Assembly (NCBI GenBank): GCA_964187785.1
Contig: OZ076411.1
Coordinates: forward strand, 42,284,001-42,348,000
Direction: 5' to 3'
DNA from: Amphiscolops sp. MND2022
Lineage: Eukaryota
DNA: 64,000 nucleotides
This document shows, piece by piece, positions 1 to 64,000 of the stretch. Below the pieces are notes generated by a model. That model was not told the DNA's origin, searched no databases, and saw only the letters and a program-made list of their open reading frames with translations. How positions within the stretch are numbered: the stretch's first letter is position 1; each line of letters starts with the position of its first letter. Position numbers and translations under genes: made by a program.

Positions 1-911
1 ATCGGTAAATCGTCTGATTCCTGCAAGGCGTTAAGTTCTATTTCTCTTTCGAGGTGAGTCACGATTTCCTCATAAGTCCCGTTTTCCAGCTTTGCCATGT
101 TAACTGATCTTCTAAGTTTCGGCGGTAGTTTGGCGTATAAAAGGCTGTCAATCAAGCTTTTGGCATTTTCACCAAAGGCTTTCTCGGCACCTTGGTTAAG
201 ATCCTACAAGAAATCTGGTAATTTCATGGTATTGGGATCAAAAACGCCTTTTTGCCACTTGTGTTTTGCTGTGGCTTGGGACTCGGGCATGACATATTTC
301 CGACGAAATATGACCATTACATCCTCCAATTATTGGCAATTTGTTGAGATCATGTTCCGGAAAGTCTGTAGAGTATTCTTTCTCAAAGCGAGTGAACTGG
401 TCTTCATCTGCTCTGTCAAGATAGGTTGCTCTTTATCATGGTATGGAACAGATCTTCGATTGATAGGATCCTGTGATTGTTCGACTGGAACGGTCTCTGC
501 TACTGGTAGAGTTGTATTCATCGTTGTATCGTGGGTTGATTCTTGCAAATCTGGCTGGGAATGAATTCGTGCTGTGAGGAATTCAGGAATCGGACGTTGG
601 GAGTCGGTAGCTCCTGTCACCATGTAAGGAGTAAAGTCCGCATCTTCCCTAGGATCACAAGCGGACCTTGAAACCTTCTTTGTAAATTTTGTGTTTTTGT
701 TTTTCCAAGCATTACCAAAACTATCCACAATGAATAACGTACACGGCTGAGGGCCACCGCGGTTCAGAAGCAAATTCCGCATTATATTTTGTATCTCAGG
801 AATAACTCTATCGTTTATAGCAGAGCCTATTGCCTTGGTAATCTGGAATTGTTTTAAGTCCATCAACGAATCCAATTCGTGAGAAAACCTATCATTCATT
901 TCATCAGACAA
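1..911 (-). pseudogene. Degenerate gag-like ORF of an LTR retrotransposon, running off the window start
   Basis: ORF 330-911 continues in another frame towards position 1 as EDVMVIFRRKYVMPESQATAKHKW...DFL*DLNQGAEKAFGENAKSLIDSLLYAKLPPKLRRSVNMAKLENGTYEEIVTHLERE. This resembles a retrotransposon Gag capsid region and carries a frameshift and a stop. Family assignment is by recall. Confidence 0.55.
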
Positions 912-2429
912 TATGTTGATAGACTCTGAAAGTCCTCCTCGTCTAACCGACCCATTTCTTTTTTCAATATCCCTGATTTCAATCTCCTGGGATGTTTTCT
1001 CTATTCGGCAAAGGGTGCGTGCCCTGATGTCCTTCAGGGCCCTTGATCATGCTATCTAATACTCTTTCTATAGAATTAGAAATACATCATCCTAAATGAC
1101 GTCTATGTTACCGTACTCGGACAGTATGTCCATTTTCCTCGATTTTCTACTCTTGGCCTTTTGTTTTCTCTTTGAAGGCATGAATACTTGAGCAGGAGGA
1201 AATATTTATATCGTTCCTGTAATTAGGTTTGGCAAATTCAAATTATACAATGAACATTTGAACAAAAGCAATTTGTATCGTAGTATAATTCAATATCTTT
1301 TGTCGTCGATTGCCTGTCCCGGGTTTTTATACCCAAACGAGCATGACACTCAATTTTGCAAACGTCATTTTACTAAAAATAGCTCCGGTCTAAAGATAGT
1401 AACATTACCTCATTCTAAATATAGGAAATGCGGTCACAATTGTTTACTTACGAGAGGGGCAAGATCAAAGGCGTGTCGTGGTTGTAAGGAAGGGGGGTTA
1501 CGCATGTCCTGATACGGTCTAGCGACGCATTTATATAAACATGAAGCAACACTTTACATGTTAACATTACATGCATTCCGGATTGATTAGGTCACTCTGT
1601 CCATCTGGCCATATAGGGCCTTTCATATTCTCATACCAGGAAAGGAGGCATTTATTGCGCTATTAGCACCTTTATAAGTATTTCCTCAAAAGAAAGGTTT
1701 TATATGAGTGGAGCACCTTCTGATAAATAACTAGCATCAACTAAACTGAATTGGCCAGTAATGCGGCTAGTTCGCAATGCCCTACTTGTCCTTTTCGAGT
1801 AAATATTAGCACAGCTATATAATTGATAAATAAGCAACTACTATCAACTGCGTTGTGATTGGCTAATTACCCGGTAACGGTCACGTTAGCTATACCAAAC
1901 AGGAAGAGAGTTGAACGCGTTTCCTTACTGCCTGTCAGTATGGCTTGCTGTCAATCGTTATTTTGCATGGTAAAACATTTATAACAACACAACATCAATC
2001 AGTACTATAAATCCAATATAAAATCAGGGATCATAAGTTTCAGTTCCAATAAGGGCAGTGTTCCGGGTAAATGGATCGGCCGGGTGTGGTCTATCGTGTA
2101 TATGATGCCATCGCAGGCGGCAGCCAGTGACACTGAAGAAAAATCGGAAAATATTTTCGGCACTCTGATCTTCGTGAGATTTTACACCAAGAAACCCTGA
2201 GAATATTTTTAAAACATTGCTCTTTTTGAGCCTTAGGCGAGGTGCCGCCGATTTAGGCCGTTTCTGGCTCGTATTAATTCACTTTAGCTCAAAAACATAT
2301 AATCTGAAAAAAAAGGTTTCCGAAGTGTTCAAAATAGCCTTTCCAAACGTTTTCATTTAATATACTTACAATCAAAAATTGTCACTACATATGTAACTAT
2401 AGGAACCTAGTAGGCACCTTTAGGCAGTA

Positions 2430-4450
2430 AAACATAGGCTCGATGGCATGTAGCGCTCGGCCTCGAGCAGAAACGTTCAATTGTCTGAACTAGGTGCTAC
2501 ATATTGGGTATATTCCATGATCCAAGACCTAATAAAATCATCTAGTCTCAGATCAGGATATTTTGATGAAAAAGCTAAAGAGATGAATGCACAATTTTTT
2601 TGAAAAAAATATTTGTAAGTTTGGCAGAAAAAACGGAAACATTGATGGCGGAAACGTTGATGGTACAAAAAGTAGCCTACATCCTTGTCCCACTTTGTGA
2701 ATGAGAATGGTTTTCGTATCCATTTTCAGTTCAGACAAAAGTCAGCTGTAAATTGGAAAAAAAACTGGAAAAAACACATATTTTTTCATCCCTTAATTTG
2801 CTCAAAAAACCAGAATGAAAAAACCTCGACGTCACTTTTAGTCTAAACTGTAGCCTACAGAACTTACTTACGCTTCACACGAATATGAACCACGTCTTTT
2901 GTCTCCGTGATGACATACAGGAGCTCAAAAATAACCAAAAAAATTTTTTTCCAAAAATTCAAGTGTTTTAGGCAGAGGACGAAGGCGTCATACTTGATGA
3001 CGGAAACTTAATTGGTCCAAAAAGTAGCATACATCCTTGCAGTTTTTCTTGAGGGTGAATGGTTTCTGTATCTTTTATCAGCTTTAACAAATGTGAGCTA
3101 CAATAAGTTTTTATCACGAAAAATCAAGTCTGAAAAAAACTTCAAGTCAGGTTTGGCCTAAATTGTAGCCAATGAAATGCTTGTACAATTTACGAAGTAT
3201 TCAATCTCATTTGTGAGTTATAGAGGTTCAAAGATGAAAACCACTCGAAAATTGCGTTGTTTCAAACCTTCTTTGCAAAAAAACTTATGAAACCGATGTT
3301 CTCCGATATTTTTTCGGCGAATATGTAGCCTATGGTCTTGCGCAATTTTTAGCAAAATAATGGTATCCATATCTGTTCTCGGTTTTAGGAAATTTGCCTC
3401 ACAAGTTTGAAAAGTAGGTAGATGTTACAAAATCTGCGAAAAAAACATAGGCGCGACGGTATGTCGCGCTTGGCCTCGAGCAGAAACGTTCAATGGTCTG
3501 CAGAAGGTGCTAGGAAGTCTTTATGCTCCAGGACCTACAACCGTGTGAGCTTTTCTATTCACAAATCAGGAAATTCGATGAAAGAACTAAAAAGTTAAAT
3601 GGAATTTTTTTGAGAAAATGGAAATTGTATTTTTGACAGAAACCCGAAGGCGTCATACTTCATGACGGAAACTTTGATGGTACAAAATGTAAGGAAAAAA
3701 CTGGAAAACATCCTAATTTGTCGAAAAAACAGAGCGAAAAAAAATTGACATTACTTTTGGGCTAAAACGTAGCCTACATAACTCTCGTACAGCTTACGAA
3801 ACTCCGTATTTGGTCTCGGTCATGAAATATAGGAGCTCAAGAACCAAGAAAAAACTTTTTCAAAATTCAAGTATTTTTGGAAGAAAAACGAAGGCGTCAT
3901 ACCTGATGATGGAAATTTTGTTGGTTTAAAAAATAGCCTGCATCCTTGCAGTTTTTCTTGAGAGATAATGGTTTTTGTAACTTCATTCAGTTCTGAGAAA
4001 TGTCAGCTACCCATGAGAAAAAATATCAGATCTTTTATTTCATCTCTTTTCGCCCAAAAAAACATGTATGAAAAAAATTTGACGTCACCTTTATGCTAAG
4101 ATGCAGCCGATGAATTGCTTGTACAGTTTACGAAACCATGGACTCTATATTCAGTCTCCGTTCTGAGATATATGGGATCAAAGATGAAAAACACCCGAAA
4201 ATTGCGTTTTTTTCAAAACTTCTTTGCAAGAAACCCATAAAGCCGAATTTTTTTGGAAATTTTATATGGCGAAAATGTAGCCTACCGTGCGCAACTTTTA
4301 GCGAAAACATGGTATTCATATCTATTCTCGGTTTTGAGAAATTTGCCTTACAAGTTTGAAAAGTTGACAGATGTCACCAAATCTGAGAAAAAAACTCGAC
4401 AATATGGGCACCTCGCAAAGCTCGAGCCCCAATAAAAAATTCTTCCGTCT
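2430..4450. repeat. Complex degenerate tandem repeat (about 1 kb period with internal subrepeats)
   Basis: acataggc...ggcctcgagcagaaacgttcaat occurs at about 2431 and 3447. The subrepeat gaaggcgtcatact-gatgacggaaactt recurs at about 2640, 2983, 3647 and 3891. Confidence 0.7.
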
Positions 4451-5094
4451 ACAGACGTTCGTTTGCAAACAACGGCCCGAGTTATGTAACATCGACAAGC
4501 ATGGATTGTGAACAAATGAAAAAAATTGAAGTAAAATTTCCATGAACACCTGTCACGTACAGATTGGTTATTATGCGTTTTATTCCAGTTTGACAGGTTT
4601 CCAAATTCAGTACGGAATACAGAAAAAAAATACACAACCCACACAACCGCCGACACGCCCTAATTTCTCTGATGATTCAATACACAACTGAGAATCGACA
4701 TGATGTCTTCCGTAAAATCCTATTTTTTGCTATTTGCGTATTGATTCGCTTATGCAGGATGTTCTAAGACCTTGATTTGTTGTTTATACTCTAGTGATAT
4801 TGTGAACGAGACAACAGAAGACTGAGGTATTGCCAATTTTAGGTGTTTTGTTAAAATCTGATCTTGCAGATCTGTCAGCTATACTATTCAGCCTAATTTA
4901 TATTCTCAGGCCTTGAAGTATGTATGAACACACAATAACGTTAGAAACCGTTTTTACATGCTTGAGGTACGCGCCCGGAGTGTGTCTAAAAAAGCTTCCT
5001 CGATGTATGAAAAGTCCTTGAGTAAAATTTAATGATCTCCTGATGAGCTGTCCAGTCAACCTGGCACTAAGTGTTTCATCACACAAATCTCATA

Positions 5095-5609
5095 CCCAGT
5101 GTTCGACATCTTGAATATCTTGCCAAGATCTTCCAAGATCTTGCCAAGATCTTGCAAGTTCTGGGAAGGTCTTAGAAGAAGTCCAAGATAGAATCCAAGA
5201 TCTTGTCAAGATATCCAAAATGAAATCCAAGATCTTGTCAAGATATCCAATATAAAATCCAAGATCTTACCAAGAACTCCAAAATAGATTCCAAGAGTAT
5301 ATTTGTCGAACATGTAGTTCTTCTGCAAGCAAAGCTTCCAGAAACCGAACAAGGTCCTTATTCTGAGGTGGAGGTTCTCTGCTGATGTGGATTTATATAA
5401 CACACGTGACAGGACTCAAGATATTCAAGATGTCATGACAAAATCCAAGATCTTGCCAAGATACTCAAGATCCAAGATTGTCCAAGATTTCCAAGATCCA
5501 AGATCTTGTCAAGATATCCAAGATGAAATCCAAGATCTTACCAAGAAATTCAAGATCTCAATACAAAACCTAAGATCTTTCCAAGATATTCAAGAATTCG
5601 AACGCTGGG
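5095..5609. mobile_element. MITE with CCCAG termini, TA target duplication and internal ccaagatctt subrepeats (CMC/EnSpm-like, tentative)
   Basis: TIR cccagtgttcga (5095) / tcgaacgctggg (5609), flanked by TA at 5093-94 and 5610-11. Many ccaagatctt units are arranged as inverted arms. Confidence 0.8.
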
Positions 5610-5707
5610 TATAAGTTTGTTACTCAGTTAACTAGTACAGACAATTTCTGATACGTTGTATGAAACCAAGTGTCTCAAACATAGAAATTAAAAATTGATG
5701 ACGTAAC

Positions 5708-5930
5708 CTTTACGTTTGGCCTCGTTTGGGAAAAAGGGGCCCGGGAGGGAGAGATTGAAGCCCTCGAACAGCAGGGTGAGAGAGCACACACAGACCACGG
5801 CCTTCCTCTTCCACAGGATCATGCTTGTGACGTCATTAGGCACCAGACTGTCTTCTTCAGTGGCCGACGTCTCAATTTGGTCATTCTTACTGAGGCTGCT
5901 CTCGACTCTTGTTACTTTCAGATGTTTCAT
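5708..5930 (-). CDS. First coding exon of an MFS transporter, SLC18B1-like
   Basis: ATG at 5930. LTLLFEGFNLSLPGPFFPNEAKRKG resembles TM1 of SLC18B1 (SLLAPFFPKEAEKKG). A phase-1 GT donor follows 5708. Downstream exons were not found in the window. Confidence 0.6.
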
Positions 5931-6818
5931 TATCTTGTAATACAGTAAAGTCCAGTTATAACAGCACCTCTCGTTGAAATTGATTTCTTTTACTAAAAGT
6001 GTGTTTCAGTGGTCGAAAATATGGAATCCCTCTTGAAACATGAGAGATGGAAAAATGTTAAACCTTGAAAAAAAAAGAAAATAATTCCTGGAAGCTTCAT
6101 AATTGTGACAGTTTCAATGAATGATTTCTTGTTCATACGGCAGCATTTTAATTGGAGTCTTTGAAATCGCCTTTTTATCGTGATGAAGACATAAATACTC
6201 CTGACGATATTAAAGATATAATGGGACTTTACTGTATGTACTTCGTTAGTTTTTTTTGCCCTGCTGAGTGATTTCTTAGCAGGTGATAGAAGATGCTGAT
6301 ATTTTAAAGAATGGGTGTCCTTTTGAGTGAGAGTCTGTATATATGTTATCCTGTTTTCTCGAATTTACCAGTTACTTCGAACATTACTCAATACACGGTT
6401 ACTCTTTTATTCCATTAAAATGGCAATGAAGAACCCTAGTTGAAAAAAATCACATCCTGTAATAAAATGCATTACTTGGCACTAACTTTTAACATCTTGT
6501 AAGATTTGCTTTCGGCTGAAAATGCAACAAAAAGGCATAAAAATTACAACACTCTTGCCAAATTTATGCCTCCATGCGTTAGAATTTGTGTGGTTGAGGA
6601 AAATCTATCTGAAGTTCAAGTAGTTAACGCGTAATCGGATATTCGAAAACATACCGAAATGAATTATGCATCAATCAAACAGGACTGAGAATACCTCTAT
6701 AATACGCCAGAAAACCAAAAGGCAAATGACATTTGACTTCACTAGCAAAAAAAGTCGAACCTAAATCAATTTTTGGATACACATTTGACAAAAATTCCTG
6801 TTTTTTGAGACGTAGCAG

Positions 6819-7060
6819 AGGGGCAATGTTTAGTGGTTAGAGCATTCGACCTGTATTGGGGAGGTATCAGGTTTGAATTTCTCTCAAATCAACATTATTG
6901 GAACTTGGGCAATACTTCAACCCTAGGTTAGTGGAGGATAAAAAAGAGCAAAGGTGAGCAGCCAGACCTTTGTGAATTTGAGCAGGTGAATTTGAAACGA
7001 CAACTTCAAGCATGCCATTGCTTGAACACTTGGCTACAAAATGGTACCACAAAACTTAAA
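6819..7060 (+). mobile_element. tRNA-derived SINE (family also at 58.74-59.02 kb and 13.79-14.46 kb)
   Basis: A-box-like tagtggttagagc and B-box-like ggtttgaatt. The body ccctaggttagtgg...gagcagccagacctttgtga aligns with the reverse complement of 58740-59020. Confidence 0.7.
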
Positions 7061-7194
7061 GGGAAGATAGCTTCGAATAAAAGCTCCGACTTAGAACAGC
7101 AGAACTGCTAATTCGGTGTTCAATCGGAATAGGGCAAGAAAGGTTAGTTTTTAAAACTTTATTATACGATATCTTGAAAAAAGTTGATTATAAA

Positions 7195-8495
7195 AACAAG
7201 ACGGTAAAGTCTCAAGTAGGTGCCGCCCCACTTAGGGCTCATAAGGCGCAAAAATTTAAAATTATGCTCAGGACTTTTTTCATGAAAAACTCTTGAAACT
7301 GTCGAAACACCCTAAGGTTTCTTGTAGGGAGGAATGTCGAAACACCCTTGTTTGGTTTCAATCCTCCGCTTTTTTTCCGCTTTAGTAAAACAGATTTAGT
7401 AATAGTAGCAATATAGTTCGGATAAAAACTTGGAAAACTGTTGAAAAAATTATTGGTGGATATATGTTGAGAAAACTTAATTTCAGACGCAAAATAGGAT
7501 TTTTGAAATAATCTCAGTGCCAAAAATGTGAAAGGGGGATTTTTAACATCCATTTTGTTGCAAAGTATGAAAAAATTGAATCGGGACTTTTTGGGAACAT
7601 TAAAAGATTTTCCAAAAAAAGTCTAACAGTGCCGGAAAAAGTTAAAGGAGGGACCCTTTAGTCTCGTCCGGTTTTGTATGTTGCGTTAAAAAGGAATGTG
7701 GCAGATTTCGTCCCAGACAGATTTAGTCCCACGTCGAATTTTGACAGATTTCGTCCCAAACAGATTTCGTCCCATTTTTAACAGATTTCGTCCCATTTTT
7801 GACAGATTTCGTCCCACACAGATTTCGTCCCATTTTAGACAGATTTCGTCCCATTTTTGACAGATTTCGTCCCATTTTTGACAGATTTTGTCCCGGATTA
7901 CTAATAGTATGGGAAATGATTCTATGCTATACACAAAATTAAGCACTAATCGGTATAATTTATTCGGTGATTCTTCATTCGGTGCTGTTACAGCCAATAT
8001 GTATGGAACTTGATTTTTTTGAAGAGGTTAGCATATTTGTTGTATGGCTCGGTCGCTTCGCTCCCTTCGCCAAGTAGCAACATTGAGGCATGGCCATATG
8101 GCACGTCGCTCCGCTTCGCTTCGCTCCTGCATTTAAGGCACTAGGGGTATGTGAACATAGCTGACTACGTTATAATTATTATTTGGGACGAAATCTGTCA
8201 AAAATGGGACGAAATCTGTTTTAATGTTAAAAAATGGGACGAAATCTGTGTGGGACGAAATCTGTCAAAATTTCCATGTGGGACGAAATCTGTTTGGGAC
8301 GAAATCTGTCACTCCCGTTAAAAAGGTAAAACTGAAAGGCCTTTTGCAATAACTTAGATGTGTTTCCCTGGTATTCGTTTAGTCGAACAAACTGAACACA
8401 ATTTTCGTCGCATTCGAGTCTGTCTTAAAGAAAACAAAAACAACAGTGACTGTAATTGTCGGGCTTGTTCATTGTATAAAACCGCCGACTAAAAA
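7195..8495 (+). mobile_element. Helentron-like non-autonomous element (HINE type), interrupted by foldback MITE A
   Basis: 5' end aacaag...aagtaggtgcc...ctaaggctc-like. 3' end is the stem-loop gtcgggct...ccgccgact followed by aaaaa. The same ends recur more than 10 times in the window. Confidence 0.65.
7693..8315. mobile_element. Foldback-like MITE family A with a 9-bp TSD
   Basis: Inverted arrays of acagatttcgtccc / gggacgaaatctgt. Perfect TSD cgttaaaaa at 7684-7692 and 8316-8324. Imperfect GG-starting termini. Confidence 0.9.
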
Positions 8496-9623
8496 CATCT
8501 GAGAAACAATTTGTAGCTTTGACTCTATTCTTTAACTTTTCCGGAAACGTAAGCCGTTAAGAAAAACGCCATCGTTGTTCCAACTGAACAGAACTTTGTT
8601 AATTACTTTCATTAAACATTTATCAGGAATCCGAAGGTCCTTTTTCGGTTACTATAATATTGAGTCTGTTTGCGAAACTAGAAGAGACCAGAAGGCTTTG
8701 GAACTTTTTACAGAACCTAAATCCTTTGCTTTTTGGATTTTTGCAACGTTGCAAGATTTTCCCCAAAAATTTATCATGTTGCATTCATCCTTGATTGCAT
8801 TAATACTTTTCAATCTCACGGAAGTGGAAAAAATTTCAAATGATCTCCGGTGGGATTTATTGAGGTTTTCCTGAATTTGTCCAAAACAGGTCCAGATAAA
8901 TATTTAAGAAATTAGCAGTTTTTGAAAAGAATTAGCACTTTTTGACCCTCCAGGGAGGGTCGATTTGTTGTATATAATCTTGTTCGAACGTTAACTTGGA
9001 AAACCAAACAGTAATTAAATTTTAGTTATGTTTTGCCGCGTCTGACAAAGTAGATCATAAAGTTTGAAAGAAAAAGTGTTCAATGGTGTCATTTCATACT
9101 TTTGTGATTCAAATTAGGACACACAACTTCTTGCTGTAATTGTCAAGATGGATAAATGGCTGCTTATCAAGAAGGCATACAATCTCATATACAAAAGTTT
9201 ACCTTTGTTTACCAACAAGCCTGAATACTCGAAAATACTCACTAAGTCAACTAATCAAATGAAAAGATCATTCCATCACGAAAAAGCATGTTTGCTCATC
9301 ATGTAATTGTAATGATTGTTCAAATTTAAAGATCGAAGATATTCATTCTATAATCCAAATCGCTCACGAAGGAATCTCATCATTAAAGGAACAAAATGCA
9401 GAAGAGAAAAACTATAACTCTTTGCTAGTTACAATTGCAGTCTTCAATGATGATATCCTGAGTTGAGCGAGACATCTCAAGGGTTTTTGCTTGCATTAAA
9501 TTATTTTGATTGCCAAGCAACAAAACATGCGACGATTGCTTTGAATGAAATGAAACAACAAATGATTTTCGAACAACACACTTGAATTGTGAGGGAACTA
9601 CATTACCCCAAAATAAAACAATC

Positions 9624-10646
9624 GGTGTGCGTTCATTTCACCCCAAAATCATTTCACCCCATATCATTTCACCCCATATCATTTCACCCCACATTCATTT
9701 CACCCCACGTTCATTTCACCCCACATTCATTTCACCCCACATTCATTTCACGCCACGTTCATTTCACCTCACTTTCATTTCACACCATATTGTAATTATA
9801 CAAAAGCGTCTCACGTTAATCAACAATTAAACTTTGATGCCTACTGTTTTTGAGTTAGCTTTGAGGTTTCTGGCCTGTAGGAAAACGGAATAGGAATTTT
9901 TTGCTGAAGATTCGGAGCATCCATAGTTGTAGATTTTGATTGACAGAAAAAATGATTTTTCTGAGCTCCTTGTTTTGAAGTATTACAATTCCGATAAGTG
10001 AAACTTTTCGGTTCCGATTTTGTGGTTCACATAGCAAGCATCGTTTGCTTATCTAATTGGTAATTAGAACCCAGACGCTTTTATATTAGCGGTAAGATTG
10101 AAATTGGGTGGCAATAGTCATTTATCTGAGACGGTGTCAGGACATTTCATCCTATGCAATTTAAACCTATGCAATTTCAACCGTTGCCATTTCAACCGCT
10201 CACAATTTCAACCAATTGCATTTTCAACCGTCTGCAATTTCGACCTAAACTAATTTTGGCTAATGGATCCTAATTAGTTACATAATTATTTTGGTGGTTT
10301 TAACTTTCATACATTTCTGAATTGAAATTCGCTAATTTTTACGGCAATTTTGATACCTTTTGGCTTCTTCATGGATAATTACCATTAATTAAGGCTGGTT
10401 GATTCATTAGTAATAATTGAACTGAAATAATAGCTCAATCGAATGAAGACTAAATAGCCAAAACTAATAGGTCGAAATTACGGACGGTTGAAAATGCAAT
10501 AGGTTGAAATTGTGAGCGGTTGAAATGGCAGCGGTTGAAAATGCATAGGTTGAAAGTGTATAGGACGAAATGTCATGTAACCATCTGACGCATTTGATAA
10601 TTTAAGTGTGGGGTGAAATGATCGTGGGGTGAAATGATACTAAACC
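9624..10646. mobile_element. Foldback-like MITE family B (catttcacccc arrays) with a 9-bp TSD
   Basis: Termini ggtgtgcgttcatttcacccc and ggggtgaaatgatactaaacc. Perfect TSD aaaacaatc at 9615-9623 and 10647-10655. Confidence 0.9.
10133..10582. mobile_element. Foldback-like MITE family C nested in the family B element
   Basis: Termini ggtgtcaggacatttc and gaaatgtcatgtaacc, with atttcaacc subrepeats. Degenerate TSD atctgagac / atctgac. A related empty site is present in the 32.2 kb copy of family B. Confidence 0.85.
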
Positions 10647-13600
10647 AAAACAATCATCTTTGAAAACACAACATTCTCAACATGAAACGACGGAAACATT
10701 TGCTTTTATTTTTGCTCAAAATTTATTCTACCCTGCTTGAACATCTTTTCACAACCTTGGAGGTGGCTGGACAAAAGTTCGATTTCTCAAAAAATTACGC
10801 ATTTTCACTAAGTCAACAAATGAACATCAAGAGGCGTAGTAGCACTGCGATGTTTCTCATATACTGCAACAAGAAACAATACCATACGAAAAAAATTTCA
10901 AGCATCACCTGTTCGCAAAAGAAAACCCTAATATCCTCAACAAAAAATGCTTTTACATACCTGAGGCGAGTGCGTTTAAATATGTTCTTTCAAAAAACCA
11001 GCCATTCGAAAAAGAAAATTTTCGCCGTTTTTCTTTTTTATCCTTTATACATTATGTCAGAAAATAGTATTATTGACGTTCAATTTGGCAAAGTAGAATA
11101 GTTAGCGAAAACAATACTTTGTAAACTAATTCGAACGCCATCTTGATTCTGGAGATGCCTGATACATTTCAGAAACAACGTCAAAAATCGGATGAACAGT
11201 TTTTTTATTATTTGACATTTATTTTTTTATGAACAGTTTATTTTTTAATGTTCCTATGGAATTTTTGTAAAATTACCAATAGATTTCATGCATTACAATG
11301 TTAAAAACGGTATAAAACGAATGAACACGTGATCCAGTAGGCTTATGTAAAGAAACGATTGCTACACTATGATATCAAAAACCGTGTACACCAAGACTTT
11401 TTTTGAAAAACGATCAAGGGAATTCCACAAAATTCATCAAATTTACTTCAATTAGTAGTCAATTACGGTTCCATTGGATTTCTTGACATCGTGCAAGTTT
11501 TTTAGAATACAATTGTACAAATTCTCCACAAGTTCTTTGCCAATACTGTTCCAAATTTCAAGGACTTCACTTTTTCTTCGCGATTTTCCCAGTTTACAGT
11601 CGGTTTTCAGAGTCTTTCCTTCAGCACTGACCGCATTTTCTAATTTCTAAAAGATCTTCAATTCAGTGCTGTAGGGACTGCATCAATGGAAAATGCACTC
11701 TATTCTTGTCGGTAAAAACAACGTTTTGCCAGTAACAAACGTCTTGCTCCTTCGCATTTTAACAAACCATTTTAGTCTTGAACTTTGTTGTTTCTTCACT
11801 AATTTGCGTTTTTTAGCAGCAATTCTGCTGTAAACAACTCTTTTTAGTCGGCGCTTTTTTAGTGAAAAGAGCCCGACTATTACAGTGGCTAGTATTTTTC
11901 TTTGCTAGTTTTGGAGAGATATCTTGCAGACTTTTGTTCATAAATGCCCTAAAATGTCCCAGAAAATCAAAAATGTGAGAAAAGCTCCAGTTTTCCAATT
12001 TTTATTGACTTTTTGAGGGGAAACCCTCTAGTTAAGGAGAAAAATATCGAAAAAAGCCAGACAGTATTGGGCAAAACCTAAAGAACAGAAACTGATGAGA
12101 AAAATGAAGAAAAACTTTAAAGAGAACCGTTGTAAAGATAGGACTTTCCGATTTTTTTTTCAGAGAATAAAAACCAACATTTTTACTCATTCTAGTGCTG
12201 TCATCAATTTGAGCCAACTGATGTTTGATAGTCTGGAAGCTCGGTGCGAAGACTCAAGCAGAGATGGAGAGTCCAATATTCAGTTTAACTGTTTTCTAAA
12301 AAAAAAACATTTCTGTAGATTTAAAAGTCAAAAAATGTGCATAAAAATGAATTGTGGTTGTTTACAACTGTCAACACAAATTAGGTGCTAAAAATTGAAG
12401 TTTCGAGCTTGCGCTACACATCATCTCCCCAATGATGGACAGTGGTTACCTGTTTACCAATTTCGTTAATTCTAATAACTGAAGTGTTCAAGAGTTTCCG
12501 CGTTGTCCAAAGACTTTAATGTTGCTCCGCTCCACGGGTTCTTCCACTATCTCCCACATTTCGCTCCGTCTGTTTTTTACCCCCTCTCACAATACCTGAT
12601 GTTTGCTAGGCAAGTAAGCGTCGCTTTTGCACAAGCTTCCAATCTAACCAAAAGTTTTGTTCCCAAGTAGAAATGAATTGCTAATCTGATTGGCCGCAGC
12701 AAAAATTACCTAAAATTAAATCTGTGGGGAGAATTAACAGAAATTATCCGAGTCATTTTTCATTGACTATTTCTTGAAAATGAAGTTTCCGTTCCCAAAT
12801 AGTGAGAATAAAGTGTTTCTCCTAACGCAATGAGTGAGAAGTTTTAAGTTGTCAGAATTATTCAGGCTGGAGAAAAAGCCTGCATCCAATTGGGACCTGG
12901 AACTTCTTCTGGCCTCAAAGGACAATTTCTGATTTGTGCCTGAATCGATCACAATTTTCCCAGCTACACGAAGCTACGTTCAATTGATATGAGCATTTTG
13001 TTCAAAAACGTTTTCACCAATTCATCCAGTTCGACGCCGAAAAAGCAGATTTGCTTTTCTAAGTCGGCGCCCGCTCGAATACAATCTTCCCATATCAAGC
13101 TATGGTACCATTTTCGTACCGAAATGGCCAAGAAGGTCTGACTGATCACATTTACTGTTTTTTATCTGTCACTAAGCTAGGAATGAAGTACTTGCTTAAG
13201 TTCCAAAAATGTTGAGTTGAAAAAAGACAAACCTGATACCTCCAGAAATTGGTCTAACCATTATATCATGCTTCCTCCGCTACATCTAAACATTTGGAGT
13301 ATTTAGCAATTACATATCCAAACAATTATTAGTATTTGATTTTTTTTCTTGTGAAATCAAATGTCTTTAGCTTTTTGTTATCTTGGTTTTGTGGGACAGC
13401 CCAGCTTGATTGAAGTATAAGTCAATTTGTTGTTGTTGTTAATGTGGATTTTCAGCTTTCGCTAATGGGATGGCTCCTCAATTTCTTTCCAACATCTTCG
13501 TCCCATGTTTCTACATTGTCCACAGTCGCGCACCCTTAACCATGTACAAAAGTTGTTGTTGTTGTGTTGATATAGATTTTCAGCTTTCGCTGATGGGATG

Positions 13601-13789
13601 GCTCCCAATCTCTTTCCAACATTTTCGTCCCATGTTTCTACATTGTCCACAGTCGCACACCCTTATCCATGGACAAGAGTTGTCTTCGTCGAACAGGTTA
13701 TTGTAGAATTTCGTTGATTCACAAGACCTAGAAGCTGGAGACGTGGACTTCAAAAACATAATGGTTGAATAGTTCGCTGAGCAATTTTT

Positions 13790-14455
13790 TGCAAGGTTGA
13801 AGTGAAACTGTGGTTTCAAAGTGATTTCCTCGCAAAGGTCACAAAGGTGTGACTCCTCACTGTTGCCCTTTTTTCAGTTTTGCTTTTATCCGCCAAATGC
13901 GTTATATTTGTAATTGACCATAACACTAAGCTAAGGATGAAGGACTCGCTTAATTCTAGTGATAACGTTTGTTTTCGAAACAAGCGCGGTCTAGTGGTAC
14001 CGTACCGGGCTCGGAGAGCAGGGTGTACGTTCGAGCCGCTCCAGGAGCCAATATCTTTCTTCATAATATCTAGGTTAAATAATGACCTTCAGTCGCCTTT
14101 CCCGGCCCTGGCTTTTGACCATCCTTTTCAATGTTATCTAACTTTTCTCATTGTTTGTAAACAACCATTTTTGTCATGTGACATTTGTACACTATATTTG
14201 CCGCACGGGCTTGTTCCGTATGTAGTCTTGTCATCGTTAAACTGCATACACTCCGAACATTGAGGCTACATCAATAGTCTTCTACCCCAACTGGAGTCAA
14301 ACAAAGTCTTCTTTTTAACATCGCTGTTTTTTTCTGGGAACAAGTTTCTGGACCACACACTTAAGGTCCAACAAAGGTGAGTTGAGAGAGAAAGAGAGCG
14401 AGTCAAAAATGATACCGAAGTACAGGCCGAACGTTGTAACCACTACACCGTACTA
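13790..14455 (-). mobile_element. tRNA-derived SINE split by a 0.4-kb insertion (13954-14359) that carries a second tRNA-like SINE head
   Basis: Both halves match 58740-59020. cttaa is duplicated at 13949-53 and 14360-64. The insert has tctagtggta (A box) and gttcgagcc (B box) on the plus strand. Confidence 0.65.
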
Positions 14456-15752
14456 AAAATCAAGAGGTGCCCTTCGGTTGAAAATAATTTAGAAAAAAGT
14501 GTTAAAGCAGCGAAAAACTCTAGAAGGGTGACCATTTGGTTTTTTCCGCGTTTCCAAGCATTAAATTTTGGCTTAGTGTTGGACTTGAGCCCGTATTGTT
14601 TGTTGTTTTCGTAATTTCGTATAGAAAGTTTTCTTTCGAATGTGCTTGAAATTACACGAAATCAAACGCTGTTTTCATGATGTCATCAATTTGCGCAGAT
14701 GAAGAAACATCGGTATCAATCGAGATGCTTGAAAAGAATCAATTCAAACAAAAGATGACTCACATTTGATTCAAATTTTTCATGTATACACTCACAGGGA
14801 AAAATTGCGTCACACCAAGCTGCCAAATTAGAAATTCTAAAATTTTCCAAAAAAAAGATTAAAACCTCAAACGTTTGATAAAAAGGGGGATTTCTCTTTG
14901 AATGATAATCGGCTTCAGAAAAGTGATGAATTAGGTTACCTGAGAAGAAAGACTTCAATTGCGCGTCAAAAGCCCCCAAACCATTCACGTTTTATAAATA
15001 AGCCAGAACTTTAATACAAAATCAACATCACCAACAGTGACTTTCTCTTGGGAGGTTTCATTGAATCTACTTGATTAACTTGACTAACTTGTCCTTTGAG
15101 TGTGTAGCTTGAAAATTAACTTCTTCATGAATAAGTCAGCAGTTTTTTCGAAGCACTGATTAATTTTACCCACCATCTACATGCTCAGCTCGTGAAAAGA
15201 AGCTTCAAAAGGTTAGTGAGATACTTTCACTGCCTTCCCGTTTCCTAAAAGATACCAAAAACTCGATGAAGTTTGAGTTTGCCTTTGTAAAGTTTCTACA
15301 AGCAGGTAAACACTCTGTAAACATTAGCATTAATGCAAGTGTGAATCTTTCGAAGATAGTTTTTCCGAGGCTTCATTTGTACATTGCGCCTCGTGAGTTT
15401 TTGGGTAACTAGCTTGTGGACTTTGGTTTTGTGAATCGTAGTTTTGATTTATCCTCAACAGATGAAGGTCTTTTTTGGAACTATGTTCAATGAAGTGCTA
15501 TTCGTTTCTAGCTTATATCATGAGTTTTCCACTAGGATCAATTATCTAGGGCTAGACACTACCCTTTTCGTGGAGGTCGTTTTTTATGCTATTTTTCCAG
15601 ATTGATTTTGCTTGGCTGTTTGACCATTATAAAGTTGTGCCTACTTTATATGGTGCAGCAAGAAAGGTGCGAGTAAATGCCATTTGTCTTGAGAGAAAAA
15701 ATTGGCACTTGTATCTAGATACTTTTCTGTAATTTTCAATGATTTTTGTCAG

Positions 15753-18700
15753 GATAGCTTCTTAATACCATTCAACTACATGGTGGAAAACAAAAAAGAC
15801 CACCAGTCATCGCCTCCTCGCATTGGAGTGAATATTGAGAGGATTTTCATGAAAGAGTCCCTTCTCGCCAGTCCAGGGAAACATTTTTACAGACCTCACC
15901 TTCAGAAGACTGCCACTATTCCACCCCTAGACCACAACTGTGAATCTAATTCGTCGAGTCTGGCGAAGTCCTGGGATGATGACCGGAAAGTAACTCCAGC
16001 TATGTCAACGGAATCTTCTAGATTTGAGATCATCACTACAACCAGTAGTGGAAATTTCGAAATAGCTAGTATTATTTGAAGATAATTACCCTCAAAAGAC
16101 CCTATTCATTTTGGTTCATTCGAGTTAGGGAACTTTCAACATCAAAAATCACCATGACACCAAAAAGCTGAAGACGGCTAATAAGAAGCGAAAATTTTGA
16201 AAGTGCACTCTATGTTAGGACATGCATTTGACAAAAAAGTCGCAGGTGAAAAAGTTTTTCAGATTTACAAAGATATTTTTTGTTCGGAATTGAATGAAAA
16301 TTTAAAAATTCATCTTTTTACGCAATATTTCTGAACCTAGTTGTAAGAAGAAAATCTCCCATAATCATTTGTGTAGCTTTGATACCGCACGTTAGCATCT
16401 AACACATTAAAATGTTTTCTTGAAAAATGAACTGCTAAAAACAGTTGTTATTCCGTCGAAATATTTTTTAAATAGTGAAAATTGTACAATTTGCATTTTT
16501 TATCATTTTGCGGATCATTTTTCCATGCCGGTGTTTTCAGAATAATTGTTGAACTGGAGATAATTGGAGATGTGAATCAATAGTGCACAGTTTGTCTCGT
16601 TTTCGTAACGAACAGCGGTGACATGTATAATAACATTTCATTGCATGACAAAATGCCGGAAGTAAAAAAAATAAGTTTATCTTGGGAACATCTATAAAAC
16701 AATAAGTCTGATTGACGAGACTTGCAAATTTAGGCGTTCAAAAGTGATATTAACAAGCTAGAAATTTTCTACATAACTGATTACCAGGTGTTTACAAATT
16801 GAATGATGCTTGTTTAAGCATTTTTTGATTACCTATAACAGAAACCAGTATGGTATGTCAAGTAAACTTGTATGCAAATATTCCAAAAAGGAGCTGAAGC
16901 GTTTGTTGTACCAAAAAAGTTTTAGCATTTCAATAAAATTTTAGTTCACCGACAAAACTGGATGCTGTTACCCTTGATGTTTATTCTTCAGGATCGCGGC
17001 AATTACAGGGAGCCAATCAAAGTGCAAGGGAAAGAAGCTAATATGGAAACAGGGGACATGACTTGTGTGGAGTCTTTGCATCAGACCTCAATAGTGAAGA
17101 ATCTCAAGAGCTTGTTCGAATCTAAAACGCAACACCCGGACGCCCGCGAAAAATCTCCCATGAAAACCCCTGCATTCAAAAAACCACTTTACCCCAAAAG
17201 ACCTCCCACTGATCTCCCCATTTCACAGCGAGAGTCCGTAGTGGATTCCAAAGAGGCATTGGTGTCTTCACGTAATTCTATTCGAGCTGTACGCAATTTC
17301 TGGAAGGAAAAAGAGCACAATCAACCTCAAGTATCCACAGAAGATCATTTTGACTTTGGAAGGAGAAAACTTTCAACAGGTTCAAAGCTTTACTATATCA
17401 AACAACCCATCTTGACTTGGGCAAACAAACAAAATTTGATAATTATTACTCATATCTTTACTGAACACAGTAACCTAAAAAGTTTTTCAGCAATCTTACA
17501 ATTTTTTGAAAAGATATCTCCGATTTGCAATGTGCTCAATGTTCATAAGCAAATAAAGTTGAAAAAAAAATGTTCAAAATTGAGTGCAATTATTGAAAGA
17601 GGCCGTCATGGAGTTTTGGACCTACTTTTAGTCGGAGTTTTCATGAAAAAAAGTCGAAAAGTCGAGTGACTTTTTGTTAATTTTTCAATATTTGCTCGTA
17701 GTGGCCAAAAATGGTGAAATAGGCTAGACTAAGTTTATCAATTACACCTGACACATGAAGAGCATCCAAGTGGGTCAAAGTATCCACTTCTATCATTTTA
17801 CATTTCAAAATACTTACTTCAACTTCATTTTTCATTCTACCAAAAAGACCACGCTTTCAAGTTTTTTGCTTTCACTCACGAAAGCCGTTTTCCAGCTTAA
17901 AGGGCCCGTCCTTCAGATTCTTTTTGGCACTTAGCTTCAAAATAATCTGGAGAACAGCCTGGAGACAGAGCCTATTCGAGATACTCAAGCTCTATTCGAG
18001 AGCTCTTTTTGATACTCAAGAGGGGCATCCATTGTGTAGTTGCCGATCGGTTAGTTTCAATGGTCACCAGAGTTCAGATTTATCGAGACCATCGATGGTA
18101 CAAAACAATGCATCGAATTCTTTCGTTAAGGCATAGACATTACCAGGTTTGGCAGGTTTCAAGTCTGCGATTTTATAACGCATTTTAGAAAGCACTCCGA
18201 AGAAAGTGATCACATCATCACTGAATCCGGAACTGAAGCTGGCTTTGAGAGCAGAAGACCTTCAAGATAAAGCGGGGGACAGTGCAAGAGAAACCCGTGA
18301 AGAGCATTTGTTTTCAGCACGTTTAGTTACACCGAGGTGTCTTGTTCACGCCGATGAGGAGACACTTTCCGAAAAGTTTCAGTTCCAATTTGAGCTAAGA
18401 GAAGAACCCAAGATGCGCAGATCGGAGTGTCGCCTCAAGTTGGAGAGGCGCAAACCTGTCCACTGCCAAGTAGAAAAAGTTGGGTTGACAATGATGAACG
18501 TCGATGATCATCTGTGTTTGGAACAAATTTTCGGTGAGTTTTTGTTTCCTCTTCTTTGATGATAGCTAGTTTTGATTGGTCGATATAAAATCTCTTTTGT
18601 TACCGCCAAGAATTCACCCACCCATAGTATTTCGGTAAAGAAAATAGAACTACGGTAGTATAAGTCGTTTATAACGCCACCGATTTCGGAGCCATGCTGC

Positions 18701-21700
18701 TTATAGTGAGTATTAGATCCGCCATTTTATTAAGGATACATAGAGACAATCGGATGTAACAAGACACGGATTTTATTGCTTTAACAATTTTTTGCGTAAG
18801 TTTCATACAAATGCCAATTTTACGCAATAACAATAACGCAACTCAGAAAAGCAACCGATTTCTTAGAAACATAACCGCAATGTCTAAAGTGAAAGCCAAA
18901 TTGACAGAGATTAACGAGTAATATAAGGCTCATTTTGGATGAGTGGTCCTTTGTGAAAACGTTTCAATTGTAAGCTTGGAAATCGAGCCAATTTTGACAA
19001 ATATCGCAGCTCATCACACAGGCACATTTGAAAATTTGTTTAGCAGTGTTTTGGAATAGCGATTGAATTATTTTCAGGCTAATTTTTACACCGTTTTATG
19101 GTTTTTACGTATTTCTAACGATATGTCGGTAGTTTTTAGGCAATGTTTTGCAGTCGAAAACCTCATGATATGAACTGTTGCAGATCAGGTGGAAAGTTTG
19201 AGCGATTCTACTTCGGGCACTGACATAAAATTGGACCTCGTAGTACAAGAGGATACCTTGGTACATGCAATGTGCAACCAACAACTACGAGCTACACAGC
19301 CCGCATGGTGGGCGCGCCAACACGTTCAAGAAGTGCAAAATGACGGTGACAGTTGTGAGACGATTGAACTCAAACCAGCCTCACTCGACATTTCTCTGGT
19401 GGAAATCAATGGAGACTTCTCAAGTTTTTCAGGTTTAGGAGAATTACCATTTCACTTAATCCATAGAGATTTTAGCTTTTATAGTAGGTTGTCATGCCCA
19501 TCTTTCCGCGAAATCGGATTTGAAATCCAACAAATTTCATAGAAAAATACTCCGATTTTGGAACTTTACTGAATAAATGAAGTTGTTAAAGCACGTTATC
19601 GCAACGAAGGAAATTTTGATTTTATTGCATGAACAGAGTACATGGACAATTACTGCTAAAATACTATATAACATCCAATACGGACGCAAAAGGAGCATAG
19701 TTGCTCTTTCAGAATGCGCCCTACAAATTAAAACAACGTTTGATAGCAACTTAACGCGGATGCAAATTACTATCTTGCAAACCTTAGAAAAACCTAGTAG
19801 AAAAAAATCTATTATCCACGACATATGGAGAAGTAATTTCGGAGAATTTTTTGACTTGATATCCCAAAAATTCGCCTAAATTTGATAGAATCGAATTCAT
19901 CTGAGTTAACCAATTATAGACAAATTTTTCTGAGTTAACTAATTATAGGTTTTTCGGAGCGCATTTAACAGACTTCTGAGATGCAACTGTACGACTATAT
20001 GTTGATTTGAAAAGTACTTTAAACGCCCAACAAGTATTGACACAAGGATTCGAAGATACACAATATCTTTCCACTGCATCAAATGAACTGGTGACTCCGC
20101 GAAGTTCCTTGAAAAGCTTTTTTAACACATCAAAAATATAAAGTTCAAACACCTTGTAGAAATTGTTATCCGCAAGTATATGACATCCATTCTCAAAAAA
20201 TTGCTCTAATAATTCTTCGTTGAACGTTCTCTTTTGTTAGGTTCGTTTTTTGCAGCAGTGCTGTATGCGAAAAGACCATGTGATACAAAAGATACTACTA
20301 GGATTCATTTGACGAATTCTGTGTAAAAACCGAATCATTGTGTTTCGATGTCACATATTCGATGTGCACCCTATATCGCAAACTTCTACCAACATGAACG
20401 CTGAGAACGTTATTTCCATAAGGGACGTCATTTTTCCAATCATTTAAATACTGTTTGTCACATTCAAAAAACATGGTTCACATTTGTCAACATCTATCGT
20501 TAATTTATAACAAGCTAATTTGATGATTGAGTTATATCGGATCTTAGAAGGTCGTCGGACTTATTTTCCAGAGACTTATGAGTCGTATCAACAGCAAAAC
20601 GAGCTAATAGAATTTCCTGCAAAAATTTGGCATATCATTTATTACAATAGAACAAACCCGGAACGGCCCAAGTCGACAAACACTTCAAGGTTCAAAAAGA
20701 GCAGTGTTTTGAATATGCAGAGGGACATAACGCCGAAAAGTACTCGAAACATCAAAGAAGCAATTTTCTTAAAAAGTCGATCAGTTTTTCTCCGGAAAAA
20801 TATATTGCCGAAAAACCCAAAACGAGACCCTCTAAGTTCGCTTTTCCAAAAAACTTTCCAAGCTAAAAACTTTGGTAGCCTTTAACTAAATGAATTTTTT
20901 TCGAAAAAAAGTCGGACAGTGCCGAAAATTGTGGTATTTTTCACAGGCATTGAGAAAACGCTCATCAGTGTACAGGACCTAAACATAACCGAAGATGTCA
21001 CTCTTAGGACTCGGGAAACGGTTTTCGTTAACAGAAAATATCAAAAAATTGAAAATTGTGAAAAAATACGAAAAGTCTTCGATAAACCGGGTAGTGCCGA
21101 AAACCTTTAAGGGGGCCCTCTATGCTCGCAAAACGCTGTTTTTGCAAAACATTGAAGGGCTTCGATCAAGTCCGAAAAGTAGTATAGTACCAAAAAAACT
21201 AAAGGGGCACTTTTGTTCTTCCTGTACCTTTGCAAGCGTAAAACATTTGGCTTAGCGCGGGACTCGAATCAATTTCCTCCTGCTTCTCAAGCCTCGTCAC
21301 CAAGACCGGAAATCCGCAAAAATCACTGGTCCAAAAGACACTGAGCGGGCCATTTACATAAAATTTGACTCATTCAAAATTTATAAACGTGGACGTTTCA
21401 CGGTGACTAAAGAAAAAACAAGACGGGAAAGTCCCAAGTCGTCGCCATATCTAAGGCTCAAAAATATTCAAGGAACAACTATTGGAAAGATTTTGAAAAA
21501 TTTTTTTTTCGAAAAAAGTATTTTTTTAAAAATCGCACAATGCCGAAAAACTTAGAAGAGGCCATTTAGGCTCATGAAACGTTTTTAGAAAATGCAAGGG
21601 GGTACCCTTTGATAAAATTCGATAATTTTCGAAAAAAAGTCGCATGGTGCCGAAAAAAAACCCAAAGGGGGACCTTTTGGTCTCGCACCTACTTTTGGAA

Positions 21701-24700
21701 GCATAAAAAACTTGTAGTTTAGTGCGAGAATCGAACCCACGATCTCCTGCTTCTCAGAAAATTAGTTGTGAAAAACTAAGCTTCTCAGAAAACAAATGAA
21801 CAAAAGATTGTAAAAAAAGTGGACCACTCAGAGTGAGATTGTCAACTGAAAAAAAAACAAAAAAACAAGACGGGATCGTCTCAAGTCGGCGCCATATCTA
21901 AGGCTCAAAATTATTCAAGGAACAACTATTGGAAACATTTGCAAAAAATTAATTTTTTTCAAAAAAATTATTTTTGAAAATTTTTTTTCGAAACAAGTAT
22001 TTTTTTAAGTCGCACAATGCCGAAAAACTCAAAAAGAAGGCATTCAGGCTCATTAAACGTTTTTACAAACCGAAAACTTCAAAAAAATGCAAGGGGGTAC
22101 CCTTTGATAGAATCCGAAAATTTTCGAAAAAAAGTCGCATAGTGCCGAAAAAAACCAAACAAAAAAAACGAAACGAAAAAAACCTTTGGTCTCGCATCTA
22201 CTTTTGGAAGCATAAAAAATTTGTGGTTTAGTGCGAGAATCGAACCCACGATCTCCTGCTTCTCAGAAAATTAGTTGAACAAATGAACAAAGATTGTAAG
22301 AAAAGTGGACCGCTCAGAGTGAGATTGTCAACTGAAAAAAAAAAACTACTCACTGTAAGCGTCGGGCTTTTTTCCTTAAGGGAAAAGGCGCCGACTAAAA
22401 ACACTGTAAGCGTCGTGCTTTTTTTCAACGAGGGGCGGCTAAAAAGAAAGACTCCGGTGATGTACACCGGTGAATATTACTTGTTCAGTGTTACTTACAA
22501 CTATTTACAGCCTCAATGTAGCAACGAATAATCAATCTAATTCTGAAATTCTATCATTAAATTTTGAAAAAAATATATTCCAGATGACAGCCAAATGTTG
22601 TCAGCAATTCAAGAAATCAGTGAGAACACGACTGATGTCAGTTTCACCACAGACTCCCTTCATATCCTACTAGCCACCAAGTCATCAATAGCAACAGTGG
22701 AAGATGCACCAACCTTCTTTTTAGCCGATTTCAAAGATTACAACTCCACACAAACGTTAAGCGCCACTCATATTACTGTGGTACCCAATCAAATCAGGGA
22801 TCTTCCACAGTTATCCATTCATTACTTTGTCGAGGAAACTCAAAACGGAAGCAGCTACATAGGTTAGTGTTATGAAATGAATCATGTCGAAGTTTAGTTT
22901 GTTTTTGAAGTAATAAACTTCGAATTCAGTTCTAATTTCAGCTTTAGTTTCGATTGAACAAAGTCCGTTCTTTTCAATTTTTTTGTTGTACTTCAGCTTT
23001 TTATGTCTAAAAGATTTGGCGTGACAAGCAAGCAGTTTTGCCCGAATTATCCACTTTTCTGTTTCCAAACCGTTTTTTGCCCACGAGCGAGAATCAAATA
23101 GGAGCTATTGAAAATTAAGGGAGCTTGTGGCGAACGTTGGCGTCTAATAAATTGCCTGCCAATCAAGATATCTTCTGAAATAACAACATAGTTTCAGTTT
23201 TCATGTAAAATCTTCAATTTCACCTTTAAATTCAGTTTACTTTTCAAAACTGTTAGCTCCGTTAGCATTGAATTTCACAACTGATAACTTTCAGTTTATA
23301 CCTAGTAGTATAGGTTACCTTGATTCCATTCTGAAATATGTATTCTTCGTTGAAATCGTAAAAGGATGTTACTCAGGATATTGTTAAACCGATAAAACGA
23401 AGCAAAAGACCATGAATTCCCTATCATAACTTCCAGATTAATTATCAAACGTTTTTCAAAAACATTTAATGCATACAAATTGATTTCTGCAACATTGATT
23501 TTTCAGAGTCTCCCATCAATTTGAGCGCAACGTGCTCAGGCAAGTCTACACACAGTGAGCAACAATCCGAACTAATACAGCAGCAAGTCAAGATGATACA
23601 GGAATGCAATGACGACGAATGTTTGATAGATCTCGGTTTGGATTTCTCTTCACATGAAACATCACCAAGTTCCCAGGACCTGCAGCAACATTCGGAGCTG
23701 AAGGAAGAACACAGCTGTATAATTTATTTAGTCTCGTTGTATGAATATATTGACTCATCGTTTGAGCAGACGCTTTCCTTAGCTATTTATAATTTGGATT
23801 GCAGCTTAACAGTTACCCGACCTCTGGTTAATGACATGCTTCTAATCATGCCTTACAACGATGCTATTGAAATATGTGACATGACTATACAGCCATGCAC
23901 ATCTTACCAAAAGGCGACTGAATCGAAGACCAGCACGCCCCAGTTTGAACTATCTGCGAAAGAAATTTGGGTCCCGCAATCCCAGTTTGTACAAACTGGT
24001 TTTGATCATATCCTTTTGAATTCAAACAGCAGCAACTTTTCTACTTTTCTTATGCAGATACTGGAGCAGTCTACGCCAGCCTTTGCACCTATGACGTGCA
24101 ACGGAATCATTCAACTTGAATTGGTGAGTTCATTGCATGGTGTTACGTAAAACACAACAGAGGGATCTGAACTTAGAAAATCGTCGTAGAAAACTTTCAC
24201 TCGTTTTGTCGAATTGGACAAATGATTTGTCCCATAAAAAACATGAAAATCCTGAATAGTTTCAATTCGCGCCCTGTCAAACATCAAACCAGCCTCTTCA
24301 GATTAATTGACTGAAAAAGTATCAGTAAAAGTATGTTTCCACCTTTAAATAATTGTAAGCTGAGTACTACATCTTTCAGACGGGGTTTTTACAGAGTGCA
24401 GAAAACCAGCAATGCCAGTTGTCCCAAGTGACCATCGACTCAAACTCAGCACACTTGCTGGCACAACAGCCGGAAGAGTATACTAAGTGCCTGGAGCCCT
24501 ACTCAGAGGATTCATACGAGCTCATTTGGTACAACAGTCAGCTCAGATGGCGTAAAGAGTTCTATGTGTTACATGTGCAAACAATGAAAGACCCCAAGGC
24601 CGAGGTCGTGAAAAACTTCAAACTGAAGCCGGCAGAAATGGTGACCAGTACTAAAATGGACGCTTTTTGTTCCTGTTTGATGGGCAGAAATTCCAGGAAT

Positions 24701-24778
24701 TCCAATAGAAATTCAAGATGTTCGGGTTCTCTAGGAACACCATTGAAACACAATATTATCGCTATCTTTAATAACTAA
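15753..24778 (+). CDS. Uncharacterised multi-exon protein (about 830 aa, S/T/E/Q-rich, no recognisable domain)
   Basis: Exons 15753-15989, 16992-17379, 18189-18533, 19184-19432, 22584-22862, 23507-24123 and 24395-24778. All junctions are AG/GT with matching phases (0,1,1,1,1,0), total 2499 nt with no internal stop. The 5' end is uncertain (ATG at 15780, or further upstream exons). Confidence 0.7.
21416..22446 (+). mobile_element. Tandem HINE-like elements carrying tRNA-like segments
   Basis: Starts at about 21416 and 21865 (aacaagacggga...aagtcggcgccatatctaaggctc). 3' hairpin ends gcgccgactaaaaa at about 22401 and is duplicated to about 22446. Confidence 0.65.
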
Positions 24779-24973
24779 ACAAACAACTACATATTGGTAT
24801 TTTGATGTATTACCAAGAGATACTGAAATGACGGTTTTTAAATTTTCTAGACATTACTCGTGCTTAAACCCTGGACGGAACCTATAAACATGCTCCACGG
24901 TTCTTCATCTACACAGTTGACTCGTTTTCACAACTAAACTTTTTCTAGACTATGGCTGAAATCGTTCAAAAAT

Positions 24974-25362
24974 GGTTACATGACATTTCGTCCTATGCAA
25001 TTTCAACCGTTGATAATTTCAACCTTCCGCAATTTCGACCTATGCTAATTTTGGCTAATTACTCCTAATTCGGTTGAGTTATTACTTCAGTACACAAGCT
25101 AGTAATGAATCAAACAGCTTTAATTAATGGTAATTATCCATGAAGAAGCCAAAACATCAAAACTGGCGTAAAAGTTAGCATACTTTGTTTCAGCAATGTA
25201 TTAAAATGAAAATCACCTAAAATAATTATATAACTAACTAGGACCATTAGACAAAGTTAGTTAAGGTCGAAATTGTGGAAGGTTGAAAATGCCATAGATG
25301 GAAATTGTGAGCGGTTAAAATGCCAACGGTTGAAATTGCATAGGACGAAATGTCCTGGCACT
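24974..25362. mobile_element. Foldback-like MITE family C with a 9-bp TSD
   Basis: Termini ggttacatgacatttcgtcc and ggacgaaatgtcctggcact. Perfect TSD ttcaaaaat at 24965-24973 and 25363-25371. Opposite orientation to the 10133 copy. Confidence 0.9.
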
Positions 25363-25609
25363 TTCAAAAATATCTACATTCATATGACTCTTTTCAACTC
25401 CACCTTACAAAGTTTGTTCCAAGCGGCTTTTTTCAAGTCAAAATATTCATTAAGTAGAAAAAAATTCTGATTCAATGCAAAGATCCTAATACAGTCACTC
25501 ACGTCTAATTTGGCTCAGTTCAATATTGCTAACCTCTATTGAAAACAACTAAAATTAAAACTTCAATTACAAGGGAATAGATATGCGTTTCATCGACGGA
25601 ATAGGGGAC

Positions 25610-25682
25610 CATCAGATTATTCATCAATCACAGAGACTTCCAAGGTAGAATTAAACTCGATGATGTCATCCGATATCTGATG
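25610..25682 (-). promoter_or_regulatory. SECIS element (type II-like) in the 3' UTR of GPx4 copy 1
   Basis: Minus strand: helix I catcagat/atctgatg; AUGAC...UGAU quartet; helix II atcatcgag/ctctgtgat with one mismatch; unpaired AA and an apical ttc/gaa mini-stem. It starts about 37 nt after the stop codon. Confidence 0.8.
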
Positions 25683-25718
25683 CTCCGAATAGTCGACTGG
25701 AAAGCTATCTGGGGCAAG

Positions 25719-26516
25719 CTACAGTAACTTCTCGATGTCAGGAATTATGTCATTTGGCGGTGTTCTGGGTCCATACCTCTGGACACAGATGCCGTTTCTA
25801 TCGACCAGGAACTTGGAGAAGTTCCATTTGATGGCATCGATCAGAGTTCCTCCCTGTTGCTTCTTTAAGAACACATAAAGCGGGTGTGCGTTTGAACCGT
25901 TGACATCAATTTTTGAAAACATGTCAAAATGCACATTGTATTGCTTGATGAAGTCCTTAATTTGTTGCTCAGTTCCGGGTTCTTGCTTTCCAAATTGGTT
26001 GCAAGGGAATCCGAGAATTCTCAGACCCTTTTCCCGGTACTTGAGGTCCATCGCACTCAATTGGGTATAATTGAGTGCAGTTAAACCTCATTTAGAGGCA
26101 ACGTTAACAATCAAACAAACATTTCCTCTGAACTTTTCCAAAGAAATGTCTTGTCCGTCTATATCTTTAACCATAAACTGGTAAATGGTTTTGGCTGTTT
26201 CTGCGTCGGTAGCCATGTTAGCTCTATAAATAGCGAATGAGGTAGCTCTGAATAACAATGGTCCACGAATAACCTGATTTTCAGGAGTTGCTGAATTGCC
26301 TTCCAAAAATGGAGTCCTGTTCTGGACAACAGCAAGGGCTCGTTGAGAAACTTGTGCAGTTGTCCTGATGTTAAGACAACTTTTTGTCACTCCAAATGAC
26401 TTGTAAGTGCTGTTGCTCGCAAATCCAACAGCTGTTAGTCGAGTAGCAGCAATGTTTGCGGTTTCAACAAGTTCAAATCTGTAAAGAACATACCAAACAA
26501 GTCTGAACGCTTTCAT
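25719..26516 (-). CDS. GPX4: Selenocysteine glutathione peroxidase, GPx4/PHGPx-like, copy 1 (intronless)
   Basis: ORFs 26088-26558 and 25719-26060 are in one frame joined by TGA (26088-90): NVASK-U-GLTALNYTQL. GPx motifs FPCNQFGKQEPG and KWNFSKFL are present. ATG 26516 gives 265 aa; ATG 26216 (MATDAETAKTIYQF) gives 165 aa. Confidence 0.93.
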
Positions 26517-27055
26517 ATTTATGTTCAAGCAAAACGTCGAAAGCGGACAAGAAGTCAAAGCTAAAGGACATCAGTGACAGTAAAACAGAGGAACGACGTT
26601 TGTTTGGGATCAAAATGTGTCGTAGAAATGAAAATGTCATCAACATTTTCTTCAAGTTTGACAAATACGTCTCAAAAAATTACTTTCTCCACAAAATTTA
26701 ACATTTTTCTAACTGAGCAGCGTTTGATTCAATGATAGCTTCTTTAAATTTTTCCAGATAAACAATTTGCAGACATCTCTGGCCCAAATATTCAGATGAT
26801 GAACATGAATTACAGGAATAATAGCCAATTTAGTGGTAACTAACCACCCAATTGAATTGTTCCCAAGTGTATGAACACAAAATAACAAAGAACTTTTCGG
26901 TGACGCCCAACAAAACCTTAAGAACAATCAATCTCTTGAACTCGTCTTTTTTTACCATATTAGCCAATTAACAATCCAACCGGCATACTTATTCAGTCGA
27001 GACGATTGAAGATGATGAATTCAAAGCATCATACTTCCTTGCTAAAAAGCCCAAG

Positions 27056-28420
27056 TTTGAATTTTTCACACTCTATTAGGATCCATTTACACTGTTTACA
27101 GCAAAATTTCGAAAACATTAGCTAGAACTCGCCATGAGCGCTTCCTGATTGACCATGCACTGCTTTGATTAAACTTCAAAATTGAACTTTGATAAAATAG
27201 GCCCCTTCGGGGCTCAGTACTATTTCTGCTTTAATCTTTATTTTTTTTGAAACAAAAAAATCATTAATAAAAGAATCATATCTGGAATACCAATACACTC
27301 CTGTTTAATCATTACTTAGAGCACAATTAATCACTGTAGTTTGAATTTTTCACACTCTATTAGGATCCATTTACACTGTTTACAGCAAAATTTCGAAAAC
27401 ATTAGCTAGAACTCGCCATGAGCGCTTCCTGATTGACCATGCACTGGTTTGATTAAACTTCAAAATTGAACTTTGATAAAATAGGCCCCTTCGGGGCTCA
27501 GTACTATTTCTGCTTTAATCTTTATTTTTTTTGAAACAAAAAAATCATTAAAAATAGGCCCCTCCGGGGCTCAGTACTATTTCTGCTTTAATCTTTATTT
27601 TTTTAAAACAAAAAATCATTAATAAAAGAATCATATCTGGAATACCAATACACTCCTGTTTAATCATTACTTAGAGCACAATTAATCACTGTACAAGTTT
27701 ACACCGCCTTTAATTCTTCTCGGACTAAAGAAAATATAACTAAGCGTAGACGAAGTTTCGCATTCGCATTTGAATGCAGGCGAAGCTCTCAACGAACGAA
27801 TAATTAACACTCATTCGCTTCATCTCAATGACGTCAGCATACGAATGGATAATTACCACTCGCTCGTTCTATCGCACTAGAATTGAATTGTTGTCGGCAG
27901 CTTTCCCACGCTTACACTCACTGCCGAACAAAATATCTGAATTATTCAGTAGGACGAAATTTGACGACTGAAAAAAAAAAGGACCAACTTTGAGGTTACA
28001 ATAACATTCCTGCTAAAGCAGAAATATTAATAAAAGAATCATATCTGGAATACCAATACACTCCTGTTTAATCATTACTTAGAGCACAATTAATCACTGT
28101 ACAAGTTTACACCGCCTTTAATTCTTCTCGGACTAAAAAAAATATAACTACTAAGCGTAGACGAAGTTTCGCATTCGCATTTGAATACAGGCGAAGCTCT
28201 CAACGAACGAATAATTAACACTCATTTGCTTCATCTCAATAACTCGGGGCAACGAAAGCACAATTACGAACATTCGCTCGCTTCATCTCAATGACGTCAG
28301 CATACGAATGGAAAATTACCACTCGCTCGTTCCATCGCACTAGAATTGAATTGTCTTCGGCAGCTCTCCCGCTTACACTCACTGCCGAACAAAATATCTG
28401 AATTATTCAGATCGTCCGAA
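27056..28420. repeat. Nested tandem duplications of a dispersed repeat (homologue at 49.56-50.17 kb)
   Basis: 284-bp direct repeat at 27056 and 27340; aaataggcccct-cggggctcagtact occurs three times; about 27600-27930 is repeated at about 28020-28410. Confidence 0.8.
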
Positions 28421-31029
28421 AAATTGTTCTGAAAAAAAAGTAGGCGTTTCCAGATTTCAATAATATTCCTGCTAAAGCAGAAATATTAATTAAAAAGCTT
28501 CAATACTTCTATACTGAAAAAAAGTAAACGCGAATTGGAAATTTTTGCAGGACCAAAAACATTGGCAGTTACACGGCATCATTCGTCAGGCAATTTGTTA
28601 AACAGAGTAAAAGTAATTTCGTAGAACTAGAAGTACCAACGACCAGATTTTGAACAAAATTGAACTTCAAACATTGGAGAGCTTGCAGGTCTGTTCCATC
28701 AAGATTTCGGAAAAAGTTACTTATAGTGCAAACATGAAAAACGTTCAATCCGGGGCTCAGTAAAATTCTGCAAACGCAAAAAGCCAAAATATATCGTAAG
28801 ATAAACTGTATAATTTTGCGGGAAAAAGGCTCGAACAGCAGTTTTAGTCAGCTCTTTTTGAAACAAGACGCCCGCTGAGCAGCGAGATATTTTCCGCCCC
28901 AGAACTGTTCTACAACTATATAAATTTGAGACTCAAGAATAGCCAATGCACTATGAAAAAAAGTTCGAAGAAAAAAGCTTTCATTCATCTTAGTCCATTT
29001 TTGAAGGCAACACCTAATTTATTATTTCTGCAATAGCTGTTCACTTTTTGTATTTTCGGCACTATGCGACTTACCGCGTGAAGAGAAACTTTTCGAAGAC
29101 AACTTTCGAAAAATATTTTTCAAAAATTTTAGTTTTTGAGGTTTTCTGTAAAGGAAATAAGTTTCCCGAGATTTCCCGAGTAACCCTTTTGTTACTTTTG
29201 ATACTTTGGAACTGATGAGTTCTCTTGATCATTGTGGAAAATGCCATTTTCATTTTTGTTTTTGGGTCATTCTCATGTTTTCTTCCTACGTGGGAAACTG
29301 CAAAAACATTTTCCTTTTGAAGGTTTACTCCATATCTAGTGATTTTGCTTGGAGCTTTTTGAATATTAAATATTTCACAAATAAGGTCAAAAAAGAATTT
29401 TACGTTGTCAAATAAATTCTGACACCTTTGTTGTAAACTCGAAGAACTTCATCGTACTTTCTTTCCCAAATTGCGTTTTGAATATTGTTTCAGCGTTCAG
29501 GTAAATGGAATTTCTATTCCACAAAACTTTCGTAGTTTGAACAAAAATTTCGACTTTGTCAAAAAAACGTGCTTTTTTGTCGTTTGTTGGATTTTGGGGT
29601 GTTTTTGAGGCCAATTCCAGAAACATTGCAGTTATATCTTCAAAAATGCCTACTGGATACCGGGATTAGTCATTACTAAGTTTTTTAAACCTCTTTATGC
29701 AAGGAAGTAGCTTAAAAGTTGTACAAAAAAGTGCAAAAAAGGTTTTTTAAATGAAAATTCTCAGTTTTTGCATTATTTGGGTCATTCTGAGGAAACTTTC
29801 TGCCATAAAATATGCAAGTTTCTCTTCAAAAAATGTGCTGCGGACCTAATTTTATCATCTTAAGCTTTTCGAAGCTTTTATTTTTGTAATTTTCCAATGG
29901 CAAAAGTTTCTAGTCTCAAATAAAAATTCACTGGAAATGTCAGAAATAGGCAAATTTCGACTTTTCGCGGTCAATTCTGACCATTTTCCAACCGAAGTCT
30001 GCAAATTTTTCCTCAAGAGCCTACGAAAGCTCTCGGAATTTGTACAGAAATTGCATCAAAACGACAAAAACTTTAAATTTATTGACATTTTCTGAGTCAA
30101 TTTGAGGAATTTTCTATTACAAATGGTATTTATCTCTCGACGAAAGCTCAATGAAACGAGGAGTACTGCCATTGTTTAGGGCTTTTAATATTCTAGTCCA
30201 CGAAGTCTATCGATAATTTGACAAAAACTGCATAAAAGTTTGAACATTTTGTCTATTTCAGTGCCAATTTGAGATATTTTTCAACTTCAAAACCGCAATA
30301 ATCTCTTCATAAAACACTACTGGACAACAAATCCTAACTTTGATGACCGTTTTCAACATTCCAATCCACGAAGTCTGTGGAAATTTGCATAAAAACTTTG
30401 AAAGTTTGAAAAATTTGGGTTTTTTGTCTATTTCTATGCCAATTTGAGATATTTTAAACTTGAAAACCGCAATTATCTCTTCATAAAAGGCTACTAGACA
30501 ACGAACCTGTTCCTCGTCAACTCTTTTCAACATTCCAATATACGAAGTTGACAAAAATTGTGTACTACACTGTACTCCAAAATTTTTGGATTTTTAACGT
30601 TTCTAGTAGAAACGTTAAAAATCCAAAAATTTTGGAGTTTTTGTCATTTTTGGCGTAATCTTTCTTTTAGAAAACCGCATTTATCTCTTCATAGAAGACT
30701 ATTGGACAACGAACTGGGTCATTATGGGGTCATTTTCGTCATTCCTAGAAAAGTCCAAAAATCTCCACAAATACATCTCACGAAGCTAAATTTACGTGAG
30801 TTGAATTCTATGGGTAACACCCTCTATGGTGAATATAAATTTCGTGCTTGGCAAATTTTGTAAAAAACCGTTTGATTTAAATATTTTCCTTTCCCATATG
30901 AAATATGGGCGGAAAATAAAAAAAAGGCAAGATTCTTACAGTGGCAAGATTCTTCAAATTGTCACTGTAGAGGACACTTCTATTTCATGATGTATTCTAT
31001 AATACCCAGAGGAAATTTCAAGTGAAGAT

Positions 31030-31100
31030 CGATGAACTAGTGGTTCGGGTGCCTGCTTTGCAAACAGGAGGTGGTGGGTTCGAATACCCCGCAGGACAAA
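31030..31100 (+). mobile_element. tRNA-Ala-like SINE head or pseudo-tRNA
   Basis: tagtggtt (A box), gcctgctttgcaaacaggagg (Ala-TGC-like arm) and ggttcgaatacc (B box). The acceptor stem does not close. Confidence 0.5.
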
Positions 31101-32144
31101 TTTTGTTTCAAGTTTGCAAAGCTAGACTGTCACGAGGTTTTACGTTTTTCCCCGCACTGTTAACTCAGTTAAGGATAAGCATTTTTGGAGTCTCAGGGGT
31201 GCCCCATTCGGGAGTTTTTTGAAACTGTGAAATTGATAATCGTTTTCGAGCATATTTAGAAGACTATTTTGAGACTTAGGCTGGGCGCCGACTTGGACTG
31301 TTACCTGCTTTTCATTTTTATACGATTTTTAAAGCTTCAACAACTGCTCCGTAAGACGCAAAAAATGCTCTATATACCAAATTCGTTTTTTATATCAAAA
31401 CGCTAATGGTATAGTTTATTTTGAGATCCTAAGTTTACTTGATCCTGAGAAGTCCAGAGTCTTCTGTTTCCAAAGGAAGCAAACTAACCACTAGACCCAG
31501 TAGACCTCGATACACATTTTTGCTTAAAATTTAATTTTTCCGGCAATTCGTTGGGCTTTTAAAAGTCATTGCAAAAGTCTATTCTTCCTTCGAAAACGAC
31601 GGAAAAAGAACAAAAACGCACCAGTGTATGCAAATGGAATAAACTCAAAAACCATGAAAACTAAAAAAAATCAAACATGCATCTCACAGATAGCAATGAA
31701 ATCAAATGCATTCGAGGGACAAATATAACTACTCAACTACTTCACCAGCACAAAAACAAACAATAGCTGAACCATCATTTTCCAACTTGCAGGTGCTAAA
31801 CGAGTTCGCCAGAGGGAAAAGCGGCGGCATTTCCGAATAACGTTTGCTGCTGTTTCACAATGCCCCGCCATGTGACTGTTTTGAGCTTCTTTGACGTACG
31901 TCAGTCAAAAATACCCAGATGATTTCGGAATAGTTTTCTCCTCATGTTCAATGAATCTATCTGGTGAACAGCGTAGCTTCAAAACATAACACCATGTCGT
32001 TATTATTCATTTGGACACCTAATTGTAAGGAGGGATTTGGATTGGACACAAAATAGCTCGAAACCAGTGTTATTTTGCAAGCAATCAAAAATTTCGTGAG
32101 CAAACATCACCCAGTTTGCATACAGTAATGATTCTACTAGAAGC

Positions 32145-33767
32145 GGTGTGTGTTTATTTCACCCCACGTTTGAAACTATTAAATGCGGTTTAGTATCATT
32201 TCACCCGACGTTCATTTCACCCCACATTTAAATTATCAAATAGGTCTCAGACTATCGGATTACTGACTACTGCCACACAATTTCAATCTAAGCGATAAAG
32301 GAAAAACGTCTTGAATCTAATTAGCAACTGGATTATCAAACGATATTTGTTATGATATACAAAAACGGAGCCCGAAAAATTTACTCAGAATTTTATTACT
32401 TCACACTCTTGAGCAAAGTTCACTTATTCAGTAAATCGTGAAAAAGCAGTTCTTGTTGCCAGGAAACGTAATTTTCTGCACCAAACTTGTCGAAACGGCG
32501 CCGTTTACGGCACGCAACAGCCAAAAACGGCAGGATAAAAAACTCAATATTACCGACTAAAATGTCAATTAGATCATTGACAAATCAGTTTTAAACTTAA
32601 TAAACAATTTTTTGGCGGTTTCTTCCAGCATATTTGGCCGTTCTTCGATGAAAGATTTCAACCCCGAGAAAAATCTTTCCAATTCAACAGAAGTTACACA
32701 GGAGCGAAAGTGAAAATGCCAATATCAGAAGGCTGTGTAATTTCCTGGCCTTTCGAAATTTTTATCACTTTCAATAAGCCTTTGTTTTTTTGAAGAACAC
32801 TTTGAAATTTCTGCAGAGCAATTGCGCCAAACTTATTTAGGGTTTTCTTCAAATCAATTGATTTCTCTTCGATTTCCTGAACATCGTTTGACGCATTGGG
32901 AGCACAATAGTTCTGGGATTGGCTTCTCTTTATATAAACTATCAAAAAGCTCAAATTTTTCATCAATCCAACTTCAGCCATATTCTCAGAATTTTCCATT
33001 TGTCCCAGTGCAATTTTGGACATTTGGCAGTCGCTCTGTGTTGCAAGAAAATCTTTCAGTTGAGTCCAGTTTTTGCTTACAAACTGGATTGTTTCCAAAA
33101 AGGCGCCCCATCTAATTTTTGTTGGAACAGGATAGGTCAGATTTTCCGGAACACGAAAATGCTTCAAAGCATGTCGTCTGATAGCACTTTTAAAGATTTT
33201 GTTCAGACTTTTCACCAGCGGTTTGAGACAAGTTTTTTCCACAATTTCGCAAGCAACCCGAGCCAGCAAATGCGAGAAACAAGAAACATGTTGCATTTCA
33301 CAAATATTTTCTTTCAACATTTGTGCTGCGAGAATTATAAGCTGCACTGTCGGTAACAAAAAGTCTGAATTTCGAACTCGCGTCATCTCGTCCCAATTTG
33401 GTCAAAATTGTTATTATTCTGGTAAAAACTGTAACGCCAGTTGGTGTACGAAAATCTTTTGTCATGTCGACCAGAAACGTGAAACGAATAAATAATATAC
33501 AATCAGATCTCACAAGATCACGAGATTGGCTGAAACGGCATTTCACGGCACGAGGGCACATGCCGTTAAATTACGTTTCTTGCGTACTCGGATGCTGCGA
33601 AATTTTTTCAGAAATTTACACATTTCGTTTTATTACTTATGTATGGCCAGAACATGGCAATCAAATTAAAACTAAGTCAAATTTAAATATTAAGCTCACT
33701 TATAATTGGTTAATTAAGGCGACACACACGCTTCAATAATTAAAATGTGGAGTGAAATGATAAACTG
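32145..33767 (-). mobile_element. Decayed transposase-bearing element with family B (catttcacccc) termini
   Basis: 32188-32340 is the reverse complement of the right end of 9624-10646. ggagtgaaatga lies at about 33750. tagaagc flanks both sides (32138-44 and 33768-74). Confidence 0.65.
32569..33561 (-). pseudogene. hAT-superfamily transposase, DUF659/CGGBP1-related type, two frameshifts
   Basis: Repaired reading: LFVTDSAAY-ILAAQMLK...QHVSCFSHLLARVA...PVPTKIRWGAFLE...FAP-TSVELERFFS. This gives the D, CxxH, TRW-like and hAT C-terminal ERxFS motifs. Frameshifts are near 33340 and 32695. Confidence 0.85.
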
Positions 33768-34205
33768 TAGAAGCAACAAAGCACTCGAAGAGGGCAAATA
33801 AACATAACTCATTGGCTAATTAAGGTCTCACGCACTCATTTGATTGGTTGAGAGCTATTTTCAAAACATCATTTTTTTTAGTTTTCTGCATTTTCGTCCC
33901 ATTGATACATTTTCGATTTCTAAGTAGTTTTAACAAAAATTCTCCAGAACAAGTTGAATCTGACAAGACAATTTTTAATTGGAAATATTGTAAATTGTAT
34001 TAGTATGAGCTTGTTTTAAGTTGTTGAATTCCGAAGTCCTTGTCTTAATACATGGTATTTCGAAAAGCCCAATTTTACAGCTTGTTTTGCTACGATTTTA
34101 CAATTTCTAAATCAAAACATATTAGGGGCTTCGGTAAATTCATTGGTGTTCGGTCCATTGAATTTGAATTTCTCAAAACTTTTGAGCAAAAGTAGATCAA
34201 AAGTG

Positions 34206-34740
34206 AAACAAGCCGGGAACGGCCCAAGTCGGTGCCATATCTAAGGCTCAATAAGACTCGAAAACCATTTTTTTCTACAACTGGAGACAAAAGCTCTCAA
34301 AAAACTAAAAATTGAGGAAAAAATTTTTCCGAACTTTTTTTCGAAGTTTCTTTTGAAGTCTCCGGTAAGTCGCATAGTGCCGAAAAATGTAAAAGGGGGG
34401 ACCCTTTGGAATTTTTTGAACATCCATTCTGTCGCAAAATATCAAAAAACTGATGGGGGGAGCAATAAAAAAATTTCGGAAAAAAATGAGAAATTTCGGA
34501 AAAAATGAGAAACTTGAAAAAACTCATAGTGCCAAAAAAGGTGGAAAGTCTCATAGTGTCAAAAAAAGTGGAAGGGGGGACCCTTCTGCTTTGGAATGGC
34601 TTTTTATCTCATGTTAGAGGCTTTGGATGCGTTTAAAATGAAGTACTAAGTACATATGGTAAAAGTGCGTAATGCACAAAAAGTGGACCGATCGCGTTTA
34701 ACTGACGAAAAAAACTAGCCACTGTAAGAGTCAGGTTTTT
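34206..34740 (+). mobile_element. HINE-like element
   Basis: aacaagccgggaacggcccaagtcggtgccatatctaaggctc start and gggggaccct core; the 3' hairpin is degenerate. Confidence 0.6.
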
Positions 34741-35434
34741 CTTCGAAAACACCCACTCAAAACCTGAAATTTGCACTAATTTGGCTAAAAATGGCCTATG
34801 GTTACTTTTATTTTCATCGCACAATTTTGAAACATGCATTTGTAAAGTAAATGAAACTAAAAATTTTTAAATTCATTTTTCAAAACTCACTGGCGGTTTT
34901 GAGATATTCGATTGAGATTTGCCGCCTGTTGCTTTTTATAGAATCACTACTATAGACACTTCAGAATCAGTGTTGTCAACAATTTTGTAGTTCGCTTATA
35001 AAATTTTCCAATGTTTGAACATACTATTTCCGGATCCTGGAACAAGTTTTTGCAAATTCACGTCCCACAGAACGAGTTTTCAATTTTTGTATTATGGATA
35101 GAATCTACTGCATCCACTGAAGCCGATAAAGCGTTTTGTTTAAGAAAATGTCGGAAATTTATATCTTGGTTTTCTTGAAGTTGAATTTTATATATCATCT
35201 TGGTGCATTGCATTATTAATGTTTTTTCTCTCTGGAATGTCTTGTTCAAGTTTTTTTTTAGAATTTCGTAATGAAAACCACCAGTGGGTACTTTTGTTGA
35301 GAAACATTTGAAATATTGAAAATATAGAGAAAAATTGCCGTCTTCACTTTCAAAACTTTGAAACGAGGTCAGTGATACTATTCCTTTTTTGTCGGAGTTC
35401 AAATACTTGTTCACAATCAGGGGTCCAATATTAT

Positions 35435-35858
35435 GGCTCTTCTCTGTTCCTCTCATCTTTGAAATTTTTTCAATATTTTTTAGCCTTCAACATTTCATAT
35501 AAAATTTCTGATAATGGAAATTAAACTCAAATGAATGAGATTTACGTTTGAACTTGAAAATTTCACATTGAATTCGATCAAACCAATTGTTTTTTAGTCA
35601 CGAGATACAGCCGTTGACTTTTCAAAACTTTTCATTTGATGATTTTGGGACTCAAAAAGGAAACTGTTGATTTCCTAATCAAGAATGCGTGAAAAAATGT
35701 GAACAAAATTTGTATCTGGATCCTAAACTGTCACCCTGAGAATAAATTTATTTAGTTGAAGGTTTTTGGTTGAGTTTCAAGCTTTTTTGTTCGGATATTT
35801 TCACTAACTTTGCAAAGAAAATTTGGCAGCGGTGGTGGTGGTAGGGGAGCAAAAAAGA
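35435..35858. mobile_element. Older copy of the ggctcttttctg hAT-type MITE
   Basis: The body aligns with 35950-36361. Termini are degenerate and no clear TSD is seen. Confidence 0.5.
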
Positions 35859-35949
35859 ACCCAGCTCTGAGAGACAATTTTCATAACTATCAGAAACTTC
35901 GATTATACTTTCGAAATCACAAAACAACTGTTCTCACTTAATAGCCTTC

Positions 35950-36361
35950 GGCTCTTTTCTGTTTTCCCCCCCACCACCAAAATTTTTGAAAATAACTTTC
36001 CTTAAAAACATTAGACTAACCTTATTAAAAGTAAAACCTTCTTTCATAACAGGAAGTTAACTTCTATTAGAGTAGTTTTCCGCTTGAACAAAACATTGTT
36101 CACACATTTTCACTATAATTATGTTCGTATTAAGTGTTTTTCGATGACTCAAAACAGGAAGCTGTTGATTTCTTCATCAAAAATGCGTGACTGCATAGGG
36201 AAAAAGTGTGAACAAAGTTTGTATCTGAATCCTAAACTATCACCCTTAGAATAAATTTAAAACTGAAGCTTTCTTGTTTGTATCCAAGTCTATTTGTTAT
36301 AAGATTTTCACTAATTTTCCAAAAAAAATTTTGGTGGTGGGGGGGAAAACAGAAAAGAGCC
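35950..36361. mobile_element. hAT-type MITE with an 8-bp TSD
   Basis: TIR ggctcttttctgttttccccccc / gggggggaaaacagaaaagagcc. TSD tagccttc at 35942-49 and 36362-69. Confidence 0.9.
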
Positions 36362-36444
36362 TAGCCTTCTCACAATCATGACAAGACACCACTTTCTGAA
36401 ATCTTCTCTATTCAGTTGATTTTAGAATAAATAAACTATAAAAT

Positions 36445-36508
36445 ATGCCCAAACATCAGTCGACCGTATCCCAACAGGGTTCAACGATCAACGTCATCAC
36501 TGGAGCAT
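36445..36508 (-). promoter_or_regulatory. SECIS element (type II) in the 3' UTR of GPx4 copy 2
   Basis: Minus strand: atgctc/gggcat helix I; AUGAC/UGAU quartet; 9-bp helix II gttgatcgt/acggtcgac; unpaired AA; ccc-tgtt-ggg mini-stem. It starts 12 nt after the stop codon. Confidence 0.88.
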
Positions 36509-36520
36509 TTGAAAGAGCAA

Positions 36521-37218
36521 TCATTTACGCATATCCTCACCGAGCAACCTTTCGATGTCCTTTACCATGTCCACAGGCGCCCTTTTCAGTCCAAACTTCA
36601 TCCTGGGCACGCCTTTGCGATCGATGAGATACTTGGTGAAGTTCCAGTAACATCTGCCCAGCTTGCTGCTCAAGAATGCAAACAGAGGGTGCTGGCCACA
36701 ACATGTAACTTTGATTTTGGCAAACAGATCGTAGGTGACATCGAAAGTTTTCACGAACCTTTTGATTTCTTCGTTGCTCTTGGGCTCCTGCATAAACTGA
36801 TTGCAAGGGAAAGCGAGAATCCTCAAACCACGTTCCTCGTAATGATTATAGATCTCTTGCAGTTGAACGTAATTCTCAGTGCTTTTTCCTCATTTCGAAG
36901 CAGTGTTAACCACTATACAAACGAGGCCTTGATATTCTCCAAGCGAAACCTTGTGTTCGTCAATGTCTCGAACTTCAAACTAAGCTCACGTTTTTTCCTT
37001 TTTACTCAATTTTGACAAATTTCAAAAATGGAAGAAAAGACGCAACACTTGTTTAGTTTATTACAAGTCTTGTATCCAAAATTTGCAAACTGGAGTAAAA
37101 CAACCTCTCTGAATGGCTCATTTCCGAAGTTAATGGCAGGGAAAGAGTAAAAAGGGAAAGTTGCCTGATATATCGTGTCCTGAACCCGAGGCTTATCAAT
37201 AGGACCAACATCCACCAT
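36521..37218 (-). CDS. GPX4: Selenocysteine glutathione peroxidase, GPx4-like, copy 2 (divergent, 170 aa, two exons)
   Basis: Exons 37218-37165 and 36979-36521 with a 185-nt GC-AG intron (CAG|GCAACT...CTTAG). The join gives QDTIYQ|FEVRDID, matching KTIYQFMVKDID in copy 1. In-frame TGA at 36890-92: VNTASK-U-GKSTENY. FPCNQF-QEP and WNFTKYL are present. Confidence 0.88.
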
Positions 37219-37595
37219 TATCAAATTGAGTGAGATTTATAATATGTATGTGAAAACAAAGCTAAGAAAATTGATTCACGAACAATGACTCATGCTTTGT
37301 TATAATTACTTAGCGTAGTGTCTTAGCTATCTATATATAATCAATTGACAGCCAAAGTTCACCATAGAACTATAATGTGCTGCCTTTTGACTTGGAAAAG
37401 TGGCACGAGAGCTTTCGTTAATATTTTCCAACAGTTTCGATTAATTTTTTCTGGTATCTCATTACGAGACACATCCCGGTAACGAACTAGCAGGATCCTG
37501 CTAGTTCGATTTTTGTCCAATCAGAGCGCGAATATTTTTTTGGAAGATTTACACTTGTCACACATTACACGCATTGATAAGTCATTACACTAGTT

Positions 37596-37998
37596 GGCTC
37601 TTTTCTGTCCCCCCCCACCAAAATTTTTGGAATTCAATTTCCTTAAAAACTTTAGACTAGCCTAATTAAAAGTAAAACCTTCTTTCATAATGGGAAGTTA
37701 ACGTCTATGGGAATAGTTTTTTTTTGCTTGAACTAAACATTATTCACGCTTTTTGACTATAATTATGTTCGTATTAAGTGTTTATTGATTACTCAAAACA
37801 GGAAACTGTTGATTTCTTCATAACAATGCGTGACTACATATTGAAAAAAACGTGAAGAAAGTTTGTATCTGGATCCTAATCTGTCACACTAAGAATAAAT
37901 GTAAATTTGAAGCTTTCTGGTTTGTATTCTTTTTGTTATAACATTTTCACCAATTTTTCAAAAAACTTTGGTGGTGAGTGGGGGAACAGAAAAGAGCC
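37596..37998. mobile_element. hAT-type MITE with an 8-bp TSD (same family as 35950)
   Basis: TIR ggctcttttctg / cagaaaagagcc. TSD cactagtt at 37588-95 and 37999-38006. Confidence 0.9.
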
Positions 37999-38615
37999 CA
38001 CTAGTTGACACAGCTTCGTAAATTGGCCAGTTTACACAAGCGGAAATTACAGTAATTGACTAGTATATTTAATATTTTCGAAATATTAATCAATACCCTC
38101 GTTATGAGAAAAATTCAGCGAGTATTTGTTTTAATATAAAACAGTTGATTTGACCTGATTCATAGTCAAAAATTGTGATGTTTCATTTGTATTATTTCAG
38201 TCAAAAATTAAATTCAGGCTGCGAGCGTATTGATTCACAATGAAAGATTTATTTAGCCTAATTGTTGTGATAAACTTATTAAATAGATGTGATATGTAAG
38301 CCCGGACACTCTGGATTGGGTAGCCCTAATTCTACATAGGGATTTCAGTGGCCGGCATTGTATGCTAGTGCTGCTTCAATAGACGATTACAGCTCCTGAG
38401 CTTTTATTTTACCCAGTGGTGCGGCGAGGCACAAGAAGGAGTATCAACAACCGACACAACCCCTTCACAGCCAGGTTGTTTCACTCCTATATTTCTTTTT
38501 AATTACCTTCTCACCTGAATTTTATCTTTTAAATTTTAATCGTTTCTTTTTTAAATTGAATTCTTTTTTATAAAAATCAAATGATCTTCCGATACTGCTC
38601 CGCTTCTGTTTCAGG

Positions 38616-39155
38616 ATGTCCCGATTTCAACCCAGTCAGTTGAGTCAGAGAACGACCAATCTTGTAATCGGTACCTCCAGAACCAAATATATTAGATCAA
38701 AAGAAGTTGGTGCAGCTGTTCATTCATACCGAGGTGCAACTCTTCTCGAGCTCTGCAACATAGTCGAGCGATATCCGAACCAGAAAATCAACACCCTCAT
38801 CCTCGTGGCTGGCTTCAATGATCATCGCGACGCAGTCAATTCTTTTGTAGAAAATTGGAAGTTTTTAATTCAATTAGTGTACTTGAAGTTTAACCCCTCA
38901 CAATTAATTATCCCCAAGACCATTGCGACCTCTAATAATCATTTAATCAACAGGAAAATTAACTAATTGAATTTTGCTTTCTATAACTTGTTGACCTCAT
39001 TGAATCTCCCAATAATCTCTCCCCAACTTAACCGTGATTTTGATCACAAGATTTTTAGCAGGGACGGTATTCATTTCTCCAGATTTGGGAATTTTGTCTT
39101 CACCCAAATTTTGAAGTTTTATATAAATTTCTTTTCATGTAGTCCAAGAAATTAA
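38616..39155 (+). CDS. Retrotransposon ORF1, SGNH/GDSL esterase-like, interrupted by one in-frame TAA (38964-66)
   Basis: The four SGNH blocks are visible: LVIGTS, YRGA, VAGFND and RDGIHF. ORFs 38616-38966 and 38967-39155 are contiguous and in frame. Confidence 0.75.
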
Positions 39156-39175
39156 TTGACAGCTCTCCCTCCGAA

Positions 39176-42100
39176 ATGTCATCAAATCAAACACACTGTA
39201 GCATTTGTCATACCCACCTACGGAATCGAGGAGTGTGGTGCGCCGTATGCGGTTACGTTCACACTAAATGCAGTGGTCTTTCCGCGACAAAAAACTGGTC
39301 GAAAGATTTTGTTTGCGTTCGCTGCTCTGGACCCGAAGCATCGCCCACAGCTGAACCATCTGTCGTAAACATACAGAGCCAAGCCAACGACCCGGAGCTC
39401 GATATTGGGATCACTCCGGGGGATCAACAACTCCTCAGAAGTCAACTAGATGGAGAGCCAACTGCTGATAGCTTCTGGACAAACATCACTCCAGAGAAAG
39501 TCTCCCAAATTCGTTATTTTTACAACCAAGTAGTCCACTGGAAACCGCAATTCATCACTTTACCCAAAAACAAAACAGGACACAAGTTTATAGAAACAAT
39601 GAACTGCCTTATGACACCACTTGCAGAGAACAGTAGCAAAGCAAACATAGCTCTCTATGCAGCAATGCTTTTCCCCCACCTAATATTAGCGAGAACCAGC
39701 AGTGAGCCCGACACGTCTCGAAACCAAGTTACCACAAGGAGACTTAGAATGTGGCTGACGGGTGAAATCGAAGAACAATTTCACGAGGCAGAAGCATTAC
39801 AAAAAAGGTCAACAAAACAGAAGTCGAGTAGAAAGAAGGATGAACTCAGAGAATTTGATGCACACATGTCCGCGGGAAAAATTTCGAATGCTCTGAGATG
39901 TATCAACGACTGTGAGAAAGGCGGCGTTCTCTCACTGACAGAGAAAATCGATAACAAAGCTGTCCTCGACATCTTGAAAGAGAAACATCCCCCCGCCAGT
40001 CGTTGCGATGACCGTTATATAGTAGAAAAACCGTCAAACGTCACACCCTACCACCCTGTTATTTTCGACAAAATCCAAGGCAGGATTGTTCGTAATGCCG
40101 CGATGAAGACGCACGGAAGCCACGGACCCTCCGGCGTGGACGCCAACGAATGGCGGCGCTGGCTTTCCAATTTCAACCAATCGTCGACATCACTATGCCG
40201 CACAGTCGCGCGCATCGCGATAAGAATCGCCACTGAAGAAATCGATAGTGAATTCCTAGAGCCTTACAACGCCTGTCGCTTGATTCCACTAGACAAAAAC
40301 CCAGGCGTAAGACCCATCGGTGTTGGAGAAGTTCTGAGACGTATCATAGGTCGAAGCATACTCCGATGCATACAGAATGACCTGAAGCTCCTCGGCACAA
40401 ACCAGCAACTACGCCTCGGTCAAAAATGTGGAATCGAACACGCCATACACAGTCTCCGGAACGAGTTCGAGAAAGCAGAAGTTGAAGGCATTCTGCTCAT
40501 TGACGCAAAGAACGCTTTTAACAGTCTGAATCGAGATCTAGCGCTGCGAAACATTGAAAAAATGTGCCCATCAATCGTCACGGCACTAAAAAATTCTTAC
40601 AAGTCACCAACTAGTTTATTCGTCAATGGAAAAATACTGCAATCCCAAGAGGGCACAACCCAGGGAGACCCTCTTGCCATGGCAATGTACGGGATAGCTA
40701 TTTTGCCATTGATTGAACTTGTGCAAAATCCAAAAGTCACTCAAAAATGGTATGCCGACGACGGTAATGTTTCCGGTAGCCTGGACGACCTGAAAGTCGT
40801 ACATGATAAGCTGAAACAACACGGCTCGGCGTTCGGATACACACTAACTAAATGCAACATCATTACCAAAACTGAGAATATCAATCAAGCTGAAAAACTG
40901 TTTAACAGCAGCGAAATTGAGATTGTCAAAGGACACCGTGTCCTCGGCTCGGTAATCGGTTCAGAATCATCGTGCAATGAGTACAAACGTCAGAAACAAA
41001 ACGAGTACATTGGAGTTGTCGAAAAGCTATCAAAACACGCTAAAACATCGCCACAAAACGCGTACCACTGTTTCGCTAAAGGACTTCAGAACAAGTTAAC
41101 ATTCTTATCCCGTACTACACCTGCAATCTTAGAAAATCTTCAAGAAACCGAAAAACTTATTAAGAACAAATTGATACCGGCTTTGACAGGCAAGCAAGAA
41201 GTTTCCGAAGACGACCGCCTCCTGTTTTCTCTACCCGTAAGGGACGGAGGTCTAAACATAAGTCTACCCGACGACCGACAGCAAGAAATCAACTGGTCCA
41301 GAGAAATGTCGTCATGTTTAGAAAATGATGATGCGGAACTGCAACAGACTGTTGTGATAAAACAGATTCGAAAAGAGAAATCTTCAAAAATCAAGGAAAA
41401 AATGGCTTTTTTGAAGGACAGACTTCACGAAAACCAACGATACGCTTTAGATCTTGCCGCTGAAAAAGGCGCCTCGAGTTGGCTGAACACGCTGCCACTG
41501 AAGCGTTATCACTTCGACCTGACAAAAACTGAGTTCCGCGACGGTTTAGCCCTGCGCTATGGCTGGGAACCACTGAAAATACCGGCAATATGTCCATGTG
41601 GAGACACCTTTAGCCTGTCGCATTCCCTCCAATGCAACAAAGGTGGTTACACACAAATGCGACATGACGAAATTCGAGACACTTTCGCCGCCATCATGAA
41701 GGATGTCTGTTTTGATGTCGAAATCGAGCCGAAGCTTCAGCCGTTAGAAGGCGAGTCCTTCGTTCATAAAACCACGACAACTGAAGACGAAGCAAGACTA
41801 GACATTAAAGCCAATGGACTCTGGGATTCACGTTTTTGCCGAACTTTCTTCGACGTAAAAATTTTTAACCCACTAGCCAAATCATGCCCGAAAGATATCA
41901 ACGAGGCATACAAGTTCCACGAAACACAGAAGAAGCTCAAATATGAGTCGCGAATAATCAACGTTGAAAAGAGCACTTTCAACCCGCTCGTATTTGCCTG
42001 CACTGGCGGAGCTGGACCATCAGCCACGAAAGTCATAACCAGACTTGCGTCAAAGGTCAATGAAAAAAGCACCGAAAGTTACTCTGAAGCCATTAGCTAT

Positions 42101-42232
42101 ATCCGAACCAAAATAAGCTTCGCCCTACTCCGCAGCTGCGTCCTCTGTCTAAGGGGCTGTAGGTCGACTCGCTGTCAACCAGCCATGGAGTCTTCGATTA
42201 GCGCTGTTGTCCACGAGGGAGGGCTGTCATGA
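39176..42232 (+). CDS. Retrotransposon ORF2: PHD finger + reverse transcriptase + CCHC knuckle + restriction-like endonuclease (1018 aa)
   Basis: N-terminal C4HC3 (CSIC...CAVC...HTKC...CVRC). RT motifs RPIGVGE, IDAKNAFNS, QGDPL and WYADD. C-terminal CPCG...H...C, RHDEIRD, RLDI and FFDVK. Confidence 0.93.
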   Translation: MSSNQTHCSICHTHLRNRGVWCAVCGYVHTKCSGLSATKNWSKDFVCVRCSGPEASPTAEPSVVNIQSQANDPELDIGITPGDQQLLRSQLDGEPTADSFWTNITPEKVSQIRYFYNQVVHWKPQFITLPKNKTGHKFIETMNCLMTPLAENSSKANIALYAAMLFPHLILARTSSEPDTSRNQVTTRRLRMWLTGEIEEQFHEAEALQKRSTKQKSSRKKDELREFDAHMSAGKISNALRCINDCEKGGVLSLTEKIDNKAVLDILKEKHPPASRCDDRYIVEKPSNVTPYHPVIFDKIQGRIVRNAAMKTHGSHGPSGVDANEWRRWLSNFNQSSTSLCRTVARIAIRIATEEIDSEFLEPYNACRLIPLDKNPGVRPIGVGEVLRRIIGRSILRCIQNDLKLLGTNQQLRLGQKCGIEHAIHSLRNEFEKAEVEGILLIDAKNAFNSLNRDLALRNIEKMCPSIVTALKNSYKSPTSLFVNGKILQSQEGTTQGDPLAMAMYGIAILPLIELVQNPKVTQKWYADDGNVSGSLDDLKVVHDKLKQHGSAFGYTLTKCNIITKTENINQAEKLFNSSEIEIVKGHRVLGSVIGSESSCNEYKRQKQNEYIGVVEKLSKHAKTSPQNAYHCFAKGLQNKLTFLSRTTPAILENLQETEKLIKNKLIPALTGKQEVSEDDRLLFSLPVRDGGLNISLPDDRQQEINWSREMSSCLENDDAELQQTVVIKQIRKEKSSKIKEKMAFLKDRLHENQRYALDLAAEKGASSWLNTLPLKRYHFDLTKTEFRDGLALRYGWEPLKIPAICPCGDTFSLSHSLQCNKGGYTQMRHDEIRDTFAAIMKDVCFDVEIEPKLQPLEGESFVHKTTTTEDEARLDIKANGLWDSRFCRTFFDVKIFNPLAKSCPKDINEAYKFHETQKKLKYESRIINVEKSTFNPLVFACTGGAGPSATKVITRLASKVNEKSTESYSEAISYIRTKISFALLRSCVLCLRGCRSTRCQPAMESSISAVVHEGGLS

Positions 42233-42926
42233 ACTTTGACAATCCTTCGGGTGCGAATAACCTTAGAATCAACACTTTTTGTTTTCTTTGGACATTCAAT
42301 AAAATTGAGATACGATGACCTATTTTATAAATCATCCTCCACTTGCCGATGTTTTCAGAATTTGTTTTTATGGGACCGTTACTGACACTGTAAGGAGGCT
42401 CTGCAGCTTGCAGCGTTTTGACACCTGTTCTTCTTTGCTTTTTCTTTCAATTTTTCTTTACGGACACGCCCCCTTTGTACTATGGGCACAAACAAGCTTT
42501 TAAAAACTAACTTGTGGTTTCAATGAAAGATATTGTGACTATATCAGAAGAATAGTTCGAGTTTTTACAATAGAATTTTCAATATTTTCTTGAAAGAATA
42601 CAGGTTAGAAAAGAGTCAAAGCCTAGAAAATAACTTCAGCATAAACTCTGAAACCTTGCTAAAATTAGAAGGCGGATAGTAAAAAAAAACTTGTAATTTC
42701 GAAGCAAGCAAGAGGAAAGAGTATTATGATAAATTTTTAGCAACATACATTGGATAGATTTTGTAAGCGAAAAGCACCTTGAAATGGATAGATCAACACC
42801 ACAACACACAAAGGTTCACAGAAAAAGAATAAGTTCATCGTTCGAAAAACCCAGATTGCACTGTCAATTTGCAATTCATCAGCAAGATAAGGCCATGTTT
42901 CTTGAGTTTCATCAGCGTTTAGCCAC

Positions 42927-43439
42927 CTAATTTGTGGCATTGGATTCAGCATCACCATGATTCTTGTGACCATTTTTTGGCTTGGGTGGAATGATTGTAA
43001 CCGGCAAATGAACATGATGCAGCACAAAATCACTGATACTGCCCAGAAACGTTCTTCTCAATACCCCCATGCCTCGGTTGCCCATGATAATGTAGTCAAT
43101 ATCTTTTTCCTTGGAAACATGGCATATGGCCTCGCCGGCATGTGCGAAATGACTGCTTGAAACAAACTCACCTTTGATCTTGGAGCTGGCCAAGATAGTT
43201 TCGAATTTCTTTTTCAGGTCATGGACTTCTTTTTCCTTTTCTTTCAACACAGCTTCAATGCTCGATAAAGGGAGAGGTCCCGCCGAGTAAGCTGGAAAGA
43301 CTCCGGCCGTCTCTACCACGTGGAAAAGGGTAAGATGATCTCCAGCCATCATTCCATACTTTAGAAACCAATGCACGGCTCTCTCTGAATGCTCGCTTTG
43401 ATCAACAGGAATCAAAACTTTTCGTGTCACAGCAGTCAT
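42927..43439 (-). CDS. Universal stress protein (UspA-like domain), intronless, 170 aa
   Basis: KVLIPVDQSEHSERA...LFHV...GEAIC...DYIIMGNRGMGVLRRTFLGSISDFVLHH, including the G-xx-G-x9-GS ATP-binding motif. Confidence 0.92.
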   Translation of the reverse strand: MTAVTRKVLIPVDQSEHSERAVHWFLKYGMMAGDHLTLFHVVETAGVFPAYSAGPLPLSSIEAVLKEKEKEVHDLKKKFETILASSKIKGEFVSSSHFAHAGEAICHVSKEKDIDYIIMGNRGMGVLRRTFLGSISDFVLHHVHLPVTIIPPKPKNGHKNHGDAESNATN

Positions 43440-45174
43440 GTTCAGAAGACAGAGTAAACAAGTAAGAAACAGAAGTTGCTAAAAAACTTTCAACTTTCCA
43501 CAATACTTTTCTCTTCAGTGAAAGCAACAAGTCCGGGAAACACAAAACAATCTGAAGCACAATTGAAATCAGTATTTTCAATTCTGAGCAATTTTGAAGT
43601 TTCAACTTTTGTCCAATATATTCAGGGGTTAACAAAGTACTTCTACAGAGGCGGAATTTTAACAACAAACCAAATATTCAAAGCTTGTTCTGCAATTAAG
43701 ATGGATCATAATTAAATAGCAGTTTTTCTGAGCTTGAGTCTGAAAAAAGTCAAGATTTTTCAAACACCATTGATTACTTTTTTGGAATTGAATGAAAATG
43801 GGTGTTTTATTCGGTATTTTATCAAAAAAAAATTTGTTAAAAAATGTTCAATTGAATTATCCAATCCAATGATTTGCGATTTATCAGTTATCAACCTTTT
43901 TCAAAGGCAAATTTAAAGCACTTTGATAAATATACATATTTCTACGGCCCTGAGCGTTTTGTTTTCTACATGGTTTTTCTAACAGAGAAGAGAAACAAGT
44001 CGCCCGAAATTGGCGCCCCAGTCGCGTCGTAATAAATGCTAAATGTTGAAAATATCTAATATGGTTCCTTGGCTTTTTCAGACAAAAGATTAATGAATCT
44101 CAGTTCCAGAAATATTGTTTCACACCACTGCTGATTACATCAAATCCTTCGTCATCCAATAAATGGATCTATTAGAAATTTCAAATTCCAGACTTTTACA
44201 AAAATCCAATAATTTCCAACTGAACATCTGAAAGAATCAACAGTTTTATTGGAGCGCGCACATTAAGCCGACAAACCGACAACCGAATAGTCAACAAGAC
44301 GCCCGCTAAGCACCGGGATATTTTCCTCCCTTTTCGCCTTCATCACTTGAGCCATAGCTATTTTGGGAGGGGAATAGGATCTAAATAATAAGATCTAAAA
44401 CTTAGTGATTTTAGATCTTATTCCCTTTAGATCTTATTCCCGTCCTGAAATTTTAGATCTTATTCCCTTTGGATCTTAATCCCATTTTCCCAAATTCCCA
44501 CTTAATAATCTTGTGGGTCTTAATTCCCACTAGAGTTACTTGACTCACCACCTACAGTGGTGAGTCAAGTGATGGAGCGTGGAGATTTGGCAGAATTTGG
44601 AAAAAAAACGCAACACAGATGATGATTTTTCTCCCCATTGAAAATGTGGGTCGGAAAATAAAAAGCCAATGCGAATTATCTGATTTGTTGAAAAAGGTTC
44701 GTTCAAAGCCACTGGTTTCAATAGTAGCCAACAAAACATCAAAACAATAACTCTTGTCCGCTTCAATTGTACGTCGGCGTTATGATTCAGGGTCATTACA
44801 CATTTTACGTGAACCTTCATTTAACCCTTTTGTTTCATTCAACTTTCCACGGCAAACCTATTTCGAAACACGACATGCAATATTTCGTCAAGTAATATCC
44901 AGGACAATCCTAAAAACTCGACTGATTGTAGCAAGTACGACAGTAAATCGAATTGGGTGACCGCTTCTGACATGTTTTCATCTGATTCGACAAAATGAAT
45001 TACATAGAATATGCAATCTAAAATCAAGGAACTTTAAAATCGAATAATTACAAACAAAATCATAGTTTACAAAGAAAGTCAAGAGCTTTCATCTAAAAAC
45101 GACAAAACTAATTATTCTGAGGAAACAATTGGTCAACAAAGGTCTCAATATTCAAGAGAACACCAGGAGATATA

Positions 45175-46827
45175 TTAATCTAACAGCATCAAGAGATCAC
45201 TCAGACTATCATCTTGAGTTTCAGTTTCCTGGCTGCAAACTTCCATTCGCTGCACTTCTAGATTTTGCTGTGTGTGAACTACGCAATTCATCTTCCATTT
45301 AAAAGCAATTATATCGCCCCACAAAGACAGCAAACCACATTTGGGGCATACAACTTCAACTGGGACAAGAGATTTTGAAGATCCAGTCGCAATACTTCGC
45401 TCCGCCCAACAAGACAAATGACATTTCAACGAACACGCAGCACCAAGGTTAACACAAAACGCGAAGTCTTCCTTTTCATTTTTCAGATCCTTCTCACAGA
45501 AAAAACAAACAGATGCAGAACATAACAAATCCTTGTTTGTCAGGGTTGGTTTCTTCGTGCTCTTGTTGAACTGCTTCTTATTGTCGAATGGCCCTGAATA
45601 TAATATTTCATTGAGAACACTCCATTCTTGCCGGTAAACCTTGAAAATTTAAAGGAAAATGCGTTTTTTCGAACCTACGCCTCCTTCTCGGTAAAACGCA
45701 AATTACTTCGGATATAACATCAAAAGTTCGGATGTAGCGTGCTGTGCTGGGACAAATGGGAGCTCTTGTTTTCGAACCTACGCCTCCTCCTCAGTAAAAC
45801 GCAAATTACTTCGGATATAACGTCAAAAGTTCGGATGTAGCGTGCTGTGCTGGGACAAATGGGAGCTCTTGTTTTCGAACCTACGCCTCCTCCTCAGTAA
45901 AACGCAAATTACTTCGGATATAACGTCAAAAGTTCGGATGTAGCGTGTTGTGCTGGGACAAATGGGAGCTCTTGTTTTCGAACCTACGCCTCCTCCTCAG
46001 TAAAACGCAAATTACTTCGGATATAACGTCAAAAGTTCGGATGTAGCGTGCTGTGCTGGGACAAATGGGAGCTCTTGTTTTCGAACCTACGCCTCCTCCC
46101 TATTAAAACGCAAATTACTTCGGATATAACGTCAAAAGTTCGGATGTAGCGTGCTGAGACACTTTGCACTTAGATGCGTTTCCGATGCATTCGTTTAATT
46201 GTACAAACTGAACAAAAATTTCGTCGCATTCGAGTGTTTTAAAGGAAAACAAAAAAAACAGTGACTTAATAGTCGGGCTCGTTCATTGTATAGAAGCGCC
46301 GACTAAAAAGGCTAACCTCTGACGAAAACTACATGGCGCGGCACAGATTCACCAAGGGGTTTCTCATACTTTGGATGAATCCATCGAACAGTTAGAGGAA
46401 GAACATCCCATGGTCCCGCTCCAAGCATTATCCCCAACAATGAAATTTTGTACTGAAGTGTATCTTGTTTTCTGGGACTTTTGATGAGAACTGAATCACA
46501 ACCCATCATCTTCAGTTTCTTGGACAGAGTGGGATGCTGCCACGCCCATTCGAACTGCAGTGCTGCTATGTTGCTCATAAAGCCGTACACAATCAGAATC
46601 ATATCCCAGGGTCCCTTGTCACTTGTCTTTTTGGCACCACCCTTCTCACGGCCTAAGTTGTGCTGTTTTATCCGTCGCAGGGGATTTACGGTGTAGCCGA
46701 CGTACGTTTTTCTTCCATTGAACAATAAGTAGCATCCATGAAAGTTGTCTGGGTCGATATCTGACATGCGACACCTGATGGTGACATCGAAAATGTTATC
46801 AATTTCAACAAAATGTGACATTATCAT
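45175..46827 (-). CDS. SLX1: Structure-specific endonuclease catalytic subunit SLX1 (GIY-YIG + C-terminal RING/PHD-like), 2 exons, about 309 aa
   Basis: Exon 46827-46317 has GCYLL...TYVGYTVNPLRRIKQHN...ALQFEWAWQHP. A phase-1 GT-AG intron leads to exon 45593-45175 with CFFC...CHLSC...CPKC..LWGDII. The join reads VFVRG|PFD. Confidence 0.9.
45665..46155. repeat. 103-bp minisatellite, about 4.8 copies, in the SLX1 intron
   Basis: The unit anchor gttttcgaacctacgcc occurs at 45768, 45871, 45974 and 46077; copies are near-identical. Confidence 0.95.
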
Positions 46828-47471
46828 ATTGTTATTATTCTACGACGCAGAGCTTTGACAATCTTTTTAACACAGTGGTACTTGTGTAACGTTATAATTA
46901 TAAGGCCCGCTTAAGGCTCCAAAATTGCTTAAGTCTTTCGTAGGTGCTTCGTTTTTTGTTTCATAGGTGATGTAAAAATGAAGAAAATTCAAAGAAAGGA
47001 GCCTTTCCCCTCTGTTAAAGTACAGTTTTGTTCTTAGGTCAAAGCCTATCGGTTTCGTCACATTCGTGTGTCTCATGATGATGAGTTATGTGCGGTTTTG
47101 TCTTATTCAATGATGTATGGCTTATATTTTACATCATCAGTTGCCTGTAAATCCATGATATTAATTATAATAAAGAAAGTAACTAATAGGCTGGCAAACT
47201 GAAAATGCCGGCTTAAAGCATAATTGAGAAGAAGTTTTCCGACAGCGAACCGGCTACAGGAGTCTTGTCAGTACCAGTATAACCAATCAGCATGTTATCA
47301 GAACGCCTGAGAACTTTTTTGTTGGAATAGAGATGGACTAAAATCGTCTAAAATTTTCGAAAAAATTCATATTTTACACGAAATTCACGAAATCATGATC
47401 TTCAAAAAAGACTCTTTATCACTCCGCTTAATTTTTAGGCTCTTTTCCGGATACCACACATTTAGCAAGAA

Positions 47472-49407
47472 AAACAACCCGGGAACGGCCCAAGTGGGCG
47501 CCATATCTAAGGCTCAAAAATAGCAAAAGGACTTCAAAATGTCCAAGTATTGGTTAATTGGGGACCCTCTCATGAAATAAAAAATTTGAAAAAGTCTCAC
47601 AATGCCGAAAAAAACTGAAAGAAGGACCCTTTGGGATTTTTCAACATCCATTCTGTCGGAAAATATCAAAAAATTGAAGGGGGACCTTTTGGTGAAAAAA
47701 ATTGAAAAAAGTCGCATAATGCCGAAAACTGAAAGGGGGCCCGGTATTGTATGTTACGCTGAAAAAAGAAACAACTTTTATATTTCAGTTCCTTGTGCCA
47801 AATGGTCCAATTTGACACCTTAAAGTTTCGTAGAACTTTGTAGAACTATTTTGGTCAGTTCGTGTGGATTGAAAAAAAGTCTCACAGAGCCGAAAATACT
47901 CTAAGGGAGTAACCTTTGGCCCCGTTGATATTCTTAGATGTAACAAGCAGGGACCGGCCCAAGTCGGCGCCATATCCAAGGCTCAAAAATAGCAAAAAGA
48001 CTTCCAAGTGTCAAGTATTCTCTTTTACAGTACTCGAAAATCGAAAATTTTACAAGAAAAGGGCGCGCTGAAAGGGGGACACTTCCGAAATTGTCAACAT
48101 TTTTGTCGCAAAACATCAAAAAATTGAAGGGGGAAAATTTTTATTTTCGGAAAAAAATCTCACAGTGCCGAAAAAAACTGAAAGGGGGGACCCTTTGGGA
48201 TTTTCCAACATCCATTCTGTCGCAAAACAGCAAAAAAATTGAAGGGGGACCCCTTGGGAAAATTTTTCCGGAAAAGTATCGCAGTGCCAAAAAAAATTGG
48301 AAGGGGGGACCCTTTGGTCTCCCCGGGTATGGTATGGTACGCGGGAAAACAGGAAAAACCTTTTTCATTCAGTTCGCTAGACCAAATAGTGCAATTTGGT
48401 GCAATAATAATTTGTAGAACTTTTTAGAACTATTTTGGTCAGTTCGTGTGGATAGAAAAACAAGAGTCACTATAATAGTCGCGTTTCACTCCATGAAGCG
48501 CCGATTAAAAATACTACTTCGTAAGGTAAGGAAGAATTGTAAAAAATTTAAAGATTGTAAGAATTGTAAGAAAAGTGGACCATTCAGAGTGAGATTGTAA
48601 GCTGAAAACAAGACGGGAACGTCCCAAGTCGGCGCCATATCTAAGGCTCAAAAATATTCAAGGAACAACTATTGGAAACATTTGGAAAATTTTTTTTTCA
48701 AAAAAAGTATTTGGTTAAAAAAAGTCGCACAATTCCAAAAAACCCCAAAAGAGGTCATTTAGTCTCATTAAACGTTTTTTAGAAACCTAAAACTTCAAAA
48801 AATGCAAGGTACCCTTTGATAAAAATCGAAAATTTTCGAAAAAAAAGTCGCAAAGTGTCGAAAAAAACCCAAAGGGGGACCCTTTGGTCTCACTTGTACT
48901 TTTGGAAGCAAAAACAATTTATGGTTTGGTGCGAGAATCGAACCCACGCTCTCCGGGTTCAGAAAATTGGTCGAAGTTGAACAAATTGTAACACAGAGGC
49001 GAAGCGGTGCTTCGCAACACATGACGAAGACAACGATTATTTTAATATGCGTATATATATTATTTTAATCGCATGCGTATATATTCAACAGTTCAACTTT
49101 ATTCAATAACGTCCTTATGGCACAGTGGTTAACACTTATGCCGTGCAATCGGGAGGCTGCAGGTTCGAATCTCTCTGGGGTTTTGGCTTTTCTCTAAAAG
49201 GCGCTTATTATGAAGTTGGCTATTGTGGAAAAAAAAACTTTCTTAGCTGGACTGCAATGCACATTGACTTCGTCATGTGCAAAAAGTGGACCACTCAGAG
49301 TGAGATTGTAAAAAGTGGACCACTCAGAGTGAGATTGTCAACTGAAAAAAACTACTCACTGTAATAGTCGGGCTTTTTTCCATAAGGGAAAAGGCGCCGA
49401 CTAAAAA
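47472..49407 (+). mobile_element. Cluster of HINE-like elements (starts at about 47472, 47941 and 48605), with a tRNA-like SINE head at about 49113-49170
   Basis: Repeated aacaag...aagtcggcgccatat 5' ends. 3' hairpins end gcgccgattaaaaa (48510) and gcgccgactaaaaa (49407). Confidence 0.65.
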
Positions 49408-50516
49408 CGCTCCGCATAACAATACAACCCCAATATTACCATCGGTCGAACAAAAATCATTTTCTATGCATTGGAAAATGCTTATTTGTTCATTAAGTCA
49501 TGAAAAAACTAGTTTAATACTTGAAATAACTAAACGAATACCTCCAAAATCTTATTTAGAAAATAGGCCCCTCCGGGGCACACTGTCATTTCTGCTTTAA
49601 TATTTCATTAATAATAGAATCATATCTGGAATACCAATACACTCCTGTTTAATCAATATTTAGCGCACAATTGATCACTGTACGAGTTTATACCGCCTTT
49701 GAATCTCGGACTAAAGCAAATATAACTACTAAGCGTAGACGACGATTCGCATTCGCACTTGAATGAAGGCGAAGCAAGCTCTCGACGAACGAATAATTAA
49801 CACTCAATCGCTTCATCTCAATAACTCGGCGTACGAAAGCATAAATACCACTCGCTCGCTCCATCGCACGAGAATTGAATTGTCATCGGGAGCTTGAGAA
49901 GTTTAATTCTCACGCTTATAGTCACTTCCGAAGAAAATATCGGAATTTTTCAGTATCACGACAAGAATTCTATTGACAAAATTTAGAATTCTAGAGATTT
50001 CAAAAATATTCCTGCTATCGCAAAAAAATTAAAAATTAGTGGAAACTTTAGGACCAACGGCTAGACACCAAACTAGACACCTTTATATTTGAATTTATAC
50101 CGAACAACAAAAGTAAGGTACCACATAATAAAATAGGCTCCTGTGGGGCACAGTATTATTTCTGCTTTTTAGGCTTTCATATTCAATAATTGAAGCATAT
50201 CTTCTATAACTCTTCTAAAACTCGTGAAAGTATAGAAACTTTATATGACTTTATATGAGTTATTCGAAATTTTAATTCAACTCAAAACCTATTACAACTT
50301 GATCAACTAACAGTGGGACTAGTACCTCGATTTTAAGTCCAACATAAAACAACATGCGCCGTCAATATTAATTTCATAGACTATAAAACTAACAATTTCA
50401 TTTCCATTCATACTCGTCAACCAGCAAACATGATTGCAAAAAATGAAAAAGCTCTTGCTGCAAGCCCTGAGATGGAATCAAAATCAGTCTTGTGCAGATC
50501 TCTGGTTCAAAAAAGT

Positions 50517-51782
50517 TTAGCTAATAGTGCTAAAAGCTGGTATTCCAGTTATTGCACGTCCAAGAATCAATGCATGGATATCGTGGGTTCCTTCGTAAGT
50601 ATTCACTGTTTCCAGATTGATCAAATGACGCATTACGTGATATTCGTCAGAAATGCCATTTCCACCCAAAACGTCTCGACACTGTCTGGCAATATCCAAG
50701 GCTTTGCCACAGCTATTTCGTTTCACGATGGATATCATTTCTGGGCAATAGTTACCCGAATCTTTCAACCTTCCGACTTGAACACAAGCGTTTAATCCGA
50801 TGCTTATTTCAGTGACCATATCAGCAAATTTCTTCTGTATGAGTTGAGTGGCAGCCAACGGAGCGCCAAATTGCTTTCTGTCCAGGGTATACTGTCGAGC
50901 AGTGGCTAAGCAGAATTCAGCGGCCCCTAGAGCGCCCCATGAAATGCCGTATCTTGCACTGGTCAAACAACCAAAAGGCCCTTTAAACCCAGTAACATTA
51001 GGTAATAAATTCGAAGCAGGAACTTCAACGTCTTCCAGCATTATCATTCCAGTTTCAGATGCCTTTAAAGACATTTTACCCTCGATTGTTGGTGTTGAAA
51101 ATCCCTTCATGCCTCTTTCGATGATGAATCCCCTCAAAACGCCATCATGTTTAGCCCAGTAAATAGCAATATCTGCAATCGGCGAATTTGTGATCCAAGT
51201 CTTGGAACCATTCAAAATGTAACAATCAGAACTGGGTTCATACCTCGCTGTTGATTCCATACCCCCAGGGTCAGATCCATGATTAGGTTCCGTTAATCCG
51301 AAACATCCAACAAGCTCTCCCGAGCCCAGCTTTCGGAGAAAACGTTCTTTCTGTTCTTCGGAGCCATATTCATCGATAGGGTACATAACAAGAGATGACT
51401 GTACGCTCATTGCGGATCTATAAGCGCTGTCAACACGCTCACACTCCCTGGCAAGCAAGCCATAACCAACAGATGTTGTGCCCGCACAACCGTACCCCTG
51501 GATTGTAGCCCCCAAAACGCCCAATTCTCCCATTTCGTGAAGAATGTCTCGATCGAATTCACCCTTCCTGTTAGCCATCAGAATTCTGGGCATCAATTTG
51601 TCATCACAATACGCACGAAACTGATCTCTGAGAATAATTTCTTCCTCGGTGAGTAAGGACTCGAGATTCAACGCATCTTCGAAATTGAATTTGGTGAAAG
51701 TACGGCAATGTTTTACGGAAAAATTTGGAAGCTTGGACAGCTTAGCGAATGGGCGAGTGATTAATTTGTGACAAAGATTCAT
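50517..51782 (-). CDS. GCDH: Glutaryl-CoA dehydrogenase, mitochondrial (421 aa, intronless CDS)
   Basis: [60 protein letters not shown] and [20 protein letters not shown]. First ATG at 51782; the track start at 51803 is GTG. Confidence 0.96.
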
Positions 51783-53319
51783 TGCGGATCTGAAAAAAAA
51801 CACGATAATAGTTTAGGTCAATATGATATCGAGTCTGCTGACATTCAATTCAGTTCTTTTAGTGGCCAGAAGATTTCAGAGGTTAATCAAATGTTATTTA
51901 ATTCTTTAAAATTCCTTCGTCTCGTTTTTCCTGTTCTTCCGCAGAGTCGCAGAGTGCCGGAAAACGCAAAGCGAAAAACGTCTCCAACTGACCAAAATTT
52001 TTTTTCGAAAAGTAGCACAGCGCCGAAAAAAACCGTAGGTCTTTTCCACAATTATCGAGAAAAGTATCATCAGTCCCGAAAAAACTAAGCAGAAGTCACC
52101 CTTAAGACTCGGAGAACTATTTTTCTCAACTGAAAACCTCAAAAAAACCGAAACTAGTAAGAAAATTTTTCGATTTTTTTCGCAAAACTTCACAAATTTT
52201 ACTCCAACTTTTTTTCGAAAAATCACAATGCCGAAAAATACTAAGGGCCCATTATGCTCGCAAAACACTATTTTAGCTAAAGAAACGAAAAGGCTTCGGT
52301 GAATAAATCTGGAAACAGTCGCATAGTCCCGAAAAAACTCAAAGGTGGATCCCCTTTTCGTCTTTCTACTTTTGCAAGCATAGAAAATTTTTTGATGCGA
52401 GACTCCAACTCATGTACTCCTGCTTCTCAGACCTAGTCACCAGGCCTGGAAATATGAGTTAACCGCTAGAACAAAAGGTCATAAAATTTTACGAAATTTT
52501 ATTGAAGTGGACTCTTCACAGTTACTGACGAAAAAACTCGTAAAAATGCTCAGGGTGGTGGGTTTCAGGAAATCATATTTTTCAGAGTACAAAAAGTTTC
52601 TGTGGCCTGTGCGCCTCAAAAAAAACCTTTAAAAAATTGCACAGTGCCAAAAAAACCCAAAGTTGGAACCCTTTAGCCTTGAAAAACGTCTTTTTGGAAA
52701 ATGAAACACGGGAAATTGACGGGGGATCCTTTGGTGCAATGAAAAACTTTGTAATGAAGCACAGTGCCGACAAAACCATATGTTTGCAAACAAACGAAGA
52801 TATCAGGCTTTCCAGACATCGAACCGACGGCCGCCTGTTCGGGAAGCGCGCATCTTGACTACTGGCGGCGTGAACAAATTGTTCAAAGAGTGGACCATGT
52901 GCATACATAGTGTAGTCTTACGAAAAAAAACTAGTCATTGTAATAGTCGGGCACATTTCTTACGACTTAAGAAACAGTCAAGAATTGAAAATGTGTAGCT
53001 TCAGAAAGATTTGGTCCGCTTTATTATTTGGACGTCCGTTGTGGCTAGCAAAAATGACAATTTTCCTTGTTTTCAATCAAAGACGGACACTTGCTGGTGA
53101 CCGAATCAAGAACTGCAGCACCGAATCTGAAAGCATTACCACATTGATTGCGAATATGCCACGGTGGTATATAAACTGGAATACACATGACTCATGCCAC
53201 TTGAAAGAACCTTCAAGCAGCTATCATTAAGTAAATCTAGAAACATTCATTTCTGAATTAAAATATATATTTTTCAATCCATTATTAAACAAAGACCAAA
53301 TGATTTTTAAAATGTACAA

Positions 53320-54201
53320 CTAAGACCCTTTCCACTCAGTTTCAGAATACAGATCACTTCTGACTTGTTTCAAAATGGGAATTGAGCTTCTAATTGCTTC
53401 TAGTTCATCAGGATCAATATCAGCATACAGAATTGTTTCTTCCTCGGCAGCTTTAGCCACCACTTTCGCCCAAGGGTCCACGACACTTGACTGCGCCCAA
53501 CTTACATAATGCGATGACTCATCTCTAGCAGGTGAGCATGCAGCCACATACATTTGGTTGTCAGCAGCTCTTGCACGCTGCAGAAGCTCCCAATGCAAAG
53601 GCCCAGTGGTCATGTTAAAAGCTCCAGGGTAGATGAGTAAATGACAACCCAGGTTGCGATAGGCAGCTGCTAAAGCAGGAAACCTGATATCGTAGCATAT
53701 GGCAACGCCAATACTCACTGGTTGAAAGCTTTTACCTTTGGTGGGTCCAACAACGAAGTTGAAAAGTTTATTGCCGGCTGTTAAAACATCAGATTCCATG
53801 AAGCGGATTTTTCCAGGAACGTCAATGTCGAATAGATGTATTTTTCGGAACTTGCCAATCATTTCACCATCCGGGTTGAAAGCACAACTTGTGTTGAACA
53901 AACGGTTTTCGTTGTCTCGCTCAGGAATACTGCCTCCCACCAAATAACATCCATTTTCTTTGGCAGACGCTGCTAAAGATTCAGAAGTTTCTCCTGGAAT
54001 ACTTTCAGCATACTCTGAGAAAAATTGGGTCCCGTAAGGACTGTTGAAACATTCAGGGAGACAAACGACGTCGGCACCTCCAACGGAAACAGCTTCCTTG
54101 ATCTTCTCGCAAGCACGCTGTACGTTAAGTTGCTTATTAGCCGAAACTTTCAGCTGGACCAATGCCAATTTCATGACTGATCGGAGAGTTGATGCGGTCA
54201 T
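53320..54201 (-). CDS. NIT2: Omega-amidase NIT2 (nitrilase superfamily), about 293 aa, intronless
   Basis: [28 protein letters not shown] and ICYDIRF give the Glu-Lys-Cys triad; [19 protein letters not shown] is also present. The ATG is 54201 or 54174. Confidence 0.95.
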
Positions 54202-54506
54202 TATGAGCTTCACAGTTTGTTGGCATTCGCCAAACAGTATTTCAAACAATATTCATGATGTTAATCATCAACAGCATAACTTCATTCCAGCGTCAGGGTC
54301 AACGAAGTTTCTTCATACATCTCATATCAGAGCCAATCAAAATCAAATATCTGAAGTTTTATACTGAGTGCATAGGATAGATAAGTAAACCCCACTACAG
54401 AACGTATGAACCTCCATGTACTATTATCGAAGCAAAGTTACGTGAATCAAAGTATCAAAGAAAGCAGCGAGATAAACGCACCTAACAGGATCTTATAACT
54501 TATTAT

Positions 54507-55810
54507 CCTCGACAGTACACCGAGAAGTTGAAAAAGTGACGAAAAATAACAAAAAATGTTTCAAAGCCTAATTTCTCCACGAATAATAGCGACAGCTCAA
54601 ATCGAATTTCTATTCCTGAAAGCCCTTTACCTAAGCTTTCAAATGGACACTAGTTAGGCTGGGAGTTGGCGCCACTTTTGGGGTGAGAGCGCCATCCCGG
54701 CGGCGCGGGCCCCGCTTCGCCGGGCCTTTCAAATGACACTCGAACTTTTCTCTGAAGCTTCATTAAAAAACTTCTATATGCGGTTTCAATGGTGGCAAAC
54801 TGTGTTACTAGAGAGTGACAGTAACATAGCAAACAGTTGCTGTGTTATTGAGAAAAAGTTACTTTTCTGAAAAGTATCTTTTTGCAAATTTTCACTTTTT
54901 TCTAGTTACCTTTTTGCCGGTGGTTCGGAAAACAAACTATATTGACACAAATAACAACTCGCCCCAGGTAGTCCAATCGATTGTTGATTAGAAAAACAAA
55001 ACTTCGTTTTCCTATGAGCCTTTTGCTTTTCGTAATATTTTATTGGTTGTGAAAAAAATCGCTGTCCTCATTTGGGGACAAAAGCACTGTCGAGGTGATA
55101 CAGAAGTGATGAAAAACGTAGTAGGAACCCTCCAAACGTCCTAACTTGCCTACTTTTGAATGTAGATGACATTTTCATGGAGAAAGCCTGAACAAAAATT
55201 TTTCCGGCTTTGTCAGTATAACCTCGACAGTACACCGAGAAGTTGAAAAAGTGACGAAAAATAGCAAAAAATGTTTCAAAACCTAATTTCTCCACGAATA
55301 ATAGCGACAGCTCAAATCGAATTTCTATTCCTGAAAGCCCTTTACCTAAGCTTTCAAATGGACACTAGTTAGGCTGGGAGTTGGCGCCACTTTTGGGGTG
55401 AGAGCGCCACCCCGGCGGCGCGGGCCCCGCTTCGCCGGGCCTTTCAAATGACACTCGAACTTTTCCCTGAAGCTTCATTAAAAAACTTCTATATGCGGTT
55501 TCAATGGTGGCAAACTGTGTTACTAGAGAGTGACAGTAACTTAGCAAACAGTTGCTGTGTTATTGAGAAAAAGATAATTTTCTGAAAAAAATCTTTTTGC
55601 AAATTTTCACTTTTTTCTAGTTACCTTTTTGCCGGTGGTTCGGAAAACAAACTATATTGACACAAATAACAACTCGCCCCAGGTAGTCCAATCGATTGTT
55701 GATTAGAAAAACAAAACTTCGTTTTCCTATGAGCCTTTTGCTTTTCGTAATATCTTATTGGTTGTGAAAAAAATCGCTGTCCTCATTTGAGGACAAAAGT
55801 ACTGTCGAGG
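54507..55810 (+). mobile_element. Two adjacent near-identical MITE copies of about 585 bp (715-bp period)
   Basis: TIR cctcgacagt(a/g)c / g(t/c)actgtcgagg at 54507-55096 and 55222-55810. Central GC-rich palindromic core. Flanks ttat/tgat and ataa/ttat are loosely piggyBac-like. Confidence 0.75.
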
Positions 55811-55924
55811 TTATGATAATAAAATTGTAAGATAAATACTTGAATCCAAGACAATTCCAAAAAGTTATTGATATTTCAATTTGACAAAAATAAAATTACT
55901 TTCACAATTGGATGAAACAACACC

Positions 55925-58900
55925 TCAAGGCGCTGAGTTTGGTTCCTTTCCAAATTCAGACACAATTCTGTAAAAACCATCTTCTTGGGTTTCGCCCATA
56001 GAACACAAAGACACTTTAGATAGAACTAGTTTCTCAGGAAAGGACATCTGGGGGCAATCAGGACTCTCCAAAAAGGACTTCTCGAATTTAGCATCTTTCT
56101 CTCTAAATTTGATGAGAGTAATATGAGGTCTGAAGCTGTGGTCGACAACATGTTTCAGTTCATACTCCTCGCACAACTCAATTAACTTCGAGTTGAGAAG
56201 CTGGAGAGAGTCCGATTGTAACTCAATGACAGCAACCTGATCGTTGAAACAGGTCAATTCCATTGTAGAGGTGTCTACTTCTATTGGCAGCTGCAATGGA
56301 GACAAGAGATCTAAATCATCGATATCAGACATCAGTTGAATTGCTAGCTCGAATTCACGCACTTTGTCAATTCTCAGCAAACCTAATGTTATGTGTAATT
56401 TAACAGGAGTACATTTATTCAACGTTACTGATTCTGGATAAATGTTGAAATATTTGCGACAAAATTCGGAATGATAATCTGCAATCTCTTGATTCTCTAT
56501 ACGAAAAGAGAAAAAATAATTAGGCTTCAACTTAGGTGCTTTTTCATCAGTATTTGTCTCAGATGTGCCCGTTGACACAGAAGTATCATCAACTTGTTCC
56601 AATGGTTCCACATGATCTATGGCTCGGCAAGTTTCTTCACGCTTGAGCGCCCAGTCCACTTTATAGATATCTTGAACTATCTCTTCCTTTTCAAAGTTCG
56701 AGGCGTACTTCATAAAATCGAACTGATCTGTGCCTGAAATACCATCACAGATTTAAGCCGAGTAACATTTCTAGCGCTTTTGAAATGTTTCAAGGTTGAA
56801 ATTCTATCTTCAAAAAACATAAAATGGTCGGCATTTTTTGAGGATATATATTTTTTCAAGTATACCAGGATCGGCCTGCAATGGCACGTTGATAAACTGA
56901 ATACTTCGTAGAAAAGATCGCGTCAATAGCGGGACAAACCATTTTCAGAAAGATTCTTACAGAACCAGATACAAGTCCATACGCTTCATGGACATTTTAC
57001 TGTATTTTACTTGACATTTTACTTGATCTTTGATTTTTTACATTTAACCCTCAAAAATATCAAAATCAGGTAGCTATAAACAGCTCACTAGTCAAGTCAA
57101 TTACGTCTCGTCAATTAGGACTTGGACATTAAATTCAGCTTTCAATGAGTTTTTACGGCCACTGGGGCGTTTGCTACTAGTACATTTGATACTAAGGTAC
57201 TGTGCTTCTATGCAGTTTGCAATAATAACTTCTGAACTTGCTGTTAACAATGGGACTAATATTTGTGACTATTATTCTTATGTGAGCCTAAGACAGGAAA
57301 ATCTAGTGGGGTCCATGATAAGGATACCATGATAAGGATTGTACCATGATAAGGATTTATTGTGCTCCAGCACTGTAAACGAACACCCAATTAATAGCAT
57401 TTTCCCGTAGGAGCAAATGTCCGGAAACCATTTTAACAACATCAAAAAGCCAGAACCCATAAAGTGTACTTAACAAGCCGGGACCGGCCCAAGACGGCGC
57501 CATATCCAAGGCTCAAAAATAGCAAAAGGACTTCCAAGAGTCAATTTACAGTACTCGAAAATCGAAAAAGCAAAAAAAATGGACCGAGTGGCGCGCCGGG
57601 GCCCGCTAGCGCGAGCCCCTGGCGCGCTAAAAGGGGGACACTTCCGAAATTGTCAACATTTTTGTCGCAGTTGAAGGGGGACCCTTTGGAGAAAAAACAA
57701 ATTTTCGGAAAAAAGTCTCACAATGCCGAAAAACTGAAAGGGGGACCCTTTGGGATTTTTAAACACCCAATCTGTTGTAAAATATCAAAGAAAGTGAAGG
57801 GGAACCCTTTGGGGAATTTTTTTCCGAAAAAAGTCTCGCAGTGCCGAAAAAAATTGAAAGGGGGGACCCTTTGGTCTATTTTGGTCAGTTCGCGTGGATA
57901 GAAAACAAGCCGGGACCGGCCCAAGTCGGCGCCATATCCAAGGCTCAAGAATAGCAAAAAGACTTCCGAGTGTCAAGTATTCTCTTTTACAGTACTCGAA
58001 AATTTTTCGAAAAAAAAATTTTTCGAAAAAATTACATACTCAAAAAAATGGACCGAGTGGCGCTTTCATGCATGCTTTACATCATTTTCTGCAATTGTCC
58101 TTCAAACATACTGTTTGAAAACGCAAAATTCAATTTCCTCATCAGTTCAATAAAATCAAAAGTAACAAAATAGATGCCGAAAATTGTCTTTTGAAGGAAC
58201 GGATTCTACATTTCATTATCTGCAATAGAAGTTTGGAAATTGTAAAAAATGACTAACCGAGTTCAGCGATTATATCGTGGATTCGTTTTTCGTTGCCAGT
58301 GGATCCAAAAATGAGATCAAGTCGTTCATTTTTATCCCAAACTTTCTCGTCTTTATACTTGAAGTACTGAATTCTGTGTTCCGGAATCGCAGAAGGATTG
58401 CTGTTGTGTTCAACATCGCACAGATCAGCATTCCAGTCGAAGCTAGAGAAGGGCTTCTCAACTACTCCCAGGAAACGGTCCACGTATCCCACCAAAAAGT
58501 TTCCACGGGGCAGCTGTTCGTCCCACTCAACTCGCTTCACAACTTCGCTCGCAGTTTTCATACGAGGTAGCTTCCCCGATATTTCATTCTTTTCATGAGG
58601 CTGTTCTAGGCACAGAAGTATTTATAACATTTAGCCTTTACTATTGTACAAGCAAGAAAAAATTTATCCCGATTACCACGGGATGGAGGCCGAATAAACA
58701 GTGCTGTTTTTGAGAGCCGGTGCCCTTTTTCGGATACTATCTTTTCATGACAAGCTATGGAATCATATTTGCAGCTAACTGGTCAAGCAATGGTCGGCTT
58801 GAAGCCGTGGTTTCAGAGTGACTTGCTCGAGGTCACAAAGGTCTGACTGCTCACAGTTGCTCTTTTAATTTGCTTTTCTCCACCAAATGCGAAATTTTTC

Positions 58901-59366
58901 GTCACCGACCATACCACTAAGCTAGGGATGAAGGACTTGCTTAAGGCCAAACGATGGTGAGTCGAGAAAAATATGAACCTGATACCACCGCACCAGTACA
59001 CGCCGAATGCTCTAGCCACACCATGCTCTCCAAATTTTCAGGCAGCAAAAATTGACAATTGAACAAAAATTGGAAAATTCATAGATGGACACTACTGATT
59101 CAGCAACTGATAAGGTGATTTTCACCGTCTCAGTGTCGAAGAGAAAATGTACCAATGTAAAGATCGGTTTTGAAATAGCAACTTATTTTGAATCATTCAT
59201 TGTAGGCCAAGGTCGTCTACTCATTAAGTTTAGCCAAGAGTCATGAAGTATTTCACCTTGTTTTTCTTGGTGCATTCGAGGCTTCTTTGGACTGCAGCTC
59301 TTGTCATGTTTTTCATCCACATCCATGCTCACAGGTGTTTCGTCATCACAGCAATCATCCCTGTAA
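55925..59366 (-). CDS. LENG9: LENG9-like protein: MJ1316 (DUF504) domain + AKAP7-like 2H phosphoesterase; 5' part lies upstream
   Basis: Exons 59366-59257, 58605-58258 (MKTASEVVKRVEWD...GYVDRFLG...IPEHRIQY...WDKNERLDLIFGS) and 56733-55925 (PNYF...LHITL...PHITL). Phase-1 GT-AG joins are consistent. Confidence 0.85.
57471..58070 (+). mobile_element. Two HINE-like elements in a LENG9 intron
   Basis: aacaagccgggaccggcccaag starts at about 57471 and 57902. Confidence 0.6.
58740..59020 (-). mobile_element. tRNA-derived SINE
   Basis: Minus strand: ggtgtggctagagc (A box), ggttcata (B-box-like) and ccttaagcaagtccttcatcc. Homologous to 6819-7060 and 13790-14455. Confidence 0.7.
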
Positions 59367-60331
59367 CTACAAAATAATTAAAAAGAGAAAAACAGTCCAG
59401 TCAAACTATCTGAAAAATATATTAGCCTTTTCAGATTGAAAAGTATTCAAATTGTTACTAATAGGAAAGTGAAACTTAGGCGGCGACTAACTCCATTTTT
59501 TGAATTCTGTGGAAAACATTCGATTTTTAATATTTAATGAAATCGAATTTTTGTTCGACTGGAGATGCCACGAAGTATAGGCATACTGAACCGATCGAAC
59601 CTCCTGTTAAGACTCCCCAGTTGGCAAATTGTCAAAACTGGGTAGTATATTTGAGGCTAGGAGCCAGTGTAATTTGACGCCCGATCAATTCGGTGACTAT
59701 TGGCGCTATATCAGCCAATATCGAAAATACTGGTTGTATGACTCGGACTTCAGCATTCCAGGAGAGTTTCGCGTACATCCAAGGCCGGTCTACGTCAAAA
59801 ACAGCCGCTGAAAGAGTAGTGGCACGTCGCTCCGCTTCGCTTACCTTCTGCATTTATGACACTAGGGGTATGTGAATATAGCTGACTACGTTATGATAAT
59901 TTCTATGAACAAATTTTCGGGCCTCAGATAATTCATTATCAAGTCTAAATAAACGCTCCCTCAAAACTACTATATCAGAAGCCTTCAAATGCGCAACTTT
60001 TAGAAACACTGGAGACAATTGCGTGTTGTTACTCTCGAACGATTTCGAAATAGATCTTTATGAAAACGAGTTGGAAATGAATTTAAACAAGTCCTAGCGT
60101 AGTCTAACTTGTCATGTTTTGGCTTTTAAAACAACTTTCAAATACGGTTTTTTGTATAAAAACTGATTACTTATTGAAAAAAACCGGAAACAGCATAAGT
60201 CGTTCGGCGCCTCGCTTAAGGCTCAAAAGAAGCAAAAGACTTCAAAGTGTCAAAGAATCCTCTTCCGAAAAATTCTTGCTCATAGTGCCGAAAAATTCCA
60301 AAGGGGTGCCACCTTTTGGACCTAAACGGTC

Positions 60332-60898
60332 TTTTTAGTCGGCGCCTTTTCCCTTAAGGAAAAAAGCCCGACTATTACAGTGGGTAGTTTCTTTTTCAGC
60401 TGACTATCTCAATCTGAATGGTCCACTTTTTACAATTTTCATGATCCACTAACTGCCACACTTGTAACTTCTACTGGCACTTGGCATAGAGGTTACGGCT
60501 TTTTTGAGGTCTGCCAAGCAGAAGGACGTGGGTTCGAGTCCAACCTTGACCAAAAATTTTTTTGTGCAGATTTTTTTCGGCTTTGTGATACTTTTTTTCG
60601 CAAATTTTTTAATGTCTCCAAAGGGTCCCCCTTCATTTTTTTCCTATTTTGCAAAAGAATGGATGTTCAAAAACTCCCAAAGGCCCCCCTTTTACATTTT
60701 TCGGCGCTATGTGACTTACCGGAGGCCAAAAAAAATTTCGGAAAAAAAGTTCGAAAAAAAATTCACAAAAAAATCGGATTTTTTTCAATTTTTTCCTCAC
60801 GCGGGTACTGTAGAAGAGAATACTTGACACATTGAAGTCCTTTTGCTATTTTTGAACCCTAGATATGGAGCCGACTTGGGCCGTTCCCGGCTTGTTTT
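60332..60898 (-). mobile_element. HINE-like element with a tRNA-like segment
   Basis: tttttagtcggcgc...gcccgact hairpin at 60332; gccgacttgggccgttcccggcttgtt at 60898; tggcatagagg...ggttcgagtcc at 60480-60545. Confidence 0.65.
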
Positions 60899-62187
60899 CT
60901 TCCAACAAAATCAAAGGCTTTTACTGTTTCATCACCAGAAACATCAAAGAACTAAAGCGAAAACCCTTTGCCAAATAACAAACAAAGTAGCATAATCCCG
61001 AAAATAACACTCAATTTCCTTTTCAACCCGAAAACGTACAGTAGCGTTCTAAAACATCGCAACTCAATTGCTTAAAATTACAAATTTCAAGTCGAAATAT
61101 CATAAAACTGCAAGAAATACAAAAACTTGCCAGCTAGGAAAGTCTCAGAAATTTTTGTAGTTTTAAAAAATTTTGTTCAATTTTTCTGCGACAAATTCCA
61201 GAGGTTAGAAATTGTAAATTTTGACCAAATTTTATCAAACTTGCACTTCTTCTCAATTTTCACAATGTTGAAAAAACATTTTTGAGAAGTTTTTGATCAG
61301 TTGCCACCAATTATCTAAGGTCGAACAACATTGTCCGCAAGTGTTAACTCAAAACAAAGACTGGGGAAACTGTTAAGAAATCCCGCCATTTATGTCTCCT
61401 TGAGTGTAATGGAAATTTGTGAAAAAATAATCACGTGCCATAAAGATTGACAAATTTGATAAAGTGATCCATCAACGCATCAATAGTTTCAACTGCATCT
61501 GAAGTAATGTTGGAACTCCGGGGATATTGGATGAACATGTCCCAAAAAAATTAATCGCCACAAAAAAGGCATAGCTTCAGATTGTAAGAACTAAAATGCT
61601 GTCAGCAGTAAGCAGTCAATACCACACAATTCTGGACATAGTTTATGAAAGTATTTTCCGACGCCATGTCGTGACGAAAATGCAATCAAGGAAGGTTAAG
61701 TGATGTGGACTCTAGAGAACAACTTGCACAGCGGACTGTGGCCTCTGGTCCTGGTGACAGAAGCTTATCTAACATTGTCCGAAAGTGTAAGCTTAAAACC
61801 AAGACTGGTGAAACTGCGAAGAATGCCCATCACTCATGTTTCTTTGAGTGTAAAAGGAATTTGTGAAAATTTAAAAAAAATGGTCAGCCATTTGCCCCCA
61901 AATCATTTTGATTTCAAATAAAAAACCCCAATTCCCTGAATACAGTTCTTATAGTCTATCTTGTGTGTTGCAGTGTTCATAGACACAAAATAGAGTACAT
62001 TTTTTAAATCTGATTTCAAACAAATCCTCAATCAGGACAATTCAATAGGTTCGGGAGATTAAAAGGAATTCTTCGATAATCTTCAATTTCCTAGAAAGTT
62101 GAATTTAAGCCCCTGAAATACTGAAAAAAACTCAATTTCATTTTTGCAAACTAGATAAAGTTCTATGAAACTTTTCTAGCTGGCAAT

Positions 62188-63737
62188 TTTTATTAGGCGC
62201 TTCATGAAGTGAAACGCGACTCTTATAGTGACTCTCTTTGTCAATCCACACGAACTGACCAAAATAGTTCAAAAGTTCTACGAAATATTATGGTGTCAAA
62301 TTTTGCCATTTCGCCTAGCAAACTGAACCAAAAAGGTTTTCCTGTTTTTCCGCGTAACATACAGTACCGGGCGAGACTAAAGGGTCCCCTTTCAGTTTTT
62401 TTCGGCATGGTGAGACTTTCCCGAAAAATTTTTCCCCGAAGGGCCCTTTAACTTTTTGATGTTTTGCAACAATGGATGTTAAAAAATCCGAATGGGTCCT
62501 GCTTTCAGCACGAATTCGCTTCAACTTTTGGGTTTTTCGGATACTGTAAAAGAATACTCGACACTTCGAAGTCCTTTTGCTATTTTTGAGCCTTAGATAT
62601 GGCGCCGACTTATGTCGTCCCCGGCTTGTTTGTATTTATGACAGTTTGCGAGTTATTTTGTTTTGAATTTTGTCATTTTGAGTACTGGAGCTGCGATATT
62701 TTAGAACGCTACTGTAAGTCAAAATATGAAAAGGTGGACCCTTCCAGTCAATTTGAAATTTAGAATTTTAGAAGAATTTTTATGGTCACTTTGGCCGGAT
62801 TAAGAAAAACACGAGCAAAAGGTGTTATAATAGTCACGTTTTATTTCATAAAGCGAGGACTAAAAATGGGATTGCTTCACGCGTATAATACTGCATTTAC
62901 AAAGAAAGGTTGAGTACATGGAAAATGCGCATATATATCTTTTCAGCAACAAAAAAGCGTTCTCGCAACCAGGAAGTGAAAATTCTGACACAGAATGTTG
63001 ACAAGCAAGGTTATGACCTGTTATAATTTATTGGGACTAAGTTTGTTGGACGTTGAAATTCATCTCAGACTGGTTCATTTGAGTTTCCCCGACTTTTTGT
63101 GCAACTGAGAGAAGACATCCTTACATCTGACGAGATTAGGAGTAGTCAAGGTATCATTAAATGTCAGTTGCCAATACATTTAAAAATTCAAATCTATTTT
63201 ACATCTTTTCCCACCATGCAAGAATCCACAGTTTTTAGTCGGCGCTTTTAACCATTTTTAGTCAGCGCTTCATGGATTGAAACGCGACTATTATAGTGAC
63301 TCTTTTTTTCTATCCACACGAACTGACCAAAATAGTTCTTAAAAGTTCTACAAAATATTATTGCACCAAATTGCACCATTTGGCCTAGCGAACTGAACCA
63401 AAAAGGTTTTTCCTGTTTTTCCGCGTAGCATACCATACCGGGCGAGACCAAAGACCCCTTTCAGTTTTTCGGCATTGTGAGACTTTCCCGAAAAATTTTT
63501 CCCCGAAGGGCCCTTTAACTTCTTGTTTTTTCTCCATAGGGTCCCCCCTTCAACTGCGACAAAAATGTTGACAATTTCGTAAGTGTCTCCCTTTTAGCGC
63601 GCCTGGGGCTCGCGCTAGCCACTCGGTCCATTTTTTTGCTTTTTCGATTTTCGAGTACTGTAAAGTGACTCTTGGAAGTCCTTTTGCTATTTTTTAGCCT
63701 TGGATATGGCGCCGACTTGGGCCGGTCCCGGCTTGTT
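62188..63737 (-). mobile_element. Two HINE-like elements (about 62188-62630 and 63232-63737)
   Basis: Same terminal motifs in reverse orientation. Confidence 0.6.
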
Positions 63738-63884
63738 AGCATCAATCGTCGATAAATCTCGAGTAAGAGATGACCTATTCTCTAGCTTGAAATTAAATTC
63801 ATCCATGAGCTTTAGACATTTCACTTGAAATTCGGCGGAGCCTGTTGGCAGATTAACGTTATCCGAAACTTGATATAAATTTAC

Positions 63885-64000
63885 CTTGCACTTTCCATAC
63901 TGTCAAATTTTTCGGCCAACATTGTACAGAGAACACTGATCTGAGAGACACCGTGTCCTTCGGGGGACAACTCTTTCACTAGATGTGATAACGGTTCGTT
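63885..64000 (-). CDS. Candidate upstream exon of the LENG9-like gene (truncated by the window end)
   Basis: Open frame NEPLSHLVKELSPEGHGVSQISVLCTMLAEKFDSMESA ends at a strong AG|GTAAAT donor in phase 2, matching the phase-2 acceptor at 59366. Confidence 0.45.

What the first reader, a model, noticed from the sequence alone, without database searches (positions are those of the whole stretch)
25610..37218. Duplicated pair of selenoprotein GPx4-like genes, each with its own UGA-Sec codon and SECIS
Seen: two co-oriented GPx genes about 10 kb apart both have TGA exactly at the catalytic position, and each has a hairpin with the AUGA/UGA quartet and apical AA just after the stop. The two SECIS elements share structure but little sequence. 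Established: this is the eukaryotic Sec recoding signature. Inference: a lineage-specific expansion of Sec-GPx4 that standard pipelines would truncate or split, as the ORF track does.
Basis: partly seen in the sequence, partly recalled or inferred. Interest (0 to 1): 0.8.

Follow-up and report, generated by a model that had tools for sequence, protein, structure and literature searches.

The report
Two selenocysteine GPx4 genes in an acoel
This acoel flatworm genome has two neighbouring but anciently diverged GPx4-type antioxidant enzyme genes that each read a UGA "stop" as selenocysteine using their own 3' RNA hairpin; this is the normal animal mechanism, newly documented here and mis-annotated by gene finders.

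Summary
Two co-oriented minus-strand GPx4-type genes lie about 10.3 kb apart. Each has an in-frame TGA exactly at the catalytic position. Each has a type-2 SECIS-like hairpin (AUGA / unpaired AA / UGA) starting 24-50 nt after its stop.

- **TGA is retained.** It is kept in every orthologue found in related acoels, including one contig from an RNA library.
- **The frame after TGA is constrained.** dN/dS after the TGA is 0.025-0.05.
- **The hairpins are conserved.** They show compensatory base-pair changes between species.
- **The Sec machinery is present.** The genome carries four tRNA-Sec(UCA) genes, SepSecS and selD/SPS exons.
- **TGA is otherwise a stop.** It ends one neighbouring gene and GPxB itself.

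The two genes are 43% identical, so this is an old pair and not a recent duplication. The tandem arrangement recurs in a relative, and GPxB is syntenic in Convolutriloba macropyga. Whether the duplication is acoel-specific is unresolved (AU p = 0.16).

GPxB is a divergent subfamily with a Cys-Cys motif and a shortened loop before WNF. In this genome only, it carries a 185-nt candidate GC-AG intron that is not verified by RNA.

Rfam's SECIS model scores GPxB below threshold and misses GPxA. Gene callers do truncate or skip the Sec region.

Verdict: genuine, ordinary selenoprotein genes; new members of a known kind. Another first-stage note on this window (s1-189816) made the same points about GPxB.

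The parts
25719..26216 (-). GPxA coding sequence. Single exon, 165 codons (42 + Sec + 122). ATG 26216-26214, Sec TGA 26090-26088, TAG stop 25721-25719.
   Evidence: Sequence. Pfam GSHPx on both pieces. Best solved relatives are GPX4. Orthologues at 92-93% identity keep the TGA.
25606..25688 (-). GPxA SECIS, type 2. AUGA 25669-25666, unpaired AA 25652-25651, 3' UGAU 25626-25623. Helix I is 8+3 bp, and there is an apical mini-helix.
   Evidence: Folds. 97% of cells paired, with 2 compensatory pairs over 3 species. Found by the rule-based scan. Not reported by Rfam SECIS_1.
37165..37218 (-). GPxB exon 1, 18 codons, ATG 37218-37216.
   Evidence: Matches the first 18 residues of the intronless orthologues P0121 and P0122.
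36980..37164 (-). 185-nt candidate phase-0 GC-AG intron of GPxB, or alternatively a disabling insertion. It is absent from the orthologues.
   Evidence: Alignment with L007. Translations. Single copy in the genome. One haplotype contig changes the donor GC to GA. No RNA evidence.
36521..36979 (-). GPxB exon 2. 29 codons + Sec TGA 36892-36890 + 122 codons + TGA stop 36523-36521.
   Evidence: Sequence. Pfam GSHPx. GPX4 best among solved structures. TGA unchanged in a relative's contig from an RNA library, with 29 of 32 listed differences at third codon positions.
36445..36508 (-). GPxB SECIS, type 2. AUGA 36497-36494, unpaired AA 36481-36480, 3' UGAU 36458-36455. Helix II is 9 bp.
   Evidence: Fold z = -2.5 to -3.0. 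Rfam SECIS_1 at 17.4 bits is the top hit in the 3' UTR. Five compensatory helix-II pairs against C. macropyga. Found by the rule-based scan.

Best explanation
Both loci are genuine selenoprotein genes of the GPx4 (phospholipid-hydroperoxide glutathione peroxidase) type in an acoel, a relative of Convolutriloba (family Convolutidae).

**Mechanism (inferred from the known eukaryotic pathway).** In each mRNA the UGA at the catalytic position is decoded as selenocysteine by tRNA-Sec(UCA). A type-2 SECIS hairpin immediately after the true stop codon directs this, by analogy through SBP2 and eEFSec. The products (165 aa and about 170 aa) carry the Sec/Gln/Trp/Asn catalytic tetrad and reduce hydroperoxides.

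**History.** The two genes are an old tandem pair. GPxA is slowly evolving and canonical. GPxB is a fast-evolving, divergent paralogue.

**Shown here.** The TGA, its conservation, the purifying selection downstream of it, SECIS structure and covariation, and the presence of tRNA-Sec, SepSecS and selD.

**Inferred.** Actual Sec insertion, expression in this species, splicing of the GPxB intron, and substrate specificity.
For: - **TGA position.** The in-frame TGA sits at the catalytic position of Pfam GSHPx in both genes.
- **Subfamily.** The best solved relatives are GPX4.
- **TGA conservation.** Orthologues in three other assemblies or runs keep the TGA; their gene callers wrote it as W. A contig from a related species in an RNA library covers the GPxB TGA unchanged.
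- **Selection.** dN/dS after the TGA is 0.025-0.052 for GPxA and 0.032 for GPxB. Differences concentrate at third codon positions on both sides of the TGA.
- **SECIS.** All seven orthologous 3' UTR hairpins fold to the same architecture, with invariant AUGAC and UGA cores. Compensatory changes: 2 pairs for GPxA and 5 pairs for GPxB. The rule scan finds just these two sites plus one weak one in 128 kb. A covariance model built from the GPxA SECIS alone finds the C. macropyga GPxB SECIS at 27.5 bits, E = 1e-4.
- **Machinery.** tRNA-Sec in four copies at 66-72 bits with a UCA anticodon, SepSecS at E = 5e-128, and selD exons.
- **Genetic code.** Five neighbouring genes have no internal TGA and end in TAA, TAG or TGA.
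- **Assembly.** Independent DNA contigs of three runs agree with the window at both codons of GPxB.
Against: - Rfam SECIS_1 reaches only 17.4 bits (gathering score 35) for GPxB and reports nothing for GPxA, even in a 206-nt search.
- The GPxA-derived covariance model gives the window's own GPxB SECIS only 11.8 bits, E = 1.4.
- No RNA run of this species was found, so transcription, 3' ends and splicing are unverified.
- My rule-based scanner was written after I had seen the hairpins.
- GPxB needs a non-canonical GC-AG intron to be intact. One haplotype has GA at the donor.
Confidence: 0.9

Rival explanations
1. GPxA is a working selenoprotein gene, but GPxB in this particular genome is a recently disabled copy. 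On this reading the 185-nt insertion between codons 18 and 19 is not spliced. It brings an in-frame stop, and there is no downstream ATG before the Sec codon.
For: - The insertion is absent from the orthologues L007 and L008/L009.
- Its donor is GC rather than GT, with C at +5.
- The sequence before the acceptor is purine-rich.
- One haplotype contig (X4) has GA at the donor.
- There is no RNA evidence.
Against: - The insertion sits exactly at a codon boundary, begins with GC and ends with AG. Its removal restores perfect collinearity with the orthologues.
- The remaining 170 codons have no frameshift or stop.
- Pairwise dN/dS with L007 is 0.03.
- The SECIS is intact.
- The insertion is not a repeat family member.
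Confidence: 0.2
2. The TGAs are ordinary stops, and the loci are truncated or decaying GPx pseudogenes or split ORFs.
For: - Generic ORF calling splits both genes at the TGA.
- This genome's own called product P0003 is a post-TGA fragment.
Against: - Strong purifying selection in frame after the TGA.
- The TGA is conserved in all orthologues of both genes.
- The SECIS is conserved with covariation.
- The Sec machinery is present.
Confidence: 0.02
3. TGA is a reassigned sense codon (for example Trp or Cys) in this lineage, so no Sec is involved.
For: Metagenome gene callers translated the orthologues with W at this codon.
Against: - GPxB itself and a neighbouring gene end in TGA.
- Five neighbouring genes have no internal TGA.
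- In L007 a TGA ends the conserved protein, where the caller's read-through adds unconserved residues.
- The TGA falls only at the catalytic position, and a SECIS follows.
- tRNA-Sec(UCA) is present.
Confidence: 0.01
4. The pair is an acoel-specific duplication of one ancestral Sec-GPx4, rather than two lineages inherited from an older bilaterian ancestor. This rival concerns the history, not the mechanism.
For: - The genes are in tandem and co-oriented, here and in a relative.
- GPxB-type sequences were found only among close relatives.
- The AU test does not reject an acoel GPxA+GPxB clade (p = 0.16).
Against: - The free tree does not join them. Both arise from a polytomy, and GPxB has a stem of 1.2 changes per site.
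- They are 43% identical.
Confidence: 0.45

Closest known systems
Vertebrate GPX4 / PHGPx (for example human GPX4, PDB 2OBI, 2GS3)
   Same: - The best solved-structure matches for both genes (E = 2e-41 for GPxA, 1e-24 for GPxB).
- Monomer-type length.
- Sec at the same position, with Gln, Trp and Asn of the tetrad present.
- SECIS in the 3' UTR.
   Different: - The acoel genes are intronless (GPxA) or have one candidate intron (GPxB). The conserved multi-exon structure is reported for GSH-dependent PHGPx genes in PMC2679728.
- No coding signature was found for an N-terminal (mitochondrial-type) extension.
- The SECIS lies unusually close to the stop, at 24-50 nt.
Platyhelminth Sec-GPx (Schistosoma mansoni GPx, PDB 2V1M / 2WGR) and other invertebrate Sec-PHGPx (PMC2679728, PMC9925728)
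   Same: - Invertebrate GPx4-type selenoproteins with a UGA/SECIS, similar in length.
- E = 1.4e-40 (GPxA) and 4e-24 (GPxB) to 2V1M and 2WGR.
   Different: - They come from a different phylum.
- My literature searches found no report of acoel or xenacoelomorph selenoproteins.
Rfam RF00031 SECIS_1 / eukaryotic type-2 SECIS
   Same: AUGA...AA...GA core, helix I, internal loop, a 9-bp helix II, an unpaired AA followed by a mini-helix.
   Different: Scores fall below Rfam's gathering threshold (17.4 against 35 for GPxB, no report for GPxA). In GPxA the AA lies 13 nt after the AUGA.

Membership tests
Glutathione peroxidase (Pfam PF00255 GSHPx) | Significant match to the family profile over its full length | tested here: met
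   GPxA pieces score 35.6 and 100.4 bits, and the GPxB C-terminal piece scores 79.2 bits, all above the 27-bit cut-off. The 29-residue GPxB N-terminal piece scores 19.8 bits, below it. Whole-locus matches score 149 and 109 bits with one internal TGA each.
Glutathione peroxidase (Pfam PF00255 GSHPx) | Catalytic tetrad: Sec or Cys, Gln, Trp, Asn | tested here: met
   The alignment shows Sec (TGA) in the VAS-K-U-G motif, Gln in the QEP motif, and Trp-Asn in the WNF motif. All are present in GPxA, GPxB and their orthologues.
GPx4 / PHGPx subfamily | Closest to GPX4 rather than GPx1-3 or GPx7/8, and lacking the oligomerisation-loop insertion | tested here: met
   The top solved matches are GPX4. 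GPx1, GPx3 and GPx7 are 20 or more orders of magnitude weaker. In the tree both sit within the GPx4-type set, though unresolved.
Eukaryotic selenoprotein gene | In-frame UGA conserved in orthologues, with a constrained reading frame downstream | tested here: met
   The TGA is kept in L005, L006, L007, L008/L009 and the X1 contig. dN/dS after the TGA is 0.025-0.05.
Eukaryotic selenoprotein gene | Sec actually inserted (75Se labelling or Sec peptide) | not testable with these tools
   This needs wet-lab work.
Eukaryotic SECIS element | AUGA/GA non-Watson-Crick quartet flanked by helix I and helix II, with unpaired AA in the apical loop or bulge | tested here: met
   Folds and anchored parsing of seven orthologous elements. 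The rule scan was specific.
Eukaryotic SECIS element | Structure maintained by compensatory substitutions | tested here: met
   GPxA has 2 double-sided changes and 97% of cells paired, against 28-48% when the partners are slid. GPxB has 5 double-sided changes in helix II between the window and C. macropyga. Few sequences were available, so the statistical power is low.
Eukaryotic SECIS element | Passes a curated covariance model (Rfam RF00031 gathering score 35 bits) | tested here: not met
   GPxB scores 17.4 bits, E = 0.65 over 4227 families in a 201-nt search. GPxA was not reported at E <= 10. SECISearch3 was not available.
Eukaryotic SECIS element | Lies within the 3' UTR of the mature mRNA | tested here: inconclusive
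   No RNA run of this species was found. The 939-nt Logan contig L006 of a relative carries the CDS plus the SECIS, but its library type is unknown.
Sec-decoding organism | tRNA-Sec(UCA), SepSecS and SPS present in the genome | tested here: met
   SBP2, eEFSec and PSTK were not searched.

The most novel reading that the evidence does not exclude
GPxB defines an acoel-restricted, fast-evolving Sec-GPx4 subfamily with remodelled surroundings of the active site.

- A vicinal Cys-Cys replaces two residues of the canonical VNG-loop motif.
- There is a 5-6-residue deletion just before the WNF motif.
- One residue is lost from the NQF-G-x-QEP motif.
- In C. macropyga the FPCNQF motif is also changed.

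These changes may have shifted its reductant or substrate use, for example a selenenyl-sulfide resolved by the Cys pair and thioredoxin-type recycling. In the window's species the gene has just gained a GC-AG intron.
Probability: 0.2. Interest if true: 0.45.

Novelty: new member of a known kind. Interest (0 to 1): 0.28.

Why it matters
It documents that acoels keep the full Sec-decoding trait and several Sec-GPx genes. Acoels are a key lineage for early bilaterian evolution, and my literature searches found no selenoprotein reports for them.

It also gives concrete cases where current annotation is wrong. One product is truncated to a 110-aa fragment. In C. macropyga the Sec exon part is spliced out of the model. 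Correct models matter for redox and ferroptosis-related comparative work and for selenoproteome surveys.

Mechanistically nothing new is implied.

Tried and rejected
- **N-terminal extension of GPxA.** I asked whether GPxA has a mitochondrial-type N-terminal extension. The roughly 85 codons upstream of the ATG are open in all three species, and their indels are multiples of three. However, the relatives have no upstream ATG, dN/dS is 0.6-1.3, and substitutions are spread evenly over codon positions. Rejected as coding.\n- **The 185-nt GPxB insert as a mobile 'introner' or MITE.** It is single-copy in the genome.\n- **The insert as a decayed duplicate of the N-terminal exon.** There was no Pfam match at E <= 10.\n- **Rfam scans.** No SECIS hit over the whole window at gathering thresholds or over 13 kb at E <= 10. 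Only a targeted 3' UTR scan gave the weak GPxB hit.\n- **ARAGORN.** It did not call the tRNA-Sec genes; Infernal did.\n- **RNA evidence.** No RNA run of the species was found. The runs laid on GPxB were DNA-like contigs containing the intron, plus one relative's contig from a seawater metatranscriptome.\n- **Covariance model from the GPxA SECIS.** It did not significantly recover the window's GPxB SECIS.\n- **Phylogeny.** It could not decide whether the duplication is lineage-specific.
Full report
**Setting.** The window is G000:C3:42284001-42348000 of a 1.07-Gb animal genome with 34-46% G+C. The closest named relative of its proteins is the acoel Convolutriloba macropyga (lineage). That species' published assembly is 1,176 Mb (PMC13650328), so the window belongs to a different acoel, probably a convolutid. 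Genes in the window are largely intronless single ORFs: acyl-CoA dehydrogenase, a CN-hydrolase, an AKAP7-like protein, a universal stress protein and a GIY-YIG/SLX1 protein.

**Observation.**

- GPxA lies on the minus strand. Its ATG is at 26216, an in-frame TGA is at 26090-26088, and the TAG stop is at 25721-25719.
- GPxB, also on the minus strand, has an in-frame TGA at 36892-36890 and a TGA stop at 36523-36521.
- The pieces on either side of each TGA match Pfam GSHPx positions 1-32 or 4-32 and 34-108 or 35-107. The TGA therefore occupies the catalytic position. The whole-genome profile search reports both loci as single matches with exactly one internal TGA.
- Among solved structures both genes are closest to GPX4.
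- The alignment shows the Gln, Trp and Asn of the catalytic tetrad in both.

**Is the TGA read through?**

- *Conservation of the TGA.* GPxA orthologues were found in an ENA assembly (L005) and in a 939-nt Logan contig (L006). They are 92-93% identical in protein and have TGA at the same codon. GPxB orthologues keep it too. These are L007, on the same ENA contig as L005, and L008/L009, whose product matches the NCBI C. macropyga protein apart from that model's 20-residue internal gap.
- *RNA-library contig.* A 627-nt contig from a seawater metatranscriptome covers 36535-36934 at about 91% identity. It shows no change at the TGA. Of the 32 listed differences, 29 fall on third codon positions, on both sides of the TGA.
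- *Selection.* Nei-Gojobori estimates give dN/dS of 0.025-0.052 for the 122 codons after the TGA in GPxA, and 0.032 in GPxB.
- *Genetic code.* TGA is otherwise a normal stop. Five neighbouring genes have no internal TGA, and one of them, like GPxB itself, ends in TGA.
- *Assembly.* DNA contigs from three runs of the same organism agree with the assembly across GPxB.

**SECIS elements.**

- Each 3' UTR folds into helix I, an internal loop with AUGA, helix II, unpaired AA, an apical mini-helix, and UGA on the 3' side. GPxB folds better than shuffled sequence (z = -2.5 to -3.0); GPxA does not (z = -0.8).
- Parsing all seven orthologous elements anchored on the core shows an invariant AUGAC, a 3' UGA and a 9-bp helix II.
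- For GPxA, 97% of cells pair, against 28-48% when the partners are slid. Two pairs changed on both sides.
- For GPxB, five of the nine helix-II pairs differ on both sides between the window and C. macropyga and still pair. Helix I is entirely different in sequence yet paired.
- A scanner encoding generic SECIS rules found three sites in 128 kb. Two are exactly these elements, and they have the longest helix I. Shuffles give 1.8 sites per window. The scanner was written after I had seen the hairpins, so it is supportive rather than independent.
- Rfam's SECIS_1 is weak here. It gave no hit at gathering thresholds or at E <= 10 in a 13-kb search. GPxB scored 17.4 bits as the best family in a 201-nt search. 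GPxA gave nothing.
- A covariance model built only from the three GPxA elements found the C. macropyga GPxB element as its sole non-self hit in 223 kb of searched sequence (27.5 bits, E = 1e-4). It scored the window's GPxB element at only 11.8 bits.
- The curated-model criterion is therefore not met. The structural, positional and comparative criteria are met.

**Machinery.** The genome has four tRNA-Sec genes at 66-72 bits with a CUUCAAA anticodon loop, giving the UCA anticodon. It has an intact SepSecS ORF (E = 5e-128) and selD/SPS exons.

**Gene structures.**

- GPxA is a single exon of 165 codons.
- The long upstream ORF seen by the ORF lister is open in three species, but it shows no coding signature.
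- GPxB orthologues are single-exon. In the window, the first 18 codons (37218-37165) are separated from the rest (36979 onward) by 185 nt that begin with GC and end with AG, in phase 0.
- The insert is single-copy and has no GPx similarity.
- It is most simply a recently gained GC-AG intron. However, no RNA of this species was available. One haplotype contig has GA at the donor. A young null allele or pseudogene therefore cannot be excluded.

**History.**

- GPxA and GPxB are 43% identical.
- In the ENA relative they lie on one 64-kb contig about 28.7 kb apart, in the same order and orientation as here.
- In C. macropyga, GPxB follows acyl-CoA dehydrogenase and GIY-YIG/SLX1, as in the window.
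- Each clade has 100/100 support, but both emerge from a polytomy of GPx4-type sequences, and GPxB has a very long stem.
- Forcing an acoel GPxA+GPxB clade costs 2.3 log-likelihood units (AU p = 0.16).
- So the pair is old. A duplication within acoels is possible but unproven.
- A second tandem pair of GPx1/3-like loci on contig 7 includes an exon with TGA at the catalytic position.

**Comparison with the known.** Sec-dependent GPx4/PHGPx genes with a SECIS are widespread in animals (PMC9925728; PMC2679728). My full-text searches found no report on acoel or xenacoelomorph selenoproteins. The product called for this genome is a 110-aa post-TGA fragment (P0003). The NCBI model of C. macropyga GPxB lacks the 20 residues around the Sec (P0123 against P0122).

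**GPxB features.** GPxB-type sequences share three features. A Cys-Cys pair replaces two residues of the VNG loop. The loop before WNF is shortened. One residue is deleted from the NQF-x-QEP motif. The same features were noted separately by a first-stage reader (s1-189816). Their functional meaning is untested.

**Verdict.** These are real, correctly observed and ordinary in mechanism: two anciently diverged Sec-GPx4 paralogues, new members of a known kind. There are two small open points: the status of the GPxB intron, and the specialisation of GPxB.

Noticed in passing
L003 (G000:C7:44156567-44159800) and L004 (G000:C7:44135756-44138992): A second tandem pair of GPx loci, about 21 kb apart, of the GPx1/3 type and multi-exon. 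In L003 an upstream exon has TGA at the catalytic position (NVAS-Y-U-G), so the genome has at least three Sec-GPx genes. Its SECIS was not looked for.
   Followed up: partly
window 26217-26516 (minus strand), with L005 and L006 upstream regions: The 5' leader of GPxA is an in-frame open stretch of about 85 codons in three species, and its indels are multiples of three. However, the relatives have no ATG there and dN/dS is about 1. It is a conserved leader rather than a demonstrable extension.
   Followed up: yes
window 37163 (+ strand G>T in run X4): A haplotype contig differs at three positions over about 1.06 kb. One change turns the proposed GC donor of the GPxB intron into GA, which would make a possible splice-null allele.
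   Followed up: no
window 36300-36370: Directly downstream of the GPxB SECIS lies a very high-copy repeat. Summed contig depth is 10^5 or more, with hundreds of contigs ending there. Similar G/C-run plus T-run motifs recur at about 35800-35880 and 37907-38008.
   Followed up: no
window 30574-30639: A near-perfect 65-nt AT-rich palindromic hairpin gives sub-threshold hits to several miRNA families on both strands. It is probably a foldback or MITE terminus rather than a miRNA.
   Followed up: no
window 42927-56713 (minus strand); L008/L009 1-4200: The gene order acyl-CoA dehydrogenase, GIY-YIG/SLX1, GPxB is conserved with C. macropyga. In the window a universal-stress-protein gene and a reverse-transcriptase element (39176-42232) lie between SLX1 and GPxB.
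   Followed up: partly
G000:C13:15629505-15699675: A dense array of at least 18 sub-threshold tRNA-Sec-model hits (40-46 bits) within 70 kb. It is probably a tandem array of another long-variable-arm tRNA. It was not inspected.
   Followed up: no
window 23831-23880 (+): The only other hit of my SECIS-rule scan. It is weak (helix I of 4 bp, 7 of 8 pairs in helix II) and lies inside a 209-aa ORF with no Pfam match. This is consistent with the expected chance rate.
   Followed up: no
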